The position numbers were made by a program, and so were the translations under genes. The notes under the pieces were generated by a model that did not search any database, was not told where the DNA came from, and was given only the letters and a program-made list of their open reading frames with translations. From positions 13,411 to 77,410 of the forward strand of contig JAGVXV010000010.1 of the NCBI GenBank assembly GCA_018303625.1: a stretch of 64,000 bases of DNA, written 5' to 3'. The number at the start of each line of letters is the position of its first letter. The first letter of the stretch is position 1. Origin of the DNA: Candidatus Woesearchaeota archaeon (GTDB taxonomy: Archaea > Nanobdellota > Nanobdellia > Woesearchaeales > GW2011-AR4). Below are positions 1-64,000 of the stretch, piece by piece.

Positions 1-158
1 GAATTAGGCATAGTCAAGCGCACAAGGAATATTGGAAACGCAAAACTTTACAAATTAAACCTTTCAAATCCATTTGCCAGAAAAATGGCTGACTTGTTTG
101 ACACTTTGGTTATAGAGCCCTTGAATAAGAGAAAGAAAGTGGTTGTGAGGCATTGATT

Positions 159-779
159 TTATTTATTCTTAAGCCTATAATATGTTAAACGACCTATAAC
201 AAAACCTATTAGTGTTCCGCCAATATGCGCAAAAATATTAACATTAGTCTTATTGTTAGCAAATGCCATCCATAATAAAAAAAGAAGCAGCACTATGCCA
301 GTAATTCTTCTTCTTAATGGAATTTCTTTTAAAAAACAGAGCAAAAAAATTATTAATCCAATTAACGAGAATGCGATGCCAGAACTACCTAAAAAATATC
401 CTGCATTGCTCCCCATTTTTATGCTATACCAATAAGCAATCAAGGTTATCCAAGGTGTGATTAAAACTACACGTAACAAATAATATCTCGCCAATTCTTC
501 CCTCTTTATTTGTTGAAGCAATAAAAACAAGATTGTTAAACAAAGTAAAATAATGACTGTATTGGAAAAATAATGTTGAAAATCATAATTAATAAAATCT
601 TTAGTATATATTTGCCAAAATGAAAAATTATTCCGGTTTAAGGCTAATTGTTCTTTGTAATCTTGAAAAAATATATACAAGATCGACATTATTATTGGCA
701 AGATTAAAGTAAAACTAAATTCTTTGGAGTTAAATTTAAATGATTTTCTCATATTAACTAGAATTAACCATCCTATCAA
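159..779 (-). CDS. Rhomboid-family intramembrane serine protease (polytopic membrane protein)
   Basis: 206-aa multi-TM ORF. It has a 'GSSGIAFSLIG' (GxSG-like) motif and a downstream 'AHIGGTLIGF' (AHxxGxxxG) motif, typical of rhomboid catalytic Ser/His helices. The alternative start M10 (about 752) would remove the overlap with the ispG stop. Confidence 0.55.
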   Translation of the reverse strand: MIGWLILVNMRKSFKFNSKEFSFTLILPIIMSILYIFFQDYKEQLALNRNNFSFWQIYTKDFINYDFQHYFSNTVIILLCLTILFLLLQQIKREELARYYLLRVVLITPWITLIAYWYSIKMGSNAGYFLGSSGIAFSLIGLIIFLLCFLKEIPLRRRITGIVLLLFLLWMAFANNKTNVNIFAHIGGTLIGFVIGRLTYYRLKNK

Positions 780-1809
780 TCTCCTTCATCAGCGTCTCAA
801 CAATTTTCTCTTTCTCAACCTTTCCAATTATCTTTCCATCCTTGTACAATAAATTGGTGTTTCCAGCCCCGCCTACAATTCCCAAATCAACCTTTTTGCT
901 TTCTCCCGGGCCGTTGACAGCGCAGCCCATAACTGCAACATGAATGGGCTTCTTTATTTTTTCAGTTTTCTGCTCCAGCTCCTCAACCATTTTGATTACA
1001 TCAACATGAGTTCTTGCACATGTAGGGCATGAAGTAACTTCAACACCATCATTTCTTAAGCCCAGGCTTCTCAATATCAGTTTTGCAACCCTTACTTCCT
1101 CTTTGGGCTCCTCTGACAATGAAACACGAATTGTGTCGCCAATTCCCTCTGACAATAAAATTCCCATGCCCATAGAGCTTTTTACAGCCCCCGGAACTTT
1201 GCTTCCCGCTTCTGTAACACCCAAATGCAACGGATAATCTTTCTTTTGCGCAAAAATCCTGTAGGCCTGAACCATCCTCGGCACATCAGAAGCTTTCAAA
1301 GAAACAACAATGTCATAAAAATCCAAGTTTTCCAAAATTTTCACATGCCTTAAAGCGCTTTCTGCCATACCTTCCGCGCTGTAGCCGTATTTTTCAAACA
1401 AATCGCGCTCCAAAGAGCCGAGATTAACACCAATTCTCATCGGCAATCCGTATTCTTTTGCAGCATCAACAACCGCCTTAACCCTATCCTCTTTTCCAAT
1501 ATTTCCGGGATTAATTCTTAATTTATCAACATACTTTGCAGCTTCCAATGCAATCCTATAGTCAAAATGGATGTCTGCAATCAAAGGAAGGTTTATGTTT
1601 GCCTTAATTTCCTTCAGGGATTTTGCTGCCTCCATTGTAGGGGCTGAAACCCTTATTATGTCGCATCCAATTTCCTCAAGCTCAAGAATCTGCTTTACGG
1701 TTGCATTAATGTTAGTTGTATCAGTTGTGGTCATTGATTGAATAGCAATAGGGTTATTGCCCCCTATTTTTACATTCCCTATTTTAACTTCTCTTGATTT
1801 CCTTCTCAT
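754..1809 (-). CDS. ispG: 4-hydroxy-3-methylbut-2-enyl diphosphate synthase IspG/GcpE, bacterial type
   Basis: 351 aa, collinear with bacterial IspG over its full length: 'IAIQSMTTTDT', 'IADIHFDYRIAL', 'RINPGNIG', and C-terminal 'CPTCAR...GCAVNGPGE' [4Fe-4S] cysteines. Confidence 0.85.
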   Translation of the reverse strand: MRRKSREVKIGNVKIGGNNPIAIQSMTTTDTTNINATVKQILELEEIGCDIIRVSAPTMEAAKSLKEIKANINLPLIADIHFDYRIALEAAKYVDKLRINPGNIGKEDRVKAVVDAAKEYGLPMRIGVNLGSLERDLFEKYGYSAEGMAESALRHVKILENLDFYDIVVSLKASDVPRMVQAYRIFAQKKDYPLHLGVTEAGSKVPGAVKSSMGMGILLSEGIGDTIRVSLSEEPKEEVRVAKLILRSLGLRNDGVEVTSCPTCARTHVDVIKMVEELEQKTEKIKKPIHVAVMGCAVNGPGESKKVDLGIVGGAGNTNLLYKDGKIIGKVEKEKIVETLMKEIDRMVNSS

Positions 1810-1829
1810 TTTAAGAATTTATGATAAAT

Positions 1830-2255
1830 CTATTTTCTTGCCAGATTTATTATCGGATTTCTGCTTTCAAAGCCGGCATAAATCTCATGCCAATGCCTTA
1901 TCGATTTTTCCCCCAGCTTCCAGCATAAAAAAATATCGCGATTTTCGAACTTATAGTAAAAATCAACCAAGCCCAGTTCAAGGTCTTTCAGCAGGCATCC
2001 CATGCTTTCGAGCTCGTCCAATTTCCTGTAAAACTCGTAGGAGAACTTGTGGAATTCCCTGTTCAGTTTTGTGACGTGCCTCAGGTGGGCGTAATTTTCC
2101 TCCTCAACCTCTATTTCAACGCCTTCCAATAAATCCAATGCATTGCTCAGCTGCCTCAGCCTTCTAACAATCTTCTCTATTTTAGGCAATAAAGTCTCAG
2201 CTTTATCAATTGTAAAATAGCTTTTTGCTTCCTCTGCCTCGATAAAATCCCTCAT
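1830..2255 (-). CDS. hypothetical protein
   Basis: 141-aa ORF with balanced composition, divergent from the L1 gene. No recognisable motif. Confidence 0.35.
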   Translation of the reverse strand: MRDFIEAEEAKSYFTIDKAETLLPKIEKIVRRLRQLSNALDLLEGVEIEVEEENYAHLRHVTKLNREFHKFSYEFYRKLDELESMGCLLKDLELGLVDFYYKFENRDIFLCWKLGEKSIRHWHEIYAGFESRNPIINLARK

Positions 2256-2389
2256 TGATTTGAATAAATCTTTGTTGTTTATAAAGTTTTTTAATACTTA
2301 TTTTAAAAAATTCATAACATTTATATATAATAATCTTATTCCAAAAGCCAAGCAATCCCGCTATACTACTTCGGTAGGAGGGCAGAGTT

Positions 2390-3202
2390 ATGGAAAAGAA
2401 CCAAGTAACTGAAGCGTTAAAGAGAGCAAAGGAAGTTTCTTCTAAAAGGAATTTTAACCAGAGTGTTGACCTAATCATAAACCTAAAAGGCTTGGACTTA
2501 AAAAAGCAGGAGCAGCAGCTGGACATATTTGCAAACCTGCATTACAGCAGGGGTAAAAAAATATCTGTCTGCGCCTTGATAGGAGCCGAGCTTCAGGAGC
2601 AGGCAAAGGCATGCGACGAGTTTATTCTTGTGGATGATTTCGCAAAATTCAGCAAGAAAAGTGAAATTAAGAAGCTGGCAAACAAGCATGATTTCTTTGT
2701 TGCGCAGGCAACAATAATGCCGAAAGTGGCTGCAACATTCGGAAGGGTTTTGGGCCCAAGGGGAAAAATGCCCAATCCGAAGATAGGCTGTGTCGTGCCT
2801 CCAAATGCCAACCTGAAGCCATTGTACGAGAAGCTGCAGAAAACCATGAGGATAATGACAAAAGGCAATCCTATTATACAGTGCTCTGTCGGGAAGGAGG
2901 ACTCCAGCGAGGAAGAAGTTGCAGACAATGCCATGACAATTTACAGCACGGTATTGCAGGCTTTGCCTAACGAAAAGCAGAACATAAAAGATGTTTACCT
3001 GAAGTTGACAATGGGCAAGGCAATCAAAATCGGGGAGAAGGCAGAGGAAGAGGAAACAGGTAAGAAGACCAGGAAAAAAGCAGGCAAAGAAAAGCCGAAG
3101 GAATCGGGCGAAGAGAAAAAAGCTGATGCGAAAAAAAAAGAAAAGCCGAAAAAAGAGAAAAAAACAAATGATAAACTCCCCAATAATGAAGATAAAAAAT
3201 AA
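2390..3202 (+). CDS. rpl1: 50S ribosomal protein uL1 with Lys-rich C-terminal extension
   Basis: The N-terminus 'ALKRAKEVSSKRNFNQSVDLIINLKGLDLKK' and 'MPKVAATFGRVLGPRGKMPNPK' are typical of L1. A GGAGG SD precedes the ATG. The roughly 50-aa K/E-rich tail is atypical. Confidence 0.9.
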   Translation: MEKNQVTEALKRAKEVSSKRNFNQSVDLIINLKGLDLKKQEQQLDIFANLHYSRGKKISVCALIGAELQEQAKACDEFILVDDFAKFSKKSEIKKLANKHDFFVAQATIMPKVAATFGRVLGPRGKMPNPKIGCVVPPNANLKPLYEKLQKTMRIMTKGNPIIQCSVGKEDSSEEEVADNAMTIYSTVLQALPNEKQNIKDVYLKLTMGKAIKIGEKAEEEETGKKTRKKAGKEKPKESGEEKKADAKKKEKPKKEKKTNDKLPNNEDKK

Positions 3203-3244
3203 TCAAAACTGGCAATTGCGGACTTAAAAAACAAAAATCATTGG

Positions 3245-4420
3245 ATGAAAATGGCTCACGTCGCTGAATATAAGAAGAGGATTGTGGAAAATATAGTAAA
3301 GCTCGCCAAGGAATATCCTATAGTCGGAGCTGTAAACATGGAAAACCTGCCGGCGCCCCAATTGCAGGCTATGAAGGCGCAGCTGAGGGGCAAGGTAGTC
3401 CTGGTAATGACAAAAAAAAGGCTCATAAAGATAGCCCTGGAAAAGCTGAAAAGCGAAAGAAAAGACATTGAAAAGCTGGAAGAGCACCTGAATGGCATGC
3501 CTGCCCTCATCTTCACGGGAGAAAGCCCCTTCAAGCTAAGCAGAATACTGCAGAAAAACAAGAGCAAGGCTCCTGCAAAAGGAGGCCAGATTGCTCCAAG
3601 GGATATTATGGTTAATAAAGGCTCCACAGGATTTGCCCCTGGCCCAATTATCGGGGAATTGGGAATGGTCGGCATCAAGACAGGAGTCGAGGGAGGGAAA
3701 GTCGCTGTCAAGGAGGATACAGTAGTTGTGAGGCAGGGCGAGCAAATAAAGCCAAAAGTAGCAGAGATTCTGACAAGGCTTGGCATAGAGCCCATGGAAG
3801 TAGGCCTGGATTTGATGGCTGCCTATGAAAATGGGCTGGTATACACCAGAGACATACTGACAATTGACGACCAGCAATACCTTAGCATGCTTAATAATGC
3901 GGCAAAAAGCGCATTTAATTTATCTTTCAACGCAGCTTATCCAACAAAGGACAATATCCAGCTGCTGATATCAAAGGCGTTTAATGACTCAAGGGCCTTG
4001 GGCTTAAGCCAGGAAATCATCGACAGCGGCATTGTCGAGGAATTGCTTGCAAAGGCTGAAAGGTCTCTGCTGAGCCTGAAAAATACTGCAAAAATAGATG
4101 TTCCTGAAAAAATTTCCCAGGACGGTAAAGAAACAGAAGCTAAAAAAGAAGCAAAAGCAAAGCACAAAAAGGCTGGAAAAATAAGCCATGAAACAGACAA
4201 AAAAGTTGAAGCTTTGCCGGAAGAAAAAGAGAAATTTCCACAAGAAGAAGTAAAGAAAGAGGAAGCAAAGGACGCAGTAAAAAACAAAGAAGAAGAGATT
4301 GTAAGAGAGGAACTGGATGAGCTGGAGCATGATATTCTGAAAAATAAAGAGGAAAAAGAGCGGGAGCAAATTGAGGATTTAACAAAAGAATTGGTAAGAA
4401 AAGGCACATTAAGAAAATAA
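3245..4420 (+). CDS. rplP0: Ribosomal stalk protein P0 (uL10) with long K/E-rich C-terminal extension
   Basis: Archaeal P0 N-terminal domain ('KKRIVENIVKLAKEYPIVGAVNMENLPAPQLQ', 'GMPALIFTGESPF'). Its position between L1 and P1 fits. The C-terminus ends '...LVRKGTLRK', not the usual GLxALFG peptide. Confidence 0.9.
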   Translation: MKMAHVAEYKKRIVENIVKLAKEYPIVGAVNMENLPAPQLQAMKAQLRGKVVLVMTKKRLIKIALEKLKSERKDIEKLEEHLNGMPALIFTGESPFKLSRILQKNKSKAPAKGGQIAPRDIMVNKGSTGFAPGPIIGELGMVGIKTGVEGGKVAVKEDTVVVRQGEQIKPKVAEILTRLGIEPMEVGLDLMAAYENGLVYTRDILTIDDQQYLSMLNNAAKSAFNLSFNAAYPTKDNIQLLISKAFNDSRALGLSQEIIDSGIVEELLAKAERSLLSLKNTAKIDVPEKISQDGKETEAKKEAKAKHKKAGKISHETDKKVEALPEEKEKFPQEEVKKEEAKDAVKNKEEEIVREELDELEHDILKNKEEKEREQIEDLTKELVRKGTLRK

Positions 4421-4455
4421 ATTGATTTTGATAAAATAAACTAGGAGGGGTATAA

Positions 4456-4761
4456 ATGGAGTACATCTATAGTGCAATGCTGCTGCATAAAGCAGGGCAG
4501 CAGGTTAATGAAGCGAATGTGAAGAAAGTGCTCGAGGCTGCCGGAGTCAAGGTAAATGATGCCAGGGCAAAAGCTTTGGTGGCAGCTTTGGAAGGAGTGA
4601 ATATAGACGAAGCTATAGAGAAGGCTGCTGTTCCTGTTGCGCCAGTGGCTCAAGCTGCTGAAGCAAAAGCTGAAAGCAAGGTTGACGAAAAGAAAAAAGC
4701 AGAGGAAGAAAAGAAGGGCGAGGAGCAGGCAGCGGCAGGCTTAGGGGCGCTTTTCGGTTAG
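4456..4761 (+). CDS. rpl12: Ribosomal stalk protein P1 (aL12)
   Basis: 101 aa starting '[30 protein letters not shown]' with an Ala/Glu-rich linker and the conserved C-terminal '[13 protein letters not shown]'. A strong SD 'AGGAGGGG' lies upstream. Confidence 0.9.
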
Positions 4762-4799
4762 TTTTTTTGTTCAAGAATGGGCAGGGAACGTGACACGGC

Positions 4800-5657
4800 A
4801 TGCAAAAAGAGAACGAGCTATTCAGCAGGCTAAATGAAATAAAGAAGGAAATAAACGCCTTGAAGAACAAGCTTAATGAAATTGACAAGGAGAAGGAATC
4901 GTGGTTTGGCAAAAAGGAAGGATGCAGCAAAAAAATAAGGGGCCTTATAATCTCTGTCAGGGAAAAAAGGGGCAAGAGGGACAAGCTGACAAAAAAGGTC
5001 AGGGATGACAAGGAAAAAAGGAATGCCCTCAATGAAAAAATAAAAAATTCTATTTCTGAAATCAAAAGGCTTAATCAGGAGAAAAATTCCCTGATAAAAA
5101 AACACGGCTTCAAGGAGGATCCTTTCAGGATCAAAGGCGAAATTGACAGGCTGGAGCTGAAAATAGAAACAGAGGCCATGCCCTTTGATAAGGAGCAGAA
5201 AATAACCAAGCAGGTAAAAGAGCTGAAAAGGAGATTTGACGAATCAAAAATTTTGGGCGATATTCTGGAAAAAGGAGGCAGCTTGGGCAAAGAAGCCTAC
5301 AACCTGAAAAGCGAAGCTGAGATTCTGCATGAGTCTATACAGGAAAATGCGAAGCAAAGCCAGGCAATACACGAGGGGATAATTGCAGATTCCGGGGAAA
5401 TCGATAAGCTTAAGCTAAGCGAAGAGGAGTCTTTTTCAAAATTTTTGGAATTGAAGAAAAGTTTCAGCGAAATTAATTCCGTGCTAAAGGAAAAGCTCGG
5501 GGAATACAGCAGCCTAAGCTCGGAAATGCAAAAAATGCGGGATGAAAATGAGGAGAAACTAATCAGGGACAAGGAAGAGTTCATCAGGGAAAAAATCAAA
5601 AAGGGGCAGAAACTGACTACAGAAGATTTATGGATATTCCAAAACCAGAAAAAATGA
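4800..5657 (+). CDS. Archaeal coiled-coil protein (COG1340-like), function unknown
   Basis: 285-aa K/E-rich ORF with heptad-like repeats throughout and a C-terminal 'KGQKLTTEDLWIFQ' motif. No enzymatic motifs. Confidence 0.4.
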   Translation: MQKENELFSRLNEIKKEINALKNKLNEIDKEKESWFGKKEGCSKKIRGLIISVREKRGKRDKLTKKVRDDKEKRNALNEKIKNSISEIKRLNQEKNSLIKKHGFKEDPFRIKGEIDRLELKIETEAMPFDKEQKITKQVKELKRRFDESKILGDILEKGGSLGKEAYNLKSEAEILHESIQENAKQSQAIHEGIIADSGEIDKLKLSEEESFSKFLELKKSFSEINSVLKEKLGEYSSLSSEMQKMRDENEEKLIRDKEEFIREKIKKGQKLTTEDLWIFQNQKK

Positions 5658-5843
5658 TTATTTTTTTAAGAATTCCGTATAGCCGCACTGGCCGCAAAAC
5701 TCCCTGTTGGCATGCTTTGCCATGAAAGTTCCCGGGCCGCATTTCGGGCAATACCTGTTTTTCCTCTCCAGCTTATCGCCTGCTACCTTGTAGATCTTCC
5801 ATCCCTGCAAAGGCTTTTTTGGTTTTTTTTTCTTTTTTGCCAT
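5658..5843 (-). CDS. rps27ae: 30S ribosomal protein S27a (eS31), zinc-ribbon
   Basis: 61 aa with a K-rich N-terminus followed by '[27 protein letters not shown]' (C4 zinc ribbon), typical of eS31. Confidence 0.85.
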
Positions 5844-5845
5844 TT

Positions 5846-6136
5846 TTACTCTTTAGCTTCCTTAGCCGGGGCTTTTTCTTTTTTCGGCTTTATCTCAATG
5901 CTGCCCATCTCTTTCTCATCATTGTAGAGATAGCTTTCCACGCTTGCTTTCTTTAAGCCAAAATCAGTGTAAATGTGCTTGACAACAACCAAATTCTCAT
6001 TGGCGTTCAGCAAAGAGGCAATCTTTGATTTGGTTTCATTTTTTGATGGAGTTGAAGCGCTGAAATTTACCTCTGAGATTATTTTCGTCCTTGACAGCAA
6101 TGGCTCTTCCTTCTTTTCGATTATCTTCAGATCCAT
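5846..6136 (-). CDS. rps24e: 30S ribosomal protein S24e
   Basis: Internal start '[23 protein letters not shown]...[19 protein letters not shown]' matches the S24e fold. The 47-aa N-terminal extension in the ORF track begins at GTG and is unlikely to be translated. Confidence 0.8.
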
Positions 6137-6141
6137 AGAAC

Positions 6142-6327
6142 TCACCTGACTTTTATTGCATATTCTCCTTTTGCAGCTAATCCTATCTTTTTTGCTATAA
6201 GGGACTTGTCCGCGTCCAAAATGTGAAGCCTTCCCTGCCAGCTTACGGAAAACTGGTTGCCTTTGCAGACAGGGCACTCGCTACCTTCAACAAATATCTT
6301 GCATTTTTTGCAGACTTTTTTTTTCAT
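6142..6327 (-). CDS. spt4: Transcription elongation factor Spt4 / RNA polymerase subunit E''
   Basis: 61-aa Zn-ribbon 'CKKCKIFVEGSECPVCKGNQF' followed by 'GRLHILDADKSLIAKKIG', typical of Spt4. It sits in the conserved position between rpoE' and S24e. Confidence 0.75.
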   Translation of the reverse strand: MKKKVCKKCKIFVEGSECPVCKGNQFSVSWQGRLHILDADKSLIAKKIGLAAKGEYAIKVR

Positions 6328-6914
6328 TTTTTATCCTTGTCTTTTCCTTTTTGCTCTTTCTTTGGTTTTGGAATTTCTTTCTGCTCAGGATGGTCTATCC
6401 AGTCCAGCCTTCCAAGGCCCTGCTGCCTCATTGTAAGTCCAAGCTTTGGATTATTGCTGTCTTTGAATGAAACTGCTATTATGCGCGCCCTGCATATGTC
6501 ATTTACCTTCAATACCCTTTTGCTCTCCTTGCCCGCTAATGTCTTGTCCTTGCTGAAGCTTACGAAATCGTCCATTGTCTGGCTTACATGTATCATGCCT
6601 TCTATAGGCCCTAGATTCATAAAAGCGCCGAAATCCACGATATCTTTTATTCTGCCAGTAATGACTTCCTGCAATTCAGGCTTGAATGTAAGCAGCTCAA
6701 AGGTTGTTTCATAGTAGGAAGCGCCGTCTCCGGGTATGATTATGCCTTCACCGATTTCCTTTACATTGGATACATCAATGACTATTCCCATGTTTTGGGA
6801 AATGAAGCCTTCATATTTCACCTTTACCCTTTTTACGATAGCCTCCTCAACAGGAAGGCCAAACATGTCCGGAGGCACCCGTATATGGTCCTTTAGCTCA
6901 ATTTTGTAAAACAT
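6324..6914 (-). CDS. rpoE: DNA-directed RNA polymerase subunit E' (Rpo7)
   Basis: The N-terminus 'MFYKIELKDHIRVPPDMFG' and an S1-like domain 'GRIKDIVDFGAFMNLGPIEGMIHVSQ' are typical of RpoE'. It ends in a K/D-rich tail. Confidence 0.85.
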   Translation of the reverse strand: MFYKIELKDHIRVPPDMFGLPVEEAIVKRVKVKYEGFISQNMGIVIDVSNVKEIGEGIIIPGDGASYYETTFELLTFKPELQEVITGRIKDIVDFGAFMNLGPIEGMIHVSQTMDDFVSFSKDKTLAGKESKRVLKVNDICRARIIAVSFKDSNNPKLGLTMRQQGLGRLDWIDHPEQKEIPKPKKEQKGKDKDKK

Positions 6915-6951
6915 ATAAAAAACACCTTATCGTGAGAATTTTGCTCATTAT

Positions 6952-7344
6952 TTAAACTTTTCCCTCAAATATGAGGTACTTCTTTTGCCTTAAAGTTATT
7001 ATGGGTATGCTTTTCGCTTTCAGCAATCTTTTTAAATCCGCGTCCTGCGTTGCCGCTATAAAGCCGCTTTCCGCGGTATTTACTATTGACATGTCCGTGC
7101 TGACGCCATCTTCGGTTTTTACGATGCCCAGTTTCTTCAGACTGACAAGTTTCAGGCCGAGCTTTGCAGCGTCCCTGTCTTTTCCCTTCTGCTTTTTTAT
7201 GATATTCTCCAATTCCATTATTGTCTTGTCCAAAATAAAAATCTGGTAGCTGAAATTGCATATCCTTTCAATTTCAGAGAAGATATCTACCTTGAATTGC
7301 GCAGGTATGAGCAGGAAGTTTGTGTCGAGCAGTATTTTTTGCAT
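6952..7344 (-). CDS. PIN-domain protein, the conserved archaeal partner of the rpoE'-spt4 cluster
   Basis: 'MQKILLDTNFLLIP...' carries the PIN N-terminal acidic motif, plus later 'DADL' acidic residues. Its position upstream of rpoE' is conserved. The longer ORF-track N-terminus is less likely. Confidence 0.6.
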   Translation of the reverse strand: MQKILLDTNFLLIPAQFKVDIFSEIERICNFSYQIFILDKTIMELENIIKKQKGKDRDAAKLGLKLVSLKKLGIVKTEDGVSTDMSIVNTAESGFIAATQDADLKRLLKAKSIPIITLRQKKYLIFEGKV

Positions 7345-7593
7345 ATTTCCTGGTTTTTTTCCCGCTTTAATAAATTTTTTCATTAAATTGAGCCAGAGCC
7401 ATGTTAAGGCAGGCACCAATTCATGGCTCAATAAGCAAAAAGAATCGCAAGGGGGTGGGGAACATAACTAAATATGTAAAGAGAAACAATAAACCTATTC
7501 CCACTTAATTTTAGAAAAAATAAATTCAATAAAAAATAATAAAAAATCAAAAAATTGAATAGCTTTTTATAATTAAAACATTTCTTAAGGGAT

Positions 7594-8736
7594 ATGAGGG
7601 GCTTGGCAATAACTGAAAGGGGCATTGAGGATATCTGCGCCAAAGAGGTAAAGGAGCTGATAAATGCGGATGCTGAAATTAGAGAAAGCTGCGTGGCATT
7701 CAATGTTAAGAAACTGCCCGATTTATGCCTTTTGTGCTACAGGGCGCAGTCTGTAAGCCGAATTCTTTTTTTATTTGAGGATTTCAGCCTGGATGGTGAT
7801 CTTTTCGGGAAAATAAACGGGAAAATAGGGAAAGTTGACTTTTCCGGCTGGCTGGATAAAGGCACCAGCTTTGCCGTCAGGTGCCTGAAAGACGGAAATG
7901 TGGCAAGTGCTGCAGAAATTGAAAAGAAGGCAGGGGAATTTGTGATTGACAATATAAAAAAGAATAAAAAATACCGGCAGGAGGTTAATTTAATCCAGCC
8001 GGATGTGCTCTTTGTGGTTTATATTAATCAAGGCCGCTGCTATTTTGGGATTGATTTCTCCGGCTTTGATTTGAGCAAAAGAGGCTATAAGATTTTCATG
8101 CACCCCGCCTCATTGAAGGGAACCATAGCTTATGCCTTGGCAAGAATAGCGGAGTTTCGCAAAAAAGACTCTTTATTAGACCCTTTTACAGGCTCTGGCA
8201 TGATACCGATAGAAGCTTCGTTATTCGCATTGAATTTTCCGGTTAATTTTTACAATAAGGACAAGTTTGCTTTTTTGAAGTTAATTCCGCTTAAGAATTT
8301 TGATTTTGGCAGGTTCTTCAGGCAGGCAGATAAGAAGATAAGAAAGGAAAAATTGAGTGTTTATGGCTATGACAATTCCATGAAATTTGTGCAGTATGCA
8401 AAAAAGAATGCCAAAATCGCCGGGATTGACAAGCAGCTCAATTTCAGCAGGGTTGATGTCGAGTGGCTTGACATAAAATTCAAGAAGGGCAGTGTTGACA
8501 AAATCGCGGCTGACATGCCTGCGCTGTCAAAATACAATAAAGATATCGAGAAGGCCTATAAGGAGCTTTTTTACCAGTCGGACTACATATTAAAAAAAGA
8601 CGGCATTCTTGTTGTCTTGGTCCGGGATTTAAGCCTGATAAAGGGGCTTTGCGCGGAATACAATTTCAAGACCATCGAGCAAAGAAAGGTTTACAGCGGA
8701 AAGCAGGAGTTATTGGCAGTTAAGCTGAAAAAGTGA
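7594..8736 (+). CDS. THUMP-domain tRNA (guanine-N2) methyltransferase (Trm11/Trm14-like) with variant motif IV
   Basis: N-terminal ferredoxin-like and THUMP region, then a Rossmann methyltransferase with motif I 'LLDPFTGSGMIPIEA'. Motif IV reads 'AADMPALSK' instead of the (D/N)PP(Y/F) consensus. Confidence 0.65.
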   Translation: MRGLAITERGIEDICAKEVKELINADAEIRESCVAFNVKKLPDLCLLCYRAQSVSRILFLFEDFSLDGDLFGKINGKIGKVDFSGWLDKGTSFAVRCLKDGNVASAAEIEKKAGEFVIDNIKKNKKYRQEVNLIQPDVLFVVYINQGRCYFGIDFSGFDLSKRGYKIFMHPASLKGTIAYALARIAEFRKKDSLLDPFTGSGMIPIEASLFALNFPVNFYNKDKFAFLKLIPLKNFDFGRFFRQADKKIRKEKLSVYGYDNSMKFVQYAKKNAKIAGIDKQLNFSRVDVEWLDIKFKKGSVDKIAADMPALSKYNKDIEKAYKELFYQSDYILKKDGILVVLVRDLSLIKGLCAEYNFKTIEQRKVYSGKQELLAVKLKK

Positions 8737-8757
8737 GAAAGATATATAAATGGGATA

Positions 8758-9063
8758 TTGCATGATGGCGATATGCTTGAAAAAAAGAGGAAAGCAAGCA
8801 TTTTCGAGAAACTGCTTCTGGTAGTAGGGCTATTAGTTCTTGTCATAGGCTACTTCCTCATAAACCGCGTCTTTATCGCCGATAATTATACATTATCATG
8901 GGGATTCCTGCAGACAGTTTTCCTGTGGCTTCTGATGGTCATTTTTATTGTCGTGCTGGCGATAGGGGAGGATATAAAGGAAAGCATTTTGTCCGACCAG
9001 TTCGAGGAAATCAGGAGCCTGAGGAAGGACATAAACGACATTTTAAGGGGAAAAAAGAGTTAA
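8758..9063 (+). CDS. small membrane protein, hypothetical
   Basis: 101 aa with two predicted TM helices and a charged C-terminal tail. Confidence 0.35.
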   Translation: MHDGDMLEKKRKASIFEKLLLVVGLLVLVIGYFLINRVFIADNYTLSWGFLQTVFLWLLMVIFIVVLAIGEDIKESILSDQFEEIRSLRKDINDILRGKKS

Positions 9064-9082
9064 TTTTATAAACTAGGAAATT

Positions 9083-9416
9083 CTACTTTGCAGAGGGACT
9101 GGCGCTTAGCTGTCGGCAGAGATACTAAATCTGCTTTGCAGATTTATTCAATCTTCTGCTGAGGAAAGTCCATCCACACCTGCCTTGCAGGAAGCAGCCA
9201 CTTTCGGAAGAAAGTTCCAGCAATGGAAGTAAACCGCACAGAAACGAGACCTCCCTGGCTAAGGATGATAAACGCGAAGTTTCCCGCGAGGGAAATGAGT
9301 TAACCTTTTGACGTTGCCAAGGAAAGGATGAAACGGCGAGCACTGGCTTGTGCAACCTTTACAGGGCTTAGTTAAATGCTAAGGCAGATGATCGCAACCT
9401 TATGTTGCAAAAAGCA
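9083..9416 (+). ncRNA. rnpB: RNase P RNA (archaeal), approximate ends
   Basis: A roughly 330-nt GC-rich island in AT-rich DNA with no credible ORF. It contains the universal P4 motif 'GAGGAAAGTCC' (about 9161-9171) and a CR-V-like 'ACAGGGCTTAG' (about 9361-9371). The 5' 'CTTTGCAG' pairs with the 3' 'TTGCAAAAAG' as helix P1. Confidence 0.7.
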
Positions 9417-9466
9417 TCTGACAGAAGATGGCTTATGCCAGTCCCATTTTTCAATATTCGGTTAAA

Positions 9467-9640
9467 ATGAGCAATGATAGGGTTTCAATACCATCAGGCA
9501 TGGGGGGCCTTGTAAGGTATTTTGACGAGTACAAAAGCAAAATAAAATTCAAGCCCGGCCATATCGTGATTTTCAGCATAGTGGTCATTGTCATAATGAT
9601 ATTTCTTTACAGCTACGGAAACAGGCTGCTAGGCATATAA
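9467..9640 (+). CDS. secG: Preprotein translocase subunit Sec61beta (SecG)
   Basis: 'MSNDRVSIPSGMGGLVRYFDEYKSK' followed by a single C-terminal TM helix, the hallmark 'GLxRYxDE' motif of archaeal Sec61beta. An internal start is preferred over the ORF-track start. Confidence 0.65.
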   Translation: MSNDRVSIPSGMGGLVRYFDEYKSKIKFKPGHIVIFSIVVIVIMIFLYSYGNRLLGI

Positions 9641-9641
9641 A

Positions 9642-9977
9642 ATGATACCAGGAATGAACCCGAGAAAGATGCAGCAGATGATGCGCAAGATGGGTATTTC
9701 CCAGCAGGAAATTGACGCAACCGAGGTAATAATCAAAACAGCCGAAAAAGAGCTTGTCATCTCGAATCCGCAGGTAAGCAAGGTAAACATGATGGGGCAG
9801 GAAACATTCCAGATAATAGGGAATGTAGAGGAAAGAAGCAGGGAAATAGACATAAGCGATGAGGATATAAGGACAGTGATGGAGCAGGCCAATGCCGATA
9901 AAAAAAGCGCGAAAGAGGCCATTGAAAAAAACAACGGCGATTTGGCTGCGGCAATCATGGAATTAAAGTCTGACTGA
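9642..9977 (+). CDS. nac: Nascent polypeptide-associated complex protein (NAC alpha homolog)
   Basis: An NAC domain ('ELVISNPQVSKVNMMGQETFQIIGNVEE') plus a C-terminal UBA-like 'DEDIRTVMEQANADKKSAKEAIEKNNGDLAAAIMEL'. Confidence 0.85.
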   Translation: MIPGMNPRKMQQMMRKMGISQQEIDATEVIIKTAEKELVISNPQVSKVNMMGQETFQIIGNVEERSREIDISDEDIRTVMEQANADKKSAKEAIEKNNGDLAAAIMELKSD

Positions 9978-10011
9978 GAAAAGCTTTATATTTTCAGGCT
10001 GGTTTATCCGT

Positions 10012-10497
10012 ATGGAAAAATTCCAGGAATTTGGAGGTTTGGCAAGGGAAAAGCTGCAGCTTGCAGAGCATATACTCGCAATAACCTACCCGATGGTTAA
10101 AGATGCCCGCCTGCTGCTGGCTGTTGCTGAAAACCTGTTTTTGTCTTTGACATACGCTATGAGCTCAGTTCTTTACTACGAGAGGCTGTTTAACCGCATA
10201 CCGCCATTCCAGGAAAATTTTGCAGCAAAATTCCATTTGTTTGAAAAAAAATGCATCGGAAAGCATGGGATAAGCAGGGAGCACATAAGGCTGATACAGG
10301 AAGTAAGGGACATAGTCATGCAGCACAAAAAAAGCCCTGTCGAATTCCAGAGAAAAGGCCAGTTTGTCATATGCGATGAATATTTTAGTATCAGGGTTAT
10401 ATCAGCAGATTTTTTGGAAGATTATGTTTCAAAAGCAAAATCATTTATAGATGGCATACTTACCACAGTAAGCAGGGATGAGAGCGTATTAGCCTGA
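10012..10497 (+). CDS. hypothetical protein (tandem paralog A)
   Basis: 161 aa with no known motif. It shares a C-terminal signature with the downstream ORF ('REHIRLIQEVRDI...FLEDYVSKAKSFI' vs 'EEYRRHVTMISNV...LKEDYETTKNFI'). Confidence 0.4.
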   Translation: MEKFQEFGGLAREKLQLAEHILAITYPMVKDARLLLAVAENLFLSLTYAMSSVLYYERLFNRIPPFQENFAAKFHLFEKKCIGKHGISREHIRLIQEVRDIVMQHKKSPVEFQRKGQFVICDEYFSIRVISADFLEDYVSKAKSFIDGILTTVSRDESVLA

Positions 10498-10507
10498 TTT
10501 TTTCAGA

Positions 10508-10972
10508 ATGGAAGAAGCCTTGAATAACGCAGTGCAGGAACTGAAGAGGGTAGACCATTTGTTCTATGTAAGCCTCAAATACACCCGGACAGTGGATATG
10601 ATGAGGCACATGATTGAGAGATTGATAAGCACCATAGACTTCGGCACAGAGTCTTTGCTCAAGCACGCAAAGGAGAATAAATTAATAGCTTCGATACCGA
10701 GCAACGCGGGATTGAGGTCCGAGCTGGTGAAAAAGGTTTACCATGACAACCAGGAGATAATAAGCTACATAAATTTTTACATGAAACTGAGGAAAATCCT
10801 CAGGGCTGACCATAGCAAGAGGGAGGAATACAGAAGGCACGTTACAATGATTTCCAATGTCGGCGGGGAGATTGTCGAAGTGAGCATAGACACGCTGAAA
10901 GAGGATTACGAAACAACTAAAAACTTCATAAAGCTGGTTAAAAAAACACTTTACGGGGAAGAAGAATCCTGA
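10508..10972 (+). CDS. hypothetical protein (tandem paralog B)
   Basis: 154 aa, co-directional with and 10 nt downstream of paralog A. It has the same length class and a shared C-terminal motif. Confidence 0.4.
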   Translation: MEEALNNAVQELKRVDHLFYVSLKYTRTVDMMRHMIERLISTIDFGTESLLKHAKENKLIASIPSNAGLRSELVKKVYHDNQEIISYINFYMKLRKILRADHSKREEYRRHVTMISNVGGEIVEVSIDTLKEDYETTKNFIKLVKKTLYGEEES

Positions 10973-10974
10973 AA

Positions 10975-11487
10975 ATGGATAAGCTGAAAAAGAGGCTGAA
11001 AGAAAAGGGGTGGGCCGAGCAGGAAATAGATAAAACTATAAATATTGTCAGGGAGGCTAAGGAAGGGAAGCACGCGGCAATAAAAATCCTTGACAAAGCA
11101 GTCTACTGGCTCGCTTTGGTTATAGCCGTTATAGGCAATTTTATCATTTCCGTTGCTTTAATACCGCCGCTGATGTTTTTGAAATCAGTCCAGCTGTTTT
11201 TGGTTACCATGATTCTTGGCGCCTCTTTTGGTCTGCTGTTCGAACTGCTTATAAGGAGCATAGAGCATCTTGAGGCAAGGCACCATATCTTTCTGGGCAT
11301 TTTAATCCCGCTCATAGCCATAATAAACGTTTTTATCATCACTTTAGTCGCAAATGGCTTTGAGAAAGCCTTGAATATTAATAATCCGCAAAACCCGTTT
11401 ATTGTTGCAGTTGTTTATGCCTTTTCATTCATACTGCCTTTTGCCTTCTATAAACTCGTGCTGAAGAAGGGCTATTATTCCGGCTAA
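10975..11487 (+). CDS. membrane protein, hypothetical
   Basis: 170 aa with a hydrophilic N-terminal roughly 40 aa and then 4 predicted TM helices. It is tightly packed in the same operon. Confidence 0.4.
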   Translation: MDKLKKRLKEKGWAEQEIDKTINIVREAKEGKHAAIKILDKAVYWLALVIAVIGNFIISVALIPPLMFLKSVQLFLVTMILGASFGLLFELLIRSIEHLEARHHIFLGILIPLIAIINVFIITLVANGFEKALNINNPQNPFIVAVVYAFSFILPFAFYKLVLKKGYYSG

Positions 11488-11488
11488 A

Positions 11489-12052
11489 ATGGCCTGCAAT
11501 GTCTTTATCATCCATGGCGCATACGGGCGCCCTGATGAGAACTGGTTTCCATGGCTGAAGGGGGAATTGGAGAAGTTGGATTGCCGGGTTTTTATTCCTA
11601 AATTCCCAACGCCTGAAAAGCAGACAATGAAAAAATGGCTGAAGGCTTTTGAAAATTATGGAAAATATTTAAATGAGGATTCTATTGTTGTCGGGCACAG
11701 CCTGGGCTGCGCATTCATCCTGAATCTGCTGGAAAATAAAAAAATCAGGGCTGCATTTTTGGTCGCCGCATATTACAAGTTCATAGGCAATGATTATTTT
11801 GACACTATAAGCAAGACATTCATGAAAAGCTTTGATTGGGAAAAAATAAAAGGCAATTGCGGCAAATTCTTCATTTACCATTCTGACAATGACATGTACC
11901 AGCCGCTTTCCATGGCTCATGGCCTGACTGATAACTTGAATGCCAGATTGAAAATAATAAAAAATGCCGGGCATTTCAATGAGAAATCCGGCTATGTGAA
12001 ATTTGAGGCCCTGCTGCATGATTTAAAAAGGCTTGTCGCAAAAGATTTATAA
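11489..12052 (+). CDS. alpha/beta-fold serine hydrolase (RBBP9/YdeN-like)
   Basis: 'FIIHGAYGRPDENWFPW', a nucleophile elbow 'GHSLGC', and a C-terminal 'NAGHFN' His motif. About 190 aa, typical of this esterase family. Confidence 0.6.
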   Translation: MACNVFIIHGAYGRPDENWFPWLKGELEKLDCRVFIPKFPTPEKQTMKKWLKAFENYGKYLNEDSIVVGHSLGCAFILNLLENKKIRAAFLVAAYYKFIGNDYFDTISKTFMKSFDWEKIKGNCGKFFIYHSDNDMYQPLSMAHGLTDNLNARLKIIKNAGHFNEKSGYVKFEALLHDLKRLVAKDL

Positions 12053-12077
12053 GCAAAAAACCAATTCTCAGCATTAT

Positions 12078-12171
12078 GGTGGCCGTAGTTTAATGGTAGA
12101 ATAAGCGGCTGTGGATTGCTTTGTTTGCAAACAGAGCCCGCTTGGAGTGGGTTCGATTCCCACCGGCTGCC
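12078..12171 (+). tRNA. tRNA-His (GTG) with about 22-nt intron in anticodon loop; G-1 encoded
   Basis: Acceptor GTGGCCG/CGGCTGC, an extra 5' G-1 opposite discriminator C73 (a His identity element), U8A9, D-arm GTTT/GAAT, and anticodon stem AGCGG/CCGCT with loop CTGTGG|intron|. The T-arm is GTGGG-TTCGATT-CCCAC. Confidence 0.7.
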
Positions 12172-12258
12172 CTTTTTTATATAAAATGGCGGGTTCGTTT
12201 CAGCTTTGGTGATTTTTATTTTTTTCCGCAAGCTTTTTAAATACCCCCATTATCCTTA

Positions 12259-12268
12259 TTTTATATAA
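12259..12268 (+). promoter_or_regulatory. TATA-box-like element upstream of the uS13 operon
   Basis: 'TTTTATATAA' lies about 75 nt upstream of the uS13 ATG, in the intergenic region after tRNA-His. Confidence 0.3.
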
Positions 12269-12344
12269 GCCCGAGTTCGTTGCGAGCGCTTTTAGGGTTA
12301 GCTGGTTTCGCTATAACGGTTTATTCTCGGCTGTTTTTTTGAAG

Positions 12345-12824
12345 ATGGAAGAAAAGAAAGAGCTCAAGTATTTTGTAAGGATTGCGCAGACAGACCTCGA
12401 GGGAAACAAGCCTATCGGCCATTCCCTGATGAAGATAAAGGGAATAGGCTTCATGATGGCTAATGCCGTCTGCAATGCCATAGGGATGGACCAAAGGAAG
12501 AAAACAGGCTACCTGAATGATGACGAGGTTAAAAAAATCGACGATGTTCTTAAGGACCCTTTAAAATTCAATATTCCCGCGTGGATGTTCAACAGGAAAA
12601 ACGACCCTGAAACAGGGGAAAGCCACCATATTGTAACTTCAAATTTGATTTTCGCCCAGGAAAACGACATAAAGATGTTGAAGAAGATGAGGAGCTACAA
12701 GGGGATAAGGCATATTCTTGGCCTGCCTGTAAGGGGCCAAAGGACAAAGGCGAACTTCAGAAGAAACAAGGGCAAGGTCATGGGAGTTAAAAAGAAGGCA
12801 GAAGCCAAGGCAGGGAGAACTTAG
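12345..12824 (+). CDS. rps13: 30S ribosomal protein uS13
   Basis: 'FVRIAQTDLEGNKPIGHSLMKIKGIGFMMANAVC' and 'KGIRHILGLPVRGQRTKANFRRNKG' are typical. The ATG at 12345 follows an in-frame TTG at 12339. Confidence 0.9.
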   Translation: MEEKKELKYFVRIAQTDLEGNKPIGHSLMKIKGIGFMMANAVCNAIGMDQRKKTGYLNDDEVKKIDDVLKDPLKFNIPAWMFNRKNDPETGESHHIVTSNLIFAQENDIKMLKKMRSYKGIRHILGLPVRGQRTKANFRRNKGKVMGVKKKAEAKAGRT

Positions 12825-12829
12825 CTAAA

Positions 12830-13420
12830 ATGGGAGACATAAAAAGGCAGAAGAAAAAATATTCAACGCCGCGCCATCCGTGGCAAAAGGACAGGATTTT
12901 AGCTGAAAAAGAGCTGATAACAAAATACGGTCTAAGAAGAAAATATGAGATATGGAAAATGAATTCAATCCTGAAAAACTTTTCAGACCAGGCAAAAAAA
13001 TTAACCTCGGAAAAAACAAGGCAGGTTGAAATTGAAACGGGCCAGCTGCTTAAAAAATTGAGTGGGCTGGGGCTTTTGGAAAAAAATGCCAAGATAGCGG
13101 ATGTCCTTTCGATAACGCTGAATGACATCATGGGAAGAAGGCTGCAGACGCTGGTTTTCAAAAAAAGCCTGGCAAAAAGCGTTTTGCAGGCAAGGCAGTT
13201 CATAGTGCACAGGCATGTTACAATAGGGGATAAGACAATAACAACTCCGTCATACCTTGTCCCGCTCCACGAAGAAAGCCTGATACAATTCACCTCCTCT
13301 TCCTCTTTATCAAGCCCAAGCCACGCTGAAAGGCTTCCTGAAGAGAAGAAAGCAAAGAAGAAAGAGGCTGAAGGCGGAAAAGCAAGGAAAAAAACTAAGG
13401 AGAAAACAGCAGAAAAATAA
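12830..13420 (+). CDS. rps4: 30S ribosomal protein uS4 with K-rich C-terminal tail
   Basis: '[29 protein letters not shown]', a typical S4 N-terminus, plus an S4 RNA-binding domain ('[26 protein letters not shown]'). The tail is '[22 protein letters not shown]'. Confidence 0.9.
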
Positions 13421-13421
13421 A

Positions 13422-13823
13422 ATGGTAAGGCCGGAAGGTATAAGATGGGGAATTGCGCACATTTATGCCAGCTATAACAATACTATAATACATATAACGG
13501 ACATAACAGGAACCGAGACAATAAGCAAAAGCTCCGGCGGCCAGGTTGTTAAAAGCCACAGGATGGAAAGCTCGCCGACAGCTGCGATGATTGCGTCTAA
13601 AAAGGCTGCGGAAACAGCGATGGAAAAGGGAATCAGCGGCATACATGTAAAGATAAAGGCGCCCGGAGGCCATAACGGCCCTACAAGCCCGGGTCCTGGC
13701 GCTCAAGCTGCCATAAGGGCTTTGTCGAGAATGGGATTAAGGATAGGCATTATAGAGGAGGTTACGCCTTTGCCTCATGATGGCTGCAGAAAAAAAGGCG
13801 GCAGAAGAGGGAGGCGTGTATAA
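13422..13823 (+). CDS. rps11: 30S ribosomal protein uS11
   Basis: '[24 protein letters not shown]' and '[25 protein letters not shown]' are typical of S11. Confidence 0.9.
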
Positions 13824-13824
13824 A

Positions 13825-14619
13825 ATGGAAGTCAGATCGCTTGAAAACAGGAAGGATGAAAATAAGCTTTCATTTATTTTGAAGGACGGCAATCCGTCTT
13901 ATGCAAATGCTTTGAGAAGGATAATGCTTGAAGAAGTGCCTGTAATGGCAGTGGAAGATGTTGAAATAAGGAAGAACAGCTCGATTTTGTACGATGAAAT
14001 TATTGCGCACAGGCTGGGCCTGATGCCGTTAACCACGGACTTAAAATCATATAACCTGCCGGATAAATGCAAGTGCGAGGGCAAAGGCTGCGCGAGGTGC
14101 CAGGTAAAGCTGACATTGCAGGCCTCAAAAGGCACCGGAGTGGTTTATGCGTCTGAAATCAAAAGCAAAGACTCTGCAATCAAGCCTGTTCACCCTAAAA
14201 TGCCGATTGTAAAGCTGCTGAAAAACCAGCAGCTCGAGCTGGAGGCAACAGCGGTTTTAGGCAGGGGAAAAACGCATGTAAAATGGAGCCCGTGCCTTGT
14301 TTACTACAAGAAAAGGCCAGTCATAGAGATAGGCAATGTAAAAAATCCCGAGGAGGTTGTTGACAAGACCCATGGGAATATTTTTGAGATGAGGAATGGA
14401 AAATTAGAGGTTGTGAAGGAGAATTTATTCAAGTATGACCTAGCAGGCATTGCCGAGGAAGTCTCAAACGGAGAAATAAAGGTTTCTTATGTGGATGATT
14501 ACATTTTCAATGTAGAGTCTTGGGGCCAATTAAGCTGCAAGGAAATTGTGACAAAGGCTATAGACATATTTAACGAGCAGCTTGACGAGTTTGCTGAAGA
14601 GCTGAAAAAGGCAAAATAA
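13825..14619 (+). CDS. rpoD: DNA-directed RNA polymerase subunit D (Rpo3)
   Basis: The internal start 'MEVRSLENRKDENKLSFILKDGNPSYANALRRIMLEEVP' is the RpoD dimerisation domain. A Cys cluster 'CKCEGKGCARC' is present. The ATG is 1 nt after the S11 stop. Confidence 0.85.
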   Translation: MEVRSLENRKDENKLSFILKDGNPSYANALRRIMLEEVPVMAVEDVEIRKNSSILYDEIIAHRLGLMPLTTDLKSYNLPDKCKCEGKGCARCQVKLTLQASKGTGVVYASEIKSKDSAIKPVHPKMPIVKLLKNQQLELEATAVLGRGKTHVKWSPCLVYYKKRPVIEIGNVKNPEEVVDKTHGNIFEMRNGKLEVVKENLFKYDLAGIAEEVSNGEIKVSYVDDYIFNVESWGQLSCKEIVTKAIDIFNEQLDEFAEELKKAK

Positions 14620-14642
14620 ACGCAACATATTCCCGCTCCCAT

Positions 14643-14760
14643 GCGGGGGTGGCAGAGATTCCGGGCCTTTAGCGGGGCTCGCTACTGCACCTGGCCAAAT
14701 GCGCAAGGTCGAGGGCCTTGTCCCTTAGTGGGTGCGCGTGTTCAAATCACGTCCCCCGCA
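14643..14760 (+). tRNA. tRNA-Leu (GAG), class II, with about 32-nt intron in the D-loop
   Basis: Acceptor GCGGGGG/CCCCCGC with A73. D-stem GCA/TGC with D-loop 'GAG|32-nt intron|CCTGGCCAAA'. Anticodon stem CAAGG/CCTTG with loop TCGAGGG. Long variable arm 'TCCCTTAGTGGGTGC'. T-arm GCGTG-TTCAAAT-CACGT. Confidence 0.7.
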
Positions 14761-14776
14761 TATTCAAAAAAACAAA

Positions 14777-15142
14777 ATGGCAAAAAGAACCGGTCCGACA
14801 AATCCGATATTGCAGAGCTTAATCCAGGAGCTCAAGAAAAGAGGTAGTGAGCAGTCTGCAAATTTATGGAAGAGGGTTGCAATGGATTTGGAAAAGCCGA
14901 CAAGGCAGAGAAGGGCTGTCAATCTGTCAAGGATTGACAGGTACACAAAAGAAAACGAGATTATTGTCGTGCCTGGAAAAGTGCTTGGCTCCGGAGACCT
15001 GAACCATAAGCTGACTATAGCCGCATACCAGTTCTCGGAAGGCGCTCTCGAAAAGCTGGAAAAGGCAGGCGCTAATGTTGTCTCATTGCTGGAATTAAGC
15101 AAAGAAAGCCCTGACGGAAAAAGGATAAAGATCATAGGCTAA
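14777..15142 (+). CDS. rpl18e: 50S ribosomal protein L18e (eL15 family)
   Basis: The internal start 'MAKRTGPTNPILQSLIQELKK...' is typical of L18e. It lies in the conserved position before uL13. Confidence 0.85.
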   Translation: MAKRTGPTNPILQSLIQELKKRGSEQSANLWKRVAMDLEKPTRQRRAVNLSRIDRYTKENEIIVVPGKVLGSGDLNHKLTIAAYQFSEGALEKLEKAGANVVSLLELSKESPDGKRIKIIG

Positions 15143-15143
15143 A

Positions 15144-15557
15144 ATGATAATAGACGCAAATAATCTTATTTTGGGGAGAATGGCAAGCTACATCGCAAAA
15201 AAGGCCTTGCTGGGCAACAGGGTAGATGTTGTTAATTGCGAAAATTGCGTCATTATAGGAAAAAAGAGGGAAATTTTGGGCAGATATAACAAAAGGCTTC
15301 AGAGAGGAGTGCATACAAAAGGGCCTTTTTTGCCGAAAATGCCGGACAGGTTTGTCAAAAAAACCATAAGAGGCATGATACCCTACAATATAAGCAAGGG
15401 AAAAAGCGCCTTCAAAAACGTCAGATGCTATATAGGCGTTCCTGAAAATCTAAAGAACGAAAAAATGGAGAATTTAAAAGGCATGAATATTTCGAAGCTT
15501 GATGCTATCGATTACATAAGAATAAATGAGGTATGCAAGTTCCTGGGTGGAAGATGA
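15144..15557 (+). CDS. rpl13: 50S ribosomal protein uL13
   Basis: 'IIDANNLILGRMASYIAKKALLGNRVDVVNCENCVIIGKK' is typical of archaeal L13. Confidence 0.9.
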   Translation: MIIDANNLILGRMASYIAKKALLGNRVDVVNCENCVIIGKKREILGRYNKRLQRGVHTKGPFLPKMPDRFVKKTIRGMIPYNISKGKSAFKNVRCYIGVPENLKNEKMENLKGMNISKLDAIDYIRINEVCKFLGGR

Positions 15558-15955
15558 AAGTCGTACAGGCATTAGGAAAAAGAAAAACCGCAATTGCGAG
15601 AGTTACACTAAGGCAGGGAAAGGGGACTGTAAGGGTAAACCACGTTCCTATTGATAATTACACGCCAAAGCTTTCGAGGCTGAAGCTGATGGAGCCTTTG
15701 ATTATAGCCGGCGATGCGGCAAGCAAGGTTGACATAGACGTTAACGTCGCAGGCGGCGGAGTGACAAGCCAGGCCGAAGCTTCAAGATTAGGCATTGCAA
15801 AAGCTCTTGTCGAATTCACGAAGAGCGAGAAACTAAGGGAGCAATACTTAAATTATGACAGGACTATGCTTGTTGCGGACGTAAGGAGAAAGGAAATGCA
15901 CAAGCCTAACAGGCATGGGAAGGCAAGGGCAAAAGTGCAGAAGTCTTACAGGTGA
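15533..15955 (+). CDS. rps9: 30S ribosomal protein uS9
   Basis: 'VVQALGKRKTAIARVTLRQGKGTVRVN' and the C-terminal 'RRKEMHKPNRHGKARAKVQKSYR' are typical of S9. It overlaps the L13 3' end. Confidence 0.9.
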   Translation: MQVPGWKMKVVQALGKRKTAIARVTLRQGKGTVRVNHVPIDNYTPKLSRLKLMEPLIIAGDAASKVDIDVNVAGGGVTSQAEASRLGIAKALVEFTKSEKLREQYLNYDRTMLVADVRRKEMHKPNRHGKARAKVQKSYR

Positions 15956-15965
15956 GGAGGGCAAA

Positions 15966-16163
15966 ATGATAATTCCAGTCAGGTGTTGGAGCTGTGGAAA
16001 GCCGATAGGGCATTTATGGGAATCTTTCCAGGACAAGGTAAATGCAGGCGATGAAAGGAAGAAGGTTTTGGATGAATTGGGCCTGGAAAGGTATTGCTGC
16101 AGGGCAATGTTTTTGGGCCATTCTGACTTGATTGACACGGCAGCGCAGTTCAAGAAGTTTTAA
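15966..16163 (+). CDS. rpoN: DNA-directed RNA polymerase subunit N (Rpo10)
   Basis: 'MIIPVRCWSCGKPIGHLWESF...YCCRAMFLGHSDLID', Zn-binding CxxC...CC. About 65 aa from the internal start. An SD 'GAGGAGGG' lies upstream. Confidence 0.8.
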   Translation: MIIPVRCWSCGKPIGHLWESFQDKVNAGDERKKVLDELGLERYCCRAMFLGHSDLIDTAAQFKKF

Positions 16164-16380
16164 TCTTTTTAATTTTTATTTTAATTCTTATTTGAAAACC
16201 AAAAGATTTTTATATAAATTATATGATTTAAAGTTTTATGTCGCAGACTGGCATAATTGCTTTGAGTATCCTGATTATTGTGCTAGTCATCGTGCTGTAA
16301 GTGCGGGCCTGATAAGAGGAGCCTGCACTTGTTGAGCTTTTTCTTATCGGGCAAAATAAAATTGATGGAGGTAGAAATAA

Positions 16381-16584
16381 ATGGTTGAAATGTACGAAGC
16401 AGAAAAAGGACCTTATTTTAGGCCAGGTGATCAAGGAACGGTCGCTTACAATGGTGGCTGGATAACAAGACCGAGAGAAAACAGAATTTTCATTCCTGTT
16501 ACTCCGACAAATATTGTTGATGTGCACACTGTTCCAAGTCAATTTGGGCAGAAAAACCAAAAACCACTGGAAAGAATATTATAG
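16381..16584 (+). CDS. small hypothetical protein
   Basis: 67-aa ORF preceded by a 'GGAGG' SD. No homology is recognisable. Coding status is uncertain. Confidence 0.3.
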   Translation: MVEMYEAEKGPYFRPGDQGTVAYNGGWITRPRENRIFIPVTPTNIVDVHTVPSQFGQKNQKPLERIL

Positions 16585-16654
16585 TAATTTATTTTTATTT
16601 ATTTTAGGTTACAAACAAAAAACCTTAAAAAAGATGCCCCTTTACGTTTAGATT

Positions 16655-19528
16655 ATGCTGGATTTCAACAGTATTGCCAAAAAATGGCAGGATAAATGGG
16701 AAAAAGAAAAAGTTTTTCGGGCTGAAGCAGATAAAAGGAAAAAATACTATGTTGCAATAGTTTATCCTTACATGAGCGGCCTTCTGCACCTTGGCCATTT
16801 GTTCACTTACACTTATTCTGAGGTCATGGCGAGGTACAAGAGAATGAGAAATTTCAATGTTCTGGTTAAGTTCGGCTTTCATTGTACAGGAACCCCGATA
16901 ATTGCAGCAGCGCAGCGCGTAAGGGAAAAAGAGCCGACGCAGATTGAAACTTTAAGGAAGATGGAGGTGCCTGAAAAGGAAATAACAAAATTTGCAAATC
17001 CGGAATACTGGTGCGACTATTTCCCAAAAGAGACATTAAAAGACATAAAGAGCATGGGCTTTGCCGTTGATGAAAGGTATACTTTCAGGACAACCTACTT
17101 AAATCCGCCTTACGACGCTTTTATAAGATGGCAATTCAACAGGCTTAAGGAAAAAAGCTATATAAAAAAAGGCAAGCACCCCGTTATCTGGTGCCCAAAA
17201 GACAATGTGCCGGTAGGGGATCATGACCGCTCAGAGGGGGAAGGCGAAACTCCGCAGGAATTTTTATTGTTCAAGCACAAATTAGAGGGGGGCAGGTATA
17301 TTTTAAGCGCTACATTAAGGCACGACACCATTCTGGGCATAACAAACCTGTTTGTCAATCCGGATGTAGATTACTGCGAGGCAAAAGTCAATAGCGAAAA
17401 GTGGATATTGGGAAAAAAAGCCATAGAGAGGCTGAATGAGCAAGGCTATGATATTAAAATAATAAAAAAAATTTCCGGCATTGACTTGATAGGCAAAAAA
17501 ACCGGGGAATTTGACAGAAGCAAAGTCCTGATTCTTCCGGCAACATTCCTGAAAGCTGATGTTGGAACAGGCATTGTGCATTCTGTCCCTTCAGAATCCC
17601 CGGACGATTTAATAGCATTGAGGGAAATACAAAACAACGGGCAGCTGTGCAAAAAATATAACCTAAACTTTGAGGAAGTCAAAAGTATAAAGCCAATAGC
17701 AGTATTAAACACGCCTGAATATGGGGATATTGCTGCCGAGGCAATGCTGAAGAAATACAATATAAATTCGCAAAAGCAGCAGGAGCAGCTGGAAAAAGCA
17801 AAGAAAGAATTATACAAAATAAGCCATTACACAGCCACTTTAAACCATTTGTATAAAGATGCGTTTTCTGTCAATCTGGAAGGAAAGAAGGTAGAGGAAG
17901 GCAAGGATATAATCAAAAAAGAGCTGATTGAAAAGGGCTTTGCGGTTAAATACTACGAGCCGACGGGCAAAGTTATTTGCAGATGCCTGACAGAATGCAT
18001 TGTCAGGATTGTTGAAGACCAGTGGTTTATTGAGTATAATGATGCTAAGTGGAAGAAAGCAGCGCATGAATGCCTTGAGAATATGAAAATATACCCCGAG
18101 ATGGCAAGAAAGCAGTTTGATTATGTCGTAGACTGGCTTGGCCACTGGGCATGCACAAGGGAATTTGGCTTAGGGACAAAGCTGCCCTGGGATCTTAAAT
18201 GGGTTATTGAGTCGCTGTCAGATTCCACAATACAGATGGCATACTGCACAATTGCAAAATACCTTGAGCACCCCAAGGATTACGGGCTTAGGATTGACAG
18301 GCTGAATGACGAATTTTTTGACTTCGTTTATCTCGGAAAAGGAAATTCTGCAGCGATAGAAAAATCAACCGGAATTTCAAAAAAAATGATTGAAACAATG
18401 AGGAAGGATTTTGAGTACTGGTACCCTTTCGACTTCAGGAATTCGGCAAAGGACCTGCTGCAAAACCACCTCGCATTCTGCATTTTCAACCATGTTGCAC
18501 TGTTTCCTAAGAAATACTGGCCAAGGGCATTCATAATAAACGGCAGGATTATGGTAAACAATGAAAAGATGTCGAAGTCGAAAGGCAATTTCTTCACGAT
18601 GAGGGAGCTCTATGCCAAGCACGGCCCGGATATTGTAAGGCTAGCCGCGGCAAATGCCGGGGAAGGCATGGACGACGCGAACTATGACATGGAGTTTTTG
18701 GAAACAGCAAAGAGAAAATTAGAGGAACTGCATGCTTTCATAAACGGCAATTATGACAAAGGCAGGTCGACAAGCCTTGCAATAGACAGGTGGTTTAAGG
18801 GAAAAATCAACGAGACAATAAGAAAAGTGACAGATGCCATGGAAAACATGCTCTTCAAGTCAGCAGTGCAATATTCATTCCTGGACATGCAGAGGGAATT
18901 GAAATGGTACTTAAGAAGGACAAGCAACAATCCAAACAAGGCCTTGATAAACTTGTTCATAGAAACCCAAATAAAATTATTGGCTCCATTCGCGCCTCAT
19001 TTCTGCGAGGAATGCTGGAATATTATAGGAAAAAAATCCTTTGTGTCAAATGAAAAATGGCCTGAAGCTGATTTAAAGTCCATCAACATGGAACTGGGTT
19101 ATATGGAAAACTTCATAATGGGCACTTTGAGCGACATCAGGGAGGTTATAAGGCTTGCAAAAGTTGAAAAGCCCAAGTCAATAAAACTATTTGCCAGCCC
19201 GTTGTGGAAATACTCCCTTTTCAAAGACGCCAACAGGCTGATTGGCGAAGGCAAAAATACCAGGGATATATTAAATGATATAATGGGCAGCAGTTCCTTT
19301 AAGAAGCACGGAAATGAAATCATGAAATTCCTGCCAAAGATGCTCAATGCAAGAAAAATCCCGAATGCGGCATTAACGCAGCAGCAGGAGCTTTCAGCGC
19401 TAAAAGAATCGCTGGATTTTTTCACAAGAGAATTTGGCTGCGAAATCACTATAACGGATGCCGATAAAAGCAGCGAGCAAAAAGCCGGGCAGGCAATGCC
19501 AGGAAAAGCTGCAATTTTAATACAATAA
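16655..19528 (+). CDS. leuS: Leucyl-tRNA synthetase (archaeal type)
   Basis: 957 aa with the class I 'HLGHLFTY' (HIGH) and 'KMSKSKGN' motifs, an editing-domain insertion, and a C-terminal tRNA-binding extension. Confidence 0.95.
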   Translation: MLDFNSIAKKWQDKWEKEKVFRAEADKRKKYYVAIVYPYMSGLLHLGHLFTYTYSEVMARYKRMRNFNVLVKFGFHCTGTPIIAAAQRVREKEPTQIETLRKMEVPEKEITKFANPEYWCDYFPKETLKDIKSMGFAVDERYTFRTTYLNPPYDAFIRWQFNRLKEKSYIKKGKHPVIWCPKDNVPVGDHDRSEGEGETPQEFLLFKHKLEGGRYILSATLRHDTILGITNLFVNPDVDYCEAKVNSEKWILGKKAIERLNEQGYDIKIIKKISGIDLIGKKTGEFDRSKVLILPATFLKADVGTGIVHSVPSESPDDLIALREIQNNGQLCKKYNLNFEEVKSIKPIAVLNTPEYGDIAAEAMLKKYNINSQKQQEQLEKAKKELYKISHYTATLNHLYKDAFSVNLEGKKVEEGKDIIKKELIEKGFAVKYYEPTGKVICRCLTECIVRIVEDQWFIEYNDAKWKKAAHECLENMKIYPEMARKQFDYVVDWLGHWACTREFGLGTKLPWDLKWVIESLSDSTIQMAYCTIAKYLEHPKDYGLRIDRLNDEFFDFVYLGKGNSAAIEKSTGISKKMIETMRKDFEYWYPFDFRNSAKDLLQNHLAFCIFNHVALFPKKYWPRAFIINGRIMVNNEKMSKSKGNFFTMRELYAKHGPDIVRLAAANAGEGMDDANYDMEFLETAKRKLEELHAFINGNYDKGRSTSLAIDRWFKGKINETIRKVTDAMENMLFKSAVQYSFLDMQRELKWYLRRTSNNPNKALINLFIETQIKLLAPFAPHFCEECWNIIGKKSFVSNEKWPEADLKSINMELGYMENFIMGTLSDIREVIRLAKVEKPKSIKLFASPLWKYSLFKDANRLIGEGKNTRDILNDIMGSSSFKKHGNEIMKFLPKMLNARKIPNAALTQQQELSALKESLDFFTREFGCEITITDADKSSEQKAGQAMPGKAAILIQ

Positions 19529-19543
19529 TTTTTAATTCTTAAA

Positions 19544-20437
19544 ATGAAAATAATAATACTCGGCGCAGGCGGCATTGGAAGCATGGCCGGAGCCCTGCTT
19601 AGCAGGGAAAATGATGTTCTTTTGGTCGGAAGAGAAGCCCATGCCGATAAAATAAATAAGGATGGCCTGAAAATAAGCGGCTGCATCAACAAAAATTTCA
19701 AGGTCAAAGCCGCAACTGAAATAGTGGAGATGGATGAAGGTACACTGGTAATCCTATGCACAAAAGTTGTGGACAGCGAAGCGGCAATAAAAAAAATAAG
19801 GCATTTAATTAAAAAAAATAATATTATTCTTTGCCTTCAGAACGGGCTTGGAAGCGAGGATATTGTAAAGGGCATAGTAAAATGCAAAGTCATAAGGGGC
19901 ATCACAACAGCAGGCACCACCTTTCTGGAAGCAGGAAAGGTAAGCTGCAGCAACATCGGGGATATATTTATCAAGCAGTCTGATGTTTCTGAAAAAATCT
20001 GCAGAATATTCAAAAAATCAGGCCTGCCGGCGCAGGTTGACAAAAATATCAAGGAAAGGATTTGGAAAAAAACTATTGTGAACTGCGTTATGAATCCGCT
20101 GACGGCGATATTTGGGGTTAAGAACGGCGCCTTATTGAAAGATACTGGCTTGATAATGCCAATAATCGATGAATTGCTTGCTGTTGCTGAAAAAGAGGAC
20201 CTGAAATTTGACAGGAGGGAAACTTTTAGCATGGTAATAAAAATCATCAAGGACTCAGCCGAAAATAAAAGTTCAATGCTCCAGGATATTTTAAAGGGGA
20301 AAAAAACAGAAGTAAACTTTTTAAACGGGAAAATTATAGAGCTGGCAGAGAAGCATAAAATAAATGTGCCTGCGAACAAAATGCTTTTCAGCATGGTTAA
20401 ATTTTTGGAAAATGATAAGCCTAGAGCAAAAAAATGA
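19544..20437 (+). CDS. panE: 2-dehydropantoate 2-reductase (ketopantoate reductase, ApbA/PanE family)
   Basis: N-terminal Rossmann 'MKIIILGAGGIGSMAG', a mid-domain 'NGLG', and a C-terminal KPR helical domain ('KSSMLQDILKGKKTEVNFLNG'). Confidence 0.75.
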   Translation: MKIIILGAGGIGSMAGALLSRENDVLLVGREAHADKINKDGLKISGCINKNFKVKAATEIVEMDEGTLVILCTKVVDSEAAIKKIRHLIKKNNIILCLQNGLGSEDIVKGIVKCKVIRGITTAGTTFLEAGKVSCSNIGDIFIKQSDVSEKICRIFKKSGLPAQVDKNIKERIWKKTIVNCVMNPLTAIFGVKNGALLKDTGLIMPIIDELLAVAEKEDLKFDRRETFSMVIKIIKDSAENKSSMLQDILKGKKTEVNFLNGKIIELAEKHKINVPANKMLFSMVKFLENDKPRAKK

Positions 20438-21062
20438 GCTGCTGAAGTTCTGGAAAGAGAATTTTGGGTTTAGGGAGATAGAGCTGAACGCTTTCAGGGA
20501 TATACCAAGAGAGGATTTTGTGCATAGGGAGCTGAAAAGCAGGGCCTATGATGACACTCCACTGCCTTTATTAAGGGGAAAGACAATCTCGCAGCCGACA
20601 ACCGTTATGATAATGACTTCCCTGCTTGAATTGCAGCCTGGGGAAAAGGTTTTTGAGGTTGGCACCGGCTCAGGCTATCAGGCAGCTATAATTGCAAGGA
20701 TTGTAGGAAGCATGGGAAAGGTAATATCAACCGAAATAATACCGGAGCTTGTGCATTTTGCAAGGGAAAACCTGAAAAAGTCAGGAATGAGGAATGTTTT
20801 TGTTCTTGAGGATGACGGCTCAAATGGTATGCCCAATGAAGCGCCTTTTGACAAGATTATAATAACATCTGCATGTAGGGAGTTTCCAAAACCTTTGCTT
20901 GAGCAGCTCAAGCCCGACGGGATTATAGTGGGGCCTGTCGGCAGCCAGAATGAACAGGAGATGGTAAGGGGCATCAGGGATAAGAGCGGAAAATTGCAGC
21001 TGGAATTCTTCGGTCCTTTTCTTTTCACGCCCATGTACGGCAAATACGGCTTTGAAGTTTAG
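20412..21062 (+). CDS. pcm: Protein-L-isoaspartate O-methyltransferase
   Basis: 'GKTISQPTTVMIMTSLLEL', 'VFEVGTGSGYQAAIIA' (methyltransferase motif I) and 'DKIIITSA'. The internal ATG (MISLEQ...) overlaps the panE 3' end. Confidence 0.85.
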   Translation: MISLEQKNELLKFWKENFGFREIELNAFRDIPREDFVHRELKSRAYDDTPLPLLRGKTISQPTTVMIMTSLLELQPGEKVFEVGTGSGYQAAIIARIVGSMGKVISTEIIPELVHFARENLKKSGMRNVFVLEDDGSNGMPNEAPFDKIIITSACREFPKPLLEQLKPDGIIVGPVGSQNEQEMVRGIRDKSGKLQLEFFGPFLFTPMYGKYGFEV

Positions 21063-21099
21063 GCAAAAATTTAAATAAGGCATTTAATTCTGTTTCCCT

Positions 21100-21894
21100 A
21101 TGAAAATAGGCAATGTCTTGGTTGTTTACACGAAATTCAACCTGAAAAGGCAGAAAAGCACGATAAGCGCAGTAAAGGCCGCCTTGGGAAAAAGCAGCAT
21201 AAGAAACAGGCTGGTTGAAAGGACAAGGCTCAATAAAAAATTTTTTAATGATGCGGATTTGGTGATAGCTGTCGGCGGCGACGGGACTTTCTTGAGGGCA
21301 GCGCAATTCATATTTGATGAAACGCCTTTGCTCGGCGTTAATTCCGACCCCGAAAAAAAGGAGGGATTTTTTATGCAGGCAGCAGGAAATGATTTCAATA
21401 AAAAGCTGAAGAAAATCCTGAATAATAATTACAAAATAAAAAAATTGCACAGGCTTGAGGCTTTTATAGGCAATAAAAAAGTCCATGAGCTTGCCCTGAA
21501 TGAGTTCTATATAGCGGCGGAAAGGCCTTACCTTACAGCAAGGTATCTTCTGTATGCAGGAAAAAAGAAAGAAAGGCAGAAAAGTTCCGGCATTTTGATT
21601 GCGACAGCAGCAGGAAGTAATGCGTGGCTGAAAAGCGCAGGCGGCAAAGTTTTGCCTTTAAATTCCGATAAATTTGAATACTTGGTAAGAGAGCCTTATT
21701 GCGGCAAGGTTTCCGCAAAATGCAAACTGGTTAACGGAGTTGTAAATAAAAACGAAAAATTGGGCATTGTATTCGAAGTTGGCAACGGAATTCTTGTTTC
21801 GGATTCATTGAGCAAAGAGTATAAGTTCAGGATGGGGCAGAAAGTTACAATACAAATGTCGAAAAAGCCCATTCACATGGTTTCTTTTGGCTGA
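21100..21894 (+). CDS. nadK: NAD kinase
   Basis: 'DLVIAVGGDGTFLRAA' (GGDG motif), 'NEFYI' and a C-terminal NAD kinase beta-sandwich. 264 aa. Confidence 0.8.
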   Translation: MKIGNVLVVYTKFNLKRQKSTISAVKAALGKSSIRNRLVERTRLNKKFFNDADLVIAVGGDGTFLRAAQFIFDETPLLGVNSDPEKKEGFFMQAAGNDFNKKLKKILNNNYKIKKLHRLEAFIGNKKVHELALNEFYIAAERPYLTARYLLYAGKKKERQKSSGILIATAAGSNAWLKSAGGKVLPLNSDKFEYLVREPYCGKVSAKCKLVNGVVNKNEKLGIVFEVGNGILVSDSLSKEYKFRMGQKVTIQMSKKPIHMVSFG

Positions 21895-21899
21895 TTAGA

Positions 21900-22796
21900 A
21901 TGGAATTAAGGGGAAAAATCTGGATTGACGGAAAAATATTTGATTTTGATGATGGTAAAATCCACATACTGGCGCATGCATTGCATTACGGCACAGCATG
22001 CTTTGAAGGCATACACAGCTATGAGGCGAAAAAAGGAGTCGGGATTTTCAGGCTTAAAGAGCATATAAGCCGGCTTTATGAAAGCGCAAAGGTTCTGGGC
22101 ATGCAGTTGAGGTACTCACAAGGAGAAATCAAAAAAACAATTAAAAAACTAATTAAAATAAATAAAATAAAAGACGGCTACATAAGGCCATTGGCATTTT
22201 ACGGCTTTGGCAGCCTGGATGTTTATCCAAAGAATATAAAGCCGAGCATTGCAATCATCGCTTTGCCCTGCAGCTCTGAAATAAAAAAGCCTATGAGGCT
22301 CATGACTTCGTCATACAAAAGGATTAATCCCGATGCTTCCAAATTCGGGGCTAAAATTTCCGGATTTTATGCTAACTCTGTTATGGCTATGCGCGAAGCA
22401 AGGCAAAAAGGCTATGACGAGGCCCTGATGCTTGACAGCAGCGGTTTTGTGGCGGAAGGGCCATCCCATAATGTGTTTATGGTTAAAAATGGAAGGATAA
22501 TAACTTCTGACAGCAAAAGCATACTGCCAGGAATTACCCGGCTGTCACTTATGGAATTGGGCAGGGATTTGGGCTACAATGTTTCTGAGCAAAAAATTTA
22601 CCTAGATGAAATAAAAACTGCAGATGAAGTTTTTTATTGCGGCACCTTGTCAGAGACCATCCCCATTGTGCAAATTGACAATGCAAAGATAGGCAATGCC
22701 AAAATAGGAAAAATAACTGGAATTTTAAGAAAAGAATTCCAGAAGATTGTCAGGGGAGAGAATAAAAAATACAAAAAGTGGCTTGAATATGTTTAA
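21900..22796 (+). CDS. ilvE: Branched-chain amino acid aminotransferase (class IV PLP enzyme)
   Basis: 'HALHYGTACFEGIHSYE', 'IRPLAFYG' and 'EVFYCGTLSETIPIVQID' are class IV aminotransferase signatures. Confidence 0.85.
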   Translation: MELRGKIWIDGKIFDFDDGKIHILAHALHYGTACFEGIHSYEAKKGVGIFRLKEHISRLYESAKVLGMQLRYSQGEIKKTIKKLIKINKIKDGYIRPLAFYGFGSLDVYPKNIKPSIAIIALPCSSEIKKPMRLMTSSYKRINPDASKFGAKISGFYANSVMAMREARQKGYDEALMLDSSGFVAEGPSHNVFMVKNGRIITSDSKSILPGITRLSLMELGRDLGYNVSEQKIYLDEIKTADEVFYCGTLSETIPIVQIDNAKIGNAKIGKITGILRKEFQKIVRGENKKYKKWLEYV

Positions 22797-22825
22797 GGGT
22801 TTCTTGATTTAAAATTATCAAAAAA

Positions 22826-23105
22826 TAAGCGGGAGGACGCGCTTGAAAATGGGCAGGATCCTCGCTATCAGTTAACCCTGAGCTTTTCTTGGCCCTGTTT
22901 TCTGTAAGCACCGATGCCAAAGGTTAAGGCTGCTTCCTTCCGGACCTGACCTATTTCCCAAAAACACCAGCCAAACAGGACAAAGCCTCATTGTCGAGCC
23001 CAAGACTGATAGTTTTGGAAAGTGCCTCTTTTCCAGCTTCACCCTGTGTAAAGCGTATTCACAGTTACAGGAGAGCGCTAACCTCCCAGCAAAGTCCTCC
23101 CATAA
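22826..23105 (-). ncRNA. ffs: Signal recognition particle RNA (7S/SRP RNA), approximate ends
   Basis: The minus strand contains 'GGTCAGGTCCGGAAGGAAGCAGCC', identical to the universally conserved helix-8 (domain IV) segment of 4.5S/7S RNA. The 5' 'GGGAGGAC' pairs with the 3' 'GTCCTCCC'. An oligo-T run follows the 3' end. The island is GC-rich with no plausible ORF. Confidence 0.8.
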
Positions 23106-23267
23106 GAAGTAATGCATGGGGTTTTTTAAGGGTTTTGTTCCAGATGCACTATTAAACTGCTATATTTGCTTTGTATTTTTTATCGGCTTATTTAAATGTT
23201 GCGCAGTTTAATGTGTAACAAACAATATTACCCACTTCTTAAAAAGCATTGCAAGAAAACAGTATCT

Positions 23268-24494
23268 TTAGCTGAATTTACAGCAGTAGATATCATAACC
23301 GACACCTGCCGCCCATCCCCATGCTTCATTATGGCCGCGCATGTATTCATCTTCTGCGCACATAGCCCGTGATCCAATCTGTCCATAAACAATGCGGCAA
23401 TTATTGGAAGGGCCGCCACTGTCAACATTATCAGCAAATCCTGCTGGTATGCCTGAAATCTCGCCCCATGAAGTGCCATCTTTTACATAAGCAGGCACGG
23501 TAGGGTCGCTTTCAGAAGTAATTCCCATCTGGTCGCCGTCGCTAAGCCCAGCAGGCACGCTTGTCAGCAATGACCAAGGTATTGAGCCTACCTGTAAGAC
23601 TCCATTCTGGAAATACCAGTCCCAATTATTGTCAAGATTGTTATAAACGCCTGAATAATCAGGATGAACCATAAATGTCCCGTAATTAGTGCCTCCGCTT
23701 TTGAAGTTTATCCCGCTCCATCCGTTTTTTGAGCCGTCAATTGTCAAAGCGCCATAATTGCTGGTGGAGCCAGAGCCGAATATGCTTCCTGAAAGCTTTA
23801 TGTTTCCAGCAACATCAAGCTTTTGCGTTGGAGCTGTTGTCCCGATGCCGACGTTGCCTGTAGGAAAAACAACCCTATTATTGCTCCCCCCATCAGCATA
23901 AACTCCAAGATATTCCGCCGCAATACCATTATTCGCGACAGTCAGGCTAAACGGGTGATTGGAGTTATAGAGGGCTTGCAAGGTCGTGTAGTAATTGGCT
24001 GGATCTGAATTTGTTTCCAATCTTAATTGCGCTGAGTTTGATTTAACCGTGAGGGGATTACTTGGACTCGCAGTCCCAATCCCGACATTTCTGCTTGCAT
24101 CAATTGTAAGCGCCCTTCCAACTCCCGTTCTGTCAATGTAAAAATACCCTGAAGAGTCCCTTCCCATGCCCCACAGATTTGTATTCCCTGAATAAAAGTC
24201 AATTGCAGCCCAGCCCGTTCCAACGCCCTTTATTGCCAAAGCTGTAGAACTAGCAGGATTTCCAATTGTAGCAACACCTCCTACTAAGCTTAAAGTTTCT
24301 GCTTCATCTATTATCTTATTATTATTCTCATCAACGCTTGTGATGTCAGTATCTGATTTTGCAACCTGCTGCAACGGATGCCATGATTTTGTTGTGTCTA
24401 CAACGGCGTTTGCCCCCAATACAAGAAGGATTAATGCCAAGCCCAATAATGGAATATAGAATAATCTTTTATTGGAATCTGCCTTAACCTCCAT
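23268..24494 (-). CDS. Secreted/surface protein with tail-fiber-like Gly-rich repeats and Cys-rich C-terminus
   Basis: An N-terminal TM/signal peptide ('LFYIPLLGLALILLVLGANA'). Repeated motifs 'NVGIGTASPSNPLTV' and 'GNVGIGTTAPTQKLDVAGNIKLSG'. The C-terminus carries 5 Cys ('NNCRIV...MCAEDEY...YCCKFS'). The ORF-track start at 24575 is an alternative. Confidence 0.5.
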   Translation of the reverse strand: MEVKADSNKRLFYIPLLGLALILLVLGANAVVDTTKSWHPLQQVAKSDTDITSVDENNNKIIDEAETLSLVGGVATIGNPASSTALAIKGVGTGWAAIDFYSGNTNLWGMGRDSSGYFYIDRTGVGRALTIDASRNVGIGTASPSNPLTVKSNSAQLRLETNSDPANYYTTLQALYNSNHPFSLTVANNGIAAEYLGVYADGGSNNRVVFPTGNVGIGTTAPTQKLDVAGNIKLSGSIFGSGSTSNYGALTIDGSKNGWSGINFKSGGTNYGTFMVHPDYSGVYNNLDNNWDWYFQNGVLQVGSIPWSLLTSVPAGLSDGDQMGITSESDPTVPAYVKDGTSWGEISGIPAGFADNVDSGGPSNNCRIVYGQIGSRAMCAEDEYMRGHNEAWGWAAGVGYDIYCCKFS

Positions 24495-24649
24495 TTTGCC
24501 TCTTTTTGAATTTATGCAGTTATTACTCTTATTATTGTTTATATTTTTTTCTATTTTATTTTCTATTATACCCAACTGAAAAAGATATTAGTGCGGATAA
24601 AAGCGTACAAAACAGAAATATTTATTAACTAAACATACTCTGGTTTCAC

Positions 24650-25585
24650 TTGGGGGTAAAAATTTCAGCTATAATCTTCTTAGGCACTGGCGGCGACACT
24701 TATGTTGTAGGCAAGCAGATAAGGGCTTCCGGAGGCATTATCCTCCAGATAAATGAAAACCAGTTCCACATTGACCCTGGACCTGGCAGCCTGCTGATGG
24801 CAAAAGAAGTTGGCGTTAATCTAAGGGCAAATACCGCCTTGTTTGTAAGCCACAATCATTTGAACCACTGCAATGATGTCAATGCTGTTATTGACGCAAT
24901 GACTTACGCCGGCTTTGACAAAAAAGGGGTTTTGATAGCAAATAACACTGTGGTAAACGGCAGCCAAAGCTACAGGCCAATTTTGCAGGAATACTATAAG
25001 AACTGCCTGGAAAGGTACATTGTGCTGAATGCAGGCCAAAAAGTGGGCATCAACGAAGTTGAGATCATGGCCTTGAAGGCAAGGCACTCCGAGGAAAATG
25101 CCATCGGCTTCAAGTTTTTCACGCCGCAATTCACTTTAAGCTACAGCGGCGACACGAAATACAATGCGGAAATCGCCGATCAATACCAGAACTCCAATAT
25201 ACTGATTTTAAATGTCCCTTACTTAAAAAAAGAAAAAGACAATGACGGCTTAAGCAAGGAAGATGCAGTAAAAATAATAAATGCTGTAAAGCCCAGACTG
25301 GCGATAATAACCCATTTTGGAATGGATTTTGTGAAAGCAGATCCTTTGTATGAAATCAGGGAAATACAAAAGGAGACAAGCTGCCAGGTAATAGCGGCAA
25401 AAGACGGAATGGTTGTAAATCCCTTAAGCTACTCTGTTGAGCAGGGCCAAAGAACGCTGATTGGATTTAAGGAGGAAAAAAGAGGGGTTCATGTAAGGTT
25501 CGAGGAAAAGGTAAAGGAAGTTGATGAGATTCTCGAGGAGAAGCAGACAAGCTTAGAGGAAGCGGAAGATAAAGAATTTCAATAG
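24650..25585 (+). CDS. Metallo-beta-lactamase-fold hydrolase
   Basis: 'FLGTGG', 'VSHNHLNHCND' (HxHxDH-like), 'SGDTKY' and 'ITHFGMD' metal-ligand motifs. It has a TTG start and an acidic C-terminal tail. Confidence 0.6.
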   Translation: MGVKISAIIFLGTGGDTYVVGKQIRASGGIILQINENQFHIDPGPGSLLMAKEVGVNLRANTALFVSHNHLNHCNDVNAVIDAMTYAGFDKKGVLIANNTVVNGSQSYRPILQEYYKNCLERYIVLNAGQKVGINEVEIMALKARHSEENAIGFKFFTPQFTLSYSGDTKYNAEIADQYQNSNILILNVPYLKKEKDNDGLSKEDAVKIINAVKPRLAIITHFGMDFVKADPLYEIREIQKETSCQVIAAKDGMVVNPLSYSVEQGQRTLIGFKEEKRGVHVRFEEKVKEVDEILEEKQTSLEEAEDKEFQ

Positions 25586-25666
25586 TTATTTGCTATTTTT
25601 ATACTTATTCATGTGTATAAATAAGTATGATTTTAACAGATATTGATTCAAAAAACCAATAAATTA

Positions 25667-26560
25667 TTAAAAAAATAGCCAAATAACAAAAAACCCGACA
25701 AAACACCCAATGCTCAGGTAAGGCATTGCCGGATAAAACTTGTCTTTCTTGCCTTTTATCAATAAAAACAGCAAGGCAATTGTTGTGAAAAATGGTATAA
25801 CCAAAGATTTTAGGAAGCCTATAATTTCCGGATTTGTCAGCATCAGGTCTTTCATTACCACTCCTGCAAATATTAGCGGAAACCCTATGTCCCCGCCGCC
25901 GAGAACCGCTATCCTGCCTTTTGTTGGCGTTAGATTTCCTTTGGGTATATCCTCTTTTGGCAATTTTTTGTAGGGAACCAAAAGCCCTGCAAATATTTTG
26001 CTTTTCGCCTGGAATTTTGCAAGCTTTATCATGTGCCTTGTTTTAAGCACTGCGATAATATCATAAATTGAGATTAAAATCAGCAGCATGAAAGCCGCAA
26101 ATATATTGACTATAGGGACGAATATGGCTGCCAATCCGCCATAAACAAAGATTTCAGTCAGGTTCTGCGTTATAATATTTGGCCTGTAGATTTTCGCCAG
26201 AGTTGCTATTAATGCAGCCAAAGCTGCAATTGCTTGGGGCATGAAAGCAGATAACGCAATGCCTAAAGTAATCCATACCGCGAGGAAAAACCAGAATTTC
26301 CACAATTTGAATACTTTGTATTTTATCAAAATCAGGAAAATCGCAGTTCCGATTAAGACTGCAGCTATAATCCAGATAAAAGAAGTGCTTTCCTCAACTT
26401 CAGGCCTTTCAAGATTGTAAGGCAACTGCTTGAATTCAACTTTGCCCGTTTCAATTATTTTTTCATGGTCTATATACCGGTTGGTTATCGCCAAACCAAT
26501 AATCTGAGTTATTAGGAAAATCCCGACAAGCAGAATCGTTACTTTCAATGTATGCTTCAT
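25667..26560 (-). CDS. Presenilin/signal-peptide-peptidase-like intramembrane aspartyl protease (A22 family)
   Basis: About 9 TM helices with a 'YD' motif ('SIYDIIAV'), 'GxGD' ('LGGGDIGFP') and a PAL-like motif ('YPAMPYL') in the canonical order. Confidence 0.6.
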   Translation of the reverse strand: MKHTLKVTILLVGIFLITQIIGLAITNRYIDHEKIIETGKVEFKQLPYNLERPEVEESTSFIWIIAAVLIGTAIFLILIKYKVFKLWKFWFFLAVWITLGIALSAFMPQAIAALAALIATLAKIYRPNIITQNLTEIFVYGGLAAIFVPIVNIFAAFMLLILISIYDIIAVLKTRHMIKLAKFQAKSKIFAGLLVPYKKLPKEDIPKGNLTPTKGRIAVLGGGDIGFPLIFAGVVMKDLMLTNPEIIGFLKSLVIPFFTTIALLFLLIKGKKDKFYPAMPYLSIGCFVGFFVIWLFF

Positions 26561-26698
26561 CTTTTTATCTGTTTTTTGAATGTATTTAAATGTTTGTTAT
26601 AAATCTGAAGTGCCAGATGCGTCATAGTTTTTTGTTGCTGTCGGACAAAACCGCATAAAACAATAAATTTATTAATGATAAATTAAAAAATACATAAT

Positions 26699-27361
26699 AT
26701 GGATGTTTTTGAATGCATAAGGACAAGGCGCTCTGTCAGGAAATTCAAGGACAAGCAGGTTCCATGGGACAACGTAGTTACAATAATGCAGGCCGGCAAA
26801 TACGCGCCTTCTGCAGGGAATTTGCAAAACTGGAAGTTCATAATTGTCAAGAGCGATGCAAAGAGGAAGGCAATCGCAAAAGCCTGCCTTGATCAGGAAT
26901 GGATGGAAACCGCGCCAGTATATATTGTTCTTGTTGGCGAGCCTGAAAAGGCTGAAAGGTACTATGGCGCAAGGGGAAGAAGGCTTTACACAATACAGGC
27001 CATTGCCGCTTCGATACAGAATATGCTGCTTACAGCGCATTCTCTGGGGTTGGGGAGCTGCTGGGTCGGGGCTTTTGACGAAGATGAGATAAGAAGAATT
27101 TTGCTGCTGCCAGAGGTTGTTGATGTTCACGCTGTTGTTGTCATAGGCTATGCGGATGAAAAGCCGGAAATGCCGCCTAAATACAGAATCGAGCATATGA
27201 TGTACTTTGAAAAATGGTGGGGCAGGGTTGAAGGGCCAAAAACCTTTATCGGCTGGTGGAGCCTGTACAATAAAAGGATTGTTGATGAGACAAAAAAGCT
27301 TGCAAAGAAGACTGCGAAAAAGGTAGGGGATAAGGTCAAGGAAAAAATCCAAAAACGATAA
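26699..27361 (+). CDS. Nitroreductase-family flavoprotein with K-rich C-terminal tail
   Basis: 'RRSVRKFKDKQVPWDNVVTIMQAGKYAPSAGNLQNWKFIIV' and 'SCWVGAFDEDEIRRIL' match the nitroreductase fold. The tail is 'KKLAKKTAKKVGDKVKEKIQKR'. Confidence 0.8.
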   Translation: MDVFECIRTRRSVRKFKDKQVPWDNVVTIMQAGKYAPSAGNLQNWKFIIVKSDAKRKAIAKACLDQEWMETAPVYIVLVGEPEKAERYYGARGRRLYTIQAIAASIQNMLLTAHSLGLGSCWVGAFDEDEIRRILLLPEVVDVHAVVVIGYADEKPEMPPKYRIEHMMYFEKWWGRVEGPKTFIGWWSLYNKRIVDETKKLAKKTAKKVGDKVKEKIQKR

Positions 27362-27536
27362 GCTCTTCTTAAAAATAACTTACTTCTTCTTCATATTTTA
27401 AAAAAAAGAAAAAATCCCCTTTCGCAAGGGGATAAAGCCTTCATTGTTAAAACGTTGGGGGTGGTTTTAAAGAATGAAGGCATAGAAAAAATGCCTCATG
27501 TTGCCATAAGGCTCACCACAAAGACTGAAGGGGTGA

Positions 27537-28604
27537 TCATTCAATGATTTCTATGCCAAGCTCTTCGGTAATTTCTTGGACCTCCGCACTTGGTTTTAAG
27601 TGTTCGACTTTGCCCAAAATCCACGGGCTCGTAACACCCGTTATAATTGTCATGACAGTTATCCTTCCTGCCATGTCATTCTGAACACGGGCACCCCAGA
27701 TAACGTTTGCATCCGCATCTAAGCTCTCTGTTACAAGCTCTCCCACGCGGTTTATGTCATCCAGAGTCATATCAGGGCCTCCGCATACATGTATCAAAGC
27801 TCCTGTAGCTCCCCTGTAGTTTATGTCAAGCAGTGGATTTTGCAGCGCTCCTTTAACAGCCTCTTCAACCTTGTTTGTTGTATCTGAAGCTCCAACACCT
27901 ATAGCGGCAACTCCGCCGTTTTTCATTATAGCCCTGACATCCGCATAATCCAGATTAACCAGGGAGGGAATTGCTATTGTTTCTACAATGCCCTTTATCA
28001 TGCTTGCAATCAATTCATTCGCAACTGCAAATGCCTGCTGTATTGGCAAATTGCCTGCGATGGTTACAAGCCTGTTATTGTCAATAACTATCACTGTATC
28101 GGATGTTGTTCTTAATTGCTGCAGCCCGAATTCCGCTTTATCAACTCTGGCCCTTTCAATTTTGAATGGCATTGTCACAGTTCCTATCACTATCGCACCA
28201 GTATCACGCGCAACTTGCGCAACTATCGGCGCTGCTCCGGTTCCGGTGCCTCCTCCCATGCCTGCGCAAACAAAAACCATATCAGAGCCCTTCAAGCATT
28301 CTTTAACTTCCTGCAGGCTCTCTTTTGCAGACTCAGCCCCCTTTTCAGGATATCCTCCACATCCTAATCCTTTTGTAACGCCTTTTCCCAGCAAAAATTT
28401 CCTGTCGGCGCTGATTAAATCCAAATGCTGCTTATCGGTGTTGCAGGCTATAATCTCAGCACCTTTGATTCCTTTGTTATAAAGCCAGCCCACCATGTTG
28501 TTGCCTGAGCCGCCAACACCAATAATTTTTATGTTCGCCTGGCCAACCAATCCCTCATAACTCTTTGTTTCAGCCTTTAGGGCATTCTCCACCAAAAAAT
28601 TCAT
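27537..28604 (-). CDS. ftsZ: Cell division protein FtsZ
   Basis: Tubulin signature 'GGGTGTGAAPIVA', plus 'NTDKQHL' and 'VIDNNRL'. 355 aa. Confidence 0.95.
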   Translation of the reverse strand: MNFLVENALKAETKSYEGLVGQANIKIIGVGGSGNNMVGWLYNKGIKGAEIIACNTDKQHLDLISADRKFLLGKGVTKGLGCGGYPEKGAESAKESLQEVKECLKGSDMVFVCAGMGGGTGTGAAPIVAQVARDTGAIVIGTVTMPFKIERARVDKAEFGLQQLRTTSDTVIVIDNNRLVTIAGNLPIQQAFAVANELIASMIKGIVETIAIPSLVNLDYADVRAIMKNGGVAAIGVGASDTTNKVEEAVKGALQNPLLDINYRGATGALIHVCGGPDMTLDDINRVGELVTESLDADANVIWGARVQNDMAGRITVMTIITGVTSPWILGKVEHLKPSAEVQEITEELGIEIIE

Positions 28605-28800
28605 TTTCTTTTCCCCCTTTTTGTGGTTTTTGGAATATATATCTTAACATAAACATTAGAGTACCAAAATATTTATATTCAAGTTGTTTATATTCCACTC
28701 TCAGAAAAAGCTTAAACGCCAAACAAGCTTTTTAAGTCATTAACAGCCTTATAAGTGCTTAGAACTTATATACGCTTTAAAACACGCCAGTTAAGCACGC

Positions 28801-28852
28801 TTTTTCGCCAAAAAAAGCCTGCTTCATGAGTTTTTCGCCAAAAAAACTCATT
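28801..28852. repeat. Two copies of 16-nt 'TTTTTCGCCAAAAAAA' plus an overlapping palindrome in the ftsZ/dph5 divergent intergenic region
   Basis: The copies are at about 28801-28816 and 28831-28846. 'CATGAGTTTTT cgcc AAAAACTCATt' forms an 11-bp inverted repeat. Confidence 0.4.
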
Positions 28853-28986
28853 ATGACTATTTTTTTAATTTATCTCTAACTGGTTTGTCAGTATTTAAAT
28901 ATTTCTAAAGTATAAAATATATTTTTTAGTATACTAGTTCTCAAAAATGGATAAGATTTTTATAATTTCAGGCATTTCTTCAGCTT

Positions 28987-29745
28987 ATGGCACTTTATCT
29001 AATCGGCATAGGGCTAAATGATGAGAAGGATATCAGCCTAAAAGGCCTGGAACTGATAAAGAAATCAGATTTTGTTTATCTGGAAGCTTACACTTCCAAG
29101 CCGAATGTTCCATTAAATTATCTGGAAAATCTCTACAATAAAAAGATAATTTTAGCTGACAGGAATCTGGTTGAGGTTGAAGCTGAAAAAACTATTTTAA
29201 AGGAAGCAAAATCAAAGAATGTTTCCTTTTTGGTTGCGGGGGATATTTTTGCCGCAACAACACACATTGACTTGTTCTTAAGGGCAAGAAAATCAGGAAT
29301 TGAAGTGAAAGTGGTGCATAACGCCTCAGTGCTTACCGCAGTTGGTGTTACCGGGCTGATGCTTTATAATTTTGGCAAAACGACAAGCATTCCATTGCAC
29401 AACGAGGATATAGAAACCCCTTATGATGTTTTGAAGCTGAACCAGAAAAACAGCATGCATACTTTGTTTATTCTTGACTTGAAGGAAAATGAGAATAGCA
29501 GCTTGACTGTAAATGATGCTATAAGGTATTTGCTGAAAATTGAAATAAAAAGAGGGGAAAGGGTTTTTAGCAATGAGGCCATGTGTGTTGGCTGCGCAAA
29601 GCTTGGCAGCTTAGATCAGATAATAAAAGCAGGAAAAGCCTCGGAGCTGCTGAAGCATAATTTTAAGAATGGCCTGCATTGCCTAATTGTTCCTGCAAAA
29701 AAGCTGCATTTCATTGAGGAAGAGGCTTTGGGGCTTTATAGGTAG
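28987..29745 (+). CDS. dph5: Diphthine synthase (Dph5)
   Basis: 'MALYLIGIGLNDEKDISLKGLE', 'FLVAGDIFAATTH' and 'GLHCLIVP', typical of the tetrapyrrole-methylase-fold diphthine synthase. Confidence 0.85.
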   Translation: MALYLIGIGLNDEKDISLKGLELIKKSDFVYLEAYTSKPNVPLNYLENLYNKKIILADRNLVEVEAEKTILKEAKSKNVSFLVAGDIFAATTHIDLFLRARKSGIEVKVVHNASVLTAVGVTGLMLYNFGKTTSIPLHNEDIETPYDVLKLNQKNSMHTLFILDLKENENSSLTVNDAIRYLLKIEIKRGERVFSNEAMCVGCAKLGSLDQIIKAGKASELLKHNFKNGLHCLIVPAKKLHFIEEEALGLYR

Positions 29746-29800
29746 ATTTCGTTTCTAAATAGGTTAATTTTATAAATTAATTATCATAACGCTGCTTTAC

Positions 29801-29873
29801 AGCCCCGTGGTGTAGCGGTCAAGCATCGTGCCCTTTGGAGGCATGGACGGCAGTTCGAATCTGCCCGGGGCTA
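29801..29873 (+). tRNA. tRNA-Gln (TTG), intronless
   Basis: 73 nt. Acceptor AGCCCCG/CGGGGCT with A73. Anticodon stem GTGCC/GGCAT with loop CTTTGGA. T-arm GGCAG-TTCGAAT-CTGCC. Confidence 0.8.
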
Positions 29874-29933
29874 TTTTTACGAAAACTTTAAATAATAAGT
29901 TCAGTTAGTTATTATATAATTGGGAGTGTTGAT

Positions 29934-30806
29934 ATGGCAATCTTTTATTGGGTTATAGGGGCAGTAGTTATATTTTTCTTCTTTGCGGGGATAAGAATAG
30001 TTAGACCTGTAGAAAGAGGCCTTATTGAGAGGCTTGGAAGATATAAAAGGTTTGCAACGCCTGGATTTAACTGGATTATACCGATAATTGACAGAATGAT
30101 TAAAATCAATATAACTGAAAGAATGGTAAATGCTGAGCCTCAAGAGATTATTACAAAAGACAAGCTTAATGCAAGAGTTGATGCGCAAGTTTACTTCAAA
30201 GTCAAGGACAATGAGAATTCTGTTAAAGACTCGCAATACAATGTTAACAGCTATGAAGACCAGATTGTAAGTCTGGCAAGAACTACATTAAGAAACATAA
30301 TAGGAACTTTATCATTAAATGACGCCAACAGCGGAAGGGACAAAATCAACCAGGAGCTAATGGGCACATTGCTCAAGGAAACAAAAAGCTGGGGGATTGA
30401 TGTTGTAAGAACTGAATTAAAGGAGATTGACCCTCCAAAGGATGTACAGGAAACAATGAACAAGGTTGTAAAGGCAGAGAACGAAAAAATAGCTGCTGTT
30501 GATTATGCAACTGCCACAGAAACAAGAGCCGATGGAGAGAGAAGGGCTGCGATAAAGATGGCTGAAGGAGCTTCAAAGGCTGTTGAGATTGAAGCAAAAG
30601 CAAAGGCCGAAGCTATAAGATTAGTCAACGAGTCAGCGGACAAATACTTCAAAGGCAACGCTCAGTTATTGAAAAAGTATGAAGTGACTGAGGCAAGCCT
30701 GAAAGACAATGCAAAGATCATACTTACAGAGAAAGGCATCCAACCAGTTATTATTTTTGGGGATGAAAAAGTTGTTCCTTTGAATATTAAGAAAGGGAAA
30801 GAGTAG
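29934..30806 (+). CDS. SPFH/band-7 (stomatin/prohibitin-like) membrane protein
   Basis: An N-terminal TM helix, then the SPFH core 'IRIVRPVERGLIERLGRYKRFATPGFNWIIPIIDRM...TKDKLNARVDAQVYFKV'. The C-terminus is a coiled coil. Confidence 0.85.
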   Translation: MAIFYWVIGAVVIFFFFAGIRIVRPVERGLIERLGRYKRFATPGFNWIIPIIDRMIKINITERMVNAEPQEIITKDKLNARVDAQVYFKVKDNENSVKDSQYNVNSYEDQIVSLARTTLRNIIGTLSLNDANSGRDKINQELMGTLLKETKSWGIDVVRTELKEIDPPKDVQETMNKVVKAENEKIAAVDYATATETRADGERRAAIKMAEGASKAVEIEAKAKAEAIRLVNESADKYFKGNAQLLKKYEVTEASLKDNAKIILTEKGIQPVIIFGDEKVVPLNIKKGKE

Positions 30807-31010
30807 AGTTCATTTCAACAAAAACATTTATAAACAACCAAACATTCCAATTTATTGAAAGATAGCGTGGTGAAAGCTCCGCTATACTGGATACAAGAAA
30901 TCTTGTTCTCCAGTTAAATAAATATAATAAATTGCGAGCCAATGAGCGAGCGTAAAATTTGCCGAACGCATATTTAATCTAAAAATAAGCAAGAAAATAA
31001 TTTTCAAAAA

Positions 31011-31466
31011 ATGGCGCGAATGTATTCAAGGAAGAGGGGAAAAAGCGGCTCCAAGAAGCCGATTAAAAAGGCAATGCCCACCTGGCTTAGGTACAAAGCC
31101 AAGGAAATCGAGCTGTTGATAGTGAAATTTGCAAAAGAGGGAAAAAGTGCTTCTGAGATAGGCCTGATTTTGAGGGACAGCTACGGCATTCCTTCTGTGA
31201 AATTGATCTGCGGCAAAACCATAACAAGCGTAATGAAGGAAAAAAACCTGCTGCCTGAAGTGCCTGATGACTTGATAGCCCTGATAAGAAGATCTGTTCT
31301 GATAAGAAAGCACATTGAAGTAAACAAGGAGGACCAAACCGCAAAAAGAGGCCTCACCATAACGGAATCAAAGATAAAGAAGCTTGTGAAATACTATAAG
31401 AGAGAGGGAAAACTGCCATCAGAATGGAAATACGACCCTGCAAGAGCAGGTTTCTTTATGAAATAG
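31011..31466 (+). CDS. rps15: 30S ribosomal protein uS15 (S15P/S13e)
   Basis: 'MARMYSRKRGKSGSKKP...PTWLRY', 'SASEIGLILRDSYGIPSVK' and 'LIRKHIEVNKEDQTAKRGL' are typical of archaeal S15P. Confidence 0.85.
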   Translation: MARMYSRKRGKSGSKKPIKKAMPTWLRYKAKEIELLIVKFAKEGKSASEIGLILRDSYGIPSVKLICGKTITSVMKEKNLLPEVPDDLIALIRRSVLIRKHIEVNKEDQTAKRGLTITESKIKKLVKYYKREGKLPSEWKYDPARAGFFMK

Positions 31467-31501
31467 GCAAGGCCTGAAAGGCGCCTGGGCAGCAAAACCC
31501 A

Positions 31502-34108
31502 TTATTGCCTTAAATCTTTTTTTATAAAATCATAAATCTGAGGGAACTTTCCAATATCAAGTAGCTGTTCATGTAAAACTTTAAGGCTGGAACAGCTGCC
31601 ATTCACATAAAAGTTTTCTGCATACGGCAATTCTGCATTTGCCCTTGTCACAATTCCGTCGCCATCTTCGCCGCCAGTGTTGCATCCTGTTCCGACAACC
31701 ACATATAATTTTGCACTTTTTGGGGTTTTCGACGGGTCATTTAGCTTTTTTATGAAGATGCTGTCTTTAGCCATGTCGCCACACTCCTTATTTTCACCCA
31801 ATATGGGGCAAAAACCGCTTACAGCTCCGGAAATGCCTTTGTTAGGCGTCCCAAACATTATCAGCTTGTGGACGCTTTGTTCCCCGAATATCTGCATATA
31901 GCTTCTTGCCACAAGACCTCCCATGGAATTAGAGAAGATTATCACTTTTTCCCTTCCTGTCCTGAACTTCAGAAGGTCTACAAGCTCTTTTAGCCTTAAA
32001 GCGTATGTTTCTATATTTTCACTTTTTTGCTGGGACACAACATAGCCCCCAATATCATAATAGCTTACAAGATAATAGCTGCCCTTAACGGAAATCGGCT
32101 TTGAGGACAAGCCCCATTCTCCCCTGTTTACTTCAGAATAGTTGGAAACAGGGGTTATTGTCCCGGCGCTTAAATAGCCGTCTTCCTCAAGCCTTGATAT
32201 TAATTTGTTGAAAGCGTCCAAGGAATAATCCGGAGAATTGTCGCTGTTCAATGCGTGGCCATGAATGAAAAGTATAGGGTACAAGGCCGGGTCTTTTCTG
32301 CAGGATTCCTCCTGGCAGCATGGCCTGCATTCCCCAAAAATACAGCATACGGGGTAATTATCCGACAGAGATACGTCAATTCTCGAGCTGAAGTTTTTCT
32401 TTTCAGGGATTGGAACCTTGCCAATGCTGGTTCTGTTCCCGTAGTATTCCGAAAGATTTAATTCCGGGGTTATGGCGCAGTAATCATTATAGTATTTTAT
32501 TGACTGATTTGTCAGGTTCAGGCTTATCAATGATAAAATCTCGCTTTCTGAAAATTCCCCGTAGTCTGAATCCTCTATCAAAGGCGTTTCATTGTAAGCC
32601 GAAAGCATCCCAAGAAGCATATTCAGGGAAAAATTCTGGTTTTGGCTTCCCGGGCTCAGGCTTTTTATTTCATTATAATGCCTGTTTTTTATCATGCCGA
32701 TTTTTTTATTTTTTATTTTCTCTGCTATGGCAATAACTTCCCTCATGTTTACGTAATTTTTCATCAGGTTGCCTGATATGTTATTTTCAATTGATTGCAG
32801 TCCTTTTATTTCATTGAAAGAGCTGCAAAATGAAGCTATCTTTCCGTCGTCGACATCAAAGAATTCATCTTTTATGGAAGAAAGGTTTCTCCTATCGAGG
32901 CATATTCCCTTAATATCGCAAAGAATATCCTCTTCAAGGGCTGAGTAATAAAATCCGGCAGTATATGCTTCTATAAATCTGTCTTTTGATCTAGCTGTTA
33001 TCCCGCTGAATGATTTTTCGGCTTCGTTGATGCTCTTTTCAACATAGCTGTAGTTGGAAAATGTGTTTTGCCTTATTTCATTTTTTATCTTTTCAACTGC
33101 CCTTAAAGCCGAATTATGCTCCTCAAGGATTTTTCCCGAGCCGGGCCTTAGGCCGAATAACAGGGTTTGGTTCAGTTCCCTCAGATTGGCCTCTATTTCA
33201 TCAGCCTCCTCTGCCAAGGTATTGTGCATCTCAAGTACAGACTGCATCCTGCTGCTGACGCTGCCTAGTTCTTCCGATATTTCCTGGAGCCTTGCTTCGT
33301 AGCCCTGGCCGTAAAGCTCGGAAAGGTATGGGTAATTCTGGCTCGACCATACTCTCCTAAGATTTTCTGTTTCCAGCACAATGCTGCTGTATTTCTGGTT
33401 CAGGATATCTTTTTCCCTGCTTATCTCGTTGAGGTTTATATTGAATGCCAATTCAAAAAACTGGCCATTAAGCTCCTGAATCCCTATATCAATTTCTGAA
33501 ATTCTCTTAAGCACTTTTTCCAGGTCTTCCTTCAGGCTGCTTTTCAAAAACCTCTCATATGCCGACAGGTCATAATTTAATGTGACAAAGGATGCTTTTT
33601 GCCTCTTTAACTCGTCTGTCAGGCAATACCACGTCCTTATATTATTGCAGGCTACACTAAACCTGTATATTTTCTGGCCGCTTCCAACGGAATCTATTGA
33701 CAGGTTATAGCCTTTTGAAAACCTTTTCTGGGTGCCTGAGCCTACAGAATAGCCCTCTTCAATAAGTCTTGATGAGGATATGTCATAAAACTCGTAGCTG
33801 CAGCGGCTGTCGCAAAAAAAGCTGTTTTTCACTTCCACATTGAATGTAACGCCGGGTGTTTCATTATAAAGTACGCTCAATGAGATGTCATTGGGATTGA
33901 GGCTTATTGAAAGGTCCTCTGTTATCAAAAAATGCAGATTCAGCCACAGCCTATAGCCGCCGAACAATGCAAATATGGCAAGAGCTATGACAACGGCTAT
34001 AACGGCCTTTTTGTGCTTGCCAAGAAAATCCTTCATATTACTTAGCTTATTTTTTGAGGTTTTCTCTTTCTTTGGGCTGTTTTCTTCTGTTTCTTCTTTT
34101 TCCGGCAT
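31502..34108 (-). CDS. Large membrane-anchored extracellular protein with C-terminal alpha/beta-hydrolase (PGAP1/lipase-like) domain
   Basis: 868 aa. The N-terminus has a single TM ('AVIAVVIALAIFALFGGY'). A long coiled-coil/Asn-rich middle region has many N-x-S/T sites. The C-terminal roughly 280 aa carry 'ILFIHGHALNSD' and a nucleophile elbow 'IIFSNSMGGLVARSY' (GxSxG). Confidence 0.55.
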   Translation of the reverse strand: MPEKEETEENSPKKEKTSKNKLSNMKDFLGKHKKAVIAVVIALAIFALFGGYRLWLNLHFLITEDLSISLNPNDISLSVLYNETPGVTFNVEVKNSFFCDSRCSYEFYDISSSRLIEEGYSVGSGTQKRFSKGYNLSIDSVGSGQKIYRFSVACNNIRTWYCLTDELKRQKASFVTLNYDLSAYERFLKSSLKEDLEKVLKRISEIDIGIQELNGQFFELAFNINLNEISREKDILNQKYSSIVLETENLRRVWSSQNYPYLSELYGQGYEARLQEISEELGSVSSRMQSVLEMHNTLAEEADEIEANLRELNQTLLFGLRPGSGKILEEHNSALRAVEKIKNEIRQNTFSNYSYVEKSINEAEKSFSGITARSKDRFIEAYTAGFYYSALEEDILCDIKGICLDRRNLSSIKDEFFDVDDGKIASFCSSFNEIKGLQSIENNISGNLMKNYVNMREVIAIAEKIKNKKIGMIKNRHYNEIKSLSPGSQNQNFSLNMLLGMLSAYNETPLIEDSDYGEFSESEILSLISLNLTNQSIKYYNDYCAITPELNLSEYYGNRTSIGKVPIPEKKNFSSRIDVSLSDNYPVCCIFGECRPCCQEESCRKDPALYPILFIHGHALNSDNSPDYSLDAFNKLISRLEEDGYLSAGTITPVSNYSEVNRGEWGLSSKPISVKGSYYLVSYYDIGGYVVSQQKSENIETYALRLKELVDLLKFRTGREKVIIFSNSMGGLVARSYMQIFGEQSVHKLIMFGTPNKGISGAVSGFCPILGENKECGDMAKDSIFIKKLNDPSKTPKSAKLYVVVGTGCNTGGEDGDGIVTRANAELPYAENFYVNGSCSSLKVLHEQLLDIGKFPQIYDFIKKDLRQ

Positions 34109-34179
34109 TTTAAGTATATTTAATCAAAATCTGTGAATCCAGCGATATCTTTTTAAACTTTTTAATCTTTGCCTTTTCC

Positions 34180-35931
34180 ATGCAATATGGCAAGCTAGTC
34201 GAATTTTACGAGGAACTTGGCAAGACTACAAAAAGGCTGGAAAAAACGCATATAATTTCTGAATTGCTTAAGCAGACTCCCGCTGAGGATTTGCCAGTTA
34301 TAATGCTTCTCCTGGAAGGGCGCCTGTTTCCGAGCTATGATGCCAGGGAAATTGGCGTCGCCTCGAGGATTATTTTAAAGGCAATAAGCGCCGCATCAGG
34401 GATTGAAGCCGGCAGGATAGAGAAAGAATGGAAAAAAACAGGGGATTTGGGCCTGGTTGCTGAAAATCTGATAAAGGCAAAGAAGCAAGCGACTTTGCAC
34501 AGCCAGGAATTAACTGTAAAAAAGGTTTTTTTGAATCTCAGGAAGCTTGCCGAGCTTGAAGGCTCTGGAACTGTTGAAAGAAAAATTCAATTAATTTCCG
34601 AGCTATTGACATCGGCAAAGCCAAAGGAGGCAAAGTACATAGTAAGGACAATCTTGCAGGTTTTAAGGGTGGGTGTTGGGAGCGGCTCTGTAAGGGACGC
34701 CATAGTATGGGCGTTTTTTTCTGGTGAGATAAATTTAAGGTATAATAAAGAAGAAAACAGCATGGAAATAGGAAACAGGGAAGAATACAAAAGGCACATT
34801 GACGCTGTGCAAAAAGCATTTGATGCCACGAATGACTTTGCTCTGGTTGCAGAGGCTGCCAAAACAAAAGGCCTTAGCGGCCTGAACAGCATCGGCCTCT
34901 TAGTCGGAATTCCGATAAAGGTCATGCTCGCATTGAAAGTCGATACTGCCGAGGAAGGCTTTGAGAGAGTCGGGAAGCCTGCTGAGCTGGAATTCAAGTA
35001 TGACGGCTTCAGGATCCAGGCGCACAAGAAAAACAACGAGATAAAGCTGTTTACAAGGCGCCTGGAGAATGTTACAAACCAGTTTCCTGACGTTGCCGAA
35101 TACATAAAAAAGCACGTGAAAGGAAAAGAGTTCATCATTGACAGCGAAGCTGTCGGCTACAGCAACAAGACAGGAAGGTACCTTCCTTTTCAAAGCATCT
35201 CCCAGAGGATAAAAAGGAAGTATGATATTGAAAAAATGTCAAAAGAGTTTCCGGTTGAGCTGAATGTTTTTGACATCATCTATCATGACGGAAAAAATTA
35301 CCTCAATGAGCCCTTTGAAAGCAGAAGAAAGCTGCTTGAAGGGATTGTAAGCCAAGAGAAGAAAAAAATCGTGCTGGCAAAAAGCTTGATTGCATCCAAT
35401 GCAAAGGAAGTTAAAAAGTTCTATGAGGAGGCCATTAAGCTTGGGAACGAGGGATTGATGCTCAAGGCATTGAATGCTCCTTACAAGCCCGGCGCCAGAG
35501 TCGGTTATATGGTGAAATACAAGCCTGCAAAGGAAACATTTGACCTGGCTATAATAGCAGCTGAATGGGGCGAGGGCAAAAGGGCTAAATGGCTCAGCAG
35601 CTATACAATTGCGTGCACTGACAACGGCAATTTTTTGGAAATCGGCAAGGCAAGCACAGGCCTTAAAGAAAAAGATGAAGAAGGCCTTAGCTTTAATCAG
35701 ATGACAAAGCTGCTCAAGCCTTTAACTTTATCAGAAAAGGGCAAGGAAGTTGCAGTAAAGCCTTCTATAGTTATAGAAGTCGGCTATGAAGAAATACAAA
35801 AAAGCCCCACTTACAGCTCGGGTTTTGCATTGCGCTTTCCAAGAGTAATAAAGCTAAGAGATGATAAAGGCCCTGAAGATGCGACAACATTGGCCATGAT
35901 TAAAGATTGCTACAATAAGCAGAAGAAGTAG
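34180..35931 (+). CDS. lig: ATP-dependent DNA ligase
   Basis: 583 aa with the adenylation motif 'EFKYDGFRIQAHK' (KxDG), plus 'EGLMLK' and a C-terminal OB domain. The N-terminal DNA-binding domain is typical of archaeal LigA. Confidence 0.95.
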   Translation: MQYGKLVEFYEELGKTTKRLEKTHIISELLKQTPAEDLPVIMLLLEGRLFPSYDAREIGVASRIILKAISAASGIEAGRIEKEWKKTGDLGLVAENLIKAKKQATLHSQELTVKKVFLNLRKLAELEGSGTVERKIQLISELLTSAKPKEAKYIVRTILQVLRVGVGSGSVRDAIVWAFFSGEINLRYNKEENSMEIGNREEYKRHIDAVQKAFDATNDFALVAEAAKTKGLSGLNSIGLLVGIPIKVMLALKVDTAEEGFERVGKPAELEFKYDGFRIQAHKKNNEIKLFTRRLENVTNQFPDVAEYIKKHVKGKEFIIDSEAVGYSNKTGRYLPFQSISQRIKRKYDIEKMSKEFPVELNVFDIIYHDGKNYLNEPFESRRKLLEGIVSQEKKKIVLAKSLIASNAKEVKKFYEEAIKLGNEGLMLKALNAPYKPGARVGYMVKYKPAKETFDLAIIAAEWGEGKRAKWLSSYTIACTDNGNFLEIGKASTGLKEKDEEGLSFNQMTKLLKPLTLSEKGKEVAVKPSIVIEVGYEEIQKSPTYSSGFALRFPRVIKLRDDKGPEDATTLAMIKDCYNKQKK

Positions 35932-36075
35932 AAATGCCCCTAAGGGAAGATAAACAAATTTGTTAAAAATTGTGGTTCCTATTTCTCAATAGAATATAAA
36001 ACTATTTGAAGAATCTCAAATCAGCATTTTAGGTTAGATGGGATATCCGTTGAAGTGTTTGTATCCCAATATATC

Positions 36076-36822
36076 TCAGTAAATTCCGAAATCTTCGCAG
36101 TACCTTACACCAGTATATCTAGTTGACAACGGATCAACCCGCTTTACGCAACAAAAAGGGTTAGGGGAACCTGGGGGATCGTAAGCACAGCGCAAAATAT
36201 AGCTCCTGCTGAGGTTGTTATTGTTTTCATTAGATTCGCTTATAACTGAAGTTGCGTCAGCTATGCCGTAGAAAGTAAACTTTTGTTCAGTTGGTGTTCC
36301 ATCAAGAAGAGGCAATGGTATAGGAATGTTCATGAAATGAACAGTGTATACCTCTCCAGTACCTGCCTGTAGTGGATTTACTATAATTCCTATACTTATT
36401 CCACCTGCCAAATTATAATAAGTTGTTGAAGCACTTTGAAACGTATTAGTATCCTTAGTATATAATACAAACGCTGCTGATTTAACCCCACCTAGCGAAT
36501 CACCTTGCACACCTGCCTCAAGAATAGACTCTTTGGCTCTAGTACCACCAACATTGCCGACGCCTATACCTACCTGCATACTTGCTAATAGCGTAGAATT
36601 TTCTCCATATTTATACTCAATAGATTGCAAATTTGACCCATAAGGCACCAAATCAGGCTTTTTTGAGCCGCCGCCACGAACAGCGCTTCCGGTCCCAGAA
36701 GGAATCCCGTTGGAAATTATCATCACAATTGCAATTAAAACAATAAAAGAAATTAGAATTATAGTATTATTTTTTGGTTTAATTCCTTTGCTATCTTTTT
36801 TGCTGCTCTCTTTTTTCGGCAT
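36076..36822 (-). CDS. secreted protein, hypothetical (Gly/Thr-rich, Cys-containing C-terminus)
   Basis: 248 aa. A K-rich cytoplasmic N-terminus is followed by a single TM ('IILISFIVLIAIVMIIS'). The extracellular part has 'CAYDPPGSPNPFCCVKRV...YCEDFG'. Codon usage is AT3-rich. Confidence 0.4.
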   Translation of the reverse strand: MPKKESSKKDSKGIKPKNNTIILISFIVLIAIVMIISNGIPSGTGSAVRGGGSKKPDLVPYGSNLQSIEYKYGENSTLLASMQVGIGVGNVGGTRAKESILEAGVQGDSLGGVKSAAFVLYTKDTNTFQSASTTYYNLAGGISIGIIVNPLQAGTGEVYTVHFMNIPIPLPLLDGTPTEQKFTFYGIADATSVISESNENNNNLSRSYILRCAYDPPGSPNPFCCVKRVDPLSTRYTGVRYCEDFGIY

Positions 36823-36905
36823 TTTTATTGAAATTTTATATGCTTATGATATTATTGGCTGAAATCTTTATAAATATTTCCATTTGAATTTAGATATTTT
36901 TAAGT

Positions 36906-36982
36906 ATGCCCCTACTGGGTAGCGGAAATCATAGATTTCCTGAACCCATCGGGTCATTCGTTTTGCTCATGCCCCTACTGGG
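36906..36982. repeat. Direct repeat of the tRNA-Arg 3'-terminal 14 nt (att-like), enclosing a short hairpin
   Basis: 'ATGCCCCTACTGGG' occurs at about 36906-36919 and again at about 36969-36982, which is the actual 3' end of tRNA-Arg on the minus strand. The roughly 50-nt spacer contains the hairpin GGAAATC-ATA-GATTTCC. Confidence 0.45.
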
Positions 36983-37042
36983 AATCGAACCCAGGTCTTA
37001 AGGTCCGCAACCTCATATTCTGATCCACTAAACTATAGGGGC
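36970..37042 (-). tRNA. tRNA-Arg (GCG), intronless
   Basis: 73 nt on the minus strand. Acceptor GCCCCTA/TAGGGGC. Anticodon stem TGAGG/CCTTA with loop TTGCGGA. T-arm CTGGG-TTCGATT-CCCAG. Confidence 0.8.
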
Positions 37043-37158
37043 GCAACATAACTAATTCAGGATGGTTTATAAACATTATTGCGCATAAATAATTAATTAC
37101 TTTATAATAGTGACAAAATAGAAAGATTTAAATATGAGTATGATGGAATATTATTAGT

Positions 37159-38214
37159 ATGGTAGAGGTAGGAAGAATAGTCAGAGATTTGGAAACTGTG
37201 AGAGAGCATTTACTTAGAACTGGAGCTAGGCCAGAAGTTGTTGACGCATTTAACAGAACTTTTCTACTTGACACTTTAAACACAGATGTCCTATCCAGAT
37301 TTGCATTTTATGGGCTACTGAGACGAACTATAGAAAATTATATTGAAGGGAATTTAATAATAGAACGCCAGGATAGAAGAAAACTGAATGGTGGCGATAG
37401 AGTCAATCTTAGGGGTAAAGCCAAAGAAGATAGAAGAGCCGAAAGAATAGAGGTTACAAGTGACATGATAGATGTAGCTATGTTTGATTTAGGCCGTTTT
37501 AAATTTTATAATGACGAATTTGGGGAATTAGTTGGAGATTTGCTTCTAGCAGTTGTAGGCGGAATGATTAGCAAGAACCTAAGGCCGTATGACGCCACCA
37601 CAGCACCAGTGGATTATGAATCTCTTTTGAGAAACATAGGCAGTGGGGTTGCAAGTAGGGAAAAAGGTGATGAATATAGGGCAATGATAGTCGGGACAAG
37701 ACAGCATAAGACAATAATTAACCGTATTCTTAAAAATGTCAGAAAGGAAGCCATAGAAGAGGCTTATAAACAAGTTAAAGGAAATCCAGAATTGATTAAT
37801 TTGTTTAGAGGTGATTCTTACGCAGAAAAAGAAAGTAACCTAGAGAAGTTTTACAGAGCACAAAAGACTATGCCAATAGTGTTAAGGGTAGGGTATGCCA
37901 TACTAAAAGACATTGAAAAAGAAGTTGAAAGAACTGAGCGCGCCAGAGACCCTGAGAACCTAGCTACCCGCTTGATAGTGGCAAGCACGGATACACAAGA
38001 AGCTGTTAAGATGAGCGGTGATTTGGGAAAAGTTTATTCTTATCAAGATTTAAAGAATGGAAAAATTGGGGGTAAAACGACAAGCCACATGCCTCCAAAT
38101 TTAGTTGAGATGGTTCAAAGGTATGGTGGTGAAGTTTTTCACCGTAGAGTTCTTGATGAAATTCGAGCCTCTCATCCTGACGCTTACAGATTGTTAACAA
38201 GAAGAACTGGTTGA
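37159..38214 (+). CDS. hypothetical protein (351 aa), Arg-rich, atypical codon usage
   Basis: A long, clean ORF adjacent to tRNA-Arg. Its codons are strongly AT3-biased (aga, tta, gta, aca) in contrast to core genes. No enzymatic motif is recognised. It ends with a Walker-A-like 'GKIGGKTTS' near the C-terminus. Confidence 0.4.
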   Translation: MVEVGRIVRDLETVREHLLRTGARPEVVDAFNRTFLLDTLNTDVLSRFAFYGLLRRTIENYIEGNLIIERQDRRKLNGGDRVNLRGKAKEDRRAERIEVTSDMIDVAMFDLGRFKFYNDEFGELVGDLLLAVVGGMISKNLRPYDATTAPVDYESLLRNIGSGVASREKGDEYRAMIVGTRQHKTIINRILKNVRKEAIEEAYKQVKGNPELINLFRGDSYAEKESNLEKFYRAQKTMPIVLRVGYAILKDIEKEVERTERARDPENLATRLIVASTDTQEAVKMSGDLGKVYSYQDLKNGKIGGKTTSHMPPNLVEMVQRYGGEVFHRRVLDEIRASHPDAYRLLTRRTG

Positions 38215-38236
38215 TGTTGATAATAGTAAAATTAAC

Positions 38237-39787
38237 TCAATAATCCACCAGGCTGATCTGCCCTTTCCTTTTTCCAGATGGAATTTCTTTTATTTCCTCT
38301 CCTACCTGCTTCTTCACATTCAAAGCGACTTTTTCTCCCAGAATCTGCACTAACTTTAAAAAATCTGCCTTCTTAACATCCCCGATATCCTTGATCTTGT
38401 TGTTGTACAATTTCCTTGCCCTTACTCTTCCAATCTGCTCAAGCCTCAATAAGGGCAGCAATTCCTCTCTGACGCCATACTTCATTCTCAGCCTCAGCTT
38501 CGCAATTTCCCTGATCAGGCTTTGGTAATGCAAAATTCTTGATATTTCCTCAGAGGAGTAAAGCAGCCAGTCGGCATTGTCCAGCTTGACCCTTAATTCG
38601 CCAGGCCTTAGGTTGTACTGCTCGAGCAGAAACTCCTCGTCTTTCTCATCGGTCCAGTCGATAAACATCAATGCTGTTTTAATGCTGTTCAAAAAGTCAT
38701 CATATTCGGGCTCGTACATGGAAGGCTCATGCTCAAGCAGAAAACTTTCGTGCTTTATCAATTCCTCCTGGATTTTCTCATTTTCTTTTGCGCCAACCCT
38801 GAGCAAAGGCCTCATTTCAAGTGTATGGCATGCCATCTGCAAAAGGGAAAATTCATTTATTTTTTTGTCAGAGGCATTCCTCAGGCAGCTTATGATGAAA
38901 AAAGCAGTCAAGGGGTCAATGTAAAGCTCTGCAACTCTTTTGCCCATTACTGTCGCCCTTATCTCCTCATTTTCAAATTTATCAGCATCCCTGAATTCAT
39001 TTTTCTTCCTGGCTATAAATTCCCATTCTTCCAGCAAATCCAGCATTTTTGATATTATCATTTCAAGCTTTCCAAAATCCCTGAACTGGTAGGCCCAGAA
39101 TGTCCTCTCAAAAAAATCCATTATCTGGCTTTTGTTTCTTGTGAAATCAGCCGCAATCAGGCTTAATAGGTATGTCCTTAACACAGGCTCGACAGCAAGC
39201 TTCGAGTAAATATCCTCAGGCTCGCCCAAAATGTACATCTCGTAAATCTTGTTTTTTTCACCTTCGCTGCCTGCAATTGCAATTGCCTCTCCTGTTTTGT
39301 CAAATTTAGGCCTGCCAGCCCTTCCTGACTGCTGCAGATATTCCAGAACAGGTATCCATGCCAATCCTCTTGGGCTGTATCTCCTCAAATCCTTAATAAT
39401 GACCCTGAATGCCGGAAGATCAACTCCATACGCCAATGTTGGGGTTGCGCAGATAATCTTGATTAAGCCGTTCCTGAAGTTATTTTCAATCAGCTCCCTT
39501 TGCTTTGAAACCAGGCCGGCATGGTGAAAAGCAATTCCTTTTTTTATGCAGTAAGCCAGCCTTTCGCACTGCTTTGTAGGCCTAGAAAGGGCGTTAAGTA
39601 TGCCGTCAGAAATTCTCTCTAAATCCGCATTGCCCACCTTTATGCTCTTGGCTATTTCCTCAGCGGCTTTTTCAGCGCTCCTCTTGGTATTTGCAAAAAC
39701 TATAGCCTGCTTTCCCAGATTAATCGTGTCCAAAGCCAGGTTTGTAACAGAATTATCGCTATGATTGGGTATTTTTTTATTGCCCAT
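38237..39787 (-). CDS. Hel308/Ski2-like DNA helicase, C-terminal portion only (RecA2, WH, ratchet and HLH domains); N-terminal RecA1 domain absent
   Basis: It begins at the RecA2 domain ('GKQAIVFANTKRSAEKAA', 'AFHHAGL', 'TPTLAYGVDLPA', 'QQSGRAGR' motif VI). The Hel308-type WH/ratchet/HLH C-terminus continues to 'KRKGQISLVDY'. A TAG stop lies 5 codons upstream of the ATG. No Walker A/DEAH is present. Confidence 0.7.
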   Translation of the reverse strand: MGNKKIPNHSDNSVTNLALDTINLGKQAIVFANTKRSAEKAAEEIAKSIKVGNADLERISDGILNALSRPTKQCERLAYCIKKGIAFHHAGLVSKQRELIENNFRNGLIKIICATPTLAYGVDLPAFRVIIKDLRRYSPRGLAWIPVLEYLQQSGRAGRPKFDKTGEAIAIAGSEGEKNKIYEMYILGEPEDIYSKLAVEPVLRTYLLSLIAADFTRNKSQIMDFFERTFWAYQFRDFGKLEMIISKMLDLLEEWEFIARKKNEFRDADKFENEEIRATVMGKRVAELYIDPLTAFFIISCLRNASDKKINEFSLLQMACHTLEMRPLLRVGAKENEKIQEELIKHESFLLEHEPSMYEPEYDDFLNSIKTALMFIDWTDEKDEEFLLEQYNLRPGELRVKLDNADWLLYSSEEISRILHYQSLIREIAKLRLRMKYGVREELLPLLRLEQIGRVRARKLYNNKIKDIGDVKKADFLKLVQILGEKVALNVKKQVGEEIKEIPSGKRKGQISLVDY

Positions 39788-39896
39788 TAAATAAAGAAGC
39801 TATCAGAAATTTATAAAGCTTGTGGATTAAATTATCAGTTAAGAATGTATAACTACTCTATAAAATTGACACAATTCCACATTTTTATTTGATGAA

Positions 39897-41237
39897 TTAA
39901 GAAGTTGGGTCTGATACTCTACCTATAAACAGAATTGTATTATTTTCACGTTCTTGAATTATGAAGATAAAAGGATGGTCTGCACGAAAAATTGGTGTTG
40001 GTGGTGGGATCGATATAATTCCAATAACAACTGCTGTTGCAGCTGCTGCTTCTGTGCCTTCCTCATTCACATCAACAAATGCCTGATGGATAACATCGCT
40101 AATAACAAGGTCTTTTTTTCCATCAATTCCAGAAAAATCCGCTTCTAGTGGATCAAATGATGATAAGATTCCCATTTCTTTAAGATTTTTAGAGAGAAAA
40201 TATTTACTATCAAAAGTAAACCGAGGTATAAAAACATCAACGTTTTGTTCTTTCAACTTGGTAACCCATTCAGTAAATTTAACTGTGGAAAGAGAGCTTT
40301 CAACTTTTTCTAAGTCATCATTTTTTGGAAGTAGGATTATCATCGATAAATTGTTTCCTTCATACAGCAATTCAAGAATCTGCGATTCATCTGTTTCTGC
40401 ATAATTGAATCTTGACTCTGTATACCTCATAATTGGCACTATTACAGTTTTTTCATTATTCACCTTAAATTCTTCATCCTTGGTTTCTTCTTTATCAAAT
40501 TGTACTAGCCAGTTTGCTTTAAAGTAAATTGCATTTGTAAGTACCAATCTTGTCGCGGCATCAAGAACGCCTACTGGAATTAAATCCTTAATCTTATCAT
40601 TAGTTTTATCTTCTACCCATTTATTTATTGTCTGCCGAGCTTCTTCAGTCGCTTTTATGAAATCAACAAGATTAGCGCTTGCATCATAATATTTTTGCAA
40701 TACATTAACATATTCATCTAAAATTCCAAAATCTTTTTGTACCCAAAATGCATTTGCAGTGCTAAGATTATATTTACTGTCCTTGCTATTTATTTTACTG
40801 TTAAGTTCTACATATGACAATCTAAGCAAGCCATAATCCTCTGGAAAATGCAATGTTCTTGCAATCTCATTTGCAGTCTCTCCACGTGCTCCTTCATATG
40901 TCATTGCAAGTGCTGCAGTAATGCTCCATGGAGAGAAAAAGATATTCCCTTCTTCCTCACTTAATTTTGAATAAAGATCAAAAGCAAATTGATTATTAGA
41001 GTCTGAAATGCCACTAAAATTTACTGTAATTGCTTTGTTATCTTTCTTTGCGGGTAATTCATGCTCTATAGATTGATTTTTAGCAGCGGATTCACGTTTC
41101 TCTAGAGGAGCAATTTCTTCATCTTTTTCTGGCAAATTATTAAATATCGCCAAATTAAGAACTACTAGAATACTAACTATAACGATAACTATCCATAAAA
41201 TAGTTAAAATCGTTTTCTTATCCATTTCCTCCAACAT
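39897..41237 (-). CDS. Serpin (serine protease inhibitor), membrane-anchored/secreted
   Basis: An N-terminal TM is followed by a serpin fold. It has the hinge 'NEEGTEAAAATAVVIGIISIPPP', the canonical EEGTEAAAAT inhibitory hinge, and the C-terminal 'FRADHPFIFIIQE...ILFIGRV' serpin signature. Codon usage is AT3-rich. Confidence 0.85.
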   Translation of the reverse strand: MLEEMDKKTILTILWIVIVIVSILVVLNLAIFNNLPEKDEEIAPLEKRESAAKNQSIEHELPAKKDNKAITVNFSGISDSNNQFAFDLYSKLSEEEGNIFFSPWSITAALAMTYEGARGETANEIARTLHFPEDYGLLRLSYVELNSKINSKDSKYNLSTANAFWVQKDFGILDEYVNVLQKYYDASANLVDFIKATEEARQTINKWVEDKTNDKIKDLIPVGVLDAATRLVLTNAIYFKANWLVQFDKEETKDEEFKVNNEKTVIVPIMRYTESRFNYAETDESQILELLYEGNNLSMIILLPKNDDLEKVESSLSTVKFTEWVTKLKEQNVDVFIPRFTFDSKYFLSKNLKEMGILSSFDPLEADFSGIDGKKDLVISDVIHQAFVDVNEEGTEAAAATAVVIGIISIPPPTPIFRADHPFIFIIQERENNTILFIGRVSDPTS

Positions 41238-41343
41238 TAGAATTAATATTACCTTCTTTAAAAACCCTTCGATTAAATCGTCGGGCTTTTAGTCATCAAA
41301 TTATCATTTACTAATAAAGCTGCTTTTCTTATTTTAACTGTAT

Positions 41344-43236
41344 TTAATTAACATCAACAACAAACTCGCGGCTTATTTCCTCAACGCCGTCGCTTACAGT
41401 AACCTTGATTTCCTTTTTGCCTTTTGACGCAAATGTCCTTTTGTGTATCGCAGTTGCATTGTGCTTGTCAAAAAGCCCGAAATCCCAGAGATAAGACAAA
41501 GCATCATTATCAAAATCCCTTGCCGCAACAAACAATGTTACCGGTTCGTTCACTTTAGCTGACAAATCCGTGCTGGAATTGACTATTTCAGGCGCTATAT
41601 TTTTATTGAAAACAGTAATGTTAAGCTCCTGCTCAGCACTATCCTGTCCATCGCTTGCAACAAACCTGACTTTTACGCTTTCTTTTTCTTTGCCTTTGAC
41701 AAAGGAAAAATCCGGCTTGAAAGTAAAAATGCTGCCTTCCAATTCAGCATTTTCCGGCAGATTTTCAGCAGAGAATCCTATTATATCATTGTCAGGATCT
41801 GTTGCCATTAATTCCATTCTAAGAGTTTTGTTTTCAGTTATTTCTGCATTTTTTAATGGCTCAAAGGCTGGAGCCCTGTTGACATTCTCAACACTGACAG
41901 TAACAAATTCCGAAGCAGTGTAAAACCCGTCAGTGCCCGTGACTTTTACGATATAAATGCCTGCATCATCAAAATTTGTCTTATAAGTATTTTTTGCCAT
42001 CCATCCTGAATATGCAAATGAAACCCTGTCGTTGTCAGGGTCGTTGTAGCGCGGCTCTATTTTAACTTCCTCATTTTCATCGATAGTGATTGGTGCAATA
42101 GGCTCCAAGGTAAAAGGCCTGTTTGCGTCCCTTACAGTTATTTTTACGTCTTTTTCCGCTTCATTTCCATTGCTTTCCGCCATAAACTTGATATTTACGC
42201 TTTTGCTTAGCAAATGAAACTTGTCGGCGATATAATCAACAAGATTTTCCTTTTTTACAAAATTGAAATCAGGCTTCCATCTGAAAGTATTTCCATCCAG
42301 TACAGCCCCATCCGGCATGTTCTGCGCAGAAAAGATTATGTCATCATTATCAGGGTCCTGAACATTCAGCTCTATGGCTGCTTCTTCATTTTCATTTATT
42401 GCAATATCCTTTAAGTCAACAAAAAAAGGAGGCCTGTCATTGTTGCTTACAGTCACTTTGACCTGCTTGCTTCCTGAAAATCCTTTTCCATCTGCTTTTA
42501 TCGTTACCTTATAGGTGCCTGCATCATCATAGCTCGTCTGCCATTTGTTGTTCTGCCCGATTGGCTCTGATATAGTGTAAATTAGGCCGTATTTTTTAAA
42601 ATCAGGAAGGTTTAAGCTTGCAATTTCTGTTTCCCGGACTGCAATATCCTGTATAGAATCCAGAACATTTTCCATGCTGACATCATTTACCTCTACAATC
42701 CATTCGTTGCTTACACTATGGAGTTTATCTGAGACAACAATCTTGACATTATGCGTTCCGGCATCTTCGTAATCAGTTAAGTAATTTATAGTCTTGTCAT
42801 TGCTCACCAAAACATCATCAAGAAACCATTCATAGGCTAGAGTGTCTTTATTCAGGTCAGAGGCTGAAACATCAAAGCTTATGCTTTCTCCCTCATTAAT
42901 TGCCACTTTGTTTTCTTTCGGGGCAAAGCTTTCAATTGCCGGCTTTTCCTCCTTTTTACTGACAACCAGCAAAACCTCCTGGGAACTGCTCAATTCTCCA
43001 TCGCTTACAGTAATTGTGACTTTATATTCGCCTGCATCACCATAAGTTGTCTGCCACTCGCCATTTTCATTTAAAGGCTCGCTGTATGAATAAACAAGAT
43101 TCTGCGCATCAGGGTCTGTGGCTTTCGGCTGCAGGCTTACCAGTCCGGTTTCATTATAGGCAAAGGTTGTTATGCCGGAAGAGATATTAGCAACTAATAA
43201 TAAAACTAGCAATAGCAAAATTATTTTTTCCCCCAT
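41344..43236 (-). CDS. Secreted protein with about 6 PKD-like Ig-fold repeats
   Basis: A signal peptide is followed by repeats of roughly 90 aa, each with 'Y..DAG.Y.V.V.V.D' PKD signatures (for example 'TTYGDAGEYKVTITVSDGELSS', 'TDYEDAGTHNVKIVVSDKLHS'). Confidence 0.6.
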   Translation of the reverse strand: MGEKIILLLLVLLLVANISSGITTFAYNETGLVSLQPKATDPDAQNLVYSYSEPLNENGEWQTTYGDAGEYKVTITVSDGELSSSQEVLLVVSKKEEKPAIESFAPKENKVAINEGESISFDVSASDLNKDTLAYEWFLDDVLVSNDKTINYLTDYEDAGTHNVKIVVSDKLHSVSNEWIVEVNDVSMENVLDSIQDIAVRETEIASLNLPDFKKYGLIYTISEPIGQNNKWQTSYDDAGTYKVTIKADGKGFSGSKQVKVTVSNNDRPPFFVDLKDIAINENEEAAIELNVQDPDNDDIIFSAQNMPDGAVLDGNTFRWKPDFNFVKKENLVDYIADKFHLLSKSVNIKFMAESNGNEAEKDVKITVRDANRPFTLEPIAPITIDENEEVKIEPRYNDPDNDRVSFAYSGWMAKNTYKTNFDDAGIYIVKVTGTDGFYTASEFVTVSVENVNRAPAFEPLKNAEITENKTLRMELMATDPDNDIIGFSAENLPENAELEGSIFTFKPDFSFVKGKEKESVKVRFVASDGQDSAEQELNITVFNKNIAPEIVNSSTDLSAKVNEPVTLFVAARDFDNDALSYLWDFGLFDKHNATAIHKRTFASKGKKEIKVTVSDGVEEISREFVVDVN

Positions 43237-43264
43237 TTTTTACCAAAAAGAAAATTAATTAAAA

Positions 43265-44278
43265 TTATTCCTGCACTATGTCTATTATCTGCGGAGGCCT
43301 GTTTACATTCTCTACTATGACGGCAACTTCCTGGCTTGCTTCATCAGTGCCGTCTGATGCCGTTACTTTTACAGTATACGTTCCTGAATCATCATAGGTT
43401 GTCTCCCAAACGCCGTCATTTCCTACAGGATCAGATATTGTAAATGCAATTTCATCTCCGTCCAAATCTGCCGCTTTAGGCCCTATGGTTACTGTTTCTG
43501 TCTCTTTAACTTTTATAGCTGGGATTTCCTCCAGTACCGGCTTCCTGTTTACATTATTTACAGTGACAGACCATAAGTTTTCTGTCGATAGCTTGCCATC
43601 TGAAACAGTGACTTTTACTGTGTGGCTTCCGGCATCATCATAAGTGATTTCATATTTGAAGTAATCGCTGCCTGAAACCTCACTGCCGTCCAGTTTCCAT
43701 TCATAGCTTATTTTATCCTTGTTTAAATCAACGGCTTTAACGTTAAATTCAATTGCTTTTGTTTCACTTGTGATTGCGGTCTTTTCATGAGGCATAAAGC
43801 TCTCGATTACAGGCGCTTCTTCCTTTTTATTTACAATTATCAAAACTTCTTTTGAGCTTGTCAGTTCGCCGTCTGAAACAGTCACAGTAACGGTATATTC
43901 GCCAGCATCGCCGTAAGTTGTCTTCCATTCGCCTTTTTCGTTTAACGGGCTGCTGAATGCAAACTCTAATTCATCCTTATCAGGGTCCTGGGCTTTAGGA
44001 GTTAAGCTTACAATGTCTGTTTCCTGCACTATAATAACAGTCGCTTCCCCTACTTCTTCCCTGACTTCCTTCACTTCCTCTTTTTCAGCTTCCTTTTCTA
44101 CAGGAGCCTCTTCTTTTATTAGTTCTCCTATGGTTATGTTTTCCTCAGGAATCTTGACTACCTCCCCAACAGGAGCCGGCGGCGCATATAGTGTATTGTA
44201 GACGTCGCAGGCTGACAAGAAAACAGCGAATATAACAAGAGTTGCAATGAGCGCTTTTAATTTCATAATACCCCTCAT
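43265..44278 (-). CDS. Secreted/lipobox-anchored protein with 3 PKD-like repeats (paralog of the upstream gene)
   Basis: A signal peptide ends 'FLSAC' (lipobox-like). The repeats 'TTYGDAGEYTVTVTVSDGELTS', 'ITYDDAGSHTVKVTVSDGKLST' and 'TTYDDSGTYTVKVTASDGTDEA' are closely related to the 41344-43236 repeats. Confidence 0.6.
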   Translation of the reverse strand: MRGIMKLKALIATLVIFAVFLSACDVYNTLYAPPAPVGEVVKIPEENITIGELIKEEAPVEKEAEKEEVKEVREEVGEATVIIVQETDIVSLTPKAQDPDKDELEFAFSSPLNEKGEWKTTYGDAGEYTVTVTVSDGELTSSKEVLIIVNKKEEAPVIESFMPHEKTAITSETKAIEFNVKAVDLNKDKISYEWKLDGSEVSGSDYFKYEITYDDAGSHTVKVTVSDGKLSTENLWSVTVNNVNRKPVLEEIPAIKVKETETVTIGPKAADLDGDEIAFTISDPVGNDGVWETTYDDSGTYTVKVTASDGTDEASQEVAVIVENVNRPPQIIDIVQE

Positions 44279-44362
44279 TTTTTATTTGTACTTATTCTAA
44301 AATAACAACTACTATTTAAATTTTGCGGGTAGTGAAAGTTTTTAAATAAAAAATAAGCAGAA

Positions 44363-44490
44363 TGGGCCTGCCAGGATTTGAACCTGGGACCATTCTCGGC
44401 TTATTGGCTCTCGATGTCTAACAGCTGGTTATCAGTTTCGCCGCCTCTTCTGGAGACTCGAGCATTCTAACCAGACTGAACTACAGGCCC
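44363..44490 (-). tRNA. tRNA, 128 nt, with a roughly 36-nt anticodon-loop intron and extra nucleotides in the variable region; anticodon probably CTC (Glu) but uncertain
   Basis: Minus strand. Acceptor GGGCCTG/CAGGCCC with A73. An intact D-arm GTTC-AGTCTGGTTA-GAAT. Anticodon stem CTCGA/TCGAG enclosing 43 nt. T-arm CCAGG-TTCAAAT-CCTGG preceded by 22 nt. Confidence 0.55.
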
Positions 44491-44533
44491 GTGATTTTAA
44501 ATTTGGTATGAATTTATGGCGATTTAAAAAAAA

Positions 44534-44637
44534 CGCCCCTGACCAGACTCGAACTGGTGATCTTACGGTTACAGCGCAAAGCTAACAGCCGTACGCTCTA
44601 CCTATTGCTCCACTCATAGTGTCTAAGCTACAGGGGC
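44534..44637 (-). tRNA. tRNA-Asn (GTT) with two introns (D-loop about 20 nt; anticodon loop about 13 nt)
   Basis: Minus strand. Acceptor GCCCCTG/CAGGGGC with G73. D-stem GCTT/GAGC with an interrupted D-loop 'AG|intron|GGTA'. Anticodon stem TACGG/CCGTA with loop CTGTTA|intron|A. T-arm ACCAG-TTCGAGT-CTGGT. Confidence 0.6.
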
Positions 44638-44746
44638 ATCGAGTTCTGGAATAAAAGAATTGTTTAAATAGGTTTCTATGCAAAGATTAAAATAATAAAT
44701 CGGGATTAATTCAGTCTGCCTTCGGCAGATTTTAGTGCAGTTATAA

Positions 44747-45160
44747 TCAATTTATTTCAATAACTTTTACCTTGAAATTCAAGTCTTTTCCCGCCAATGG
44801 ATGATTTAAATCTATTAAGACGGCATCTTCCCTTACTTCCTTGATTACAGAAGGCATTCTTTCACCCTGGGGCCCTTTCAGGAGCAGATGGCCGCCAACT
44901 TGAACTTCCGGAGGAAGCTTGCTTCTTGGAACAGAAACAACAAGCCTTTCATCCCTTTCCCCGTAAGCGTCTTTTGAGCTTATCTTTATTGTTTTTTCCT
45001 CATTTAGATTCATTTCTTTTACTCCATTTTCAAAGCCCGGAATAACCTGGTTATTACCTATTGTGAATTCCAATGGCTCTCTCCCGTCAGAGCTGTCAAA
45101 TACAGTCCCGTCATTCAATGTTCCTGTGTAATGGACTTTTACTTTGTCTCCTAGGTTCAT
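44747..45160 (-). CDS. FKBP-type peptidyl-prolyl cis-trans isomerase (SlyD-like, with IF insertion)
   Basis: 'VKVHYTGTLNDGTVFDSS...EFTIGNNQVIPGFENGVKEM' is the FKBP core. The C-terminal insert-in-flap is typical of archaeal short FKBP. Confidence 0.85.
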   Translation of the reverse strand: MNLGDKVKVHYTGTLNDGTVFDSSDGREPLEFTIGNNQVIPGFENGVKEMNLNEEKTIKISSKDAYGERDERLVVSVPRSKLPPEVQVGGHLLLKGPQGERMPSVIKEVREDAVLIDLNHPLAGKDLNFKVKVIEIN

Positions 45161-45290
45161 TTTAGGGAGAAATTATGAAATGATATTTAAGGGTTGTGGG
45201 TTAAGGCTCTGAATTTTTATTCAGCTCTGCAAGAATTAATTATATAATTTAAAACTAAAATTTAAATAGTACCATGCTTAATACTTTATT

Positions 45291-45548
45291 ATGTACGAGA
45301 TTTATACTGCAAATAGCAGAACAGAAAAAAGGCTCAAAGATCATATAAAAGAAAGGCAGGATATTCTCAAAAAGCTTCAAAGATTAAAGCTTTCTCCAAG
45401 AACGGAAATAGGTGCGCATCCCCTGCATGGAAAGCTGAGCGGAAAATGGAGCTGCTGGCTTGGCTCCAATATCAGGATGATTTACAGCATTGATGACAAT
45501 AACAGGCAGATAATCGTAGAAGCAATAGGAACCCATCAGGTTTATTAA
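45291..45548 (+). CDS. YoeB/Txe-like (RelE/ParE superfamily) toxin
   Basis: 85 aa. 'GAHPLHGKLSGKWSCWLGSNIRMIYSIDDNNRQIIVEAIGTHQVY' matches the YoeB C-terminal catalytic region (LSGxWSRRI...RLVY...H.Y). Confidence 0.65.
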   Translation: MYEIYTANSRTEKRLKDHIKERQDILKKLQRLKLSPRTEIGAHPLHGKLSGKWSCWLGSNIRMIYSIDDNNRQIIVEAIGTHQVY

Positions 45549-45556
45549 ACTTTCAG

Positions 45557-45694
45557 CTTTTTTATTTTGCCCCGGGCAATGTTCTTTTCGCTCTCCAAAA
45601 TCTGTTTCATCATATCAGAATTTTGGAGTATCTCTATTGTCTCTTTCATGCCTTCATACTCTTTTTTTGATATGAGTATCATGTCTTGCTTCAT
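45557..45694 (-). pseudogene. YefM/Phd-like antitoxin fragment (C-terminal half only), convergent to the toxin; coordinates approximate (within a few nt)
   Basis: Minus-strand 45-aa ORF 'MKQDMILISKKEYEGMKETIEILQNSDMMKQILESEKNIARGKIKKLKV'. It aligns with the C-terminal half of YefM ('[39 protein letters not shown]'). An in-frame TAA lies just upstream, so the N-terminal DNA-binding half is absent. Confidence 0.45.
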
Positions 45695-45837
45695 AAGGAA
45701 ATCATAATATACCTGCCTTTATATAATTTTCGCATGTTTAATAGCCACGCCTTTTCCGAATTTGATTATTTGTGGGGTTAAAAATTTATGGGTTAGTATT
45801 TACCCCACTGGTGCGCTACGCAACACCAGTGGAAAGC

Positions 45838-46038
45838 TCAGCTTTTAATAATGAATGTATCACAACAATTTTTTTCAATAATACCTAATTTTTGGTTGCA
45901 GTCATTACAACAAATTATTTTAAGTTTAGCAGGTCCTCCTATGTTCATAGGTATGAAGTGATCATAAGTCCATTTATTATCATTAAAGTTTTTATCGCAA
46001 TATACGCAATAGTATTCCTTAATATTTTTTGAAACCAT
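45838..46038 (-). CDS. Small HNH-family endonuclease-like zinc-finger protein
   Basis: 'YCVYCDKNFNDNKWTYDHFIPMNIGG...CCNDCNQKLG' has the CxxC...DH...N...CxxC arrangement of HNH nucleases. About 66 aa from the internal ATG. Confidence 0.5.
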   Translation of the reverse strand: MVSKNIKEYYCVYCDKNFNDNKWTYDHFIPMNIGGPAKLKIICCNDCNQKLGIIEKNCCDTFIIKS

Positions 46039-46048
46039 ATTATTTTTC

Positions 46049-47587
46049 CTAAACCTCCACTTCCCTCTTAACCACAACCTTCCCAGTAATTGACCTCAAC
46101 ATATGCCCAGTTATCTCTAAATCATAGAATTTCTTTAGCTCTAATCTTCCCTTAACCCCAACAATTATCGGATATGTTCCAAACTGCCTGCAGAATGTTG
46201 TGTTGCCGTCATAGATTTCCGCATAACAATTGGTTAAAACTGTTCCGTTTGGAATTACTCTCTGCAGCATTGGCCAGTCTATTTTCTGCCTTATTTCATT
46301 GCGCCATTTCCAGTATAATTTTTTATTTTTTCTTAAAAACTTGTCCCTGCCTTTGTTATATAATGAAGTGCCTTCAAATATTGCAACCTGCCTTATGTTA
46401 ATCCTCCTTAGCATCAATCCTTCATCATAAATTCTTTTCAACCATTTCATGTTCTCTTCATGGGTTTTCTTTGTTTCATTGCGAAGCCCGAAAATTATAT
46501 TGACTCCGGGCAAAAACCTGGGCATTCCGTCAGGGCCTCTTTCAGCCCCGTATTTGTTCAGTATCTTAACCGCTTCATAAGCAATCTGAGGAGGAGTATT
46601 CAATGTATTTGCCTTCACAACCTCTAAATCAAAAGACTCAACTCCAAAAGCGGCAATATTTCCCGAAGTGCAGTACTTAACAATTGCTTTTGTTATTTCA
46701 AAATCACTTTTCTTGTCCATAACAACCTTGACAGGATTTACATTATCAATATGCAAAACCTTAATATCAGGGCATTTGCCATTTATTTCTTTCAGTAATT
46801 CTGCGGCATAAGGCAAAGTATAGAAGCAGGTCTGCTTTCCAAGCCTAAAATAACGAGCGCCAAGATTGTAAAACTCAATAACCTCCTGCAAAACATCCTC
46901 TTTATCGCGAAACTCAACTCTGTTTTTCAGAGGCTCTGTGCAAAAGCTGCACTTTCCTATGTCGCAGCCGTGCCCAGTCTCAATCTCTATCATGCGATGA
47001 TCAGGAATCTGCTTTATGATTGAAGCCCCTTTTATTGAATGATTCTTCACATCAGAATATTTGAAATTAAACATTGAATAATCAACTTTGTCAAAAGCGC
47101 CTAAATCAGCTTTTTCAAAAAACTTGCCGCCAAAAAGCTGCGTTCCGAAAACAGCAGGTCCTGTCAAAATTTTCTCGCATCTTAAATCCTTAATCATTGG
47201 AATTATCTCATTTAGGGTGCCAGGCACTGCAGAAAGATATTTTCCCGGAACATGAACACCAAGGACAACAATCAAGGTACCTGTTTCAGCAAGAATTTTC
47301 CCAATATTTTTATAATTAATTGTCAGGTTATAAGTTGTAATGTCTGTTTTCTGCGACGGCCTTATTGCTCTTATTTCTGAATTGTTTTTTTTCCACAACC
47401 TCAAATCATCAATAGTTAAATAACAAGCATCTTCATTCAGGTATCCTGCTATGTACCTAGGATACGTGCCAAGATAAGGCGGAACTCCAAGCCCGGCCGG
47501 CTCATCAGTATAGCAGTCAAGTATAGTATATCCCATAGCTTGGAGTAATGCTTTTTCATTTAAAAAGGTATTTGAAAAAGAAAACAT
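46049..47587 (-). CDS. Radical SAM domain protein with N-terminal extension and C-terminal TRAM-like region
   Basis: 512 aa. It has a radical SAM cluster 'IETGHGCDIGKCSFC' (Cx4Cx2C). The C-terminal 'GVKGRLELKKFYDLEITGHMLRSITGKVVVKREVEV' resembles a TRAM/OB domain. Confidence 0.65.
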   Translation of the reverse strand: MFSFSNTFLNEKALLQAMGYTILDCYTDEPAGLGVPPYLGTYPRYIAGYLNEDACYLTIDDLRLWKKNNSEIRAIRPSQKTDITTYNLTINYKNIGKILAETGTLIVVLGVHVPGKYLSAVPGTLNEIIPMIKDLRCEKILTGPAVFGTQLFGGKFFEKADLGAFDKVDYSMFNFKYSDVKNHSIKGASIIKQIPDHRMIEIETGHGCDIGKCSFCTEPLKNRVEFRDKEDVLQEVIEFYNLGARYFRLGKQTCFYTLPYAAELLKEINGKCPDIKVLHIDNVNPVKVVMDKKSDFEITKAIVKYCTSGNIAAFGVESFDLEVVKANTLNTPPQIAYEAVKILNKYGAERGPDGMPRFLPGVNIIFGLRNETKKTHEENMKWLKRIYDEGLMLRRINIRQVAIFEGTSLYNKGRDKFLRKNKKLYWKWRNEIRQKIDWPMLQRVIPNGTVLTNCYAEIYDGNTTFCRQFGTYPIIVGVKGRLELKKFYDLEITGHMLRSITGKVVVKREVEV

Positions 47588-47616
47588 TTAAATTATTGAT
47601 ATTTTAAATAAAAACT

Positions 47617-48231
47617 ATGTTGGGGATTGTATTGTATATTGCGTTAATCTTTATTTTATTGCTAGCTTTATTCCTCCTAAACTTCTACCGCGACCCTGAA
47701 AGAAAAATACCAAAAGGAAATAATATTGTTTCCCCGGCGGACGGCAGAATAATCAGAATAATAAAAATAAATTCCAATGAGAAAATAAAAATAAAAAAGG
47801 GAATTTTGGGAAAGATTGAAACATTGACAAAAGATGTCGCAAAGGAATGCTATCTGGTCTCAATTTTCATGTCGCCTTTTGATGTCCACATCAACAGGGC
47901 TCCAATAGATGGAAAAATAAAAAAAATAAAATATGAAAAAGGCAGGTTTTTCTCCGCCTTCAATTTTGAAAAATCGCTGAAAAACGAAAAAAATGAGATA
48001 TTAATAGAAAGTAAAATCGGCAATGTCAAGGCAATCCAGATAGCCGGTTTTCTTGCAAGGAAGATAAAATGCTTCGTGAAAGAAAATCAAAAAATTAATA
48101 AAGGGCAGAAAATAGGCGCGATTGTGTTGGGGTCGCAAGTGTCTTTGGTAATTCCCGCAAAAATAACATTAAAAATAAAAATAGGCGATAAAGTAAAAGC
48201 TGGCTCGACAATAATTGCTGGATTAAAATGA
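47617..48231 (+). CDS. psd: Phosphatidylserine (archaetidylserine) decarboxylase-like proenzyme
   Basis: An N-terminal TM, then 'FYRDPERKIPKGNNIVSPADGRI', 'FMSPFDVHINRAPIDGKI' and the C-terminal 'GAIVLGSQVS'. A small Psd with a GS cleavage-site-like motif. Confidence 0.7.
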   Translation: MLGIVLYIALIFILLLALFLLNFYRDPERKIPKGNNIVSPADGRIIRIIKINSNEKIKIKKGILGKIETLTKDVAKECYLVSIFMSPFDVHINRAPIDGKIKKIKYEKGRFFSAFNFEKSLKNEKNEILIESKIGNVKAIQIAGFLARKIKCFVKENQKINKGQKIGAIVLGSQVSLVIPAKITLKIKIGDKVKAGSTIIAGLK

Positions 48232-48797
48232 ACTCTCAACTCATATTTCTGTCAAACTTCCTCCGCAGCCCGAGGGAAATAGCGGCTGTTGCGCCAAGCT
48301 CAAGGTATGTGGTAGATAAGGTGATTAGCCAGATAGATTTTGGCAAAGCCAGGCTTATAGTTGAGTACGGGCCCGGAACAGGAATTCTGACAAAGGCCAT
48401 ACTTGAAAGGTTAAAGCCCAATGGAAAATTAGTATGCTTTGAGCTTAATTCAAAATTCTGCAGGCATCTTGCAAGCAGCCTTGATGATCCAAGGCTTACC
48501 ATTATCAATGATTCTGCGGAAAAGCTGGACTTTTACCTGGATAAGCTCAAGATAAAAGCAAAAATTGATTATGCGCTGTCTTCCATACCTTTTTTGCTTA
48601 TAAAAGACAGGCGCAAGCACTCCATCATCAGGAAAACAAAGGACAGCCTCGGCAAGAACGGAAAATTCATAGTGTATCAGCAGTATTCGTGGCACATAAG
48701 GAACTACCTGAGCTTTTACTTCAAAAAAATCTCAACGGGATTTGAAATAAGGAATATTCCCCCTACGTTTATCTACAGGTGTGAAAAGGCAGAATGA
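48228..48797 (+). CDS. Small class I SAM-dependent methyltransferase (KsgA/Erm-like fold; phospholipid N-methyltransferase-like)
   Basis: 189 aa. Motif I is 'LIVEYGPGTGILTKAIL' followed by 'LVCFELNSKF'. It lacks the rRNA-dimethylase NxPY motif (it has 'SSIPF'). It overlaps psd by 4 nt and the downstream gene by 4 nt, suggesting a translationally coupled operon. Confidence 0.5.
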   Translation: MNSQLIFLSNFLRSPREIAAVAPSSRYVVDKVISQIDFGKARLIVEYGPGTGILTKAILERLKPNGKLVCFELNSKFCRHLASSLDDPRLTIINDSAEKLDFYLDKLKIKAKIDYALSSIPFLLIKDRRKHSIIRKTKDSLGKNGKFIVYQQYSWHIRNYLSFYFKKISTGFEIRNIPPTFIYRCEKAE

Positions 48798-49831
48798 AGT
48801 TAAAAATACGCAATAGGAAATTTCCAATAACACTGACTTTGCTTAGGGTCCTTCTTGCCCCGATAGTGATGCTTGTTATCCTGTACGAAAGAAAAAACAT
48901 TGCCGCGTTCCTGTTTGTCCTTACAGCGCTGATAGGCTTCTTTGACAGCCTGATTGCGAAAAAAAAGAAAAGGTCGCAGTTAAGGTCGATAGTGGATTTA
49001 TTGGCAGATAAGTTGCTGGTAAATCTTACAGCTATAGCACTTTATTTTAAAGCCGTGCTTCCATTGTGGGTAACCTTGGTTTTTCTTGGCAGAGACCTGC
49101 TGACGGTTTCTGGAGCTTCAATCCTGCTTTACAAGGACAGGAGAAGGGAGTTTAAGCCGACTTTCTCAGGCAGGATTATGCTGTTTTTCCAGATAATGGC
49201 GTTTATCCCAGCCATATTGCAGACAATTGACTGGCTTCTTATTTACATTGCAGTTTTCTTAACCGCGGCATCGGCAGTTGAATGGGCCTTCAAGTCAGAG
49301 TTCAGGCTTGTAAGGAGGACTGATATGGATGAATTCAGGATTTCAAAATTAATAAAATTTTCAGATGTTTTTACATTAACAAATGTAGTTTCCGGGCTGA
49401 CTGCAATACTGTTTTCAGTAACCTACAAGCATAATCTGGCTGCAATAATGCTCGTAACTGCGGTTATTTTTGATTACCTGGACGGAAAAATCGCGCTTTT
49501 GACAAAAACAAGCAACGAATTCGGCAAAGAGCTTGACAGCCTGGCAGACACCATAAGCTTTGGCGTTGCGCCGGCTGTTTTTGGCTTTTCCCTGATACAA
49601 ACGCCGCTGGCGATTATAGCCTTCGCCATTTTTCTTTTTTGCGGCATTTTAAGGCTTGCAAGGTACAATATAATGGAGTTCAAGGGGGAATATCATGGTA
49701 TGCCGATAACACTCAACGGTGTTATTGTGCCTCTGGTTTATTTCCTCAAAATGCCGTTTGACTACTACCCATACCTTTACCTTATATTGAGTATCCTGAT
49801 GATTTCTTCCCTAAGGGTAAAGAAGCTATAG
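48794..49831 (+). CDS. CDP-alcohol phosphatidyltransferase with duplicated domain (N-terminal copy degenerate)
   Basis: The C-terminal half has the canonical 'DGKIALLTKTSNEFGKELDSLADTIS' (D-G-x2-A-R-x8-G-x3-D-x3-D). The N-terminal half has the related 'FDSLIAKKKKRSQLRSIVDLLADKLL'. About 8 TM helices. Confidence 0.7.
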   Translation: MKLKIRNRKFPITLTLLRVLLAPIVMLVILYERKNIAAFLFVLTALIGFFDSLIAKKKKRSQLRSIVDLLADKLLVNLTAIALYFKAVLPLWVTLVFLGRDLLTVSGASILLYKDRRREFKPTFSGRIMLFFQIMAFIPAILQTIDWLLIYIAVFLTAASAVEWAFKSEFRLVRRTDMDEFRISKLIKFSDVFTLTNVVSGLTAILFSVTYKHNLAAIMLVTAVIFDYLDGKIALLTKTSNEFGKELDSLADTISFGVAPAVFGFSLIQTPLAIIAFAIFLFCGILRLARYNIMEFKGEYHGMPITLNGVIVPLVYFLKMPFDYYPYLYLILSILMISSLRVKKL

Positions 49832-50854
49832 CTTCCTGCTGCTTGCCTTGGCCATAAAGGCGACCATAGTCAAATAAGCAAAACTCAGGGCTGCTATAAG
49901 GAAATGATTCTTATAAACAAAATTTATAAGTATTGTCAAGACAGTTATATAGCTCAATCCCACGGTAATCTTGCTTACGGTAGAAGTAAGCGTTTTGTTG
50001 TGCTTCTTGAGGTAGTATAGCTTTATGATTGCAGTTGAAACAGATGGAATTGCTGCCAAAATGCCGAATATAAAGGAGATATGCCCTGAGTAGATAAATG
50101 CTATAAGGGCTACAACAATAAATGTCCAGTCAGTAAAAGAATCAAAATTGCTGCCAAATTCCGTAACCTGCTTCATTAATCTTGCAGAAATGCCGTCAAT
50201 TTTGTCGCTCAGGGCTATAATCGCAAAAATCATAATGGAGATGTTGGTCTTGTCCTCAAAAACAAAGATGACAAAAACAGGGATTAGCACAAGCCTTGTT
50301 AAGGTTATCAAATTAGGTATGTTAAGCATCTTGTCCTTCACGAGATTGCTGAATTTGATTAGGTAGTCAAGCCCGGAGATTACTGTAAATAAAACCGCGA
50401 TGAGCATTACATGCCATGCAAACTGGAATTTCAATATAACAAGCAAAATGCCTATTGTCTGTGTTATTGTTTTCAGCTTGCCTAAAATGCTCGCGCTCAC
50501 TACAGTGCCTTTCGAGACAAATATCAGCCTCAGGCCTGTTATAATCCATTCCCTCGCTATTATTACGACAACCATCCACAAAGGAATGCCTTTGCCCATG
50601 AAAAAAATCAGGGCTACGGAAATCAAAAGCTTATCTGCAATAGGGTCTATCAGCTTCCCAATTTCCGTAATTTCCTTTCTTTTCCTCGCTATATAGCCGT
50701 CCAGCGCATCAGATAATGATAAGATTATGAAGATAAATGCCGCAAAATATTCTATATATGGTAAATTCAAAACAAGAAAATAAACAAACAGGGGTATGAG
50801 CAATACCCTGATGACCGTAATTTGATTGGGTTTTGAAAAAATATCCTTTGCCAC
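49826..50854 (-). CDS. Tandem-domain CDP-alcohol phosphatidyltransferase (two complete catalytic motifs)
   Basis: Two full motifs: 'SDALDGYIARKRKEITEIGKLIDPIADKL' and 'SDKIDGISARLMKQVTEFGSNFDSFTDWT'. 342 aa, polytopic. Confidence 0.75.
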   Translation of the reverse strand: MAKDIFSKPNQITVIRVLLIPLFVYFLVLNLPYIEYFAAFIFIILSLSDALDGYIARKRKEITEIGKLIDPIADKLLISVALIFFMGKGIPLWMVVVIIAREWIITGLRLIFVSKGTVVSASILGKLKTITQTIGILLVILKFQFAWHVMLIAVLFTVISGLDYLIKFSNLVKDKMLNIPNLITLTRLVLIPVFVIFVFEDKTNISIMIFAIIALSDKIDGISARLMKQVTEFGSNFDSFTDWTFIVVALIAFIYSGHISFIFGILAAIPSVSTAIIKLYYLKKHNKTLTSTVSKITVGLSYITVLTILINFVYKNHFLIAALSFAYLTMVAFMAKASSRKL

Positions 50855-50903
50855 TTTCCTTCAAATCATAAACTTTATAATGCTTATATAGTTTTCTGTT
50901 TGA

Positions 50904-51539
50904 ATGAAATATGATCTCCATATGCATACACATTACTCCAAATGCGGCAATCTAAAGCCGGAACTGCTGCTGAAAATCGCGAAAAAACGCGGCCTGGACG
51001 GCATTGCAGTTACCGACCATAACACCATTAAAGGTGCATTAGAGGTAAAAAAACTGAATAAAAATAAGAAATTTGAAGTCATTGTCGGTGAGGAAATATC
51101 CACCAATGTTGGGGAAGTCTTGGCCTATTACTTAAAAAAACAGGTAAAAAAAGGTGATTTTTTCTCAGTTGTTGATGAGGTAAAAAAGCAAGGCGCTTTG
51201 GCTTCATTATCGCATCCTTTCAGGACATCGTTAAACCCAAACCACCGCTTTAAGCTCCCAATAGAAAAAATTAAAAATAGGGTAGATGCCATGGAGGTTT
51301 TTAATGCAAGGAACCTGCCAGGGAACAATGAAATGTCCCAGAGAACGGCAAAAAAATTAAATTTGGCAGGAACGGCAGGCTCTGATGCGCATTTTTCCTT
51401 TGAAATAGCAAAAGCTTACACAATTTTTGATGGTAATTTAAGGCAAGCAATTAAAAAAAATGAGACAAAATTCAAAGGAACAATAATTTTTGGCCCTTTT
51501 GGGGGCTTACTGAGCTTTTTGAGAAACAGGTTTTTGTAA
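50904..51539 (+). CDS. PHP-domain metal-dependent phosphoesterase
   Basis: 'MKYDLHMHTHYSKCGNLKPELLLKIAKKRGLDGIAVTDHNTIKGA', 'SHPF', 'GSDAH'. These are PHP His/Asp ligands. Confidence 0.7.
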   Translation: MKYDLHMHTHYSKCGNLKPELLLKIAKKRGLDGIAVTDHNTIKGALEVKKLNKNKKFEVIVGEEISTNVGEVLAYYLKKQVKKGDFFSVVDEVKKQGALASLSHPFRTSLNPNHRFKLPIEKIKNRVDAMEVFNARNLPGNNEMSQRTAKKLNLAGTAGSDAHFSFEIAKAYTIFDGNLRQAIKKNETKFKGTIIFGPFGGLLSFLRNRFL

Positions 51540-51548
51540 AGAGGCAAA

Positions 51549-52091
51549 ATGATATTTATTTTAATTGTAAAGGCTTTCTATTTCATGCTTCCGGCATATT
51601 TCGCCAACATGGCCCCCGTTATTGTAAAAAGGCTGTTCAAAAACCTGGCAATTGCTATAGATTCCGGCAGAAGATTTGGCAATAAGCCAATCCTTGGGAG
51701 CAACAAGACGTGGCGCGGCCTGGTTTTCGGGATTATTTTTGCGATTGTCATCTCATTTTTGCAATTTTTATTTTATAATAATAATATTTTTGCGGAAATA
51801 TCTTTGGTGGATTATTCCAATTGGCTGTTATTTGGGTTTTTAATGGGCTTCGGTGCTTTGCTTGGAGACATGACAAAAAGTTTTTTTAAAAGAAGGCTGG
51901 GTTATGCTCCGGGAAAGCCTTTTATCCCGTTTGACCAGCTTGACTTTGTCGTAGGAGCCCTGCTTTTTACTTACCCCTTGGTTAAACTGCCGATAGGGCT
52001 TGTAATCACAACAATTTTGCTGAGTTTTTTTTTAGATATTGCTGTAAACCATATATCCTATTACCTCAAAATAAGGAACGAGAAGTGGTAA
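51549..52091 (+). CDS. carS: CDP-archaeol synthase (CarS)
   Basis: 180 aa with about 5 TM helices. 'GNKPILGSNKTWRGLVFG' and the C-terminal 'PFDQLDFVVGALL' are CarS signatures. Confidence 0.8.
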   Translation: MIFILIVKAFYFMLPAYFANMAPVIVKRLFKNLAIAIDSGRRFGNKPILGSNKTWRGLVFGIIFAIVISFLQFLFYNNNIFAEISLVDYSNWLLFGFLMGFGALLGDMTKSFFKRRLGYAPGKPFIPFDQLDFVVGALLFTYPLVKLPIGLVITTILLSFFLDIAVNHISYYLKIRNEKW

Positions 52092-52558
52092 TTTAAAAGG
52101 AATAGGAGATTTGCTGCAATAAGAAAAATAGAGTTATAAAAAAGGATTTTATAATGATTTTTCTCCCTTATGCCATATATCAAAGAGGCTGTCGGGATTC
52201 CTAACAGCAAAATTAAAGCTGATTCTATGGCAAAGAGGCTTGTGTTTATTGAGCTTAAAAAAAACAAAACCCCGAGTAGGGCATAGGTCAGCAGGGATTT
52301 TTTAAATAAGCCCCATTTTTTAAATTCAATAAGCAATAAAAATAAAAAAAGTATTATTAAAATTAAAAAATAGGAAAAATCATGGAGATAGTACAATAAA
52401 AAAAATATGAAAATGGCAAATAAAAAAATCCTCCTCAACAGGATAAAATATTTTTTCCCGGGCTTCTGCTCTTCAGGCGCTATTTTTACCAGCAGTATGC
52501 CTACTGCCAGGCCTAAAAAAGAGATAAAAGAAGCGAGAAAATAGTTTATGGATTGCAT
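52061..52558 (-). CDS. membrane protein, hypothetical
   Basis: 165 aa and highly hydrophobic (about 5 TM helices). No motif. It overlaps the carS 3' end. Confidence 0.35.
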   Translation of the reverse strand: MQSINYFLASFISFLGLAVGILLVKIAPEEQKPGKKYFILLRRIFLFAIFIFFLLYYLHDFSYFLILIILFLFLLLIEFKKWGLFKKSLLTYALLGVLFFLSSINTSLFAIESALILLLGIPTASLIYGIREKNHYKILFYNSIFLIAANLLFLLNYHFSFLILR

Positions 52559-52559
52559 C

Positions 52560-53021
52560 TTATCTGCACATGTTTTTTTCCATTTCCTTTATTTGCTTGA
52601 CTCTTCTCCTGTGCCTTTCCTCTTTGCTGAAATTTGTTTCAAGCCAGATTTTTGTTATTTTTTTTGCCTCATTCTCCTTCAGGATTCTTGCGCCGAGGCA
52701 AAGCAGGTTGCTATCATTGTGCTCGCGGCTTTTTAATGCAGTATATTCATTAAAGCAGTTTGTTGCCCTTATGCCCCTTACCTTGTTTGCCACAATTGCC
52801 TCTCCCAAGCCTGTGCCGCAAACCAAAATGCCCTTGCCTTTTGCCTTTGCCACCTTTTTTGCGACTTTAATAGCTGTTTTAGGGTAATCATGATATTTCT
52901 TGTCATCATCAACGCCCAAATCCTCTGCCCTATAGCCTGATTTGCCAAGAAATGCTTTTATTTTTTCCTTCAGCCTAAAGCCGGCATGGTCGCTGCCTAT
53001 GAATATTACCTCTTTTTTCAT
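52560..53021 (-). CDS. rpiB: Ribose-5-phosphate isomerase B (RpiB/LacAB family)
   Basis: 'VIFIGSDHAGFRLKEKI' and 'GILVCGTGLGEAIVANKVRGIRA' are typical of RpiB. It has a 20-aa basic C-terminal tail. Confidence 0.85.
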   Translation of the reverse strand: MKKEVIFIGSDHAGFRLKEKIKAFLGKSGYRAEDLGVDDDKKYHDYPKTAIKVAKKVAKAKGKGILVCGTGLGEAIVANKVRGIRATNCFNEYTALKSREHNDSNLLCLGARILKENEAKKITKIWLETNFSKEERHRRRVKQIKEMEKNMCR

Positions 53022-53094
53022 GATTTATTCTGCAGAATAGGAGCTTTTTAAACTTTTCTTAAAAATCAAATTATTTTAAAAACAGGACTATAGT

Positions 53095-53355
53095 TTACCA
53101 GCTTCTTATGTAGACAGAATGGCCCCATTGTATCAGCAAATCAACGCCCAATTTCTCAACCAGCAGGGGCACATCGCAGCCTCCCCAGCAGCTTCCAAGC
53201 CAGATAACAACCTTCGCACCGGTATTCTTTTCCAGATATTCCTGTATTTCATTTGCCCTCGGCTTCAGACCGTCAGGCAGCTGTATGCATACCAGTTTTG
53301 CATTGCTTTTCCTGATTTCCTCAGCTGCTTTGTTTAGTTCTAAATCGTAAGTCAT
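53095..53355 (-). pseudogene. dph2: Dph2 (2-(3-amino-3-carboxypropyl)histidine synthase) N-terminal fragment
   Basis: The 86-aa ORF 'LVCIQLPDGLKPRANEIQEYLE...VVIWLGSCWGGCDVPLLVEKLGVDLLIQWGHSVY' matches only domain 1 of Dph2. It ends in a stop about 70 nt upstream of rpiB. Full-length Dph2 is about 330 aa. Confidence 0.6.
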
Positions 53356-53380
53356 AGAATTAGGGTTTATTAGTCAATTT

Positions 53381-54010
53381 TTATACTTTTCTAGGTTTAG
53401 GAGGCTCCACTGGTTGATTAGGAAAATTCTCAGCATCTTCAAGAAATGTTTCAAAAAAATATGTTTCTAAACTTGAAAATAATTCTAAATATCCATCTTG
53501 GGTAACTTTTTTGGTAAGTTTTCTTCTTGTTTCATCCTCCAATTGACCAAGGTCCCCAGTATTTTCAATTACATGCGGATTTGAAGTATATATGCTATCC
53601 CTAAACCACGTAGCAAAAATATCAATAAATCTTTTGTATAAGTCTTGATTTACTTCATTAATCCGTCCATCACCAGTAAAAACGCTAAAAATATGTCTTC
53701 CATATACTTTTCCAAATACAAACTCAACCTCATCCCGAGCTTTTTTTTCATTTTCTTTGATTATTTCTTCGACTCTTGAAAAATAACTTTTTGATACTTG
53801 TACTTCTCTGTTTTGTGAATTATACCACGGTTTTATTAGAAGTATATTATCCACCATTACTAATCCAGGAATCGGAAACAAATTTTTATCAACACTTCCT
53901 TTATAAAGTGCATCTGCTATTTCTTCAAGAACTCCGCCAATAAGAGTTTTAGACCTATAAAAAATATCTCCATTTGCAAATATTCCTTGATTTCCTACAA
54001 CATCTCCCAT
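53381..54010 (-). CDS. hypothetical protein (209 aa)
   Basis: A clean ORF with AT3-rich codon usage (aga, tta, cca) and no recognisable motif. It is the last gene of an apparent 3-gene minus-strand unit. Confidence 0.4.
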   Translation of the reverse strand: MGDVVGNQGIFANGDIFYRSKTLIGGVLEEIADALYKGSVDKNLFPIPGLVMVDNILLIKPWYNSQNREVQVSKSYFSRVEEIIKENEKKARDEVEFVFGKVYGRHIFSVFTGDGRINEVNQDLYKRFIDIFATWFRDSIYTSNPHVIENTGDLGQLEDETRRKLTKKVTQDGYLELFSSLETYFFETFLEDAENFPNQPVEPPKPRKV

Positions 54011-54039
54011 TTTTAAAATTCAATAATTTAAGAATCTCA

Positions 54040-54177
54040 CATAAACAATTCATCCAGCTCAAATTCGCTCAGGTCTTTTTTATTGATAAGTTTAGCAAAA
54101 TCCTTCTCTCTCATCTTTTTCCTTTCTTCCCTCATGCTTTCGATTTCAGTCATGTCTTCATCAAAAAACTCTTCCAT
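54040..54177 (-). CDS. tiny acidic ORF (about 45 aa)
   Basis: 'MEEFFDEDMTEIESMREERKKMREKDFAKLINKKDLSEFELDELFM'. It starts 3 nt after the stop of the 109-aa ORF. It is not in the supplied ORF track and its coordinates are approximate. Confidence 0.25.
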
Positions 54178-54180
54178 TTT

Positions 54181-54510
54181 TTAACCCCTCGGTATTTGAG
54201 TTCTGTATGTTTCTGGTATCATTAAATCATGGAATAAAAATCCGTCTGTTGGACCATCACCTGGAATGATGTTGGCATAAAACCTGTTACCCCTTAAACC
54301 ACTCTCCCAATATTCATATGTAGATTCTGGATGCTCAGATTTTTGTGGTCTTCTTCCGTTAAATAAACCTCTGACTTGTGGGTCTTTAATTAATTCGACA
54401 GTTATAAGTTCTGCATTTTGTGGTCTTAAATAATGTACAAGCATTCTCACTACCCGATTACCATCAGATTCTCTACTCACTACTGTAACTCCTTCCATTT
54501 TCAAAACCAT
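54181..54510 (-). CDS. hypothetical protein (109 aa)
   Basis: '...RRPQKSEHPESTYEYWESGLRGNRFYANIIPGDGPTDGFLFHDLMIPETYRTQIPRG', with AT3-rich codons. It is the first gene of the 3-gene unit. Confidence 0.4.
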   Translation of the reverse strand: MVLKMEGVTVVSRESDGNRVVRMLVHYLRPQNAELITVELIKDPQVRGLFNGRRPQKSEHPESTYEYWESGLRGNRFYANIIPGDGPTDGFLFHDLMIPETYRTQIPRG

Positions 54511-54610
54511 ACCCCCTTTAACTACTTGTTAGTGCGGAACTTATATATAAATTTTTCGATTTATATATTAAAACATATTAATTGCAATATAGAAAATAAA
54601 TGAGATATGA

Positions 54611-54919
54611 TTATTTATAGGGAATCCTCATAAACCTTTTGCAGCTTAGGCAGTAATAAACCGCTTTGCCTCTTTGCACTCTTATGCGGCAGTTTACAGA
54701 TGGCACTAAAAACTTATGGCAATGCTTGCAGAATTTTCTTTTAAGGCTGGAAGGGATTTTTACCTTGTATTTCATCGTAATTTTCCTTGCAAGCTGTACA
54801 TACCTGTCAGAAAGGCTGGAATCTTCCCTGAACATCTCCTTTGCCTGCCTGAATAAGACTTCAACCCTTTCCCGTGCAATCTTTTGGTGCTCTTTGCGCT
54901 TCCCATAAACCTTTTTCAT
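54611..54919 (-). CDS. rnp4: RNase P protein subunit Rpp21 (Rpr2/RNP4)
   Basis: An N-terminal helical region 'RKEHQKIARERVEVLFRQAKEMFRED...YVQLARKI' is followed by the Zn ribbon 'CKHCHKFLVPSVNCRIRV...YYCLSCKRF'. The ATG is at about 54919. The TTG at 54937 is less likely. Confidence 0.75.
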   Translation of the reverse strand: MKKVYGKRKEHQKIARERVEVLFRQAKEMFREDSSLSDRYVQLARKITMKYKVKIPSSLKRKFCKHCHKFLVPSVNCRIRVQRGKAVYYCLSCKRFMRIPYK

Positions 54920-54973
54920 AAAACAAATAATTCGCAAAATATTTAATAAACTTCCTATTGCTTAAGGCTGAAA

Positions 54974-56227
54974 ATGCTGAAATTCTTGAAAAATATTTTT
55001 ATGCAGAAGGAAATCAAAAATGAGGAAATTAACCTGAACGAGCTTGAGGGCTGGATTGAGTCCAATAAAAAGATTATTTTAAACGACCTCAATAAAAAAA
55101 CCGATGAGATAATGTCCAGGATAAGCAATGAGGTAAGAAAGTGCAATGAAAACCTCAGGGCATTGGAAAATGCTGAATTGGCAAACCCTAAAATACCGCT
55201 GAGGGCAAAACAGGCAATGGAAGGCAACAGGGAAACCTATATAAAAAGGATAAATCTTTTTTTGGCGGGGATTGACTTAAAAGAGGCTGATTACGGCAAA
55301 CTCCTTGATTTCTGCACTAATTTTGAAATTCAGGCAGGTGAAGTGGCAAAAAGCACTTTCAAGAGCTATCAGGTTTTGCAGCATTTCTTTGCCAATGAAT
55401 CCTCCGATATAGCCAAGAATATAAAATATATTGATGATAATGTAAAAGAAATCAGACATCTGATAGTAAGCTCTAAGGTAAGCTCCATTGACGGCATAAA
55501 AAATGAAATTCTTGGTTTAAGGATGAGGATAAACCGGAAAAATAAGCTGGAGGAGGGCTTAAGCGGCAAAGAAAAGCTTATTGAAGAATTAAAGGAATTG
55601 AAAGCTGGCTTGGCAGAAGAGATAAATGATTTCAGCAAATCCGAAGAATATACTGGCTTTAAAATTTTAAAGGATAATAAAGCCTCGATAGAAAAGGAGA
55701 TTGGCGCGCATACTGCTTCCGTTATTCATTCTTTCTCAGTTTTGGAAAAAGCGCTGAAAAAATTTTCCAGGATATCATTGGAGGATGAAAAATTGATTAA
55801 CAATTATCTGGTTTCTCCGGTAAAAACTCTAGCCGAGGACAAGGGATTGAGGATAAAAAAGGTATTGGATAATTTAAAGGGCAATCTGCTCAGGAATAAA
55901 TTGGAGCTGGAAGAAAAGAAAGTGCAAAAATCCCTGAGCGAGATAGAAAAATTAAGCGTTGATTTTTTCATGTATTTCCTCGCAGCTTACAATGAACTTG
56001 AAGAGAGATTAAAAAACACGTGCAATGAGCTGGAAAATAATATGGCAGAGAAAAAATATATTGAATTGAACAATAGGATGGGCTTATTGAACCTCCAAAT
56101 GGAGAGGTTAGAAGAGGACATTAAGGGCTTAAAGCAAGAATCAGGGAAAATAGATATTCAGGCATTGAAAACTAGCCTGCAGGAAAAGGTGAACAGCGCA
56201 TTAAATAAATGCATCATCATTTCTTAA
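54974..56227 (+). CDS. coiled-coil protein, hypothetical
   Basis: 417 aa, K/E/L-rich with heptad periodicity throughout. No catalytic motif. Confidence 0.4.
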   Translation: MLKFLKNIFMQKEIKNEEINLNELEGWIESNKKIILNDLNKKTDEIMSRISNEVRKCNENLRALENAELANPKIPLRAKQAMEGNRETYIKRINLFLAGIDLKEADYGKLLDFCTNFEIQAGEVAKSTFKSYQVLQHFFANESSDIAKNIKYIDDNVKEIRHLIVSSKVSSIDGIKNEILGLRMRINRKNKLEEGLSGKEKLIEELKELKAGLAEEINDFSKSEEYTGFKILKDNKASIEKEIGAHTASVIHSFSVLEKALKKFSRISLEDEKLINNYLVSPVKTLAEDKGLRIKKVLDNLKGNLLRNKLELEEKKVQKSLSEIEKLSVDFFMYFLAAYNELEERLKNTCNELENNMAEKKYIELNNRMGLLNLQMERLEEDIKGLKQESGKIDIQALKTSLQEKVNSALNKCIIIS

Positions 56228-57428
56228 ATCTCCCGTGGGCTTCTTCCAAAGCAACTATCGCGGGCAGTTTGCCGTCTTTTTCTATAAATTCAAGTGAAGC
56301 CCCTCCTCCGGTGCTCACATGGGTCATCTTTTCAGCAAAGCCGAATTTTTCAACTGCCGCAGCGCTGTCCCCCCCGCCGATTATCGTGGCAGCGTACAAA
56401 GAGGAGATGAATTCTGCAATCTTTCTTGTACCGCTGGAAAATTTCTTGAATTCAAAAACCCCCAGGGGTCCTGCCCAAAGCACTGTTTTTGCATGGCTCA
56501 GCTTTTCCTTATAGGCTTCTATGGTATTGCTGCCGATGTCCATCACCATCCAGTCATTTGGAATTTTATTGATGCTGACTTCCTTGCTGTCGGCATTTTC
56601 CTCAAACCTGTCCGCAACAATAACATCGACAGGCAATAAAATCTTCTTATTGCCAATGAACTCTTTTGCGTGTTGCAAACTTTCCTCATCAAATTTCGAT
56701 TTCCTGATGTCAACTCCTTTTGCCTTCAGAAAAGTGTTTGCCAGAACCCCCCCTATAATCAGGCTGTCGACTTTTGAGAGCAAAGCCCTCATAACACCTA
56801 TCTTGTCTGCTTTTGCGCCGCCTATTATAGCTACAAAAGGCTTTTCGGGATTAAGCAGTTTGCTTAATTCATTTATCTCCTTTTCCAGCAAAAAGCCCGC
56901 GCATGAAGGCAGGAAATTCGTAATTGCGTGGACTGAAGCGTGCTTTCTATGGGAGGCTCCAAAAGCATCATTGACATAAACATCCGCAAGGCTTGCGAGC
57001 TTTTGCGCAAAAGCCTCATTGTTTTTTTCCTCTTCGTCATGAAACCTCAGATTTTCCAGTAAGATGATGTCAGCGTCTGGCAGCCTGATATCAACACAAT
57101 CGCCGGCAAAAACAACATCAATGCCCAGTATCCCGCTTAGGTTTTCCGCAACAGGATTCAATGAAAGCTCCCTCTTCACATCCTCAACGCTTTTTCCCTT
57201 TTCATACTCGTCTTTCGGCCTGCCTAAGTGGCTCATCAGGATTATTTTGCAGTTTTTCTCAAGCAAATAGTTTATTGTAGGGACAGTTGCCTCTAACCTT
57301 GTATCATCTGCAACTATTCCGTTCTTCAAAGGAACATTATAGTCTACTCTAACAAGAACTCTTTTGTTTTCCAGGGCCATATCCTTCAAAGTCAAAAACT
57401 TCATAGTGCTATAGAGGGAGTATTGCAT
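56217..57428 (-). CDS. pgk: Phosphoglycerate kinase
   Basis: 'VLVRVDYNVP', 'ILMSHLGRP', 'GGGASLE' and 'FVAIIGGAKADKIGV' are PGK signatures. 403 aa. Confidence 0.95.
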   Translation of the reverse strand: MQYSLYSTMKFLTLKDMALENKRVLVRVDYNVPLKNGIVADDTRLEATVPTINYLLEKNCKIILMSHLGRPKDEYEKGKSVEDVKRELSLNPVAENLSGILGIDVVFAGDCVDIRLPDADIILLENLRFHDEEEKNNEAFAQKLASLADVYVNDAFGASHRKHASVHAITNFLPSCAGFLLEKEINELSKLLNPEKPFVAIIGGAKADKIGVMRALLSKVDSLIIGGVLANTFLKAKGVDIRKSKFDEESLQHAKEFIGNKKILLPVDVIVADRFEENADSKEVSINKIPNDWMVMDIGSNTIEAYKEKLSHAKTVLWAGPLGVFEFKKFSSGTRKIAEFISSLYAATIIGGGDSAAAVEKFGFAEKMTHVSTGGGASLEFIEKDGKLPAIVALEEAHGRFKK

Positions 57429-57570
57429 TTATTAATTTATTGCTAATGTAAAGTAAACTTGTCAAGTATTCTCATTAACAATATAAAATATGCTCCGCAA
57501 ATTTAGTGCTAGGCTTCGCTGTCAAGCACATCGCTCAGCCTCGCCTATTTATGATTATTATTGAGTCAGT

Positions 57571-57668
57571 ACGAGGCAAAAATTAGTGAGTTGCGTGCGA
57601 GAACGCTCGCACGCTCGCGTTCAACTCAGGCAATTTTTGCCGAGACTAAATTTTGTCGCAGAGCGACA
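57571..57668. repeat. GC-rich imperfect palindromes in the pgk-upstream / hppA-downstream intergenic region
   Basis: 'GGCAAAAATT' (about 57575) pairs with 'AATTTTTGCC' (about 57632). These enclose 'GAGTTG CGTGCGAG aacg CTCGCACG ... CAACTC'. A separate 'TGTCGC aga GCGACA' hairpin (about 57654-57668) is flanked by T-runs. Confidence 0.4.
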
Positions 57669-57701
57669 TTTTTAATTTTGTCCCAAAATTAATGTGTTTC
57701 A

Positions 57702-59696
57702 TTAAATAAAAAGCGGGACAAAGACAATTGACACAATTCCCATCAGCTTTATTAAGATGTTCAATGAAGGCCCGGCAGTGTCCTTAAAGGGGTCTCCTAC
57801 AGTGTCGCCTACAACAGCCGCCTTATGGGCAAAGCTTCCCTTGCCTCCAAATTTCCCCTCCTCTATGTATTTTTTTGCATTGTCCCAGGCGCCGCCGGAA
57901 TTTGCCATGAATACTGCCATCAAAAACCCAACGACTGTTTTTCCAGCCAGCAAGCCTCCCAAGGCTTCAGGCCCAAGCAATATGCCGACAGCTATCGGAG
58001 TTACAATAACCAGAATCCCGGGCAAGATCATTTCCCTTAAAGCCGCCTTTGTGCTTATGTCAATGCACTTATGGTAATCGGGCTTTGCTTTTCCTTGTGC
58101 GAGGCCTTTTATCTCCTTGAATTGCCTCCTTGCTTCATTGACAATATGCATTGCAGCCTTCCCGACAGAGCCCATCAGCATGGCCGCAAAAATAAAGGGC
58201 AGCAATCCGCCAACAAACAAGCCAACCAAAACTGTAGGGTCTGCAACATTTATTGATTTTATCCCCGTAATCTCGGCAAAGGTGACAAACAACACCAGGG
58301 ATGTCAAGGCTGCGCTTCCAATGGCAAAGCCCTTCCCGATGGCAGCAGTTGTATTTCCTACAGCATCAAGGCTTTCAGCCCTTTCCCTTGTTTTCTTTCC
58401 AAGGTTTGCCATTTCAGAAATGCCAGCCGCATTATCAGCAACAGGGCCATAAGTGTCTGTCGCCAGGGTAATGCCCAAGGTTGCCAACATCCCGACTGCT
58501 GAAATCGCGACTCCGTACAAGCCTTCGCTGAAATTATTCACACCATTCGCTAAAAAAAACGCGGCTAAGATAGCTATGCTTACCGACAAGACAGGGATTA
58601 TTGTGCTCCACATGCCGATTGCCAGGCCTTCAATTACATTTGTTCCTGCTCCTGTCCTTGAAGCCTCGCTTATGGTTCTTGTAGGCTTTCTTTTGTTTGA
58701 AGTGTAATATTCAGTTGAAAGCCCTATAGCAATTCCCGCCAATAATCCTGATAAAGTTGCCCAAAAAATTCCTAAATTTTTTACCATGTAGGATATTATA
58801 AAATAGGATGATGCAACTGTCAGCAAAGATGCCGCTAAAATTCCCTTATTCAAAGTCCATATCAGGTTTTTGCTCTTTCCCACCCTTACAAAAAATGTCC
58901 CCGTTATTGCCGCCAATATGCCTGCAGCGCTTATAGCCAGAGGCAGCAGGACATAATTCTCCCTGTTTGAGGTATAAGCTAAAAACCCTATGACCATGGC
59001 TGCAACAATGCTTTCCACATAGCTCTCGAATAAATCAGCGCCCATTCCAGCAACATCACCCACATTGTCACCCACATTATCAGCTATGACTGCAGGGTTT
59101 CTTGGGTCATCTTCCGGGATTCCCCTTTCAATCTTGCCAACCAAGTCTGCGCCGACATCTGCAGCTTTTGTGTATATGCCGCCGCCTACTCTTGCAAATA
59201 ATGCTATGTAAGAAGCGCCGAAAGTGAAGCCGAAAATAAGCTGGGGATCCTTAAACTGCGGGAGAAAATAGAAAGCAGTTATTCCCAACAAGCCAAGGCT
59301 GACAACAGTAAGCCCCACGACAACTCCTGAATTAAACGCTATTTTCAGGCCCGAATCAATGTTTTTTTCGCAGGCCTCTGCAGTTCTTGCATTGGCCTTT
59401 GTTGCTATATGCATCCCTATCCTTCCAGCAACTGCAGAAAGAAAAGCGCCAGCAATAAAGGAGACTGCAAGCTCCAGCCCATTTTCCAGGGCAAAATAAA
59501 GTATCGCTGCAATAATAATCGCGAAAACAGCCATTATCCTGTATTCCCTGTTAAGAAAAGTCAAAGCCCCTTTATGTATTATTAATGATATTTCCTCAAC
59601 TTTCTTATTTTGTATTTCTTGCCTTACAATGCCTCTTCCCAGGTAAGCGGCAAATAAAAGCCCCATTACTCCAGCAATGAGTATTATCCACAGCAT
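57702..59696 (-). CDS. hppA: Membrane-bound proton/sodium-translocating pyrophosphatase
   Basis: 664 aa with about 16 TM helices. '[17 protein letters not shown]', '[21 protein letters not shown]' and '[18 protein letters not shown]' are canonical H+-PPase motifs. Confidence 0.95.
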
Positions 59697-59775
59697 TTTA
59701 TTAACGAGGTTATAAGCAATTTAAAAAGATTTCGCTCTAGAAATTATTAGATATGTGTTTGTGCATCGGTTCCTT

Positions 59776-61005
59776 TCATTTAGCAGCGGGTTTTGGGCTA
59801 AATGACTGAATTACATAATCAGCCAATTTTACTGCATCGTAAGTTGGTTTTTCATTTGAGCTTAACTGTCTTTTCAGTTCATCCAATCTTTGTTTACCAT
59901 CCAAACCCTTTCTAACTAATACTGGTATATGGCTATCTCCCTCAATTTCCGCTATCTCCTTTTTTAAGCGAGTTCTTTCATCAGTGATATACTTTAATGC
60001 CTTACTCCTTCCTTCTTCAATTCTTAAAATAAACTCGCTTACTTGCACGCCTTGAGAGGATAGTATATATCTTACACTTTTATCGAATGCCTTCATTATG
60101 TCGAAAAAGTCAGTCTCATAATGATCAGACCTCATGGATAAGTATTGGATAAGTTGAGCAGCTTTTAGGACGGGAATTCTTGTTCCCTCAATAGCATCAA
60201 ATATGGTGTAAAGTGCTTGGGGGGCATTAACCTTGCCTGTGAGTCCGTAAAACGATTTTAATACTTCTCTGGCTTCATCTCGTGTCCTATTGTATCTTAG
60301 AGTTGCGGCTGCCGCCTGATATGCAGAAGATGTAGAGCAGGCTATATCTTTTAGGCTTTGGCCGATGCGCATGTCCGGAAACTCTTTTTCTCCAAATAAT
60401 ATAAGTCTGGACAAAGACAGGTTCTCATCAGGTTTTCCTTTGCCGATTGTATCTGATGCCTCTTTGATAATAGCTCTAACAACATCTCCAAATTGTGATA
60501 TGCTTTCAGGTTTGTCTCCCAATGCAATGCCGTCATCTAATTTTACCTTCTTTAGAACTTCAAGATAAAACTCCACGATTCCCGTTACACTTTGAATATC
60601 CACTCTGGCTACACTTGTTACCTTATTCGCTATATCAGCTGCCTGTTCTAAGCTGAATCTTTTCTCCCCACTGTCAGATTTATAACCTAATATTTTTTCC
60701 GCAATCTCTAATCGCCTCACAATCGGAGCGATGTTAAACTCATTAGGGTCTATTTCCTCATCATGCCTATAAAGCATTGAGAGCAGATAAGCACTTTCAT
60801 CTCTTGTCCTACTATTGCCCAAAAGAGCATTTGTGAGTCCCCTCACAGCACGCGCCTTTAGAATGTCTGCTTCTGCTTGCTCAACCATCCCTAAAGCATT
60901 CTGGCGTGCTTTTTGGGCCGCTTCCAATTGTGTTACGAGATTATCTAAAGAAAAAGCGCCTGACTCAGGATCTATGCCCAATTTTGGATTCGGCTGGACT
61001 GACAT
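59776..61005 (-). CDS. hypothetical protein (409 aa)
   Basis: A soluble, helical-looking ORF with no motif and relatively AT3-rich codons. It lies immediately downstream of atpD. Confidence 0.4.
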   Translation of the reverse strand: MSVQPNPKLGIDPESGAFSLDNLVTQLEAAQKARQNALGMVEQAEADILKARAVRGLTNALLGNSRTRDESAYLLSMLYRHDEEIDPNEFNIAPIVRRLEIAEKILGYKSDSGEKRFSLEQAADIANKVTSVARVDIQSVTGIVEFYLEVLKKVKLDDGIALGDKPESISQFGDVVRAIIKEASDTIGKGKPDENLSLSRLILFGEKEFPDMRIGQSLKDIACSTSSAYQAAAATLRYNRTRDEAREVLKSFYGLTGKVNAPQALYTIFDAIEGTRIPVLKAAQLIQYLSMRSDHYETDFFDIMKAFDKSVRYILSSQGVQVSEFILRIEEGRSKALKYITDERTRLKKEIAEIEGDSHIPVLVRKGLDGKQRLDELKRQLSSNEKPTYDAVKLADYVIQSFSPKPAAK

Positions 61006-61196
61006 AAATTATCACAAAATCATTTAACTACTTTAAAATGGAATCAGAATCAATGTTATATTTAAATGTTTCTAAACTCTAGCCTTAACCCAAAAGTACA
61101 AATAAATAAAAAACCCGATGATGAGCAAAAAGTTTATCGCAGTGATTGCAATGACAAACCATATTAGGAATTTCCTTTTAGCGGGTTTTTTTGCCA

Positions 61197-61814
61197 TCAT
61201 GCCCTGACTTTTATCCTTTTCATCCTGAATATGTTCTCTCTTTCCATCTCCTCCAGGCGCAGGTTTATGAAATTTTTCACCTGGTCGAGCCTGGGCATAA
61301 CAACATACTCCAATGCATTTACCCTTCTCTTTGTCTTTTCAATCTCTCTCAGCAGCTTTCTCATGGAAGTTTCAACCTCTGCCGCCAGGATTATTTTTTC
61401 AACGACTTTTTCATAAGCGGCTGCTGCCTCGTCAATTGATGCTGAATTGTAAAATCCATAGCCCCTTTCCAAAAAATGCTTTTGCAAAGATTTGCTTTCA
61501 ATTTTAGGCACCTTAACCCCCATTATGTTTTTTGTCTGCAAAGAAACTTCGGGAATATCTTTTATTGCCATTGCTATTGACTTTATTTTGAGGTCGCCTT
61601 CCAGTGTTCTTGCTATATTCATCTTTTCCAGCGCTGTTTGGTATTCGCTAACCAGCTCTTCCCTCAGCGTTTTTGCCTTCTTCAGGATTTCAAAAAATTC
61701 GAGAATAAGACCATCTCTTTTCTTCTTCAGCAGGCTGTAGCCTGATTTAGCTAACTTAATCTGCTTTTTTACTTTCAATAATTCGGATCTTGTTGGTTTA
61801 ATGTCCTGGGCCAT
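61197..61814 (-). CDS. atpD: A/V-type ATP synthase subunit D
   Basis: 'MAQDIKPTRSELLKVKKQIKLAKSGYSLLKKKRDGLILEF', with coiled-coil character, typical of A1 subunit D. Confidence 0.85.
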   Translation of the reverse strand: MAQDIKPTRSELLKVKKQIKLAKSGYSLLKKKRDGLILEFFEILKKAKTLREELVSEYQTALEKMNIARTLEGDLKIKSIAMAIKDIPEVSLQTKNIMGVKVPKIESKSLQKHFLERGYGFYNSASIDEAAAAYEKVVEKIILAAEVETSMRKLLREIEKTKRRVNALEYVVMPRLDQVKNFINLRLEEMERENIFRMKRIKVRA

Positions 61815-62817
61815 TTTGTATTGGTATTTTTAATTGGTATATTGCCTTTTGTGAAGGAGTATCTCCGATTCTTGCTAGGAATACCGACCCTCCTCTCCCA
61901 ATATAATCCCGAATAAATGTCTGGTCTTCTCCGCTTAAAAATTCCCTTAATCCAGTAGGCAAATCCCTTCCCTGCCTAAATGCAAAAATTGTTGATTTAG
62001 TATGAGCAAAACTGTTCCCATTTCCGTTTAAGGCATGAGTCATTGCATAATAAAGGGAGTCTCTTATAATAGGGTCGAATGAATTTAACTGCAAATCTAT
62101 TTGAAATATTCCAAACCCCGTTGGGGAGCTATGTACATTGTTAACAAGAATTATATTTGGATCCTGCCCCGAGGCAAATTCATCAATATCTCTTTTAGTA
62201 TACCATTCTTCCAGGCAAGGCTTTAATTCCTCTAAAAGTTTCAGCCTGGTTCCACTTCTAGCGTAATGTTGATTAGGTACATCAAAAATTCTGCCTTTCG
62301 CATGGTCAAAAAAAAGTACTCCCGCCCTATATGCTTCTTCAACTTTATGCAATTGTCTTTTTGCATTTTCTATAGCATCTCCGTCAACCATAGTTTTGAA
62401 AGCCTCTAAATGCGCATGGTCATCTAAGCCATGCTCTCTTGCGTATTTCACTGCCCCGCATACTTCATGGGCAATCACAACCGTAGGTTTTTTTTGGGAA
62501 TTGTAAAGAGTATTGCCTGCTGTATTATAAGTTGCAACACCAGGTATCTGGCTTAGAATAACCCTTAACACCTCATTCCTCACATCGCTGCACAGGTAAA
62601 CATGAGTGTCTATTGGTTTTTCAGTATTATTAAGAACTTGTAAGTATCTTCTTGCTTCTTCATGGCCTACTTCACTTATCGTTATTGGGGTAATTTCAGC
62701 CCAATCTAATCTCAAATCCCTTATTTCCCTAATTTTTACAGCTTGCTCTTGTTCCACAGCCACAACCATGCTACCACCGCCTAGCCTTCCTTCCAGATTA
62801 ACATCACCGGAGTCCAT
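61798..62817 (-). CDS. hypothetical protein with beta-carbonic-anhydrase-like Cys/His motifs, inserted between atpB and atpD
   Basis: 339 aa. 'YLCSDVRNE' (CxDxR-like) and 'VIAHEVCGAVKY' (HxxCG-like) lie about 40 aa apart, as in beta-CAs. The C-terminal roughly 130 aa are unassigned. Codon usage is AT3-rich. Confidence 0.35.
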   Translation of the reverse strand: MDSGDVNLEGRLGGGSMVVAVEQEQAVKIREIRDLRLDWAEITPITISEVGHEEARRYLQVLNNTEKPIDTHVYLCSDVRNEVLRVILSQIPGVATYNTAGNTLYNSQKKPTVVIAHEVCGAVKYAREHGLDDHAHLEAFKTMVDGDAIENAKRQLHKVEEAYRAGVLFFDHAKGRIFDVPNQHYARSGTRLKLLEELKPCLEEWYTKRDIDEFASGQDPNIILVNNVHSSPTGFGIFQIDLQLNSFDPIIRDSLYYAMTHALNGNGNSFAHTKSTIFAFRQGRDLPTGLREFLSGEDQTFIRDYIGRGGSVFLARIGDTPSQKAIYQLKIPIQNGPGH

Positions 62818-62838
62818 AAAATCACTGCCTCGCTATTT

Positions 62839-64000
62839 TTATCCTGACTCTTTTTTCTCTTCAGCTTCTCGAGATTTGTAGTATCTCTTCCTCAGCTCCG
62901 GGCTTATCCTTGTCAATTCATTTTCCGGCAATAATCCAAGCAGTTTCCATCCCAAATCCAAAGTCTGGGAAATGCTCCTGTCCTCATCTTTTTTCTGCCT
63001 TACGAACTTGTCTTCAAATTCTGCAGCTAACTTAAGGAAGTTTTTATCTCTTGATGATAAAGCCTCTTCTCCGACAATCGCAACAAGGCCCCTTAAATCA
63101 CGGCCTTCGGCATAAGCTGCGTACAACTGGTCGGAAACCTGCTTATGGTCTTCCCTTGTTTTTTCAGCGCCGATGCCGAGATTCATCAGCCTGGAAAGTG
63201 ATGGAAGAACATCTATGTTGGGGTAAACTCCTTTCCTATGCAGTTCTCTCGCTAAAACAATCTGCCCTTCAGTTATATAGCCGGTTAAATCCGGAATAGG
63301 ATGAGTTATATCATCGCCAACCATTGTCAATATTGGGATTTGGGTAATGCTTCCTTTCTTTCCCTTGATAACACCAGCTCTTTCATATATCATTGCCAAA
63401 TCAGTGTACATGTACCCTGGATAGCCTCTTCTTCCGGGAATTTCTTCCCTTGCCGCGCCTATCTCTCTTAAGCTTTCGCAATAATTGGTCATATCCGTTA
63501 AAATCACGAGGACATGCGCATCATGCTCAAATGCAAAATATTCAGCTGCTGTCAAAGCCATTCTTGGCGTTACAAGCCTCTCTACAGCAGGGTCATTTGC
63601 AAGATTAAGGAAAACAACGCTTCTCTGCAAAGCCCCTGTTCTCTGGAAATCATTTATGAAATATTGTGCTTCTTCATTAGTTATGCCCATTGCGGCGAAA
63701 ATAACAACAAAATTCTCTTTCTTGCCGACAACTTTTGCCTGCCTTGCTATCTGCAGGGCGATTTCATTATGCGGCAGGCCAGAGCCTGAAAACAATGGCA
63801 GTTTCTGGCCCCTAACCAGGGTATTCATTGCGTCTATTGTTGATACTCCGGTCTGTATAAAGTCGTGGGGGCTGCCTCTTGAAAAAGGGTTTATTGCAGC
63901 TCCGATAATATCGAGCTTTTTTTCCGGGATTATTTCCGGCCCGTTGTCTATCGGCTTTCCTGAGCCGCTTAAAACCCTGCCAAGCATCTCTTTTGAGACG
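62839..64000 (-). CDS. atpB: A/V-type ATP synthase subunit B (partial; N-terminus beyond window end)
   Basis: '[17 protein letters not shown]', '[14 protein letters not shown]', '[19 protein letters not shown]' and '[31 protein letters not shown]' are diagnostic of the non-catalytic B subunit. The ORF runs off the 3' edge of the window. Confidence 0.9.

What the first reader, a model, noticed from the sequence alone, without database searches (positions are those of the whole stretch)
39897..44278. Membrane-anchored inhibitory serpin next to two paralogous PKD-repeat surface proteins
Serpins are sporadic in archaea. This one has a canonical inhibitory hinge (EEGTEAAAAT) and AT3-rich codon usage, suggesting acquisition. 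It is followed by two secreted proteins built from 6 and 3 closely related PKD domains. Together these make a candidate surface/interaction module for defence against host or partner proteases, or for adhesion.
Basis: partly seen in the sequence, partly recalled or inferred. Interest (0 to 1): 0.55.

Follow-up and report, generated by a model that had tools for sequence, protein, structure and literature searches.

The report
Acquired tethered serpin beside core surface proteins
A Woesearchaeota (DPANN) archaeon has picked up a single membrane-anchored protease-inhibitor (serpin) gene, which landed between a conserved pair of Ig-like surface-protein genes and a helicase gene; the neighbours are not part of a serpin module, so this is a real but fairly ordinary case of gene acquisition.

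Summary
The three ORFs are real and lie at the stated coordinates. They encode a 446-aa serpin (Pfam 2.6e-123) with hinge EEGTEAAAAT, an N-terminal TM helix and very low GC3 (0.22 against a window mean of 0.44). The other two are exported Ig-like (PKD/Big_9) repeat proteins with 7 domains (not 6) and 3 domains.

The "module" reading fails. Six independent relatives' loci have PKD3xx–PKD630–helicase in the same order but no serpin. In four of them only a 39–40-nt promoter spacer separates PKD630 from the helicase. That spacer is still present in the window directly upstream of the helicase. The serpin therefore sits in a 1.5-kb single-gene insertion (39827–41343).

PKD630 belongs to a length-conserved family found across Woesearchaeota. 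Four other serpin loci have no PKD neighbours. The closest serpin (84% identity) lies in an AT-rich contig next to a large S8 subtilase.

N-terminal anchors or lipoboxes and the same hinge are the norm across the 120 nearest homologues (CPR bacteria, DPANN and other archaea, Actinobacteria). The donor is unresolved.

Most likely function: a surface-tethered suicide inhibitor (P1 Ile408–P1' Ser409) of extracellular subtilisin- or elastase-like serine proteases.

Verdict: acquisition supported, module not supported. New member of a known kind, modest interest.

The parts
39897..41237 (-). Serpin ORF, 446 aa. The probable true start is Met5 at 41225, giving 442 aa.
   Evidence: ORF list. Pfam Serpin 2.6e-123, full length. 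PDB serpins at 1e-85. AlphaFold pLDDT 87.4. M5 is nearly invariant in the family alignment and GGAGG lies upstream.
41142..41219 (-). N-terminal transmembrane signal-anchor (residues 7-32, KKTILTILWIVIVIVSILVVLNLAIF).
   Evidence: KD19 hydropathy maximum 3.2. Modelled as a helix over residues 7-32. Coordinates checked.
41016..41141 (-). Charged, disordered linker between the anchor and the serpin body (residues 33-74).
   Evidence: pLDDT below 50 for residues 35-73. This region and the anchor are not homologous to the 84%-identical relative, which has a lipobox signal instead.
39990..40064 (-). Reactive-centre loop, P17-P8' (EEGTEAAAATAVVIGII|SIPPPTPI). The predicted scissile bond is Ile408-Ser409 (nt 40011-40016).
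   Evidence: Same length as the SerpinB3 RCL in the alignment. Counted and coordinates checked. Seven of 13 positions over 404-416 differ from the 84% relative.
39827..41343 (-). Lineage-specific 1.5-kb insertion: the serpin gene, a 106-nt upstream region with a TATA-like TTTTTAAA, and about 70 nt downstream.
   Evidence: In the relatives the PKD630 stop codon is followed directly by the 39-40-nt helicase promoter spacer. Nucleotide homology to the L009 serpin ends at the stop codon.
39788..39826 (-). Conserved helicase promoter spacer (CAAGCTTTATAAATTTCT...). In relatives this is the whole PKD630-to-helicase spacer.
   Evidence: Alignment A3 with L017, L018, L019, L007, L004 and L010 (sequences).
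41344..43236 (-). PKD630: a Sec signal peptide plus seven Ig-like (PKD/Big_9/cadherin-like) domains (about residues 22-94, 98-185, 196-265, 276-370, 381-451, 462-544, 548-630). It has no C-terminal anchor. Six domains carry D-x-D/N-x-D motifs.
   Evidence: Pfam Big_9, PKD_4 and PKD above cut-off. Repeat scan. AlphaFold pLDDT 86.5 with seven beta-sandwiches. Foldseek hits to contactin, titin and (proto)cadherin ectodomains. Homologue family. Motifs.
43265..44278 (-). PKD337: a lipobox signal (FLSAC|DVYNTLY), a Glu/Lys-rich linker and three Ig-like domains (residues 84-160, 165-251, 252-333) that are colinear with domains 1-3 of PKD630. The probable start is Met5 at 44266.
   Evidence: Pfam. BLASTP 49% identity to PKD630 residues 23-275. 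Repeat scan. Lipobox conserved in the L004, L007, L017 and L018 homologues.
38237..39787 (-). 516-aa helicase (Helicase_C plus archaeal helicase domain 4 plus HhH). It is the conserved downstream neighbour used as the synteny anchor and is not part of the insertion.
   Evidence: Pfam. 46-79% identical homologues of the same length in all relatives.

Best explanation
The window comes from a Woesearchaeota (DPANN) archaeon.

**What was acquired.** A single 1.5-kb segment carrying only a serpin gene was inserted between the stop codon of a conserved surface-protein gene (PKD630) and the promoter of the next conserved gene (a 516-aa helicase). This part is shown.

**What the gene encodes.**
- The product is a canonical inhibitory serpin.
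- It has an N-terminal signal-anchor helix, with Lys-Lys on the cytoplasmic side.
- A disordered linker of about 40 residues follows.
- I infer that these hold the serpin body on the outer face of the membrane.

**How it would work (inferred from established serpin mechanism).**
- A target serine protease cleaves the exposed reactive-centre loop at Ile408-Ser409.
- The loop then inserts into beta-sheet A as strand 4A.
- The protease is dragged along, deformed and trapped as a covalent acyl-enzyme.

**Likely targets (inferred).**
- Hydrophobic P1 Ile and P4 Ile suit proteases with hydrophobic S1 and S4 pockets, meaning subtilisin-like (S8) or elastase-like enzymes.
- The 84%-identical closest relative is encoded immediately upstream of a large secreted S8 subtilase.
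- No protease gene was recognised in the 64-kb window. The targets may therefore be exogenous (host or neighbour proteases) or an endogenous subtilase encoded elsewhere.

**The PKD proteins.** The two PKD/Ig-like proteins are vertically inherited Woesearchaeota envelope proteins: a lipobox-anchored 3-domain protein and a secreted 7-domain paralogue. Their adjacency to the serpin is an accident of the insertion site.
For: **Identity of the gene**
- Full-length Pfam serpin match.
- P17-P9 EEGTEAAAA matches the inhibitory consensus ExGTEAAAA quoted in PMC8233489.
- The RCL has the same length as that of SerpinB3.
- The AlphaFold model (pLDDT 87.4) has a TM helix at 7-32 and a disordered segment at 35-73. 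Residues 394-407 are modelled as an inserted strand.
- The model superposes on cleaved serpins at 1.1-1.3 Å.

**Purifying selection**
- Against the 84% relative, dN is 0.071, dS 0.73 and dN/dS 0.10.
- Changes are concentrated in the RCL.

**Insertion**
- Six relatives' loci have PKD3xx-PKD630-helicase without the serpin.
- The 39-nt TATA spacer is conserved and retained in the window.

**Foreign composition**
- The window serpin has GC3 0.221 (z -2.7).
- The L009 copy has GC3 0.217 in a 31.6% GC contig.

**Protease link**
- In L009 a Peptidase_S8 gene (2.3e-42) lies 199 nt downstream of the serpin.
- Archaeal serpins Tk-serpin and Pnserpin inhibit subtilisin- and chymotrypsin-like proteases (PMC8233489).

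**Independence from the PKD genes**
- Four other serpin loci lack PKD neighbours.
- PKD630 homologues are widespread in Woesearchaeota.
Against: - No biochemical data exist. P1 is assigned by alignment only, and bacterial serpins such as miropin can use other RCL sites.
- The subtilase adjacency rests on a single 5.2-kb contig. Three other homologue loci show no protease next to the serpin.
- No integrase, transposase or convincing flanking repeat explains how the segment arrived. The only flanking repeat is a 21-nt, 81% match, which may be chance.
- The donor lineage is unresolved. The sister group of the window+L009 pair changes between CPR, archaeal and actinobacterial sequences in NJ bootstraps (46, 63 and 79 of 200).
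- Same-strand adjacency to exported proteins does not exclude a functional relationship gained secondarily.
- Only 64 kb of the genome was seen.
Confidence: 0.75

Rival explanations
1. The first reader's module: the serpin and the two PKD proteins are one functional surface unit. For example, the serpin shields these adhesin-like proteins from host proteases, and the genes are co-acquired or co-regulated.
For: All three genes lie on the same strand with short spacers (28 and 106 nt), and all three products are exported or tethered.
Against: - The PKD pair occurs without the serpin in six relatives' loci, directly abutting the helicase.
- The serpin's homologues occur without PKD neighbours in four loci.
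- Serpin GC3 is 0.22 whereas the PKD genes have 0.38.
- The serpin has its own TATA-like element.
Confidence: 0.1
2. The serpin is ancestral at this locus and was lost in the relatives, that is, vertical inheritance with deletions.
For: Serpins do occur in other DPANN and other archaea (Nanoarchaeota, Halobacteriota, Methanocellales). The PKD630-helicase junction is variable in L004 and L010.
Against: - It would need several independent, exact deletions that each restore the same 39-40-nt spacer in L007, L017, L018 and L019.
- The GC3 anomaly equals that of an AT-rich foreign copy.
- The nearest homologue is in a different context.
- No serpin remnants were found by tblastn in any relative.
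Confidence: 0.04
3. The serpin controls an endogenous secreted subtilase encoded elsewhere in the same genome, as a self-protection or zymogen-control pair of the kind seen in L009, rather than defending against foreign proteases.
For: The closest relative is paired with an S8 subtilase. Tk-serpin and Pnserpin inhibit endogenous subtilisin-like proteases (PMC8233489). S8 peptidases exist in Woesearchaeota and other DPANN.
Against: - There is no S8 homologue and no Ser-protease active-site motif in the 64-kb window.
- The inserted segment brought the serpin alone.
- RCL positions P5, P4, P3 and P1 differ from the L009 copy, which suggests a changed target.
Confidence: 0.3
4. The serpin is non-inhibitory (ovalbumin- or chaperone-like) or a decaying passenger gene.
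For: No activity data exist. AlphaFold models the loop already inserted.
Against: - The hinge is canonical, with small P14-P9 residues.
- The ORF is intact and identical in at least 24 contigs from several samples.
- dN/dS is 0.10.
- Loop-inserted models are the lowest-energy serpin state and say nothing against a metastable native form.
Confidence: 0.05

Closest known systems
Prokaryotic 'hub-like' inhibitory serpins (Group S/clade-B-like; e.g. Tk-serpin of Thermococcus kodakarensis, Pnserpin of Pyrobaculum neutrophilum, chloropin, tengpin)
   Same: - Full serpin fold.
- ExGTEAAAA hinge.
- Highest PDB similarity is to clade-B serpins (SerpinB3/B4, LEI), as described for hub-like prokaryotic serpins in PMC8233489.
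- N-terminal export or anchor peptides are common in prokaryotic serpins (PMC8233489).
- Likely subtilisin- or chymotrypsin-class targets.
   Different: - P1 is Ile with P1'-P5' SIPPP, whereas most near homologues have Thr or Lys at P1.
- It sits in a DPANN (Woesearchaeota) genome as a recent single-gene insertion.
- No activity has been measured.
Uncharacterised tethered serpins of Patescibacteria (CPR) and of DPANN and other archaea from environmental metagenomes (e.g. P0010 Nanoarchaeota, P0021 Uhrbacteria, P0048 Yanofskybacteria, P0105 Methanocellales)
   Same: - 51-61% identity.
- Identical hinge.
- N-terminal TM anchor or lipobox.
- Lone genes embedded in unrelated housekeeping contexts.
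   Different: - The window serpin and its 84% relative form their own well-supported pair (200/200). The position of that pair within the family is unresolved.
- Its anchor and linker are unrelated in sequence to those of the 84% relative.
Serpin-subtilase gene pair on contig L009 (Logan SRR29093003)
   Same: Serpin core 84% identical at both nucleotide and protein level. Same low GC3 (0.22).
   Different: - The L009 serpin has a lipoprotein signal, P1 Thr and a one-residue-shorter P' side.
- It is followed by an S8 subtilase of at least 868 aa.
- The window copy has a TM anchor and P1 Ile.
- The window copy has no adjacent protease.
Multi-Ig (PKD / Big_9 / bacterial cadherin-like) envelope proteins of archaea
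   Same: - Sec or lipobox signals.
- Tandem beta-sandwich domains with D-x-D-x-D motifs.
- A beads-on-a-string model resembling cadherin and contactin ectodomains.
   Different: - This is a tightly length-conserved (about 628-631 aa) family of seven-domain homologues.
- It is paired with a lipobox-anchored three-domain paralogue.
- It is specific to Woesearchaeota-type DPANN genomes and syntenic with a helicase gene.
- Its function is untested.

Membership tests
Serpin superfamily (Pfam PF00079 / MEROPS I4) | Full-length serpin domain and fold | tested here: met
   PF00079 at E 2.6e-123, covering 2-370 of 370 profile positions. PDB serpins at E about 1e-85. AlphaFold core pLDDT above 90. Foldseek TM-score 0.95 (normalised by target length) and rmsd 1.1 Å to 1hle.
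Inhibitory serpins | Hinge consensus P17-P9 ExGTEAAAA with small, uncharged P14-P9 residues | tested here: met
   EEGTEAAAA at residues 392-400. Consensus as quoted in PMC8233489.
Inhibitory serpins | Reactive-centre loop of canonical length (17 residues from P17 to P1), with the P' side reaching the conserved F-x-x-D-H-P-F | tested here: met
   Ungapped equal length (32 residues from EEG to HPF) with SerpinB3 in the alignment. P1 is Ile408 and P1' is Ser409.
Inhibitory serpins | Stressed-to-relaxed transition with the loop inserting as strand 4A | tested here: inconclusive
   The AlphaFold model has residues 394-407 as an inserted strand and best matches cleaved or latent serpins. This is compatible with insertion competence but is not a measurement of metastability.
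Inhibitory serpins | Formation of a covalent, SDS-stable complex with a target protease | not testable with these tools
   Requires biochemistry.
Horizontally acquired island / mobile insertion | Absent from the orthologous site in relatives, with conserved flanks | tested here: met
   Six relatives' loci lack it, and the 39-nt spacer is conserved.
Horizontally acquired island / mobile insertion | Atypical composition | tested here: met
   GC3 0.221 with z = -2.7, whereas the flanking PKD and helicase genes are normal.
Horizontally acquired island / mobile insertion | Mobility machinery or att/TSD repeats (integrase, transposase, flanking direct repeats, tRNA target) | tested here: not met
   - The 1.5-kb insert has no gene other than the serpin.
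- The only flanking repeat is a 21-nt, 81% match.
- The nearby tRNA (44363-44490) lies beyond the conserved PKD genes, not at the insert border.
   None of six PKD-pair loci has a serpin, and none of four other serpin loci has PKD genes.
PKD / bacterial Ig-like (Big_9) repeat proteins | Pfam PKD, PKD_4 or Big_9 matches above gathering score, and tandem beta-sandwich domains | tested here: met
   - PKD630: Big_9 78.5 bits, PKD_4 73.7 and PKD 57.8.
- PKD337: PKD 55.7, Big_9 52.0 and PKD_4 50.6.
- Seven beta-sandwiches in the PKD630 model.
Lipoprotein-type anchoring (PKD337) | Lipobox [LVI][ASTG][GA]C at the end of the signal peptide, conserved in homologues | tested here: met
   FLSAC in the window. 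FISAC, MISAC, FLSGC and FLSAC in L004, L007, L017 and L018, each followed by D/E-[VI]-Y-x-T-L-Y. Actual lipidation is not testable here.

The most novel reading that the evidence does not exclude
Membrane- or lipid-tethered inhibitory serpins may be a surface-protection trait exchanged horizontally among ultra-small episymbionts, namely CPR/Patescibacteria bacteria and DPANN archaea. They would shield the symbiont's exposed envelope and attachment proteins from proteases secreted by hosts or neighbours.

On this reading, the window captures a recent DPANN acquisition whose reactive loop has been retargeted (P1 Thr to Ile) after separation from its original subtilase partner.

The full-text library searched holds no paper dealing with serpins of DPANN or CPR organisms.
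Probability: 0.15. Interest if true: 0.5.

Novelty: new member of a known kind. Interest (0 to 1): 0.25.

Why it matters
The locus gives a cleanly delimited example of single-gene horizontal acquisition in a DPANN archaeon. The insertion point can be read to the nucleotide against six relatives.

It also shows that the neighbouring Ig-like proteins are a conserved Woesearchaeota envelope pair, which is worth studying in its own right. They are not serpin partners.

For serpin biology, the locus adds a tethered archaeal serpin with an unusual P1 Ile. It also points to a large, uncharacterised family of anchored serpins shared by CPR bacteria and archaea. If such serpins protect episymbiont surfaces from host proteases, that would bear on how these organisms survive attached to other cells. 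Nothing here tests that idea.

Tried and rejected
- **Donor by phylogeny.** An NJ tree of 115 homologues first placed the window+L009 pair beside the CPR sequences. A 200-replicate bootstrap showed that the sister group is unresolved: CPR-only 46, archaeal-only 63, actinobacterial-only 79, mixed 12. No donor is claimed.
- **Truncated helicase.** I suspected that the 516-aa helicase was cut by the insertion. This is rejected, because every relative has the same 516-518-aa gene.
- **Insertion signatures.** I looked for them around the serpin. Only a 21-nt, 81% direct repeat (39826-39846 / 41295-41315) and vague similarity of the upstream spacer to the helicase promoter turned up. I treat both as possible chance.
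- **Cognate protease in the window.** tblastn with the L009 subtilase and motif scans for S8 and S1 active sites found nothing. Pfam scans of 24 window ORFs (of 27 proteins scanned in all) found no peptidase family above its curated cut-off. The only peptidase-named hit was a sub-threshold match (18.9 bits against a cut-off of 27) to Hydrolase_4, 'Serine aminopeptidase, S33', in the alpha/beta-hydrolase region of the 868-aa ORF.
- **tRNA-targeted island.** The intron-bearing tRNA at 44363-44490 lies outside the conserved PKD genes and not at the insert border.
- **Metagenome and genome scans with the helicase** gave few loci (5 and 4). The closer relatives came from looking up PKD630 homologues instead.
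- **The sigma-70 promoter/terminator scanner** was not used because the host is archaeal.

Full report
**1. What is there**

The window is archaeal: it carries an archaeal RNase P RNA at 9095-9445 and an archaeal SRP RNA at 22831-23101. Mean GC is about 41%.

- 43265-44278, 337 aa ('PKD337')
- 41344-43236, 630 aa ('PKD630')
- 39897-41237, 446 aa (the serpin)

They are followed by a 516-aa helicase gene at 38237-39787.

PKD630 is 100% identical to an NCBI protein annotated 'hypothetical protein J4458_02215 [Candidatus Woesearchaeota archaeon]'. The identical serpin is found on at least 24 metagenomic contigs from several samples, always in the same arrangement. The host is therefore a Woesearchaeota-type DPANN archaeon.

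**2. The serpin**

Domain and fold:
- Pfam's serpin model matches end to end, at E 2.6e-123.
- The best solved relatives are clade-B serpins (SerpinB3/B4, leukocyte elastase inhibitor) at E about 1e-85. This fits the 'hub-like' prokaryotic serpins described by Spence et al. (PMC8233489).

Reactive-centre loop:
- The hinge EEGTEAAAAT (residues 392-401) matches the inhibitory consensus ExGTEAAAA.
- The loop has the same length as that of SerpinB3. Counting from both ends gives P1 = Ile408 and P1' = Ser409 (…VVIGII|SIPPP…).

Structure model (built on 69 homologues, mean pLDDT 87.4):
- A helix at residues 7-32.
- A disordered linker at residues 35-73.
- A confident serpin body.
- The loop is modelled already inserted as a strand.
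- The model superposes on cleaved serpins at 1.1-1.3 Å. This shows the loop can be accommodated in sheet A. It does not show metastability.

Start codon: the true start is probably Met5. GGAGG lies upstream of it, and that Met is nearly invariant in the family alignment.

**3. The anchor is the family norm**

Among the 120 best homologues (51-61% identity apart from one at 84%), nearly all begin with a hydrophobic signal-anchor or a lipobox, and almost all carry the same EEGTEAAAAT hinge. The named members are:
- Patescibacteria/CPR (Uhrbacteria, Yanofskybacteria, Nealsonbacteria, Paceibacterota)
- Nanoarchaeota
- Halobacteriota
- Methanocellales
- Actinobacteria

Spence et al. likewise note that most prokaryotic serpins have N-terminal transport peptides. 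'Membrane-anchored inhibitory serpin' is a correct description, but it is not unusual for this family.

**4. The serpin is an insertion, and the PKD genes are not part of it**

I fetched relatives in two ways: through the helicase and through the closest PKD630 homologues.

| Locus | Helicase identity | PKD630 identity | PKD630-to-helicase spacer |
|---|---|---|---|
| L017 | 79% | 67% | 39 nt |
| L018 | 78% | 66% | 39 nt |
| L019 | 79% | 62% | 39 nt |
| L007 (= L011) | 71% | 50% | 40 nt |
| L004 | 71% | 50% | 1234 nt, other small genes |
| L010 | 71% | 43% (C-terminal 102 aa only) | 516 nt, other small gene |

- All six loci have PKD3xx → PKD630 → helicase in the same order and orientation.
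- L017 and L018 also have the radical-SAM gene upstream. L018 and L019 have the DNA ligase downstream.
- None contains a serpin or a serpin remnant.
- The 39-nt spacer carries a conserved TATA-like box (…CA-AAG-TTTATAAATTTCT…). It is still present in the window immediately upstream of the helicase ATG (alignment A3).
- The serpin therefore sits in a 1,517-nt insertion, 39827-41343. The insert brought its own TATA-like element (TTTTTAAA about 30 nt before the annotated ATG) and nothing else.

**5. Composition agrees with an insertion**

- Serpin GC3 is 0.221, against a mean of 0.44 (sd 0.08) for 57 window genes (z = -2.7).
- The PKD genes (0.38) and the helicase (0.50) are ordinary.

**6. The closest relative**

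The closest serpin (P0004, 84%) lies on a 5.2-kb contig (L009) of 31.6% GC, where its GC3 (0.217) is at home.
- Nucleotide homology (84%) runs from about codon 64 to the stop codon and ends there. The N-terminal anchor, the linker and both flanks are unrelated.
- P0004 has a lipoprotein signal instead of a TM anchor.
- The core is under strong purifying selection: dN 0.071, dS 0.73, dN/dS 0.10. Seven of 13 loop positions over 404-416, including P5, P4, P3 and P1, differ.
- In L009 the serpin is followed 199 nt downstream, on the same strand, by a Peptidase_S8 subtilase of at least 868 aa (Pfam 2.3e-42).
- The best named relatives of that subtilase are Aenigmatarchaeota, Methanoperedenaceae and Diapherotrites. 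L009 is therefore probably another archaeon, possibly DPANN.

**7. Other serpin contexts and the donor**

- Three other serpin homologues (L014 Nanoarchaeota, L015, L016) sit alone among housekeeping genes, with neither PKD nor subtilase neighbours.
- The window+L009 pair is robust (200/200). Its sister group is unresolved: CPR-only 46, archaeal-only 63, actinobacterial-only 79, mixed 12 of 200 NJ bootstraps.
- An apparent CPR affinity in the first tree should not be trusted. I do not name a donor.

**8. The PKD proteins**

PKD630:
- It has a Sec-type signal peptide and seven beta-sandwich domains (repeat scan; AlphaFold pLDDT 86.5).
- Pfam calls the domains PKD, PKD_4, Big_9 and Cadherin_4.
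- Foldseek matches multi-Ig and cadherin ectodomains.
- Six of the seven domains carry a D-P/L/F-D/N-x-D/Q motif, and several of these Asp residues are invariant in 71 homologues. Calcium binding is an inference.
- There is no C-terminal anchor.

PKD337:
- It has a lipobox (FLSAC|DVYNTLY) that is conserved in four homologues, then an acidic linker of variable length and three domains.
- These three domains are colinear with domains 1-3 of PKD630 at 49% identity.

The family:
- PKD630 homologues of almost constant length (about 628-631 aa, 45-67% identity) are numerous. Where named, they come from Woesearchaeota or 'Nanoarchaeota' MAGs.
- This looks like a conserved envelope component of the lineage, not a fast-evolving accessory adhesin.
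- One speculation: the anchored three-domain protein holds the secreted seven-domain paralogue at the surface.

**9. Mechanism**

Shown:
- The gene is intact, under purifying selection and of the inhibitory type.
- It is predicted to be N-terminally membrane-anchored, with a flexible linker.

Inferred from the established serpin mechanism:
- A target serine protease cleaves Ile408-Ser409.
- The loop then inserts as strand 4A.
- The enzyme is trapped covalently.

Inferred targets:
- Hydrophobic P1 and P4 (both Ile) suit subtilisin-like or elastase-like enzymes.
- The subtilase partner in L009, and the published inhibition of subtilisin- and chymotrypsin-like proteases by archaeal Tk-serpin and Pnserpin (PMC8233489), point the same way.
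- Whether the protease is foreign or endogenous cannot be decided. No subtilase homologue or Ser-protease active-site motif is present in the window. Pfam scans of 24 window ORFs gave no peptidase family above its curated cut-off; the only peptidase-named hit was a sub-threshold match to Hydrolase_4 ('Serine aminopeptidase, S33') in the alpha/beta-hydrolase region of the 868-aa ORF. Only 64 kb of the genome was seen.

**10. Comparison with what is known, and verdict**

The serpin meets every sequence-level criterion of an inhibitory serpin. Complex formation is untestable here.

As an 'island', it meets two criteria: absence in relatives and atypical composition. It fails the third, because no mobility genes or clear repeats are present. 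The proposed serpin+PKD module fails the co-occurrence test outright.

Full-text searches found no paper dealing with serpins of DPANN or CPR organisms. The large tethered-serpin family shared by these groups therefore seems under-described, but this single locus does not establish anything about its ecology.

The acquisition inference is supported and the module inference is not. This is a new member of a known kind, of modest interest.

Noticed in passing
window 38237-39787 (-); L004-L008, L017-L019: The Hel308/Ski2-like helicase is only 516 aa (Helicase_C, archaeal domain 4, HhH) and lacks the first RecA domain. The same short form is conserved at 46-79% identity in Woesearchaeota, Micrarchaeota and Aenigmatarchaeota relatives. 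No ORF with Walker A plus DExH motifs was found in the window, so the gene may be split or a half-helicase.
   Followed up: partly
window 44363-44490 (-) and about 44535-44637 (-): A 128-nt tRNA with a 43-nt insertion in the anticodon region and an 18-nt insertion near the variable region is called by Rfam but missed by ARAGORN. A second tRNA-like sequence just upstream (acceptor GCCCCTG…CAGGGGC, T-arm TTCGAGT) is called by neither tool. It is probably a tRNA with non-canonical introns.
   Followed up: partly
L004 8767-10000; L010 311-826: The PKD630-helicase junction is a recurrent insertion site.
- L004 carries 1.2 kb of small ORFs that gave no significant Pfam match (RelE-like by eye only).
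- L004 also has an inner duplicate (9366-9416) of the helicase promoter and its first five codons.
- That duplicate resembles the L010 promoter more than L004's own current one.
- L010 carries a 516-nt insert with a small charged ORF.
   Followed up: partly
L009 2631-5234 (+): The 84%-identical serpin on this AT-rich contig is paired with a large secreted S8 subtilase (at least 868 aa, with a C-terminal Ig-like domain). A small Excalibur-domain protein and an HNH-like ORF lie upstream.
   Followed up: partly
window 36076-38214: There is a 351-aa protein with a weak GGDEF/palm-domain match (GC3 0.29) and a 248-aa protein with a borderline CARDB match (GC3 0.30). They flank tRNA-Arg (36970-37042) and lie between the helicase and the DNA ligase. 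L018 and L019 have different small genes there, so this stretch also looks lineage-specific.
   Followed up: partly
window 45291-46077: A YafQ/RelE-like toxin gene (85 aa) and an HNH endonuclease gene (79 aa) sit between the FKBP and radical-SAM genes. At the corresponding place L017 has a HEPN/nucleotidyltransferase pair instead. This is another variable spot carrying small selfish-type genes.
   Followed up: no
window 53381-54010 (-): This 209-aa ORF has the lowest GC3 in the window (0.157, z -3.5) and no Pfam match. It may be another foreign gene.
   Followed up: no
window 31502-34108 (-): This 868-aa protein has only weak alpha/beta-hydrolase (lipase/thioesterase-like) matches in its C-terminal third. 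The rest is unassigned.
   Followed up: no

Follow-up and report, generated by a model that had tools for sequence, protein, structure and literature searches.

Two adjacent interrupted tRNA genes in a Woesearchaeota archaeon: tRNA-Asn(GUU) with two and tRNA-Ile(GAU) with three predicted introns

Which tRNAs are encoded by two adjacent minus-strand loci of 104 and 128 nt, and what becomes of the extra sequence that they carry? The loci lie in a stretch of archaeal DNA of 64,000 nucleotides (the window): a 104-nt tRNA-Asn(GUU) gene at 44534..44637(-) and a second, 128-nt tRNA gene at 44363..44490(-). The first-pass annotation had described them as neighbouring multi-intron archaeal tRNAs, and its coordinates proved exact. 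It left the identity of the second gene ambiguous, with CUC as the best reading of the anticodon. Our explanation is that both loci are functional adjacent tRNA genes of Woesearchaeota, with two introns in tRNA-Asn and three in a gene for tRNA-Ile(GAU); judged from sequence, this explanation as a whole is given a probability of about 0.88.

The locus and its host

The sequence identifies the host as an uncultured archaeon of the Woesearchaeota (DPANN). Rfam detects RNase P and SRP RNAs of archaeal type in the window, and the radical-SAM protein encoded beside the tRNA pair has 72–89% identical homologues named Woesearchaeota or Nanoarchaeota. Two relatives (L003 and L006) have the radical-SAM gene and no adjoining tRNA pair, and the synteny is thus only partly conserved. 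The sequence of the tRNA pair is identical in two independent ENA assemblies (L001 and L002), so the interrupted genes are not an assembly artefact.

In the direction of transcription, the locus opens with a BRE/TATA-like block (GAAACC TATTTAAA; 44663..44676(-)) that is read from the sequence 26–33 nt upstream of the 5′ end of tRNA-Asn. A block of the form GAAAC(C/A)TAT(T/A)TAAAC precedes tRNA-Asn in L004, L007, L008, L015, L017, L019, L021 and L022 as well, and from the archaeal promoter consensus we infer that it serves as the promoter. The tRNA-Asn gene has the acceptor strands GCCCCUG/CAGGGGC, G73 and the T-arm ACCAG UUCGAGU CUGGU. The spacer between the genes (44491..44533(-)) has a T8 run immediately behind tRNA-Asn and, some 30 nt ahead of tRNA-Ile, an A/T-rich stretch (CCATAAATT); it is 43 nt long, whereas in most relatives the spacer measures 3–10 nt, which suggests that Asn and Ile are co-transcribed. 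The tRNA-Ile gene has the acceptor strands GGGCCUG/CAGGCCC, A73 and the T-arm CCAGG UUCAAAU CCUGG, and neither gene encodes CCA. An oligo-T run (T6; 44348..44353(-)), read from the sequence 10 nt downstream of tRNA-Ile, is likely to be an archaeal transcription stop. A scan for sigma-70 promoters and terminators was not informative, the host being archaeal.

Standard tools recover the pair only in part. ARAGORN called neither gene in the window. The Rfam tRNA model (RF00005) aligned with the 128-nt gene from end to end at 46.5 bits (E 9e-7 in the search of the whole window), the anticodon loop holding an insert of 43 nt and the variable region one of about 17 nt; it matched the 104-nt gene only partially (23.1 bits, below the gathering score) because of the D-loop insert. 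After in-silico removal of the inserts, ARAGORN called a tRNA-Asn(gtt) of 73 nt and a tRNA-Ile(gat) of 75 nt, and the spliced tRNA-Asn folds as a cloverleaf. Given the 128-nt precursor by itself and permitted to place introns, ARAGORN reported a tRNA-Ser(aga) with a 36-nt intron, which is rejected as a mis-call. No Rfam intron family matched the window inserts, even at E up to 10. With inserts of only 13–22 nt and no such match, group I and group II self-splicing introns were rejected, and so was a split or permuted tRNA, all exons being colinear within 104 and 128 nt. A third interrupted tRNA gene (Leu) is also present in the window, where it was found by neither ARAGORN nor Rfam.

Introns and anticodons in the light of the orthologues

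In tRNA-Asn, the extra sequence amounts to 31 nt (18 + 13). Intron 1 (44605..44622(-), 18 nt) is placed in the D-loop at 15/16 with a relaxed HBh′ motif, which combines a central helix H of 4/4 pairs (GCUU/GAGC), the bulges AG^A and AA^U, and CACU(AUG)AGUG as inner hairpin. Its removal gives the D-loop AGUAGGUA, the same as in intron-less orthologues, and the same site is occupied in L012 and L022 with a covarying inner hairpin (CAUGC/GCAUG). Intron 2 (44570..44582(-), 13 nt) is at the canonical 37/38 site and its removal leaves the anticodon loop CUGUUAA; its weak hBH motif consists of a central helix CUGU/GCUG with 3/4 pairs (a U-U mismatch) and the 5-bp anticodon stem as the outer helix, with no inner helix, and three positions of the boundary yield the same product. 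Homologues of this intron are found in L008, L012, L015 and L021. The D-loop and anticodon-loop introns proposed for tRNA-Asn in the first-pass annotation are thereby borne out. Across 12 species, tRNA-Asn is uninterrupted, has the 37/38 or the 15/16 intron singly, has the two together, or has three introns; intron-less 73-nt orthologues are those of L004, L007, L017 and L019, and L012, a separate species, keeps the interrupted layout of the window.

The second gene is identified by its sequence and its orthologues as tRNA-Ile(GAU), its three introns lying at 30/31, 37/38 and 43/44. The earlier estimate of about 55 extra nucleotides agrees with the total of 53 nt (22 + 14 + 17), and the inserts do affect the anticodon arm and the edge of the variable region, but there are three introns and not two: the 43 nt in the anticodon arm resolve into two introns that flank a 7-nt micro-exon. 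Intron 1 (44437..44458(-), 22 nt; placement at 31/32 gives the same product) has an HBh′ motif whose central helix UGCU/GGCG makes 4/4 pairs if G-U is counted; the inner hairpin is GUCUC(CAGAA)GAGGC, with CG^A and AA^A as the bulges. The 30/31 site is shared with L011, L012, L020, L026, L032, L035, L037 and others, and the inner hairpins covary in these orthologues (AUCUC/GAGAU, GCCUUU/AAAGGU, GCCU/AGGC). Intron 2 (44416..44429(-), 14 nt; 38/39 gives the same product), at the canonical 37/38 site, belongs to the commonest intron class among the Ile orthologues; its central helix CUGA/UUAG has 4/4 pairs, its bulges are UA^A and AC^A, and its inner helix is minimal. Intron 3 (44393..44409(-), 17 nt) is placed at 43/44, where the anticodon stem meets the variable loop. 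Its relaxed HBh′ motif comprises a central helix (A)UCG/CGA(G) with 3/4 pairs, the bulges AG^A and AA^U and a GC/GC inner helix. Excision leaves UGGUC as the variable loop, the same in every orthologue. At the same site L020 has the inner helix GGG/CCC, and L035 shows the same layout.

All three introns of tRNA-Ile thus fall within one 17-nt anticodon arm. The first micro-exon (ACUGAUA, positions 31–37; 44430..44436(-)) bears the anticodon GAU, and the second (AUCGAG, 6 nt, positions 38–43; 44410..44415(-)) is the 3′ strand of the anticodon stem, which after splicing pairs perfectly with CUCGA (27–31); at 27:43 the orthologues have either C-G or A-U, a covarying pair. The resulting loop CUGAUAA has 7 nt, U33 and a purine at 37.

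The comparison rests on 37 distinct Ile precursors of Woesearchaeota, drawn from genomes in GTDB and from metagenomes; their initial 20 nt were fixed by the search pattern, an ascertainment to be kept in mind. All 37 splice in silico to a tRNA of the same length, 75 nt. Three of them have no intron, 17 have one, nine have two and eight have three, at five or six recurrent sites (19/20, 30/31, 37/38, 38/39, 43/44 and 45/46); no four-intron variant was found in the searched genomes and metagenomes, where three is the maximum. For three sequences with divergent T-stems the introns were assigned by hand, low-penalty alignment having given spurious '6-intron' splits. The three-intron arrangement of the window also occurs in L020 and L035. 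One of the intron-less genes (L039, L045 and L047), that of L047, differs from the predicted product of the window solely in the compensatory 27:43 pair, and in the syntenic relative L004 an intron-less tRNA-Asn is accompanied by a tRNA-Ile whose anticodon arm AUCGA-CUGAUAA-UCGAU is uninterrupted. In the cloverleaf of 12 spliced Ile orthologues 100% of 252 cells are paired and five pairs change on both sides, a degree of covariation that was reached by 0 of 500 shuffles.

Splicing motifs and alternative readings

A bulge-helix-bulge motif, or its relaxed HBh′/hBH form, can be drawn from the sequence at every junction. The five introns of the window are all of the relaxed type, with 4/4, 3/4, 4/4, 4/4 and 3/4 central-helix pairs; Asn 37/38 and Ile 43/44 are the weak ones, with 3/4 pairs and little or no inner helix. 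In a register control with 35 introns, the mean was 3.69/4 central-helix pairs at the predicted register versus about 1.5 off-register, and at least 3 pairs were present in 35/35 introns versus about 15% off-register; within each intron class the inner hairpins covary. In a de novo scan of single precursors the true introns ranked high, though not uniquely, among many false candidates of equal score, and owing to this low specificity the exon boundaries rest on the orthologue comparison. Several of these boundaries are ambiguous, in that two or three positions lead to the same product.

Thermodynamic prediction does not favour the motifs. With ViennaRNA the central-helix pair probabilities are at most 0.24, and about 0–0.05 for the 37/38 and 43/44 introns; the all-motif conformer of pre-tRNA-Ile has -26.5 kcal/mol against -46.7 kcal/mol for the MFE structure, about 20 kcal/mol above it. 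Free-energy folding of the precursors and all partly spliced intermediates neither recovered the motifs nor gave a usable splicing order. However, the nearest-neighbour model also misses the cloverleaf of the mature tRNA-Ile, and the folding test of the free precursor has therefore limited weight.

On the evidence of the DNA, the precursor would be transcribed from the BRE/TATA promoter upstream of tRNA-Asn, and the archaeal splicing endonuclease EndA would cut both bulges of each motif. In such a motif, exon sequence would form a 4-bp helix with a part of the intron that imitates its usual pairing partner; the 3-nt bulge on either side of this helix would be cut behind its second nucleotide. 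An RtcB-type ligase would then join the exons to the 73-nt and 75-nt tRNAs, with CCA added afterwards. The introns of tRNA-Ile are probably removed stepwise rather than simultaneously, because the 37/38 motif lacks its outer helix until the 30/31 intron is gone, and because the 43/44 motif and the anticodon stem exclude each other in part by competition. Pfam searches found no EndA or RtcB gene among the roughly 50 ORFs scanned in the 64-kb window, and none was found in the retrieved loci, only a fraction of the genome being covered; a tblastn search for EndA also gave no match, a weak negative, the query being an approximate M. jannaschii EndA sequence.

The anticodon CUC, the best reading in the first-pass annotation, would make the 128-nt gene a tRNA-Glu(CUC) with a 36-nt intron at 37/38 and a 17-nt intron in the variable region. 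Removal of pre-tRNA positions 41–76 and 84–100 does give a 75-nt sequence that is formally tRNA-Glu(ctc) by ARAGORN, and L020 has UCUCCA at the same place. However, the loop would be GUCUCCA, with G32 and a pyrimidine (C37) at position 37, and the orthologue comparison contradicts it: the triplet is part of intron 1 and is not present in L011 (GCCUUUU), L012 (GCCUGCG) and L026 (GCCUCCU), all of which have the same 30/31 intron, while CUGAUAA is invariant in 37/37 distinct orthologue sequences and adjoins both stem strands in L004 and in the three genes that have no intron. The body of the tRNA (GGGCC... acceptor, A73) is moreover that of the relatives' uninterrupted tRNA-Ile(GAU) genes, so that a glutamate tRNA is regarded as extremely improbable and the anticodon is read as GAU. 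The idea that both genes are decaying pseudogenes whose inserts are never removed is hardly more credible. It would agree with the silence of ARAGORN in the window, with the Asn locus scoring below the Rfam gathering score and with the unfavourable energies of the motifs; yet the exons are perfectly conserved, stem changes among the orthologues are all compensatory with 100% pairing, inserts occur only where the motif geometry is preserved, and their hairpins covary. The same interrupted layout has also been kept in separate species (L020 and L035, and for Asn L012), and the 64-kb window, the part of the genome that was seen, contains no other Asn or Ile tRNA.

Somewhat more room, though still little, is left for a different placement of introns within tRNA-Ile, namely a third intron at 44/45 or 45/46 (variable loop AGGUC), or an anticodon arm with the 30/31 intron and one 31-nt insert at 40/41. 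The string AG...GUC also gives a 5-nt variable loop, and 45/46 is used in L009, L019 and L022; against this, U44 is invariant in all orthologues, and by hand count the 44/45 and 45/46 registers have at most two central-helix pairs, whereas the 43/44 register has 3/4, the 5′ bulge AG^A and an inner helix that covaries between the window (GC/GC) and L020 (GGG/CCC). The two-intron arm was the first choice of the gap-penalised aligner, but it leaves two mismatches in the anticodon stem, and the three-intron solution common to L020 and L035 is preferred.

Significance and relation to known systems

The protein-spliced introns predicted in both genes clearly represent a further case of something already known from archaea; tRNAs with up to three introns and disrupted tRNA genes in DPANN are already published. 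The series of orthologues, with 0–3 introns at recurrent sites and identical mature tRNAs, nevertheless offers a compact system for the study of intron gain and loss and of the substrate range of DPANN splicing endonucleases, and the 6–7-nt micro-exons in a single anticodon arm pose a concrete question on splicing order. In L025 it is tRNA-Asn that carries the triple layout 30/31 + 37/38 + 43/44 of the window's tRNA-Ile, and its 43/44 intron shows the same x||| pattern as intron 3 of the latter; this shared layout suggests either transfer of introns between tRNA genes or a strong site preference. Taken jointly with this reading, it is a tentative proposal, to which we give slightly less than even odds, that Woesearchaeales carry short, fast-turning-over bulge-helix-bulge introns at a few hot-spots, which may be 15/16, 19/20, 30/31, 37/38, 38/39, 43/44 and 45/46.

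The practical consequence concerns tRNA inventories. ARAGORN missed both genes of the pair, and ARAGORN and Rfam both missed the Leu gene, so inventories of DPANN tRNAs made with standard tools are likely incomplete, which bears on recent claims that tRNAs have been lost or are split in Nanobdellota (bioRxiv 10.64898/2026.05.13.725050). Had the second gene been called Glu(CUC), or not called, the genome would appear to lack an essential tRNA. If the hot-spot proposal holds, undetected interrupted genes could account for 'missing' tRNAs that recent surveys of Nanobdellota genomes have read as losses or split genes. Kaneta et al. 2018 (PMC5829648) took incomplete tRNA sets as a sign of disrupted genes that had gone undetected; in DPANN genomes, one of them from a Woesearchaeota, EndA has an additional loop and disrupted tRNAs are more numerous (PMC5829648). 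That study concerns the same superphylum, but it gives genome-level counts by tRNAscan-SE and does not treat this Asn-Ile pair; the intron sites and their turnover between species, which are documented here, are not described there. The endonuclease of the Woesearchaeales lineage is reported as a supposedly strict alpha4 type.

Multiple-intron tRNA genes of Thermoproteales were reportedly described by Sugahara et al. in 2007/2008. As the first-pass annotation had it, multi-intron tRNAs are diagnostic of particular lineages; this holds loosely, for the host is a DPANN archaeon and not one of the classic Thermoproteales, and close relatives differ by 0–3 introns. Archaeal tRNAs bear up to three introns (PMC8450103, PMC4033280), and the multi-intron genes of the Thermoproteales (Crenarchaeota) have been reviewed (PMC4033280, PMC4090602, PMC8450103). 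In this order, for example in Pyrobaculum and Thermofilum, as here, closely related species differ in intron content and different tRNAs share similar introns. Of the sites reported here, 30/31 and 45/46 are already listed in PMC4090602; 15/16 and 43/44 are absent from that list, which is not exhaustive. Unlike these hyperthermophilic crenarchaeotes, the present host is a mesophilic DPANN archaeon of ~40% G+C, and its endonuclease would be expected to be alpha4 with an 'L3' loop (PMC5829648) instead of the (alpha-beta)2 enzyme with the crenarchaeal loop; ARMAN, for comparison, has an epsilon2 EndA (PMC3239211). The split and tri-split tRNAs of Nanoarchaeum equitans and Caldivirga maquilingensis have the same type of bulge-helix-bulge junctions and the same endonuclease, and their sites include 30/31 and 37/38 (PMC4090602); whereas the pieces of split tRNAs come from separate loci, those of the present pair are colinear on one transcript and would be spliced in cis.

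Identity of the paired tRNA genes

The two tRNA-like units occupy exactly the minus-strand interval that the first-pass annotation had given (44363-44637). The 104-nt unit (44637..44534) has the acceptor stem GCCCCUG/CAGGGGC, G73 and the T-arm ACCAG-UUCGAGU-CUGGU, and the 128-nt unit (44490..44363) has GGGCCUG/CAGGCCC, A73 and CCAGG-UUCAAAU-CCUGG. When the whole window was searched, the 128-nt unit matched the Rfam tRNA model over its full length (46.5 bits, E 9e-7), the alignment placing 43 inserted nt in the anticodon loop and ~17 in the variable region. Because its D-arm is interrupted, the 104-nt unit gave only a partial match (23.1 bits). ARAGORN, one of the suggested checks, reported neither precursor in the window, but called the spliced products tRNA-Asn(gtt) and tRNA-Ile(gat). 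Identical sequence is present in two independent ENA assemblies (L001, L002).

The window (G+C ~40%) contains RNase P and SRP RNAs of the archaeal type, and a radical-SAM protein 1.4 kb from the pair has homologues that are 72-89% identical, the named ones being Candidatus Woesearchaeota or Nanoarchaeota. Therefore, the host is an uncultured DPANN archaeon. Eight GTDB-representative MAG contigs (L007, L009, L013, L015, L017, L021, L025 and L026) are titled 'uncultured Methanosarcinales archaeon', yet carry Woesearchaeota-type Asn-Ile tRNA genes; these automated taxon labels look wrong. Archaea normally make isoprenoids by the mevalonate route, and a full-length GcpE/IspG of the bacterial-type MEP pathway (window 754-1809, minus strand; Pfam E 5e-150) is unexpected and may have been acquired horizontally. 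The GGDEF (diguanylate cyclase) domain is rare in archaea, and a 351-aa protein (window 37159-38214, plus strand) matches it partially at residues 100-146 (E 1.5e-8).

Against the cloverleaf, the D-stem strands of the 104-nt unit are separated by 26 nt and its anticodon-stem strands by 20 nt. Excision of 18 nt at 15/16 (precursor 16-33, window 44605-44622) leaves the D-loop AGUAGGUA, and excision of 13 nt at 37/38 (precursor 56-68, window 44570-44582) leaves the anticodon loop CUGUUAA. The resulting 73-nt molecule folds as a cloverleaf, and the syntenic tRNA-Asn of a marine relative (L004) is uninterrupted, also 73 nt long, and has the same D-loop and anticodon loop. Both observations support the original reading of this gene as tRNA-Asn(GUU) with introns in the D-loop and anticodon loop.

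The neighbour had been read with CUC as its best anticodon. If, as tRNA-Glu(CUC) requires, the 43 nt that separate CUCGA from UCGAG are divided into a 7-nt loop and a single intron, the loop becomes GUCUCCA with G32 and C37; the CUC triplet falls within intron 1, and the relatives L011, L012 and L026 do not conserve it. The same stretch holds a textbook anticodon loop, CUGAUAA, which is uninterrupted in L004 (AUCGA-CUGAUAA-UCGAU, variable loop UGGUC), where a 33-nt intron lies in the D-loop instead. When GTDB species genomes and JGI/ENA metagenomes were scanned with the gene's first 20 nt, 37 distinct orthologous precursors were recovered; every one contains CUGAUAA and reduces to a 75-nt tRNA-Ile(GAU). 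Three are intron-free (L039, the L045 group and L047), and L047 differs from the predicted product only in a compensatory 27:43 pair, A-U versus C-G in the window. The conserved loop, the 75-nt orthologues and the intron-free genes together identify the gene, on comparative sequence grounds, as tRNA-Ile(GAU) with three introns and not as tRNA-Glu, so that GAU replaces the CUC reading. The introns are 22 nt at 30/31 (precursor 33-54, window 44437-44458), 14 nt at 37/38 (62-75, 44416-44429) and 17 nt at 43/44 (82-98, 44393-44409), leaving between them micro-exons of 7 nt (ACUGAUA) and 6 nt (AUCGAG). In 12 spliced orthologues all 252 cloverleaf cells are paired (100%) and five pairs are changed on both sides, a covariation reached by 0 of 500 shuffles, the acceptor 5' strand and D-arm being uninformative as the search pattern sets the first 20 nt.

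Splice junctions and processing

Under the archaeal rule for such introns, each 3-nt bulge is cut after its second nucleotide. The structure tested was a 4-bp central helix (H) between two such bulges, the bulge-helix-bulge (BHB) motif outlined by PMC5829648 and PMC4090602. In tRNA-Asn, the 15/16 intron has H GCUU/GAGC (4/4 pairs), bulges AG^A (5') and AA^U (3') and an inner hairpin CACU/AGUG; the 37/38 intron has CUGU/GCUG (3/4), UA^G and UA^A, with the anticodon stem as outer helix and no inner helix. In tRNA-Ile, the corresponding elements are UGCU/GGCG (4/4), CG^A and AA^A with an inner hairpin GUCUC/GAGGC at 30/31; CUGA/UUAG (4/4), UA^A and AC^A with a minimal inner helix at 37/38; and AUCG/CGAG (3/4), AG^A and AA^U with an inner helix GC/GC at 43/44. 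The motif is of a relaxed type (HBh' or hBH) in all five introns. Inside each intron class the inner hairpins covary from species to species, for example as AUCUC/GAGAU, GCCUUU/AAAGGU and GCCU/AGGC at 30/31, GGG/CCC at 43/44 and CAUGC/GCAUG at Asn 15/16.

Intron boundaries were set by alignment to the mature sequence, not by the motif. When the assumed cut sites of 35 introns were shifted by up to 4 nt either side, the true register gave a mean of 3.69 of 4 central-helix pairs, with at least 3 pairs in 35/35, against ~1.5 pairs and ~15% off the helix diagonal; this control is slightly biased, since the motif was used to choose among 2-3 equivalent boundaries. A de novo motif scan on one precursor was not specific, ViennaRNA central-helix probabilities are low (<=0.24), and the all-motif conformer of pre-tRNA-Ile lies 20 kcal/mol above the MFE. 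Therefore, what supports the motifs is their geometry and the comparison between species, not their energetics. In the MFE fold of pre-tRNA-Ile, the D-loop CUGGUUA (precursor 17-23, window 44468-44474) pairs with the perfectly complementary UAACCAG (precursor 60-66, window 44425-44431), a segment that runs from the last part of the anticodon loop into intron 2; the 37/38 introns of many orthologues likewise begin ACCAG or ACCGG.

Transcription would proceed from a BRE/TATA-like block 26-33 nt upstream of tRNA-Asn, GAAACC-TATTTAAA (44663-44676), which orthologous loci conserve. The Asn-Ile spacing of 3-10 nt in most relatives suggests a single transcript for both tRNAs; in the window, separate transcription is possible because the spacer is 43 nt long with a T8 run. 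On the established scheme of archaeal tRNA processing, the introns would be cleaved by the splicing endonuclease EndA and the exons joined by an RtcB-type ligase before CCA addition; genes for EndA and the ligase were not found in the 64-kb window or the fetched loci. DPANN lineages are reported to possess an EndA whose extra 'L3' loop is associated with more disrupted tRNAs (Kaneta et al., PMC5829648), in a set that included one Woesearchaeota genome. The tRNA-Ile motifs occupy consecutive precursor segments (~27-55, 56-76 and 76-99). Stepwise removal appears likelier in this model, because simultaneous cutting would free exons of 6-7 nt and the 37/38 motif gets its outer helix only once the 30/31 intron is gone. 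Such removal of closely spaced introns is noted in the tRNAscan-SE 2.0 paper (PMC8450103).

Intron turnover and further interrupted tRNAs

After correction for three alignment artefacts, the 37 tRNA-Ile variants comprise 3 without introns, 17 with one, 9 with two and 8 with three; none has four. Their sites are 19/20 (D-loop), 30/31, 37/38, 38/39, 43/44 and 45/46, and the three-intron layout of the window recurs in a Black Sea MAG (L020) and in L035. Intron content also differs among the 12 species, window included, with tRNA-Asn just upstream of tRNA-Ile: it is intron-free in L004, L007, L017 and L019, has the 37/38 intron only in L008, L009, L015 and L021, the 15/16 intron only in L022, both in the window and L012, and 30/31, 37/38 and 43/44 introns in L025. 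This last gene, 136 nt long and upstream of the tRNA-Ile match, is thus interrupted at the three sites of the window tRNA-Ile, and its 30/31 hairpin loop (CAGA) and 37/38 intron end (GUUAGAC) are similar to the window's, a likeness which hints that tRNA genes have exchanged introns or that site preference is strong.

Between an rpoD-like gene and the L18e gene, a simple acceptor/T-arm search revealed another tRNA, the sixth of the window (14643-14760, plus strand, 118 nt), missed by ARAGORN and by Rfam at E up to 1. Its variable arm is long, its acceptor GCGGGGG/CCCCCGC is followed by A73, and its D-loop carries a 33-nt insert (14658-14690) at 15/16, as in tRNA-Asn (H GCAG/CUGC, 5' bulge AG^A). 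Without the insert, ARAGORN calls the 85-nt remainder tRNA-Leu(gag); the candidate anticodon loop, UCGAGGG, has an unusual C at position 33. Judged by hand, tRNA-His(GUG) (12079-12172, plus strand, 94 nt) has an apparent ~21-nt intron at the canonical position and an apparent encoded extra 5' G (G-1). Counting Leu, His, Asn and Ile, interruptions affect four of the window's six tRNA genes, with seven introns altogether. In related Woesearchaeota (L014:6267-, L029:1710-, L048, L068 and L071), tRNA-Ala(UGC) genes with a G3:U70 pair share the first 20 nt of tRNA-Ile and are interrupted twice, by an intron in the anticodon loop and by a further insert in the T-loop; those of L014 and L029 lie just downstream of the 16S rRNA 3' end. 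A 2026 survey of complete Nanobdellota genomes reported tRNAs 'missing' by tRNAscan-SE and discussed loss or split genes (bioRxiv 10.64898/2026.05.13.725050), to which heavily interrupted genes are an obvious alternative.

Relation to known multi-intron tRNAs

Thermoproteales provide well-described cases of tRNAs with several introns and relaxed BHB junctions, and the genes here are of the same kind. The published maximum is three introns per tRNA gene (PMC4033280, PMC8450103), sites 30/31 and 45/46 are already listed as known (PMC4090602), and tRNA disruption in DPANN has been noted (PMC5829648); therefore, the locus is a further example of a known phenomenon. Specific to it are the revised assignment of the second tRNA, the packing of one anticodon arm with three introns, the turnover of introns from one species to the next at recurrent sites within Woesearchaeales, and the recurrence of the triple layout of tRNA-Ile in the tRNA-Asn of L025.

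Follow-up and report, generated by a model that had tools for sequence, protein, structure and literature searches.

A review of toxin-antitoxin (TA) systems that belong to type II describes only two gene orders, canonical and reverse, both of which are bicistronic (PMC7167474). The described systems closest to the locus analyzed here are YefM-YoeB and Axe-Txe (E. coli, 2a6q; S. aureus, 6l8e and 7v5y), DinJ-YafQ and RelB-RelE, including the archaeal RelBE (P. horikoshii, 1wmi), PaaA2-ParE2 (paaR2-paaA2-parE2) and epsilon-zeta, and the "type IIb" relBE2-asRelE2 of M. tuberculosis (PMC9325379). PaaA2 is an antitoxin without a DNA-binding domain and sets a precedent for a minimal antitoxin (PMC8630535); a further precedent is the solved complex of RelE with RelBc, a C-terminal antitoxin peptide spanning K47-L79 (PDB 2kc8, which is among our Foldseek matches). 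In relBE2-asRelE2, a protein antitoxin is encoded upstream in the operon, and a non-coding transcript runs convergently opposite the RelE/YoeB-family toxin gene.

The gene pair studied here lies in a 64,000-nt stretch of DNA from a Candidatus Woesearchaeota archaeon (the whole stretch analyzed, hereafter the window), which also encodes archaeal RNase P RNA and SRP RNA; identical proteins are annotated in Candidatus Woesearchaeota assemblies. One gene, defined by its ORF and by family models, encodes an 85-aa RelE/StbE-superfamily toxin (45291-45548, plus strand), and the other encodes a minimal 49-aa antitoxin homologous to the C-terminal β3-α3-α4 toxin-binding half of Phd/YefM (45545-45694, minus strand). 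The two genes are convergent and meet tail to tail. A preliminary description had already recognized the convergence, but it placed the partner immediately 3' of the toxin gene and gave its length as 45 aa; the coding sequences in fact overlap by 4 nt (TTAA, 45545-45548), which on the plus strand belong to the toxin's Tyr85 codon and stop codon TAA and on the minus strand to the antitoxin's stop codon TAA. As that description had stated, the toxin has no antitoxin gene upstream. The 130-nt stretch 5' of the toxin ORF holds no antitoxin-like ORF, a six-frame search with the YefM profile found no intact antitoxin upstream after frame correction, and the mini-antitoxin family profile has a single match in the whole window, the site at 45554-45691 on the minus strand that is also the only one matched by the full-length YefM profile.

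Assignment of the toxin to a family depends on which models it passes. It scores 33.9 bits against TIGR02385 RelE/StbE (cut-off 27.9), falls just short of its best Pfam match, YafQ_toxin (29.6 against a cut-off of 30), and lies under the cut-offs of Pfam YoeB_toxin (21.7 against 27) and of the Txe/YoeB equivalog model (21.1 against 51.8). Because only TIGR02385 is passed and the narrower models fail, we regard the toxin as a RelE superfamily member and not as a YoeB or YafQ equivalog. Its homologues number 340, nearly all of exactly 85 aa. An AlphaFold model built with 35 homologues (pLDDT 91.5) has the RelE fold, with strands at residues 3-6, 52-56, 61-68 and 73-81 and helices at 9-21 and 23-34. 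The best Foldseek match of this model is YoeB (6l8e_E; TM 0.75, rmsd 2.3 Å), and YoeB proteins are followed in order by YafQ, RelE and archaeal RelE. No other kind of protein than YoeB, YafQ or RelE-type toxins occurs among the top 30 matches (E≤1e-3), which reach TM values of 0.77 and take in the H. pylori HP0892/HP0894 group; the YefM-YoeB and Axe-Txe toxins are the closest in fold, at TM 0.72-0.77. The preliminary label "YoeB-like" is thus a fair one for the fold as modeled.

Among the 35 homologues, His43, Arg62 and His82 of the toxin are invariant, and Tyr85 is at least 90% conserved. We take the catalytic set of YoeB to be E46/R65/H83/Y84 and that of YafQ to be H50/H63/D67/H87/F91. In the alignment, toxin His43 corresponds to YoeB Glu46 and YafQ His50, Arg62 to YoeB Arg65, His82 to YoeB His83 and YafQ His87, and the C-terminal Tyr to YoeB Tyr84. 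The window toxin thus differs from YoeB in carrying a His in place of the catalytic Glu46, and its residue set is a hybrid of the YoeB and YafQ types; its "AHPLHG" motif likewise resembles "DHPLQG" of YafQ. The toxin looks catalytically intact and is a putative ribosome-dependent mRNA endonuclease. Databases name such toxins RelE/StbE, and the 49-aa genes are mostly called "hypothetical," with some PHD/YefM annotations at JGI.

The claim that the opposite-strand ORF represents only the toxin-binding half of YefM was correct, since profile and reverse searches alike match the C-terminal half alone. Against Pfam PhdYeFM_antitox, the 49-aa protein aligns with positions 36-72 of 74 only (E = 2.5e-4), at 21.2 bits, below the gathering cut-off of 29.8. 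In the PDB, each of the ten best matches of the family profile is a Phd/YefM antitoxin that aligns through its C-terminal half alone, and the PDB matches include Rv2865, the antitoxin of M. tuberculosis relBE2. When the same profile was run against 1.84 billion proteins, it matched residues 31-80 of Phd/YefM proteins of 82-86 aa (E = 1e-8 to 1e-5), which are bona fide full-length family members (57-65 bits in Pfam). Conversely, when an HMM of full-length YefM is run against the locus, the minus strand gives a match at E = 6e-16 that covers model positions 34-79 only; the model's N-terminal half (positions 1-33) has no match in any frame of 45001-46100, even at E≤100, and a predicted TATA box sits where the N-terminal codons of the antitoxin would have been. 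The window partner is therefore a homologue of the part of YefM in contact with YoeB and of the neutralizing segment of Phd/YefM in general, but compared with YefM it lacks the whole N-terminal half, that is, the β1-α1-α2-β2 dimerization and DNA-binding core of the complete domain.

This short protein is conserved as such. Its 241 close homologues are nearly all 48-49 aa long (family range 48-52 aa), the longer calls among them reflecting unconserved choices of upstream start codons, and the family alignment has 16 invariant columns. Entropy at the three codon positions of the 49-aa gene is 0.68/0.38/1.18 across 23 orthologues, and the toxin gene shows the same pattern, a coding signature that marks purifying selection on a protein. 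The AlphaFold model of the antitoxin (48 residues, without Met1; pLDDT 87) comprises an extended N-terminal segment, helices at 9-23 and 25-39, and a Lys-rich tail, and a fold search with it returned nothing informative. The strand-helix-helix order resembles ribbon-helix-helix (RHH) topology, and we considered a cryptic RHH domain; this was rejected, as the protein has no RHH match at E≤1 and no conserved operator. Taken on its sequence record, the 49-aa antitoxin is a derived minimal form and not a broken gene, and "truncated" applies to it only in an evolutionary sense. PaaA2-ParE2 and epsilon-zeta likewise use a small, neutralize-only antitoxin that lacks a DNA-binding domain (PMC8630535), but their genes form co-directional operons that include a regulator gene apart from toxin and antitoxin, and no such gene is found among the window neighbors of the pair; their toxins, ParE and zeta, also belong to classes other than the mRNases. 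The mini-antitoxin profile also retrieved a second group of short proteins (P0260, P0269 and P0286) with the motif HK.(N/K/R)WVTIS.DEYESMKSTIEVLSDP, whose called N-terminal extensions look non-coding or hydrophobic. More families of minimal YefM-type antitoxins may exist outside this clade.

Each gene of the pair is preceded by its own predicted archaeal TATA box. The box of the toxin gene, TTTAAATA (45261-45268, plus strand), is a consensus match that starts 30 nt 5' of the ATG, and that of the antitoxin gene, ATTATATA on the minus strand (45720-45727), starts 33 nt 5' of its ATG and is adjoined upstream by a purine-rich, BRE-like GCGAAA read from the sequence. The placement recurs in related loci (see below). 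Of 73 toxin genes, 30 have a TTTAWATA-like box that begins at −30/−29 relative to the ATG and 37 have one that begins between −40 and −24; of 75 antitoxin genes, 56 have a similar box with its start at −33 to −28. These promoter calls are consensus matches, with a background of 6% for a 17-nt span in both cases. In archaea, the center of the TATA box lies some 26-27 nt before the site where transcription starts. Given the TATA placement, we infer that transcription of each gene starts at its ATG or no more than about 3 nt away and that the mRNAs are leaderless, and a TATA box of its own some 30 nt before each ATG would make the two genes two leaderless transcription units. The window pair thus differs from the yefM-yoeB operon in being convergent with separate promoters. 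Like relBE2-asRelE2, it would have convergent transcription opposite a RelE/YoeB-family toxin gene, but here the convergent transcript would encode the antitoxin itself. From 10 nt past the toxin stop, the plus strand carries a T6 run, a T4 run and then, at 45567-45579, a small G+C hairpin (whole element, 45558-45579). This element, which falls within the final codons of the antitoxin gene, is likely the 3' end signal of the toxin transcript.

To place the locus among its relatives, we carried out a motif-based scan with one genome per species, which yielded 80 loci in Woese-, Pace-, Nano- and Aenigmatarchaeota. As the loci were retrieved through toxin motifs, the survey samples one toxin clade only, within which toxins are 47-87% identical to that of the window. 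The two genes lie side by side in all 80 species-level loci, as expected of co-inherited partners, and in 79 of them the partner ORF is directly downstream of the toxin on the opposite strand (loci L028 and L071 were HMM misses, settled by inspection). The exact 4-nt TAY-TAR overlap of stop codons is present in 56 of 78 convergent pairs. Homology of flanking genes divides 81 loci into 46 context groups, some of them common to 10-11 species; from the 46 flanking contexts it follows that the pair travels as a unit with its geometry kept. No copy was found in IMG/VR viral contigs. Several genomes carry more than one copy (L082 and L083, L023 and L051, L066 and L074). The only co-directional locus of the 80, L082 (2257-2693), has the canonical arrangement, with the antitoxin upstream and its stop codon 2 nt before the toxin ATG; L083 is a convergent copy in the same genome (Nanoarchaeota Old_saline.mb.30). 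In two other loci, L021 (2480-2755) and L087 (2483-2756), an intact convergent partner ORF stands beside a toxin frame broken into two pieces. When toxin-antitoxin pairs decay, the toxin is expected to break while the antitoxin stays intact.

The convergent partner occurs in three forms that have a C-terminal module in common (TIEILQ..MM.QI.ESEKNIK.GKIK) and differ in what precedes it, and the clades of the toxin tree agree with the form of the partner. Form A, to which the window belongs, is 48-52 aa long and has no N-terminal part (32 loci). Form B, of 75 aa, carries an N-terminal RHH_1 domain (21.2 bits against a cut-off of 20.5; 37 loci), and Form C, of 55-63 aa, has one extra N-terminal helix (8 loci). 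In Form B antitoxin promoters, the stretch from the TATA box to the ATG contains two near-palindromic TACTNAGTA 9-mers at a distance of 10-11 bp, as in the pair at about 3000-3030 of L047 (Form B loci run from L022 to L081). In 35 of these loci there are 53 matches to TACTNAGTA, all in the antitoxin promoter and none 5' of a toxin gene, and the tandem TACTNAGTA is likely an RHH operator that would control only the antitoxin gene. By its RHH domain followed by a C-terminal neutralizing tail, the 75-aa form resembles DinJ and RelB; it departs from DinJ-YafQ and RelB-RelE in the location of its operator, at the antitoxin promoter only and not 5' of the toxin. The window partner differs from these systems further, having no RHH domain at all in addition to the convergent layout. 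Form A has one TACTNAGTA match in 32 loci, which is chance level. With neither a domain match nor more than chance occurrence of TACTNAGTA, the window form has lost, or never had, the DNA-binding domain and its operator.

The surroundings of the pair in the window were described beforehand as tRNA-rich and HNH-containing. The former did not hold up: ARAGORN predicts no tRNA nearby, and Rfam detects one 128-nt tRNA, presumably intron-containing (44363-44490, minus strand; 46.5 bits), which ARAGORN missed, plus one tRNA-like match under the Rfam gathering score (44541-44613, minus strand; 23.1 bits); a link of the pair to tRNA genes was accordingly rejected. Elsewhere in the window, a tRNA-His (12079-12172) is also over-long, at 94 nt. 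The HNH ORF is real, a stand-alone HNH_5 endonuclease-like frame of 66-79 aa (45838-46077, minus strand; HNH_5, 36 bits) overlapping the 3' end of a 512-aa radical-SAM gene (46049-47587), but a link to the pair was likewise rejected, as its homologues occur only in strain-level copies of the window locus and not beside the pair in other species. Just 3' of the HNH stop codon, a 9-bp G+C-rich hairpin is followed by a T5 run (45805-45832, minus strand; z-score −2.4 on that strand), with a second stem at 45772-45808. This hairpin is probably the terminator of the radical-SAM/HNH unit and lies between that unit and the antitoxin promoter. The neighbors of the pair are an FKBP isomerase gene and the HNH and radical-SAM ORFs; just upstream of the tRNA and FKBP genes are the genes of two large proteins, of 630 and 337 aa, that are secreted or exposed at the surface and have PKD/Big-like domains in repeated copies (41344-44278, minus strand).

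Our reading of these data is that the locus is, with high probability, an intact and conserved toxin-antitoxin module, type II-like and of RelE/YoeB and Phd/YefM lineage, working and probably horizontally mobile, in a convergent and non-operonic layout. It departs from canonical type II systems in two respects: the window and 79 of the 80 surveyed loci have convergent genes with separate TATA boxes in place of a same-strand bicistronic operon, and the window form has neither a match to a DNA-binding domain nor a conserved operator. The broken toxins beside intact partners in L021 and L087 count in favor of a TA function; against it count the Pfam scores below the YoeB, YafQ and PhdYeFM cut-offs and the His at the position of the YoeB catalytic Glu46. 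In the mechanism we propose, a toxin with the RelE fold and the conserved His/Arg/His/Tyr set would cleave mRNA on the ribosome. The 49-aa partner, with its short N-terminal strand, two helices and Lys-rich tail, would wrap over the active-site face of the toxin, so that neutralization would be stoichiometric and effected by a minimal YefM-type binding peptide. The genes would be expressed as leaderless mRNAs, each under a TATA promoter of its own and in units that meet tail to tail, and the toxin:antitoxin ratio would be set by the two promoters and by protein turnover rather than by operon autoregulation. In sister clades with unchanged geometry, the 75-aa RHH antitoxin probably represses only its own promoter through the tandem TACTNAGTA.

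The preliminary description had proposed an inverted, degraded, rearranged or decaying module. On such a view, inversion of the antitoxin gene of a yefM-yoeB pair and loss of the 5' half of that gene would have produced an orphan toxin next to a non-functional fragment. Such a history would account for the match to only the C-terminal half of the YefM model, for the non-canonical orientation and for a weak inverted repeat (19 nt, 79%, 45542-45560 to 45833-45851), but it is refuted by conservation and we consider it extremely improbable. The 49-aa gene keeps its length and sequence in 241 homologues, has a coding substitution pattern and retains its own TATA box at a conserved distance, and the layout is alike in 79 of 80 species and across the 46 flanking contexts; moreover, the expected N-terminal remnant is undetected in any frame, even at E≤100. 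A recent inversion was also rejected: a search for inverted repeats flanking the antitoxin gene gave nothing meaningful, only weak repeats at chance level, and a local inversion is irrelevant because the layout is conserved. What the preliminary description had made its own test, the similarity of the minus-strand ORF to YefM, is borne out by the full-length HMM search, the Pfam match lying below the gathering cut-off.

Two further explanations accept the pair as functional and differ from ours in what it does or how it is controlled. In one, the antitoxin mRNA would read on into the toxin gene and play two parts, as template for the antitoxin and as an antisense RNA acting in cis to reduce expression of the toxin, and the geometry would be selected for this coupling. 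Given the 4-nt overlap of the coding sequences, the two transcripts must share sequence at their 3' ends, and on the antitoxin strand of the window the first 172 nt into the toxin gene are free of T5 runs, the toxin strand having its T6 run 10 nt past the stop; the geometry is conserved over about 50% protein divergence, and in M. tuberculosis relBE2 a convergent antisense RNA does regulate relE2 (PMC9325379). Synonymous-codon shuffles speak against selection for such coupling. Within toxin genes, the antitoxin strand is not depleted of T5 tracts (172 observed versus 145 expected). One or more signals that could stop the antitoxin transcript are present in 72 of 79 toxin genes, and although a run of T5 or longer lies within 40 nt past the toxin stop in 57 of 78 loci, T-runs there are not enriched (55 observed versus 59.6 expected). 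As the counts match or exceed the shuffle expectation, they support neither selected antisense read-through nor a selected terminator in the Lys-rich tail, and genome compaction alone could give the tight tail-to-tail overlap. We therefore hold this dual role of the antitoxin mRNA to be unlikely; if true, a single transcript would join type I-like and type II-like control and replace operon autoregulation across a DPANN clade. Even less likely, in our estimate, is a housekeeping role for the pair in DPANN archaea, as a domesticated RNase accompanied by a small regulator or chaperone, in place of growth-arresting addiction or defense. The wide distribution of the pair in DPANN lineages, the lack of an IMG/VR viral copy and the context groups common to 10-11 species are consistent with domestication, but the 46 contexts for 81 loci argue for mobility, and the multiple copies in some genomes, the two loci with a broken toxin and an intact partner, and the fact that the nearest solved relatives are all toxin-antitoxin proteins also point away from it.

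In the full-text literature searched, whose coverage takes in a minority of subscription-journal papers, we found no description of a convergent protein-protein TA module or of this DPANN family. The components are known; what sets the pair apart is the conserved non-operonic architecture together with the minimal antitoxin. A RelE/YoeB-type clade places toxin and antitoxin on opposite strands, under separate predicted leaderless promoters, in roughly 80 DPANN species, and within this clade the N-terminal module of the antitoxin is exchanged, being absent in one form, an RHH domain in another and a single additional helix in the third. TA detection rules that require same-strand pairs would call such toxins orphans and leave the 49-aa genes as hypothetical, and by those rules such modules would be under-counted in archaea. 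The family offers a natural series for gauging how autoregulation and the coupling of genes in an operon bear on toxin-antitoxin function, and its 49-aa member is predicted to be a natural minimal neutralizing peptide for a YoeB-like RNase.
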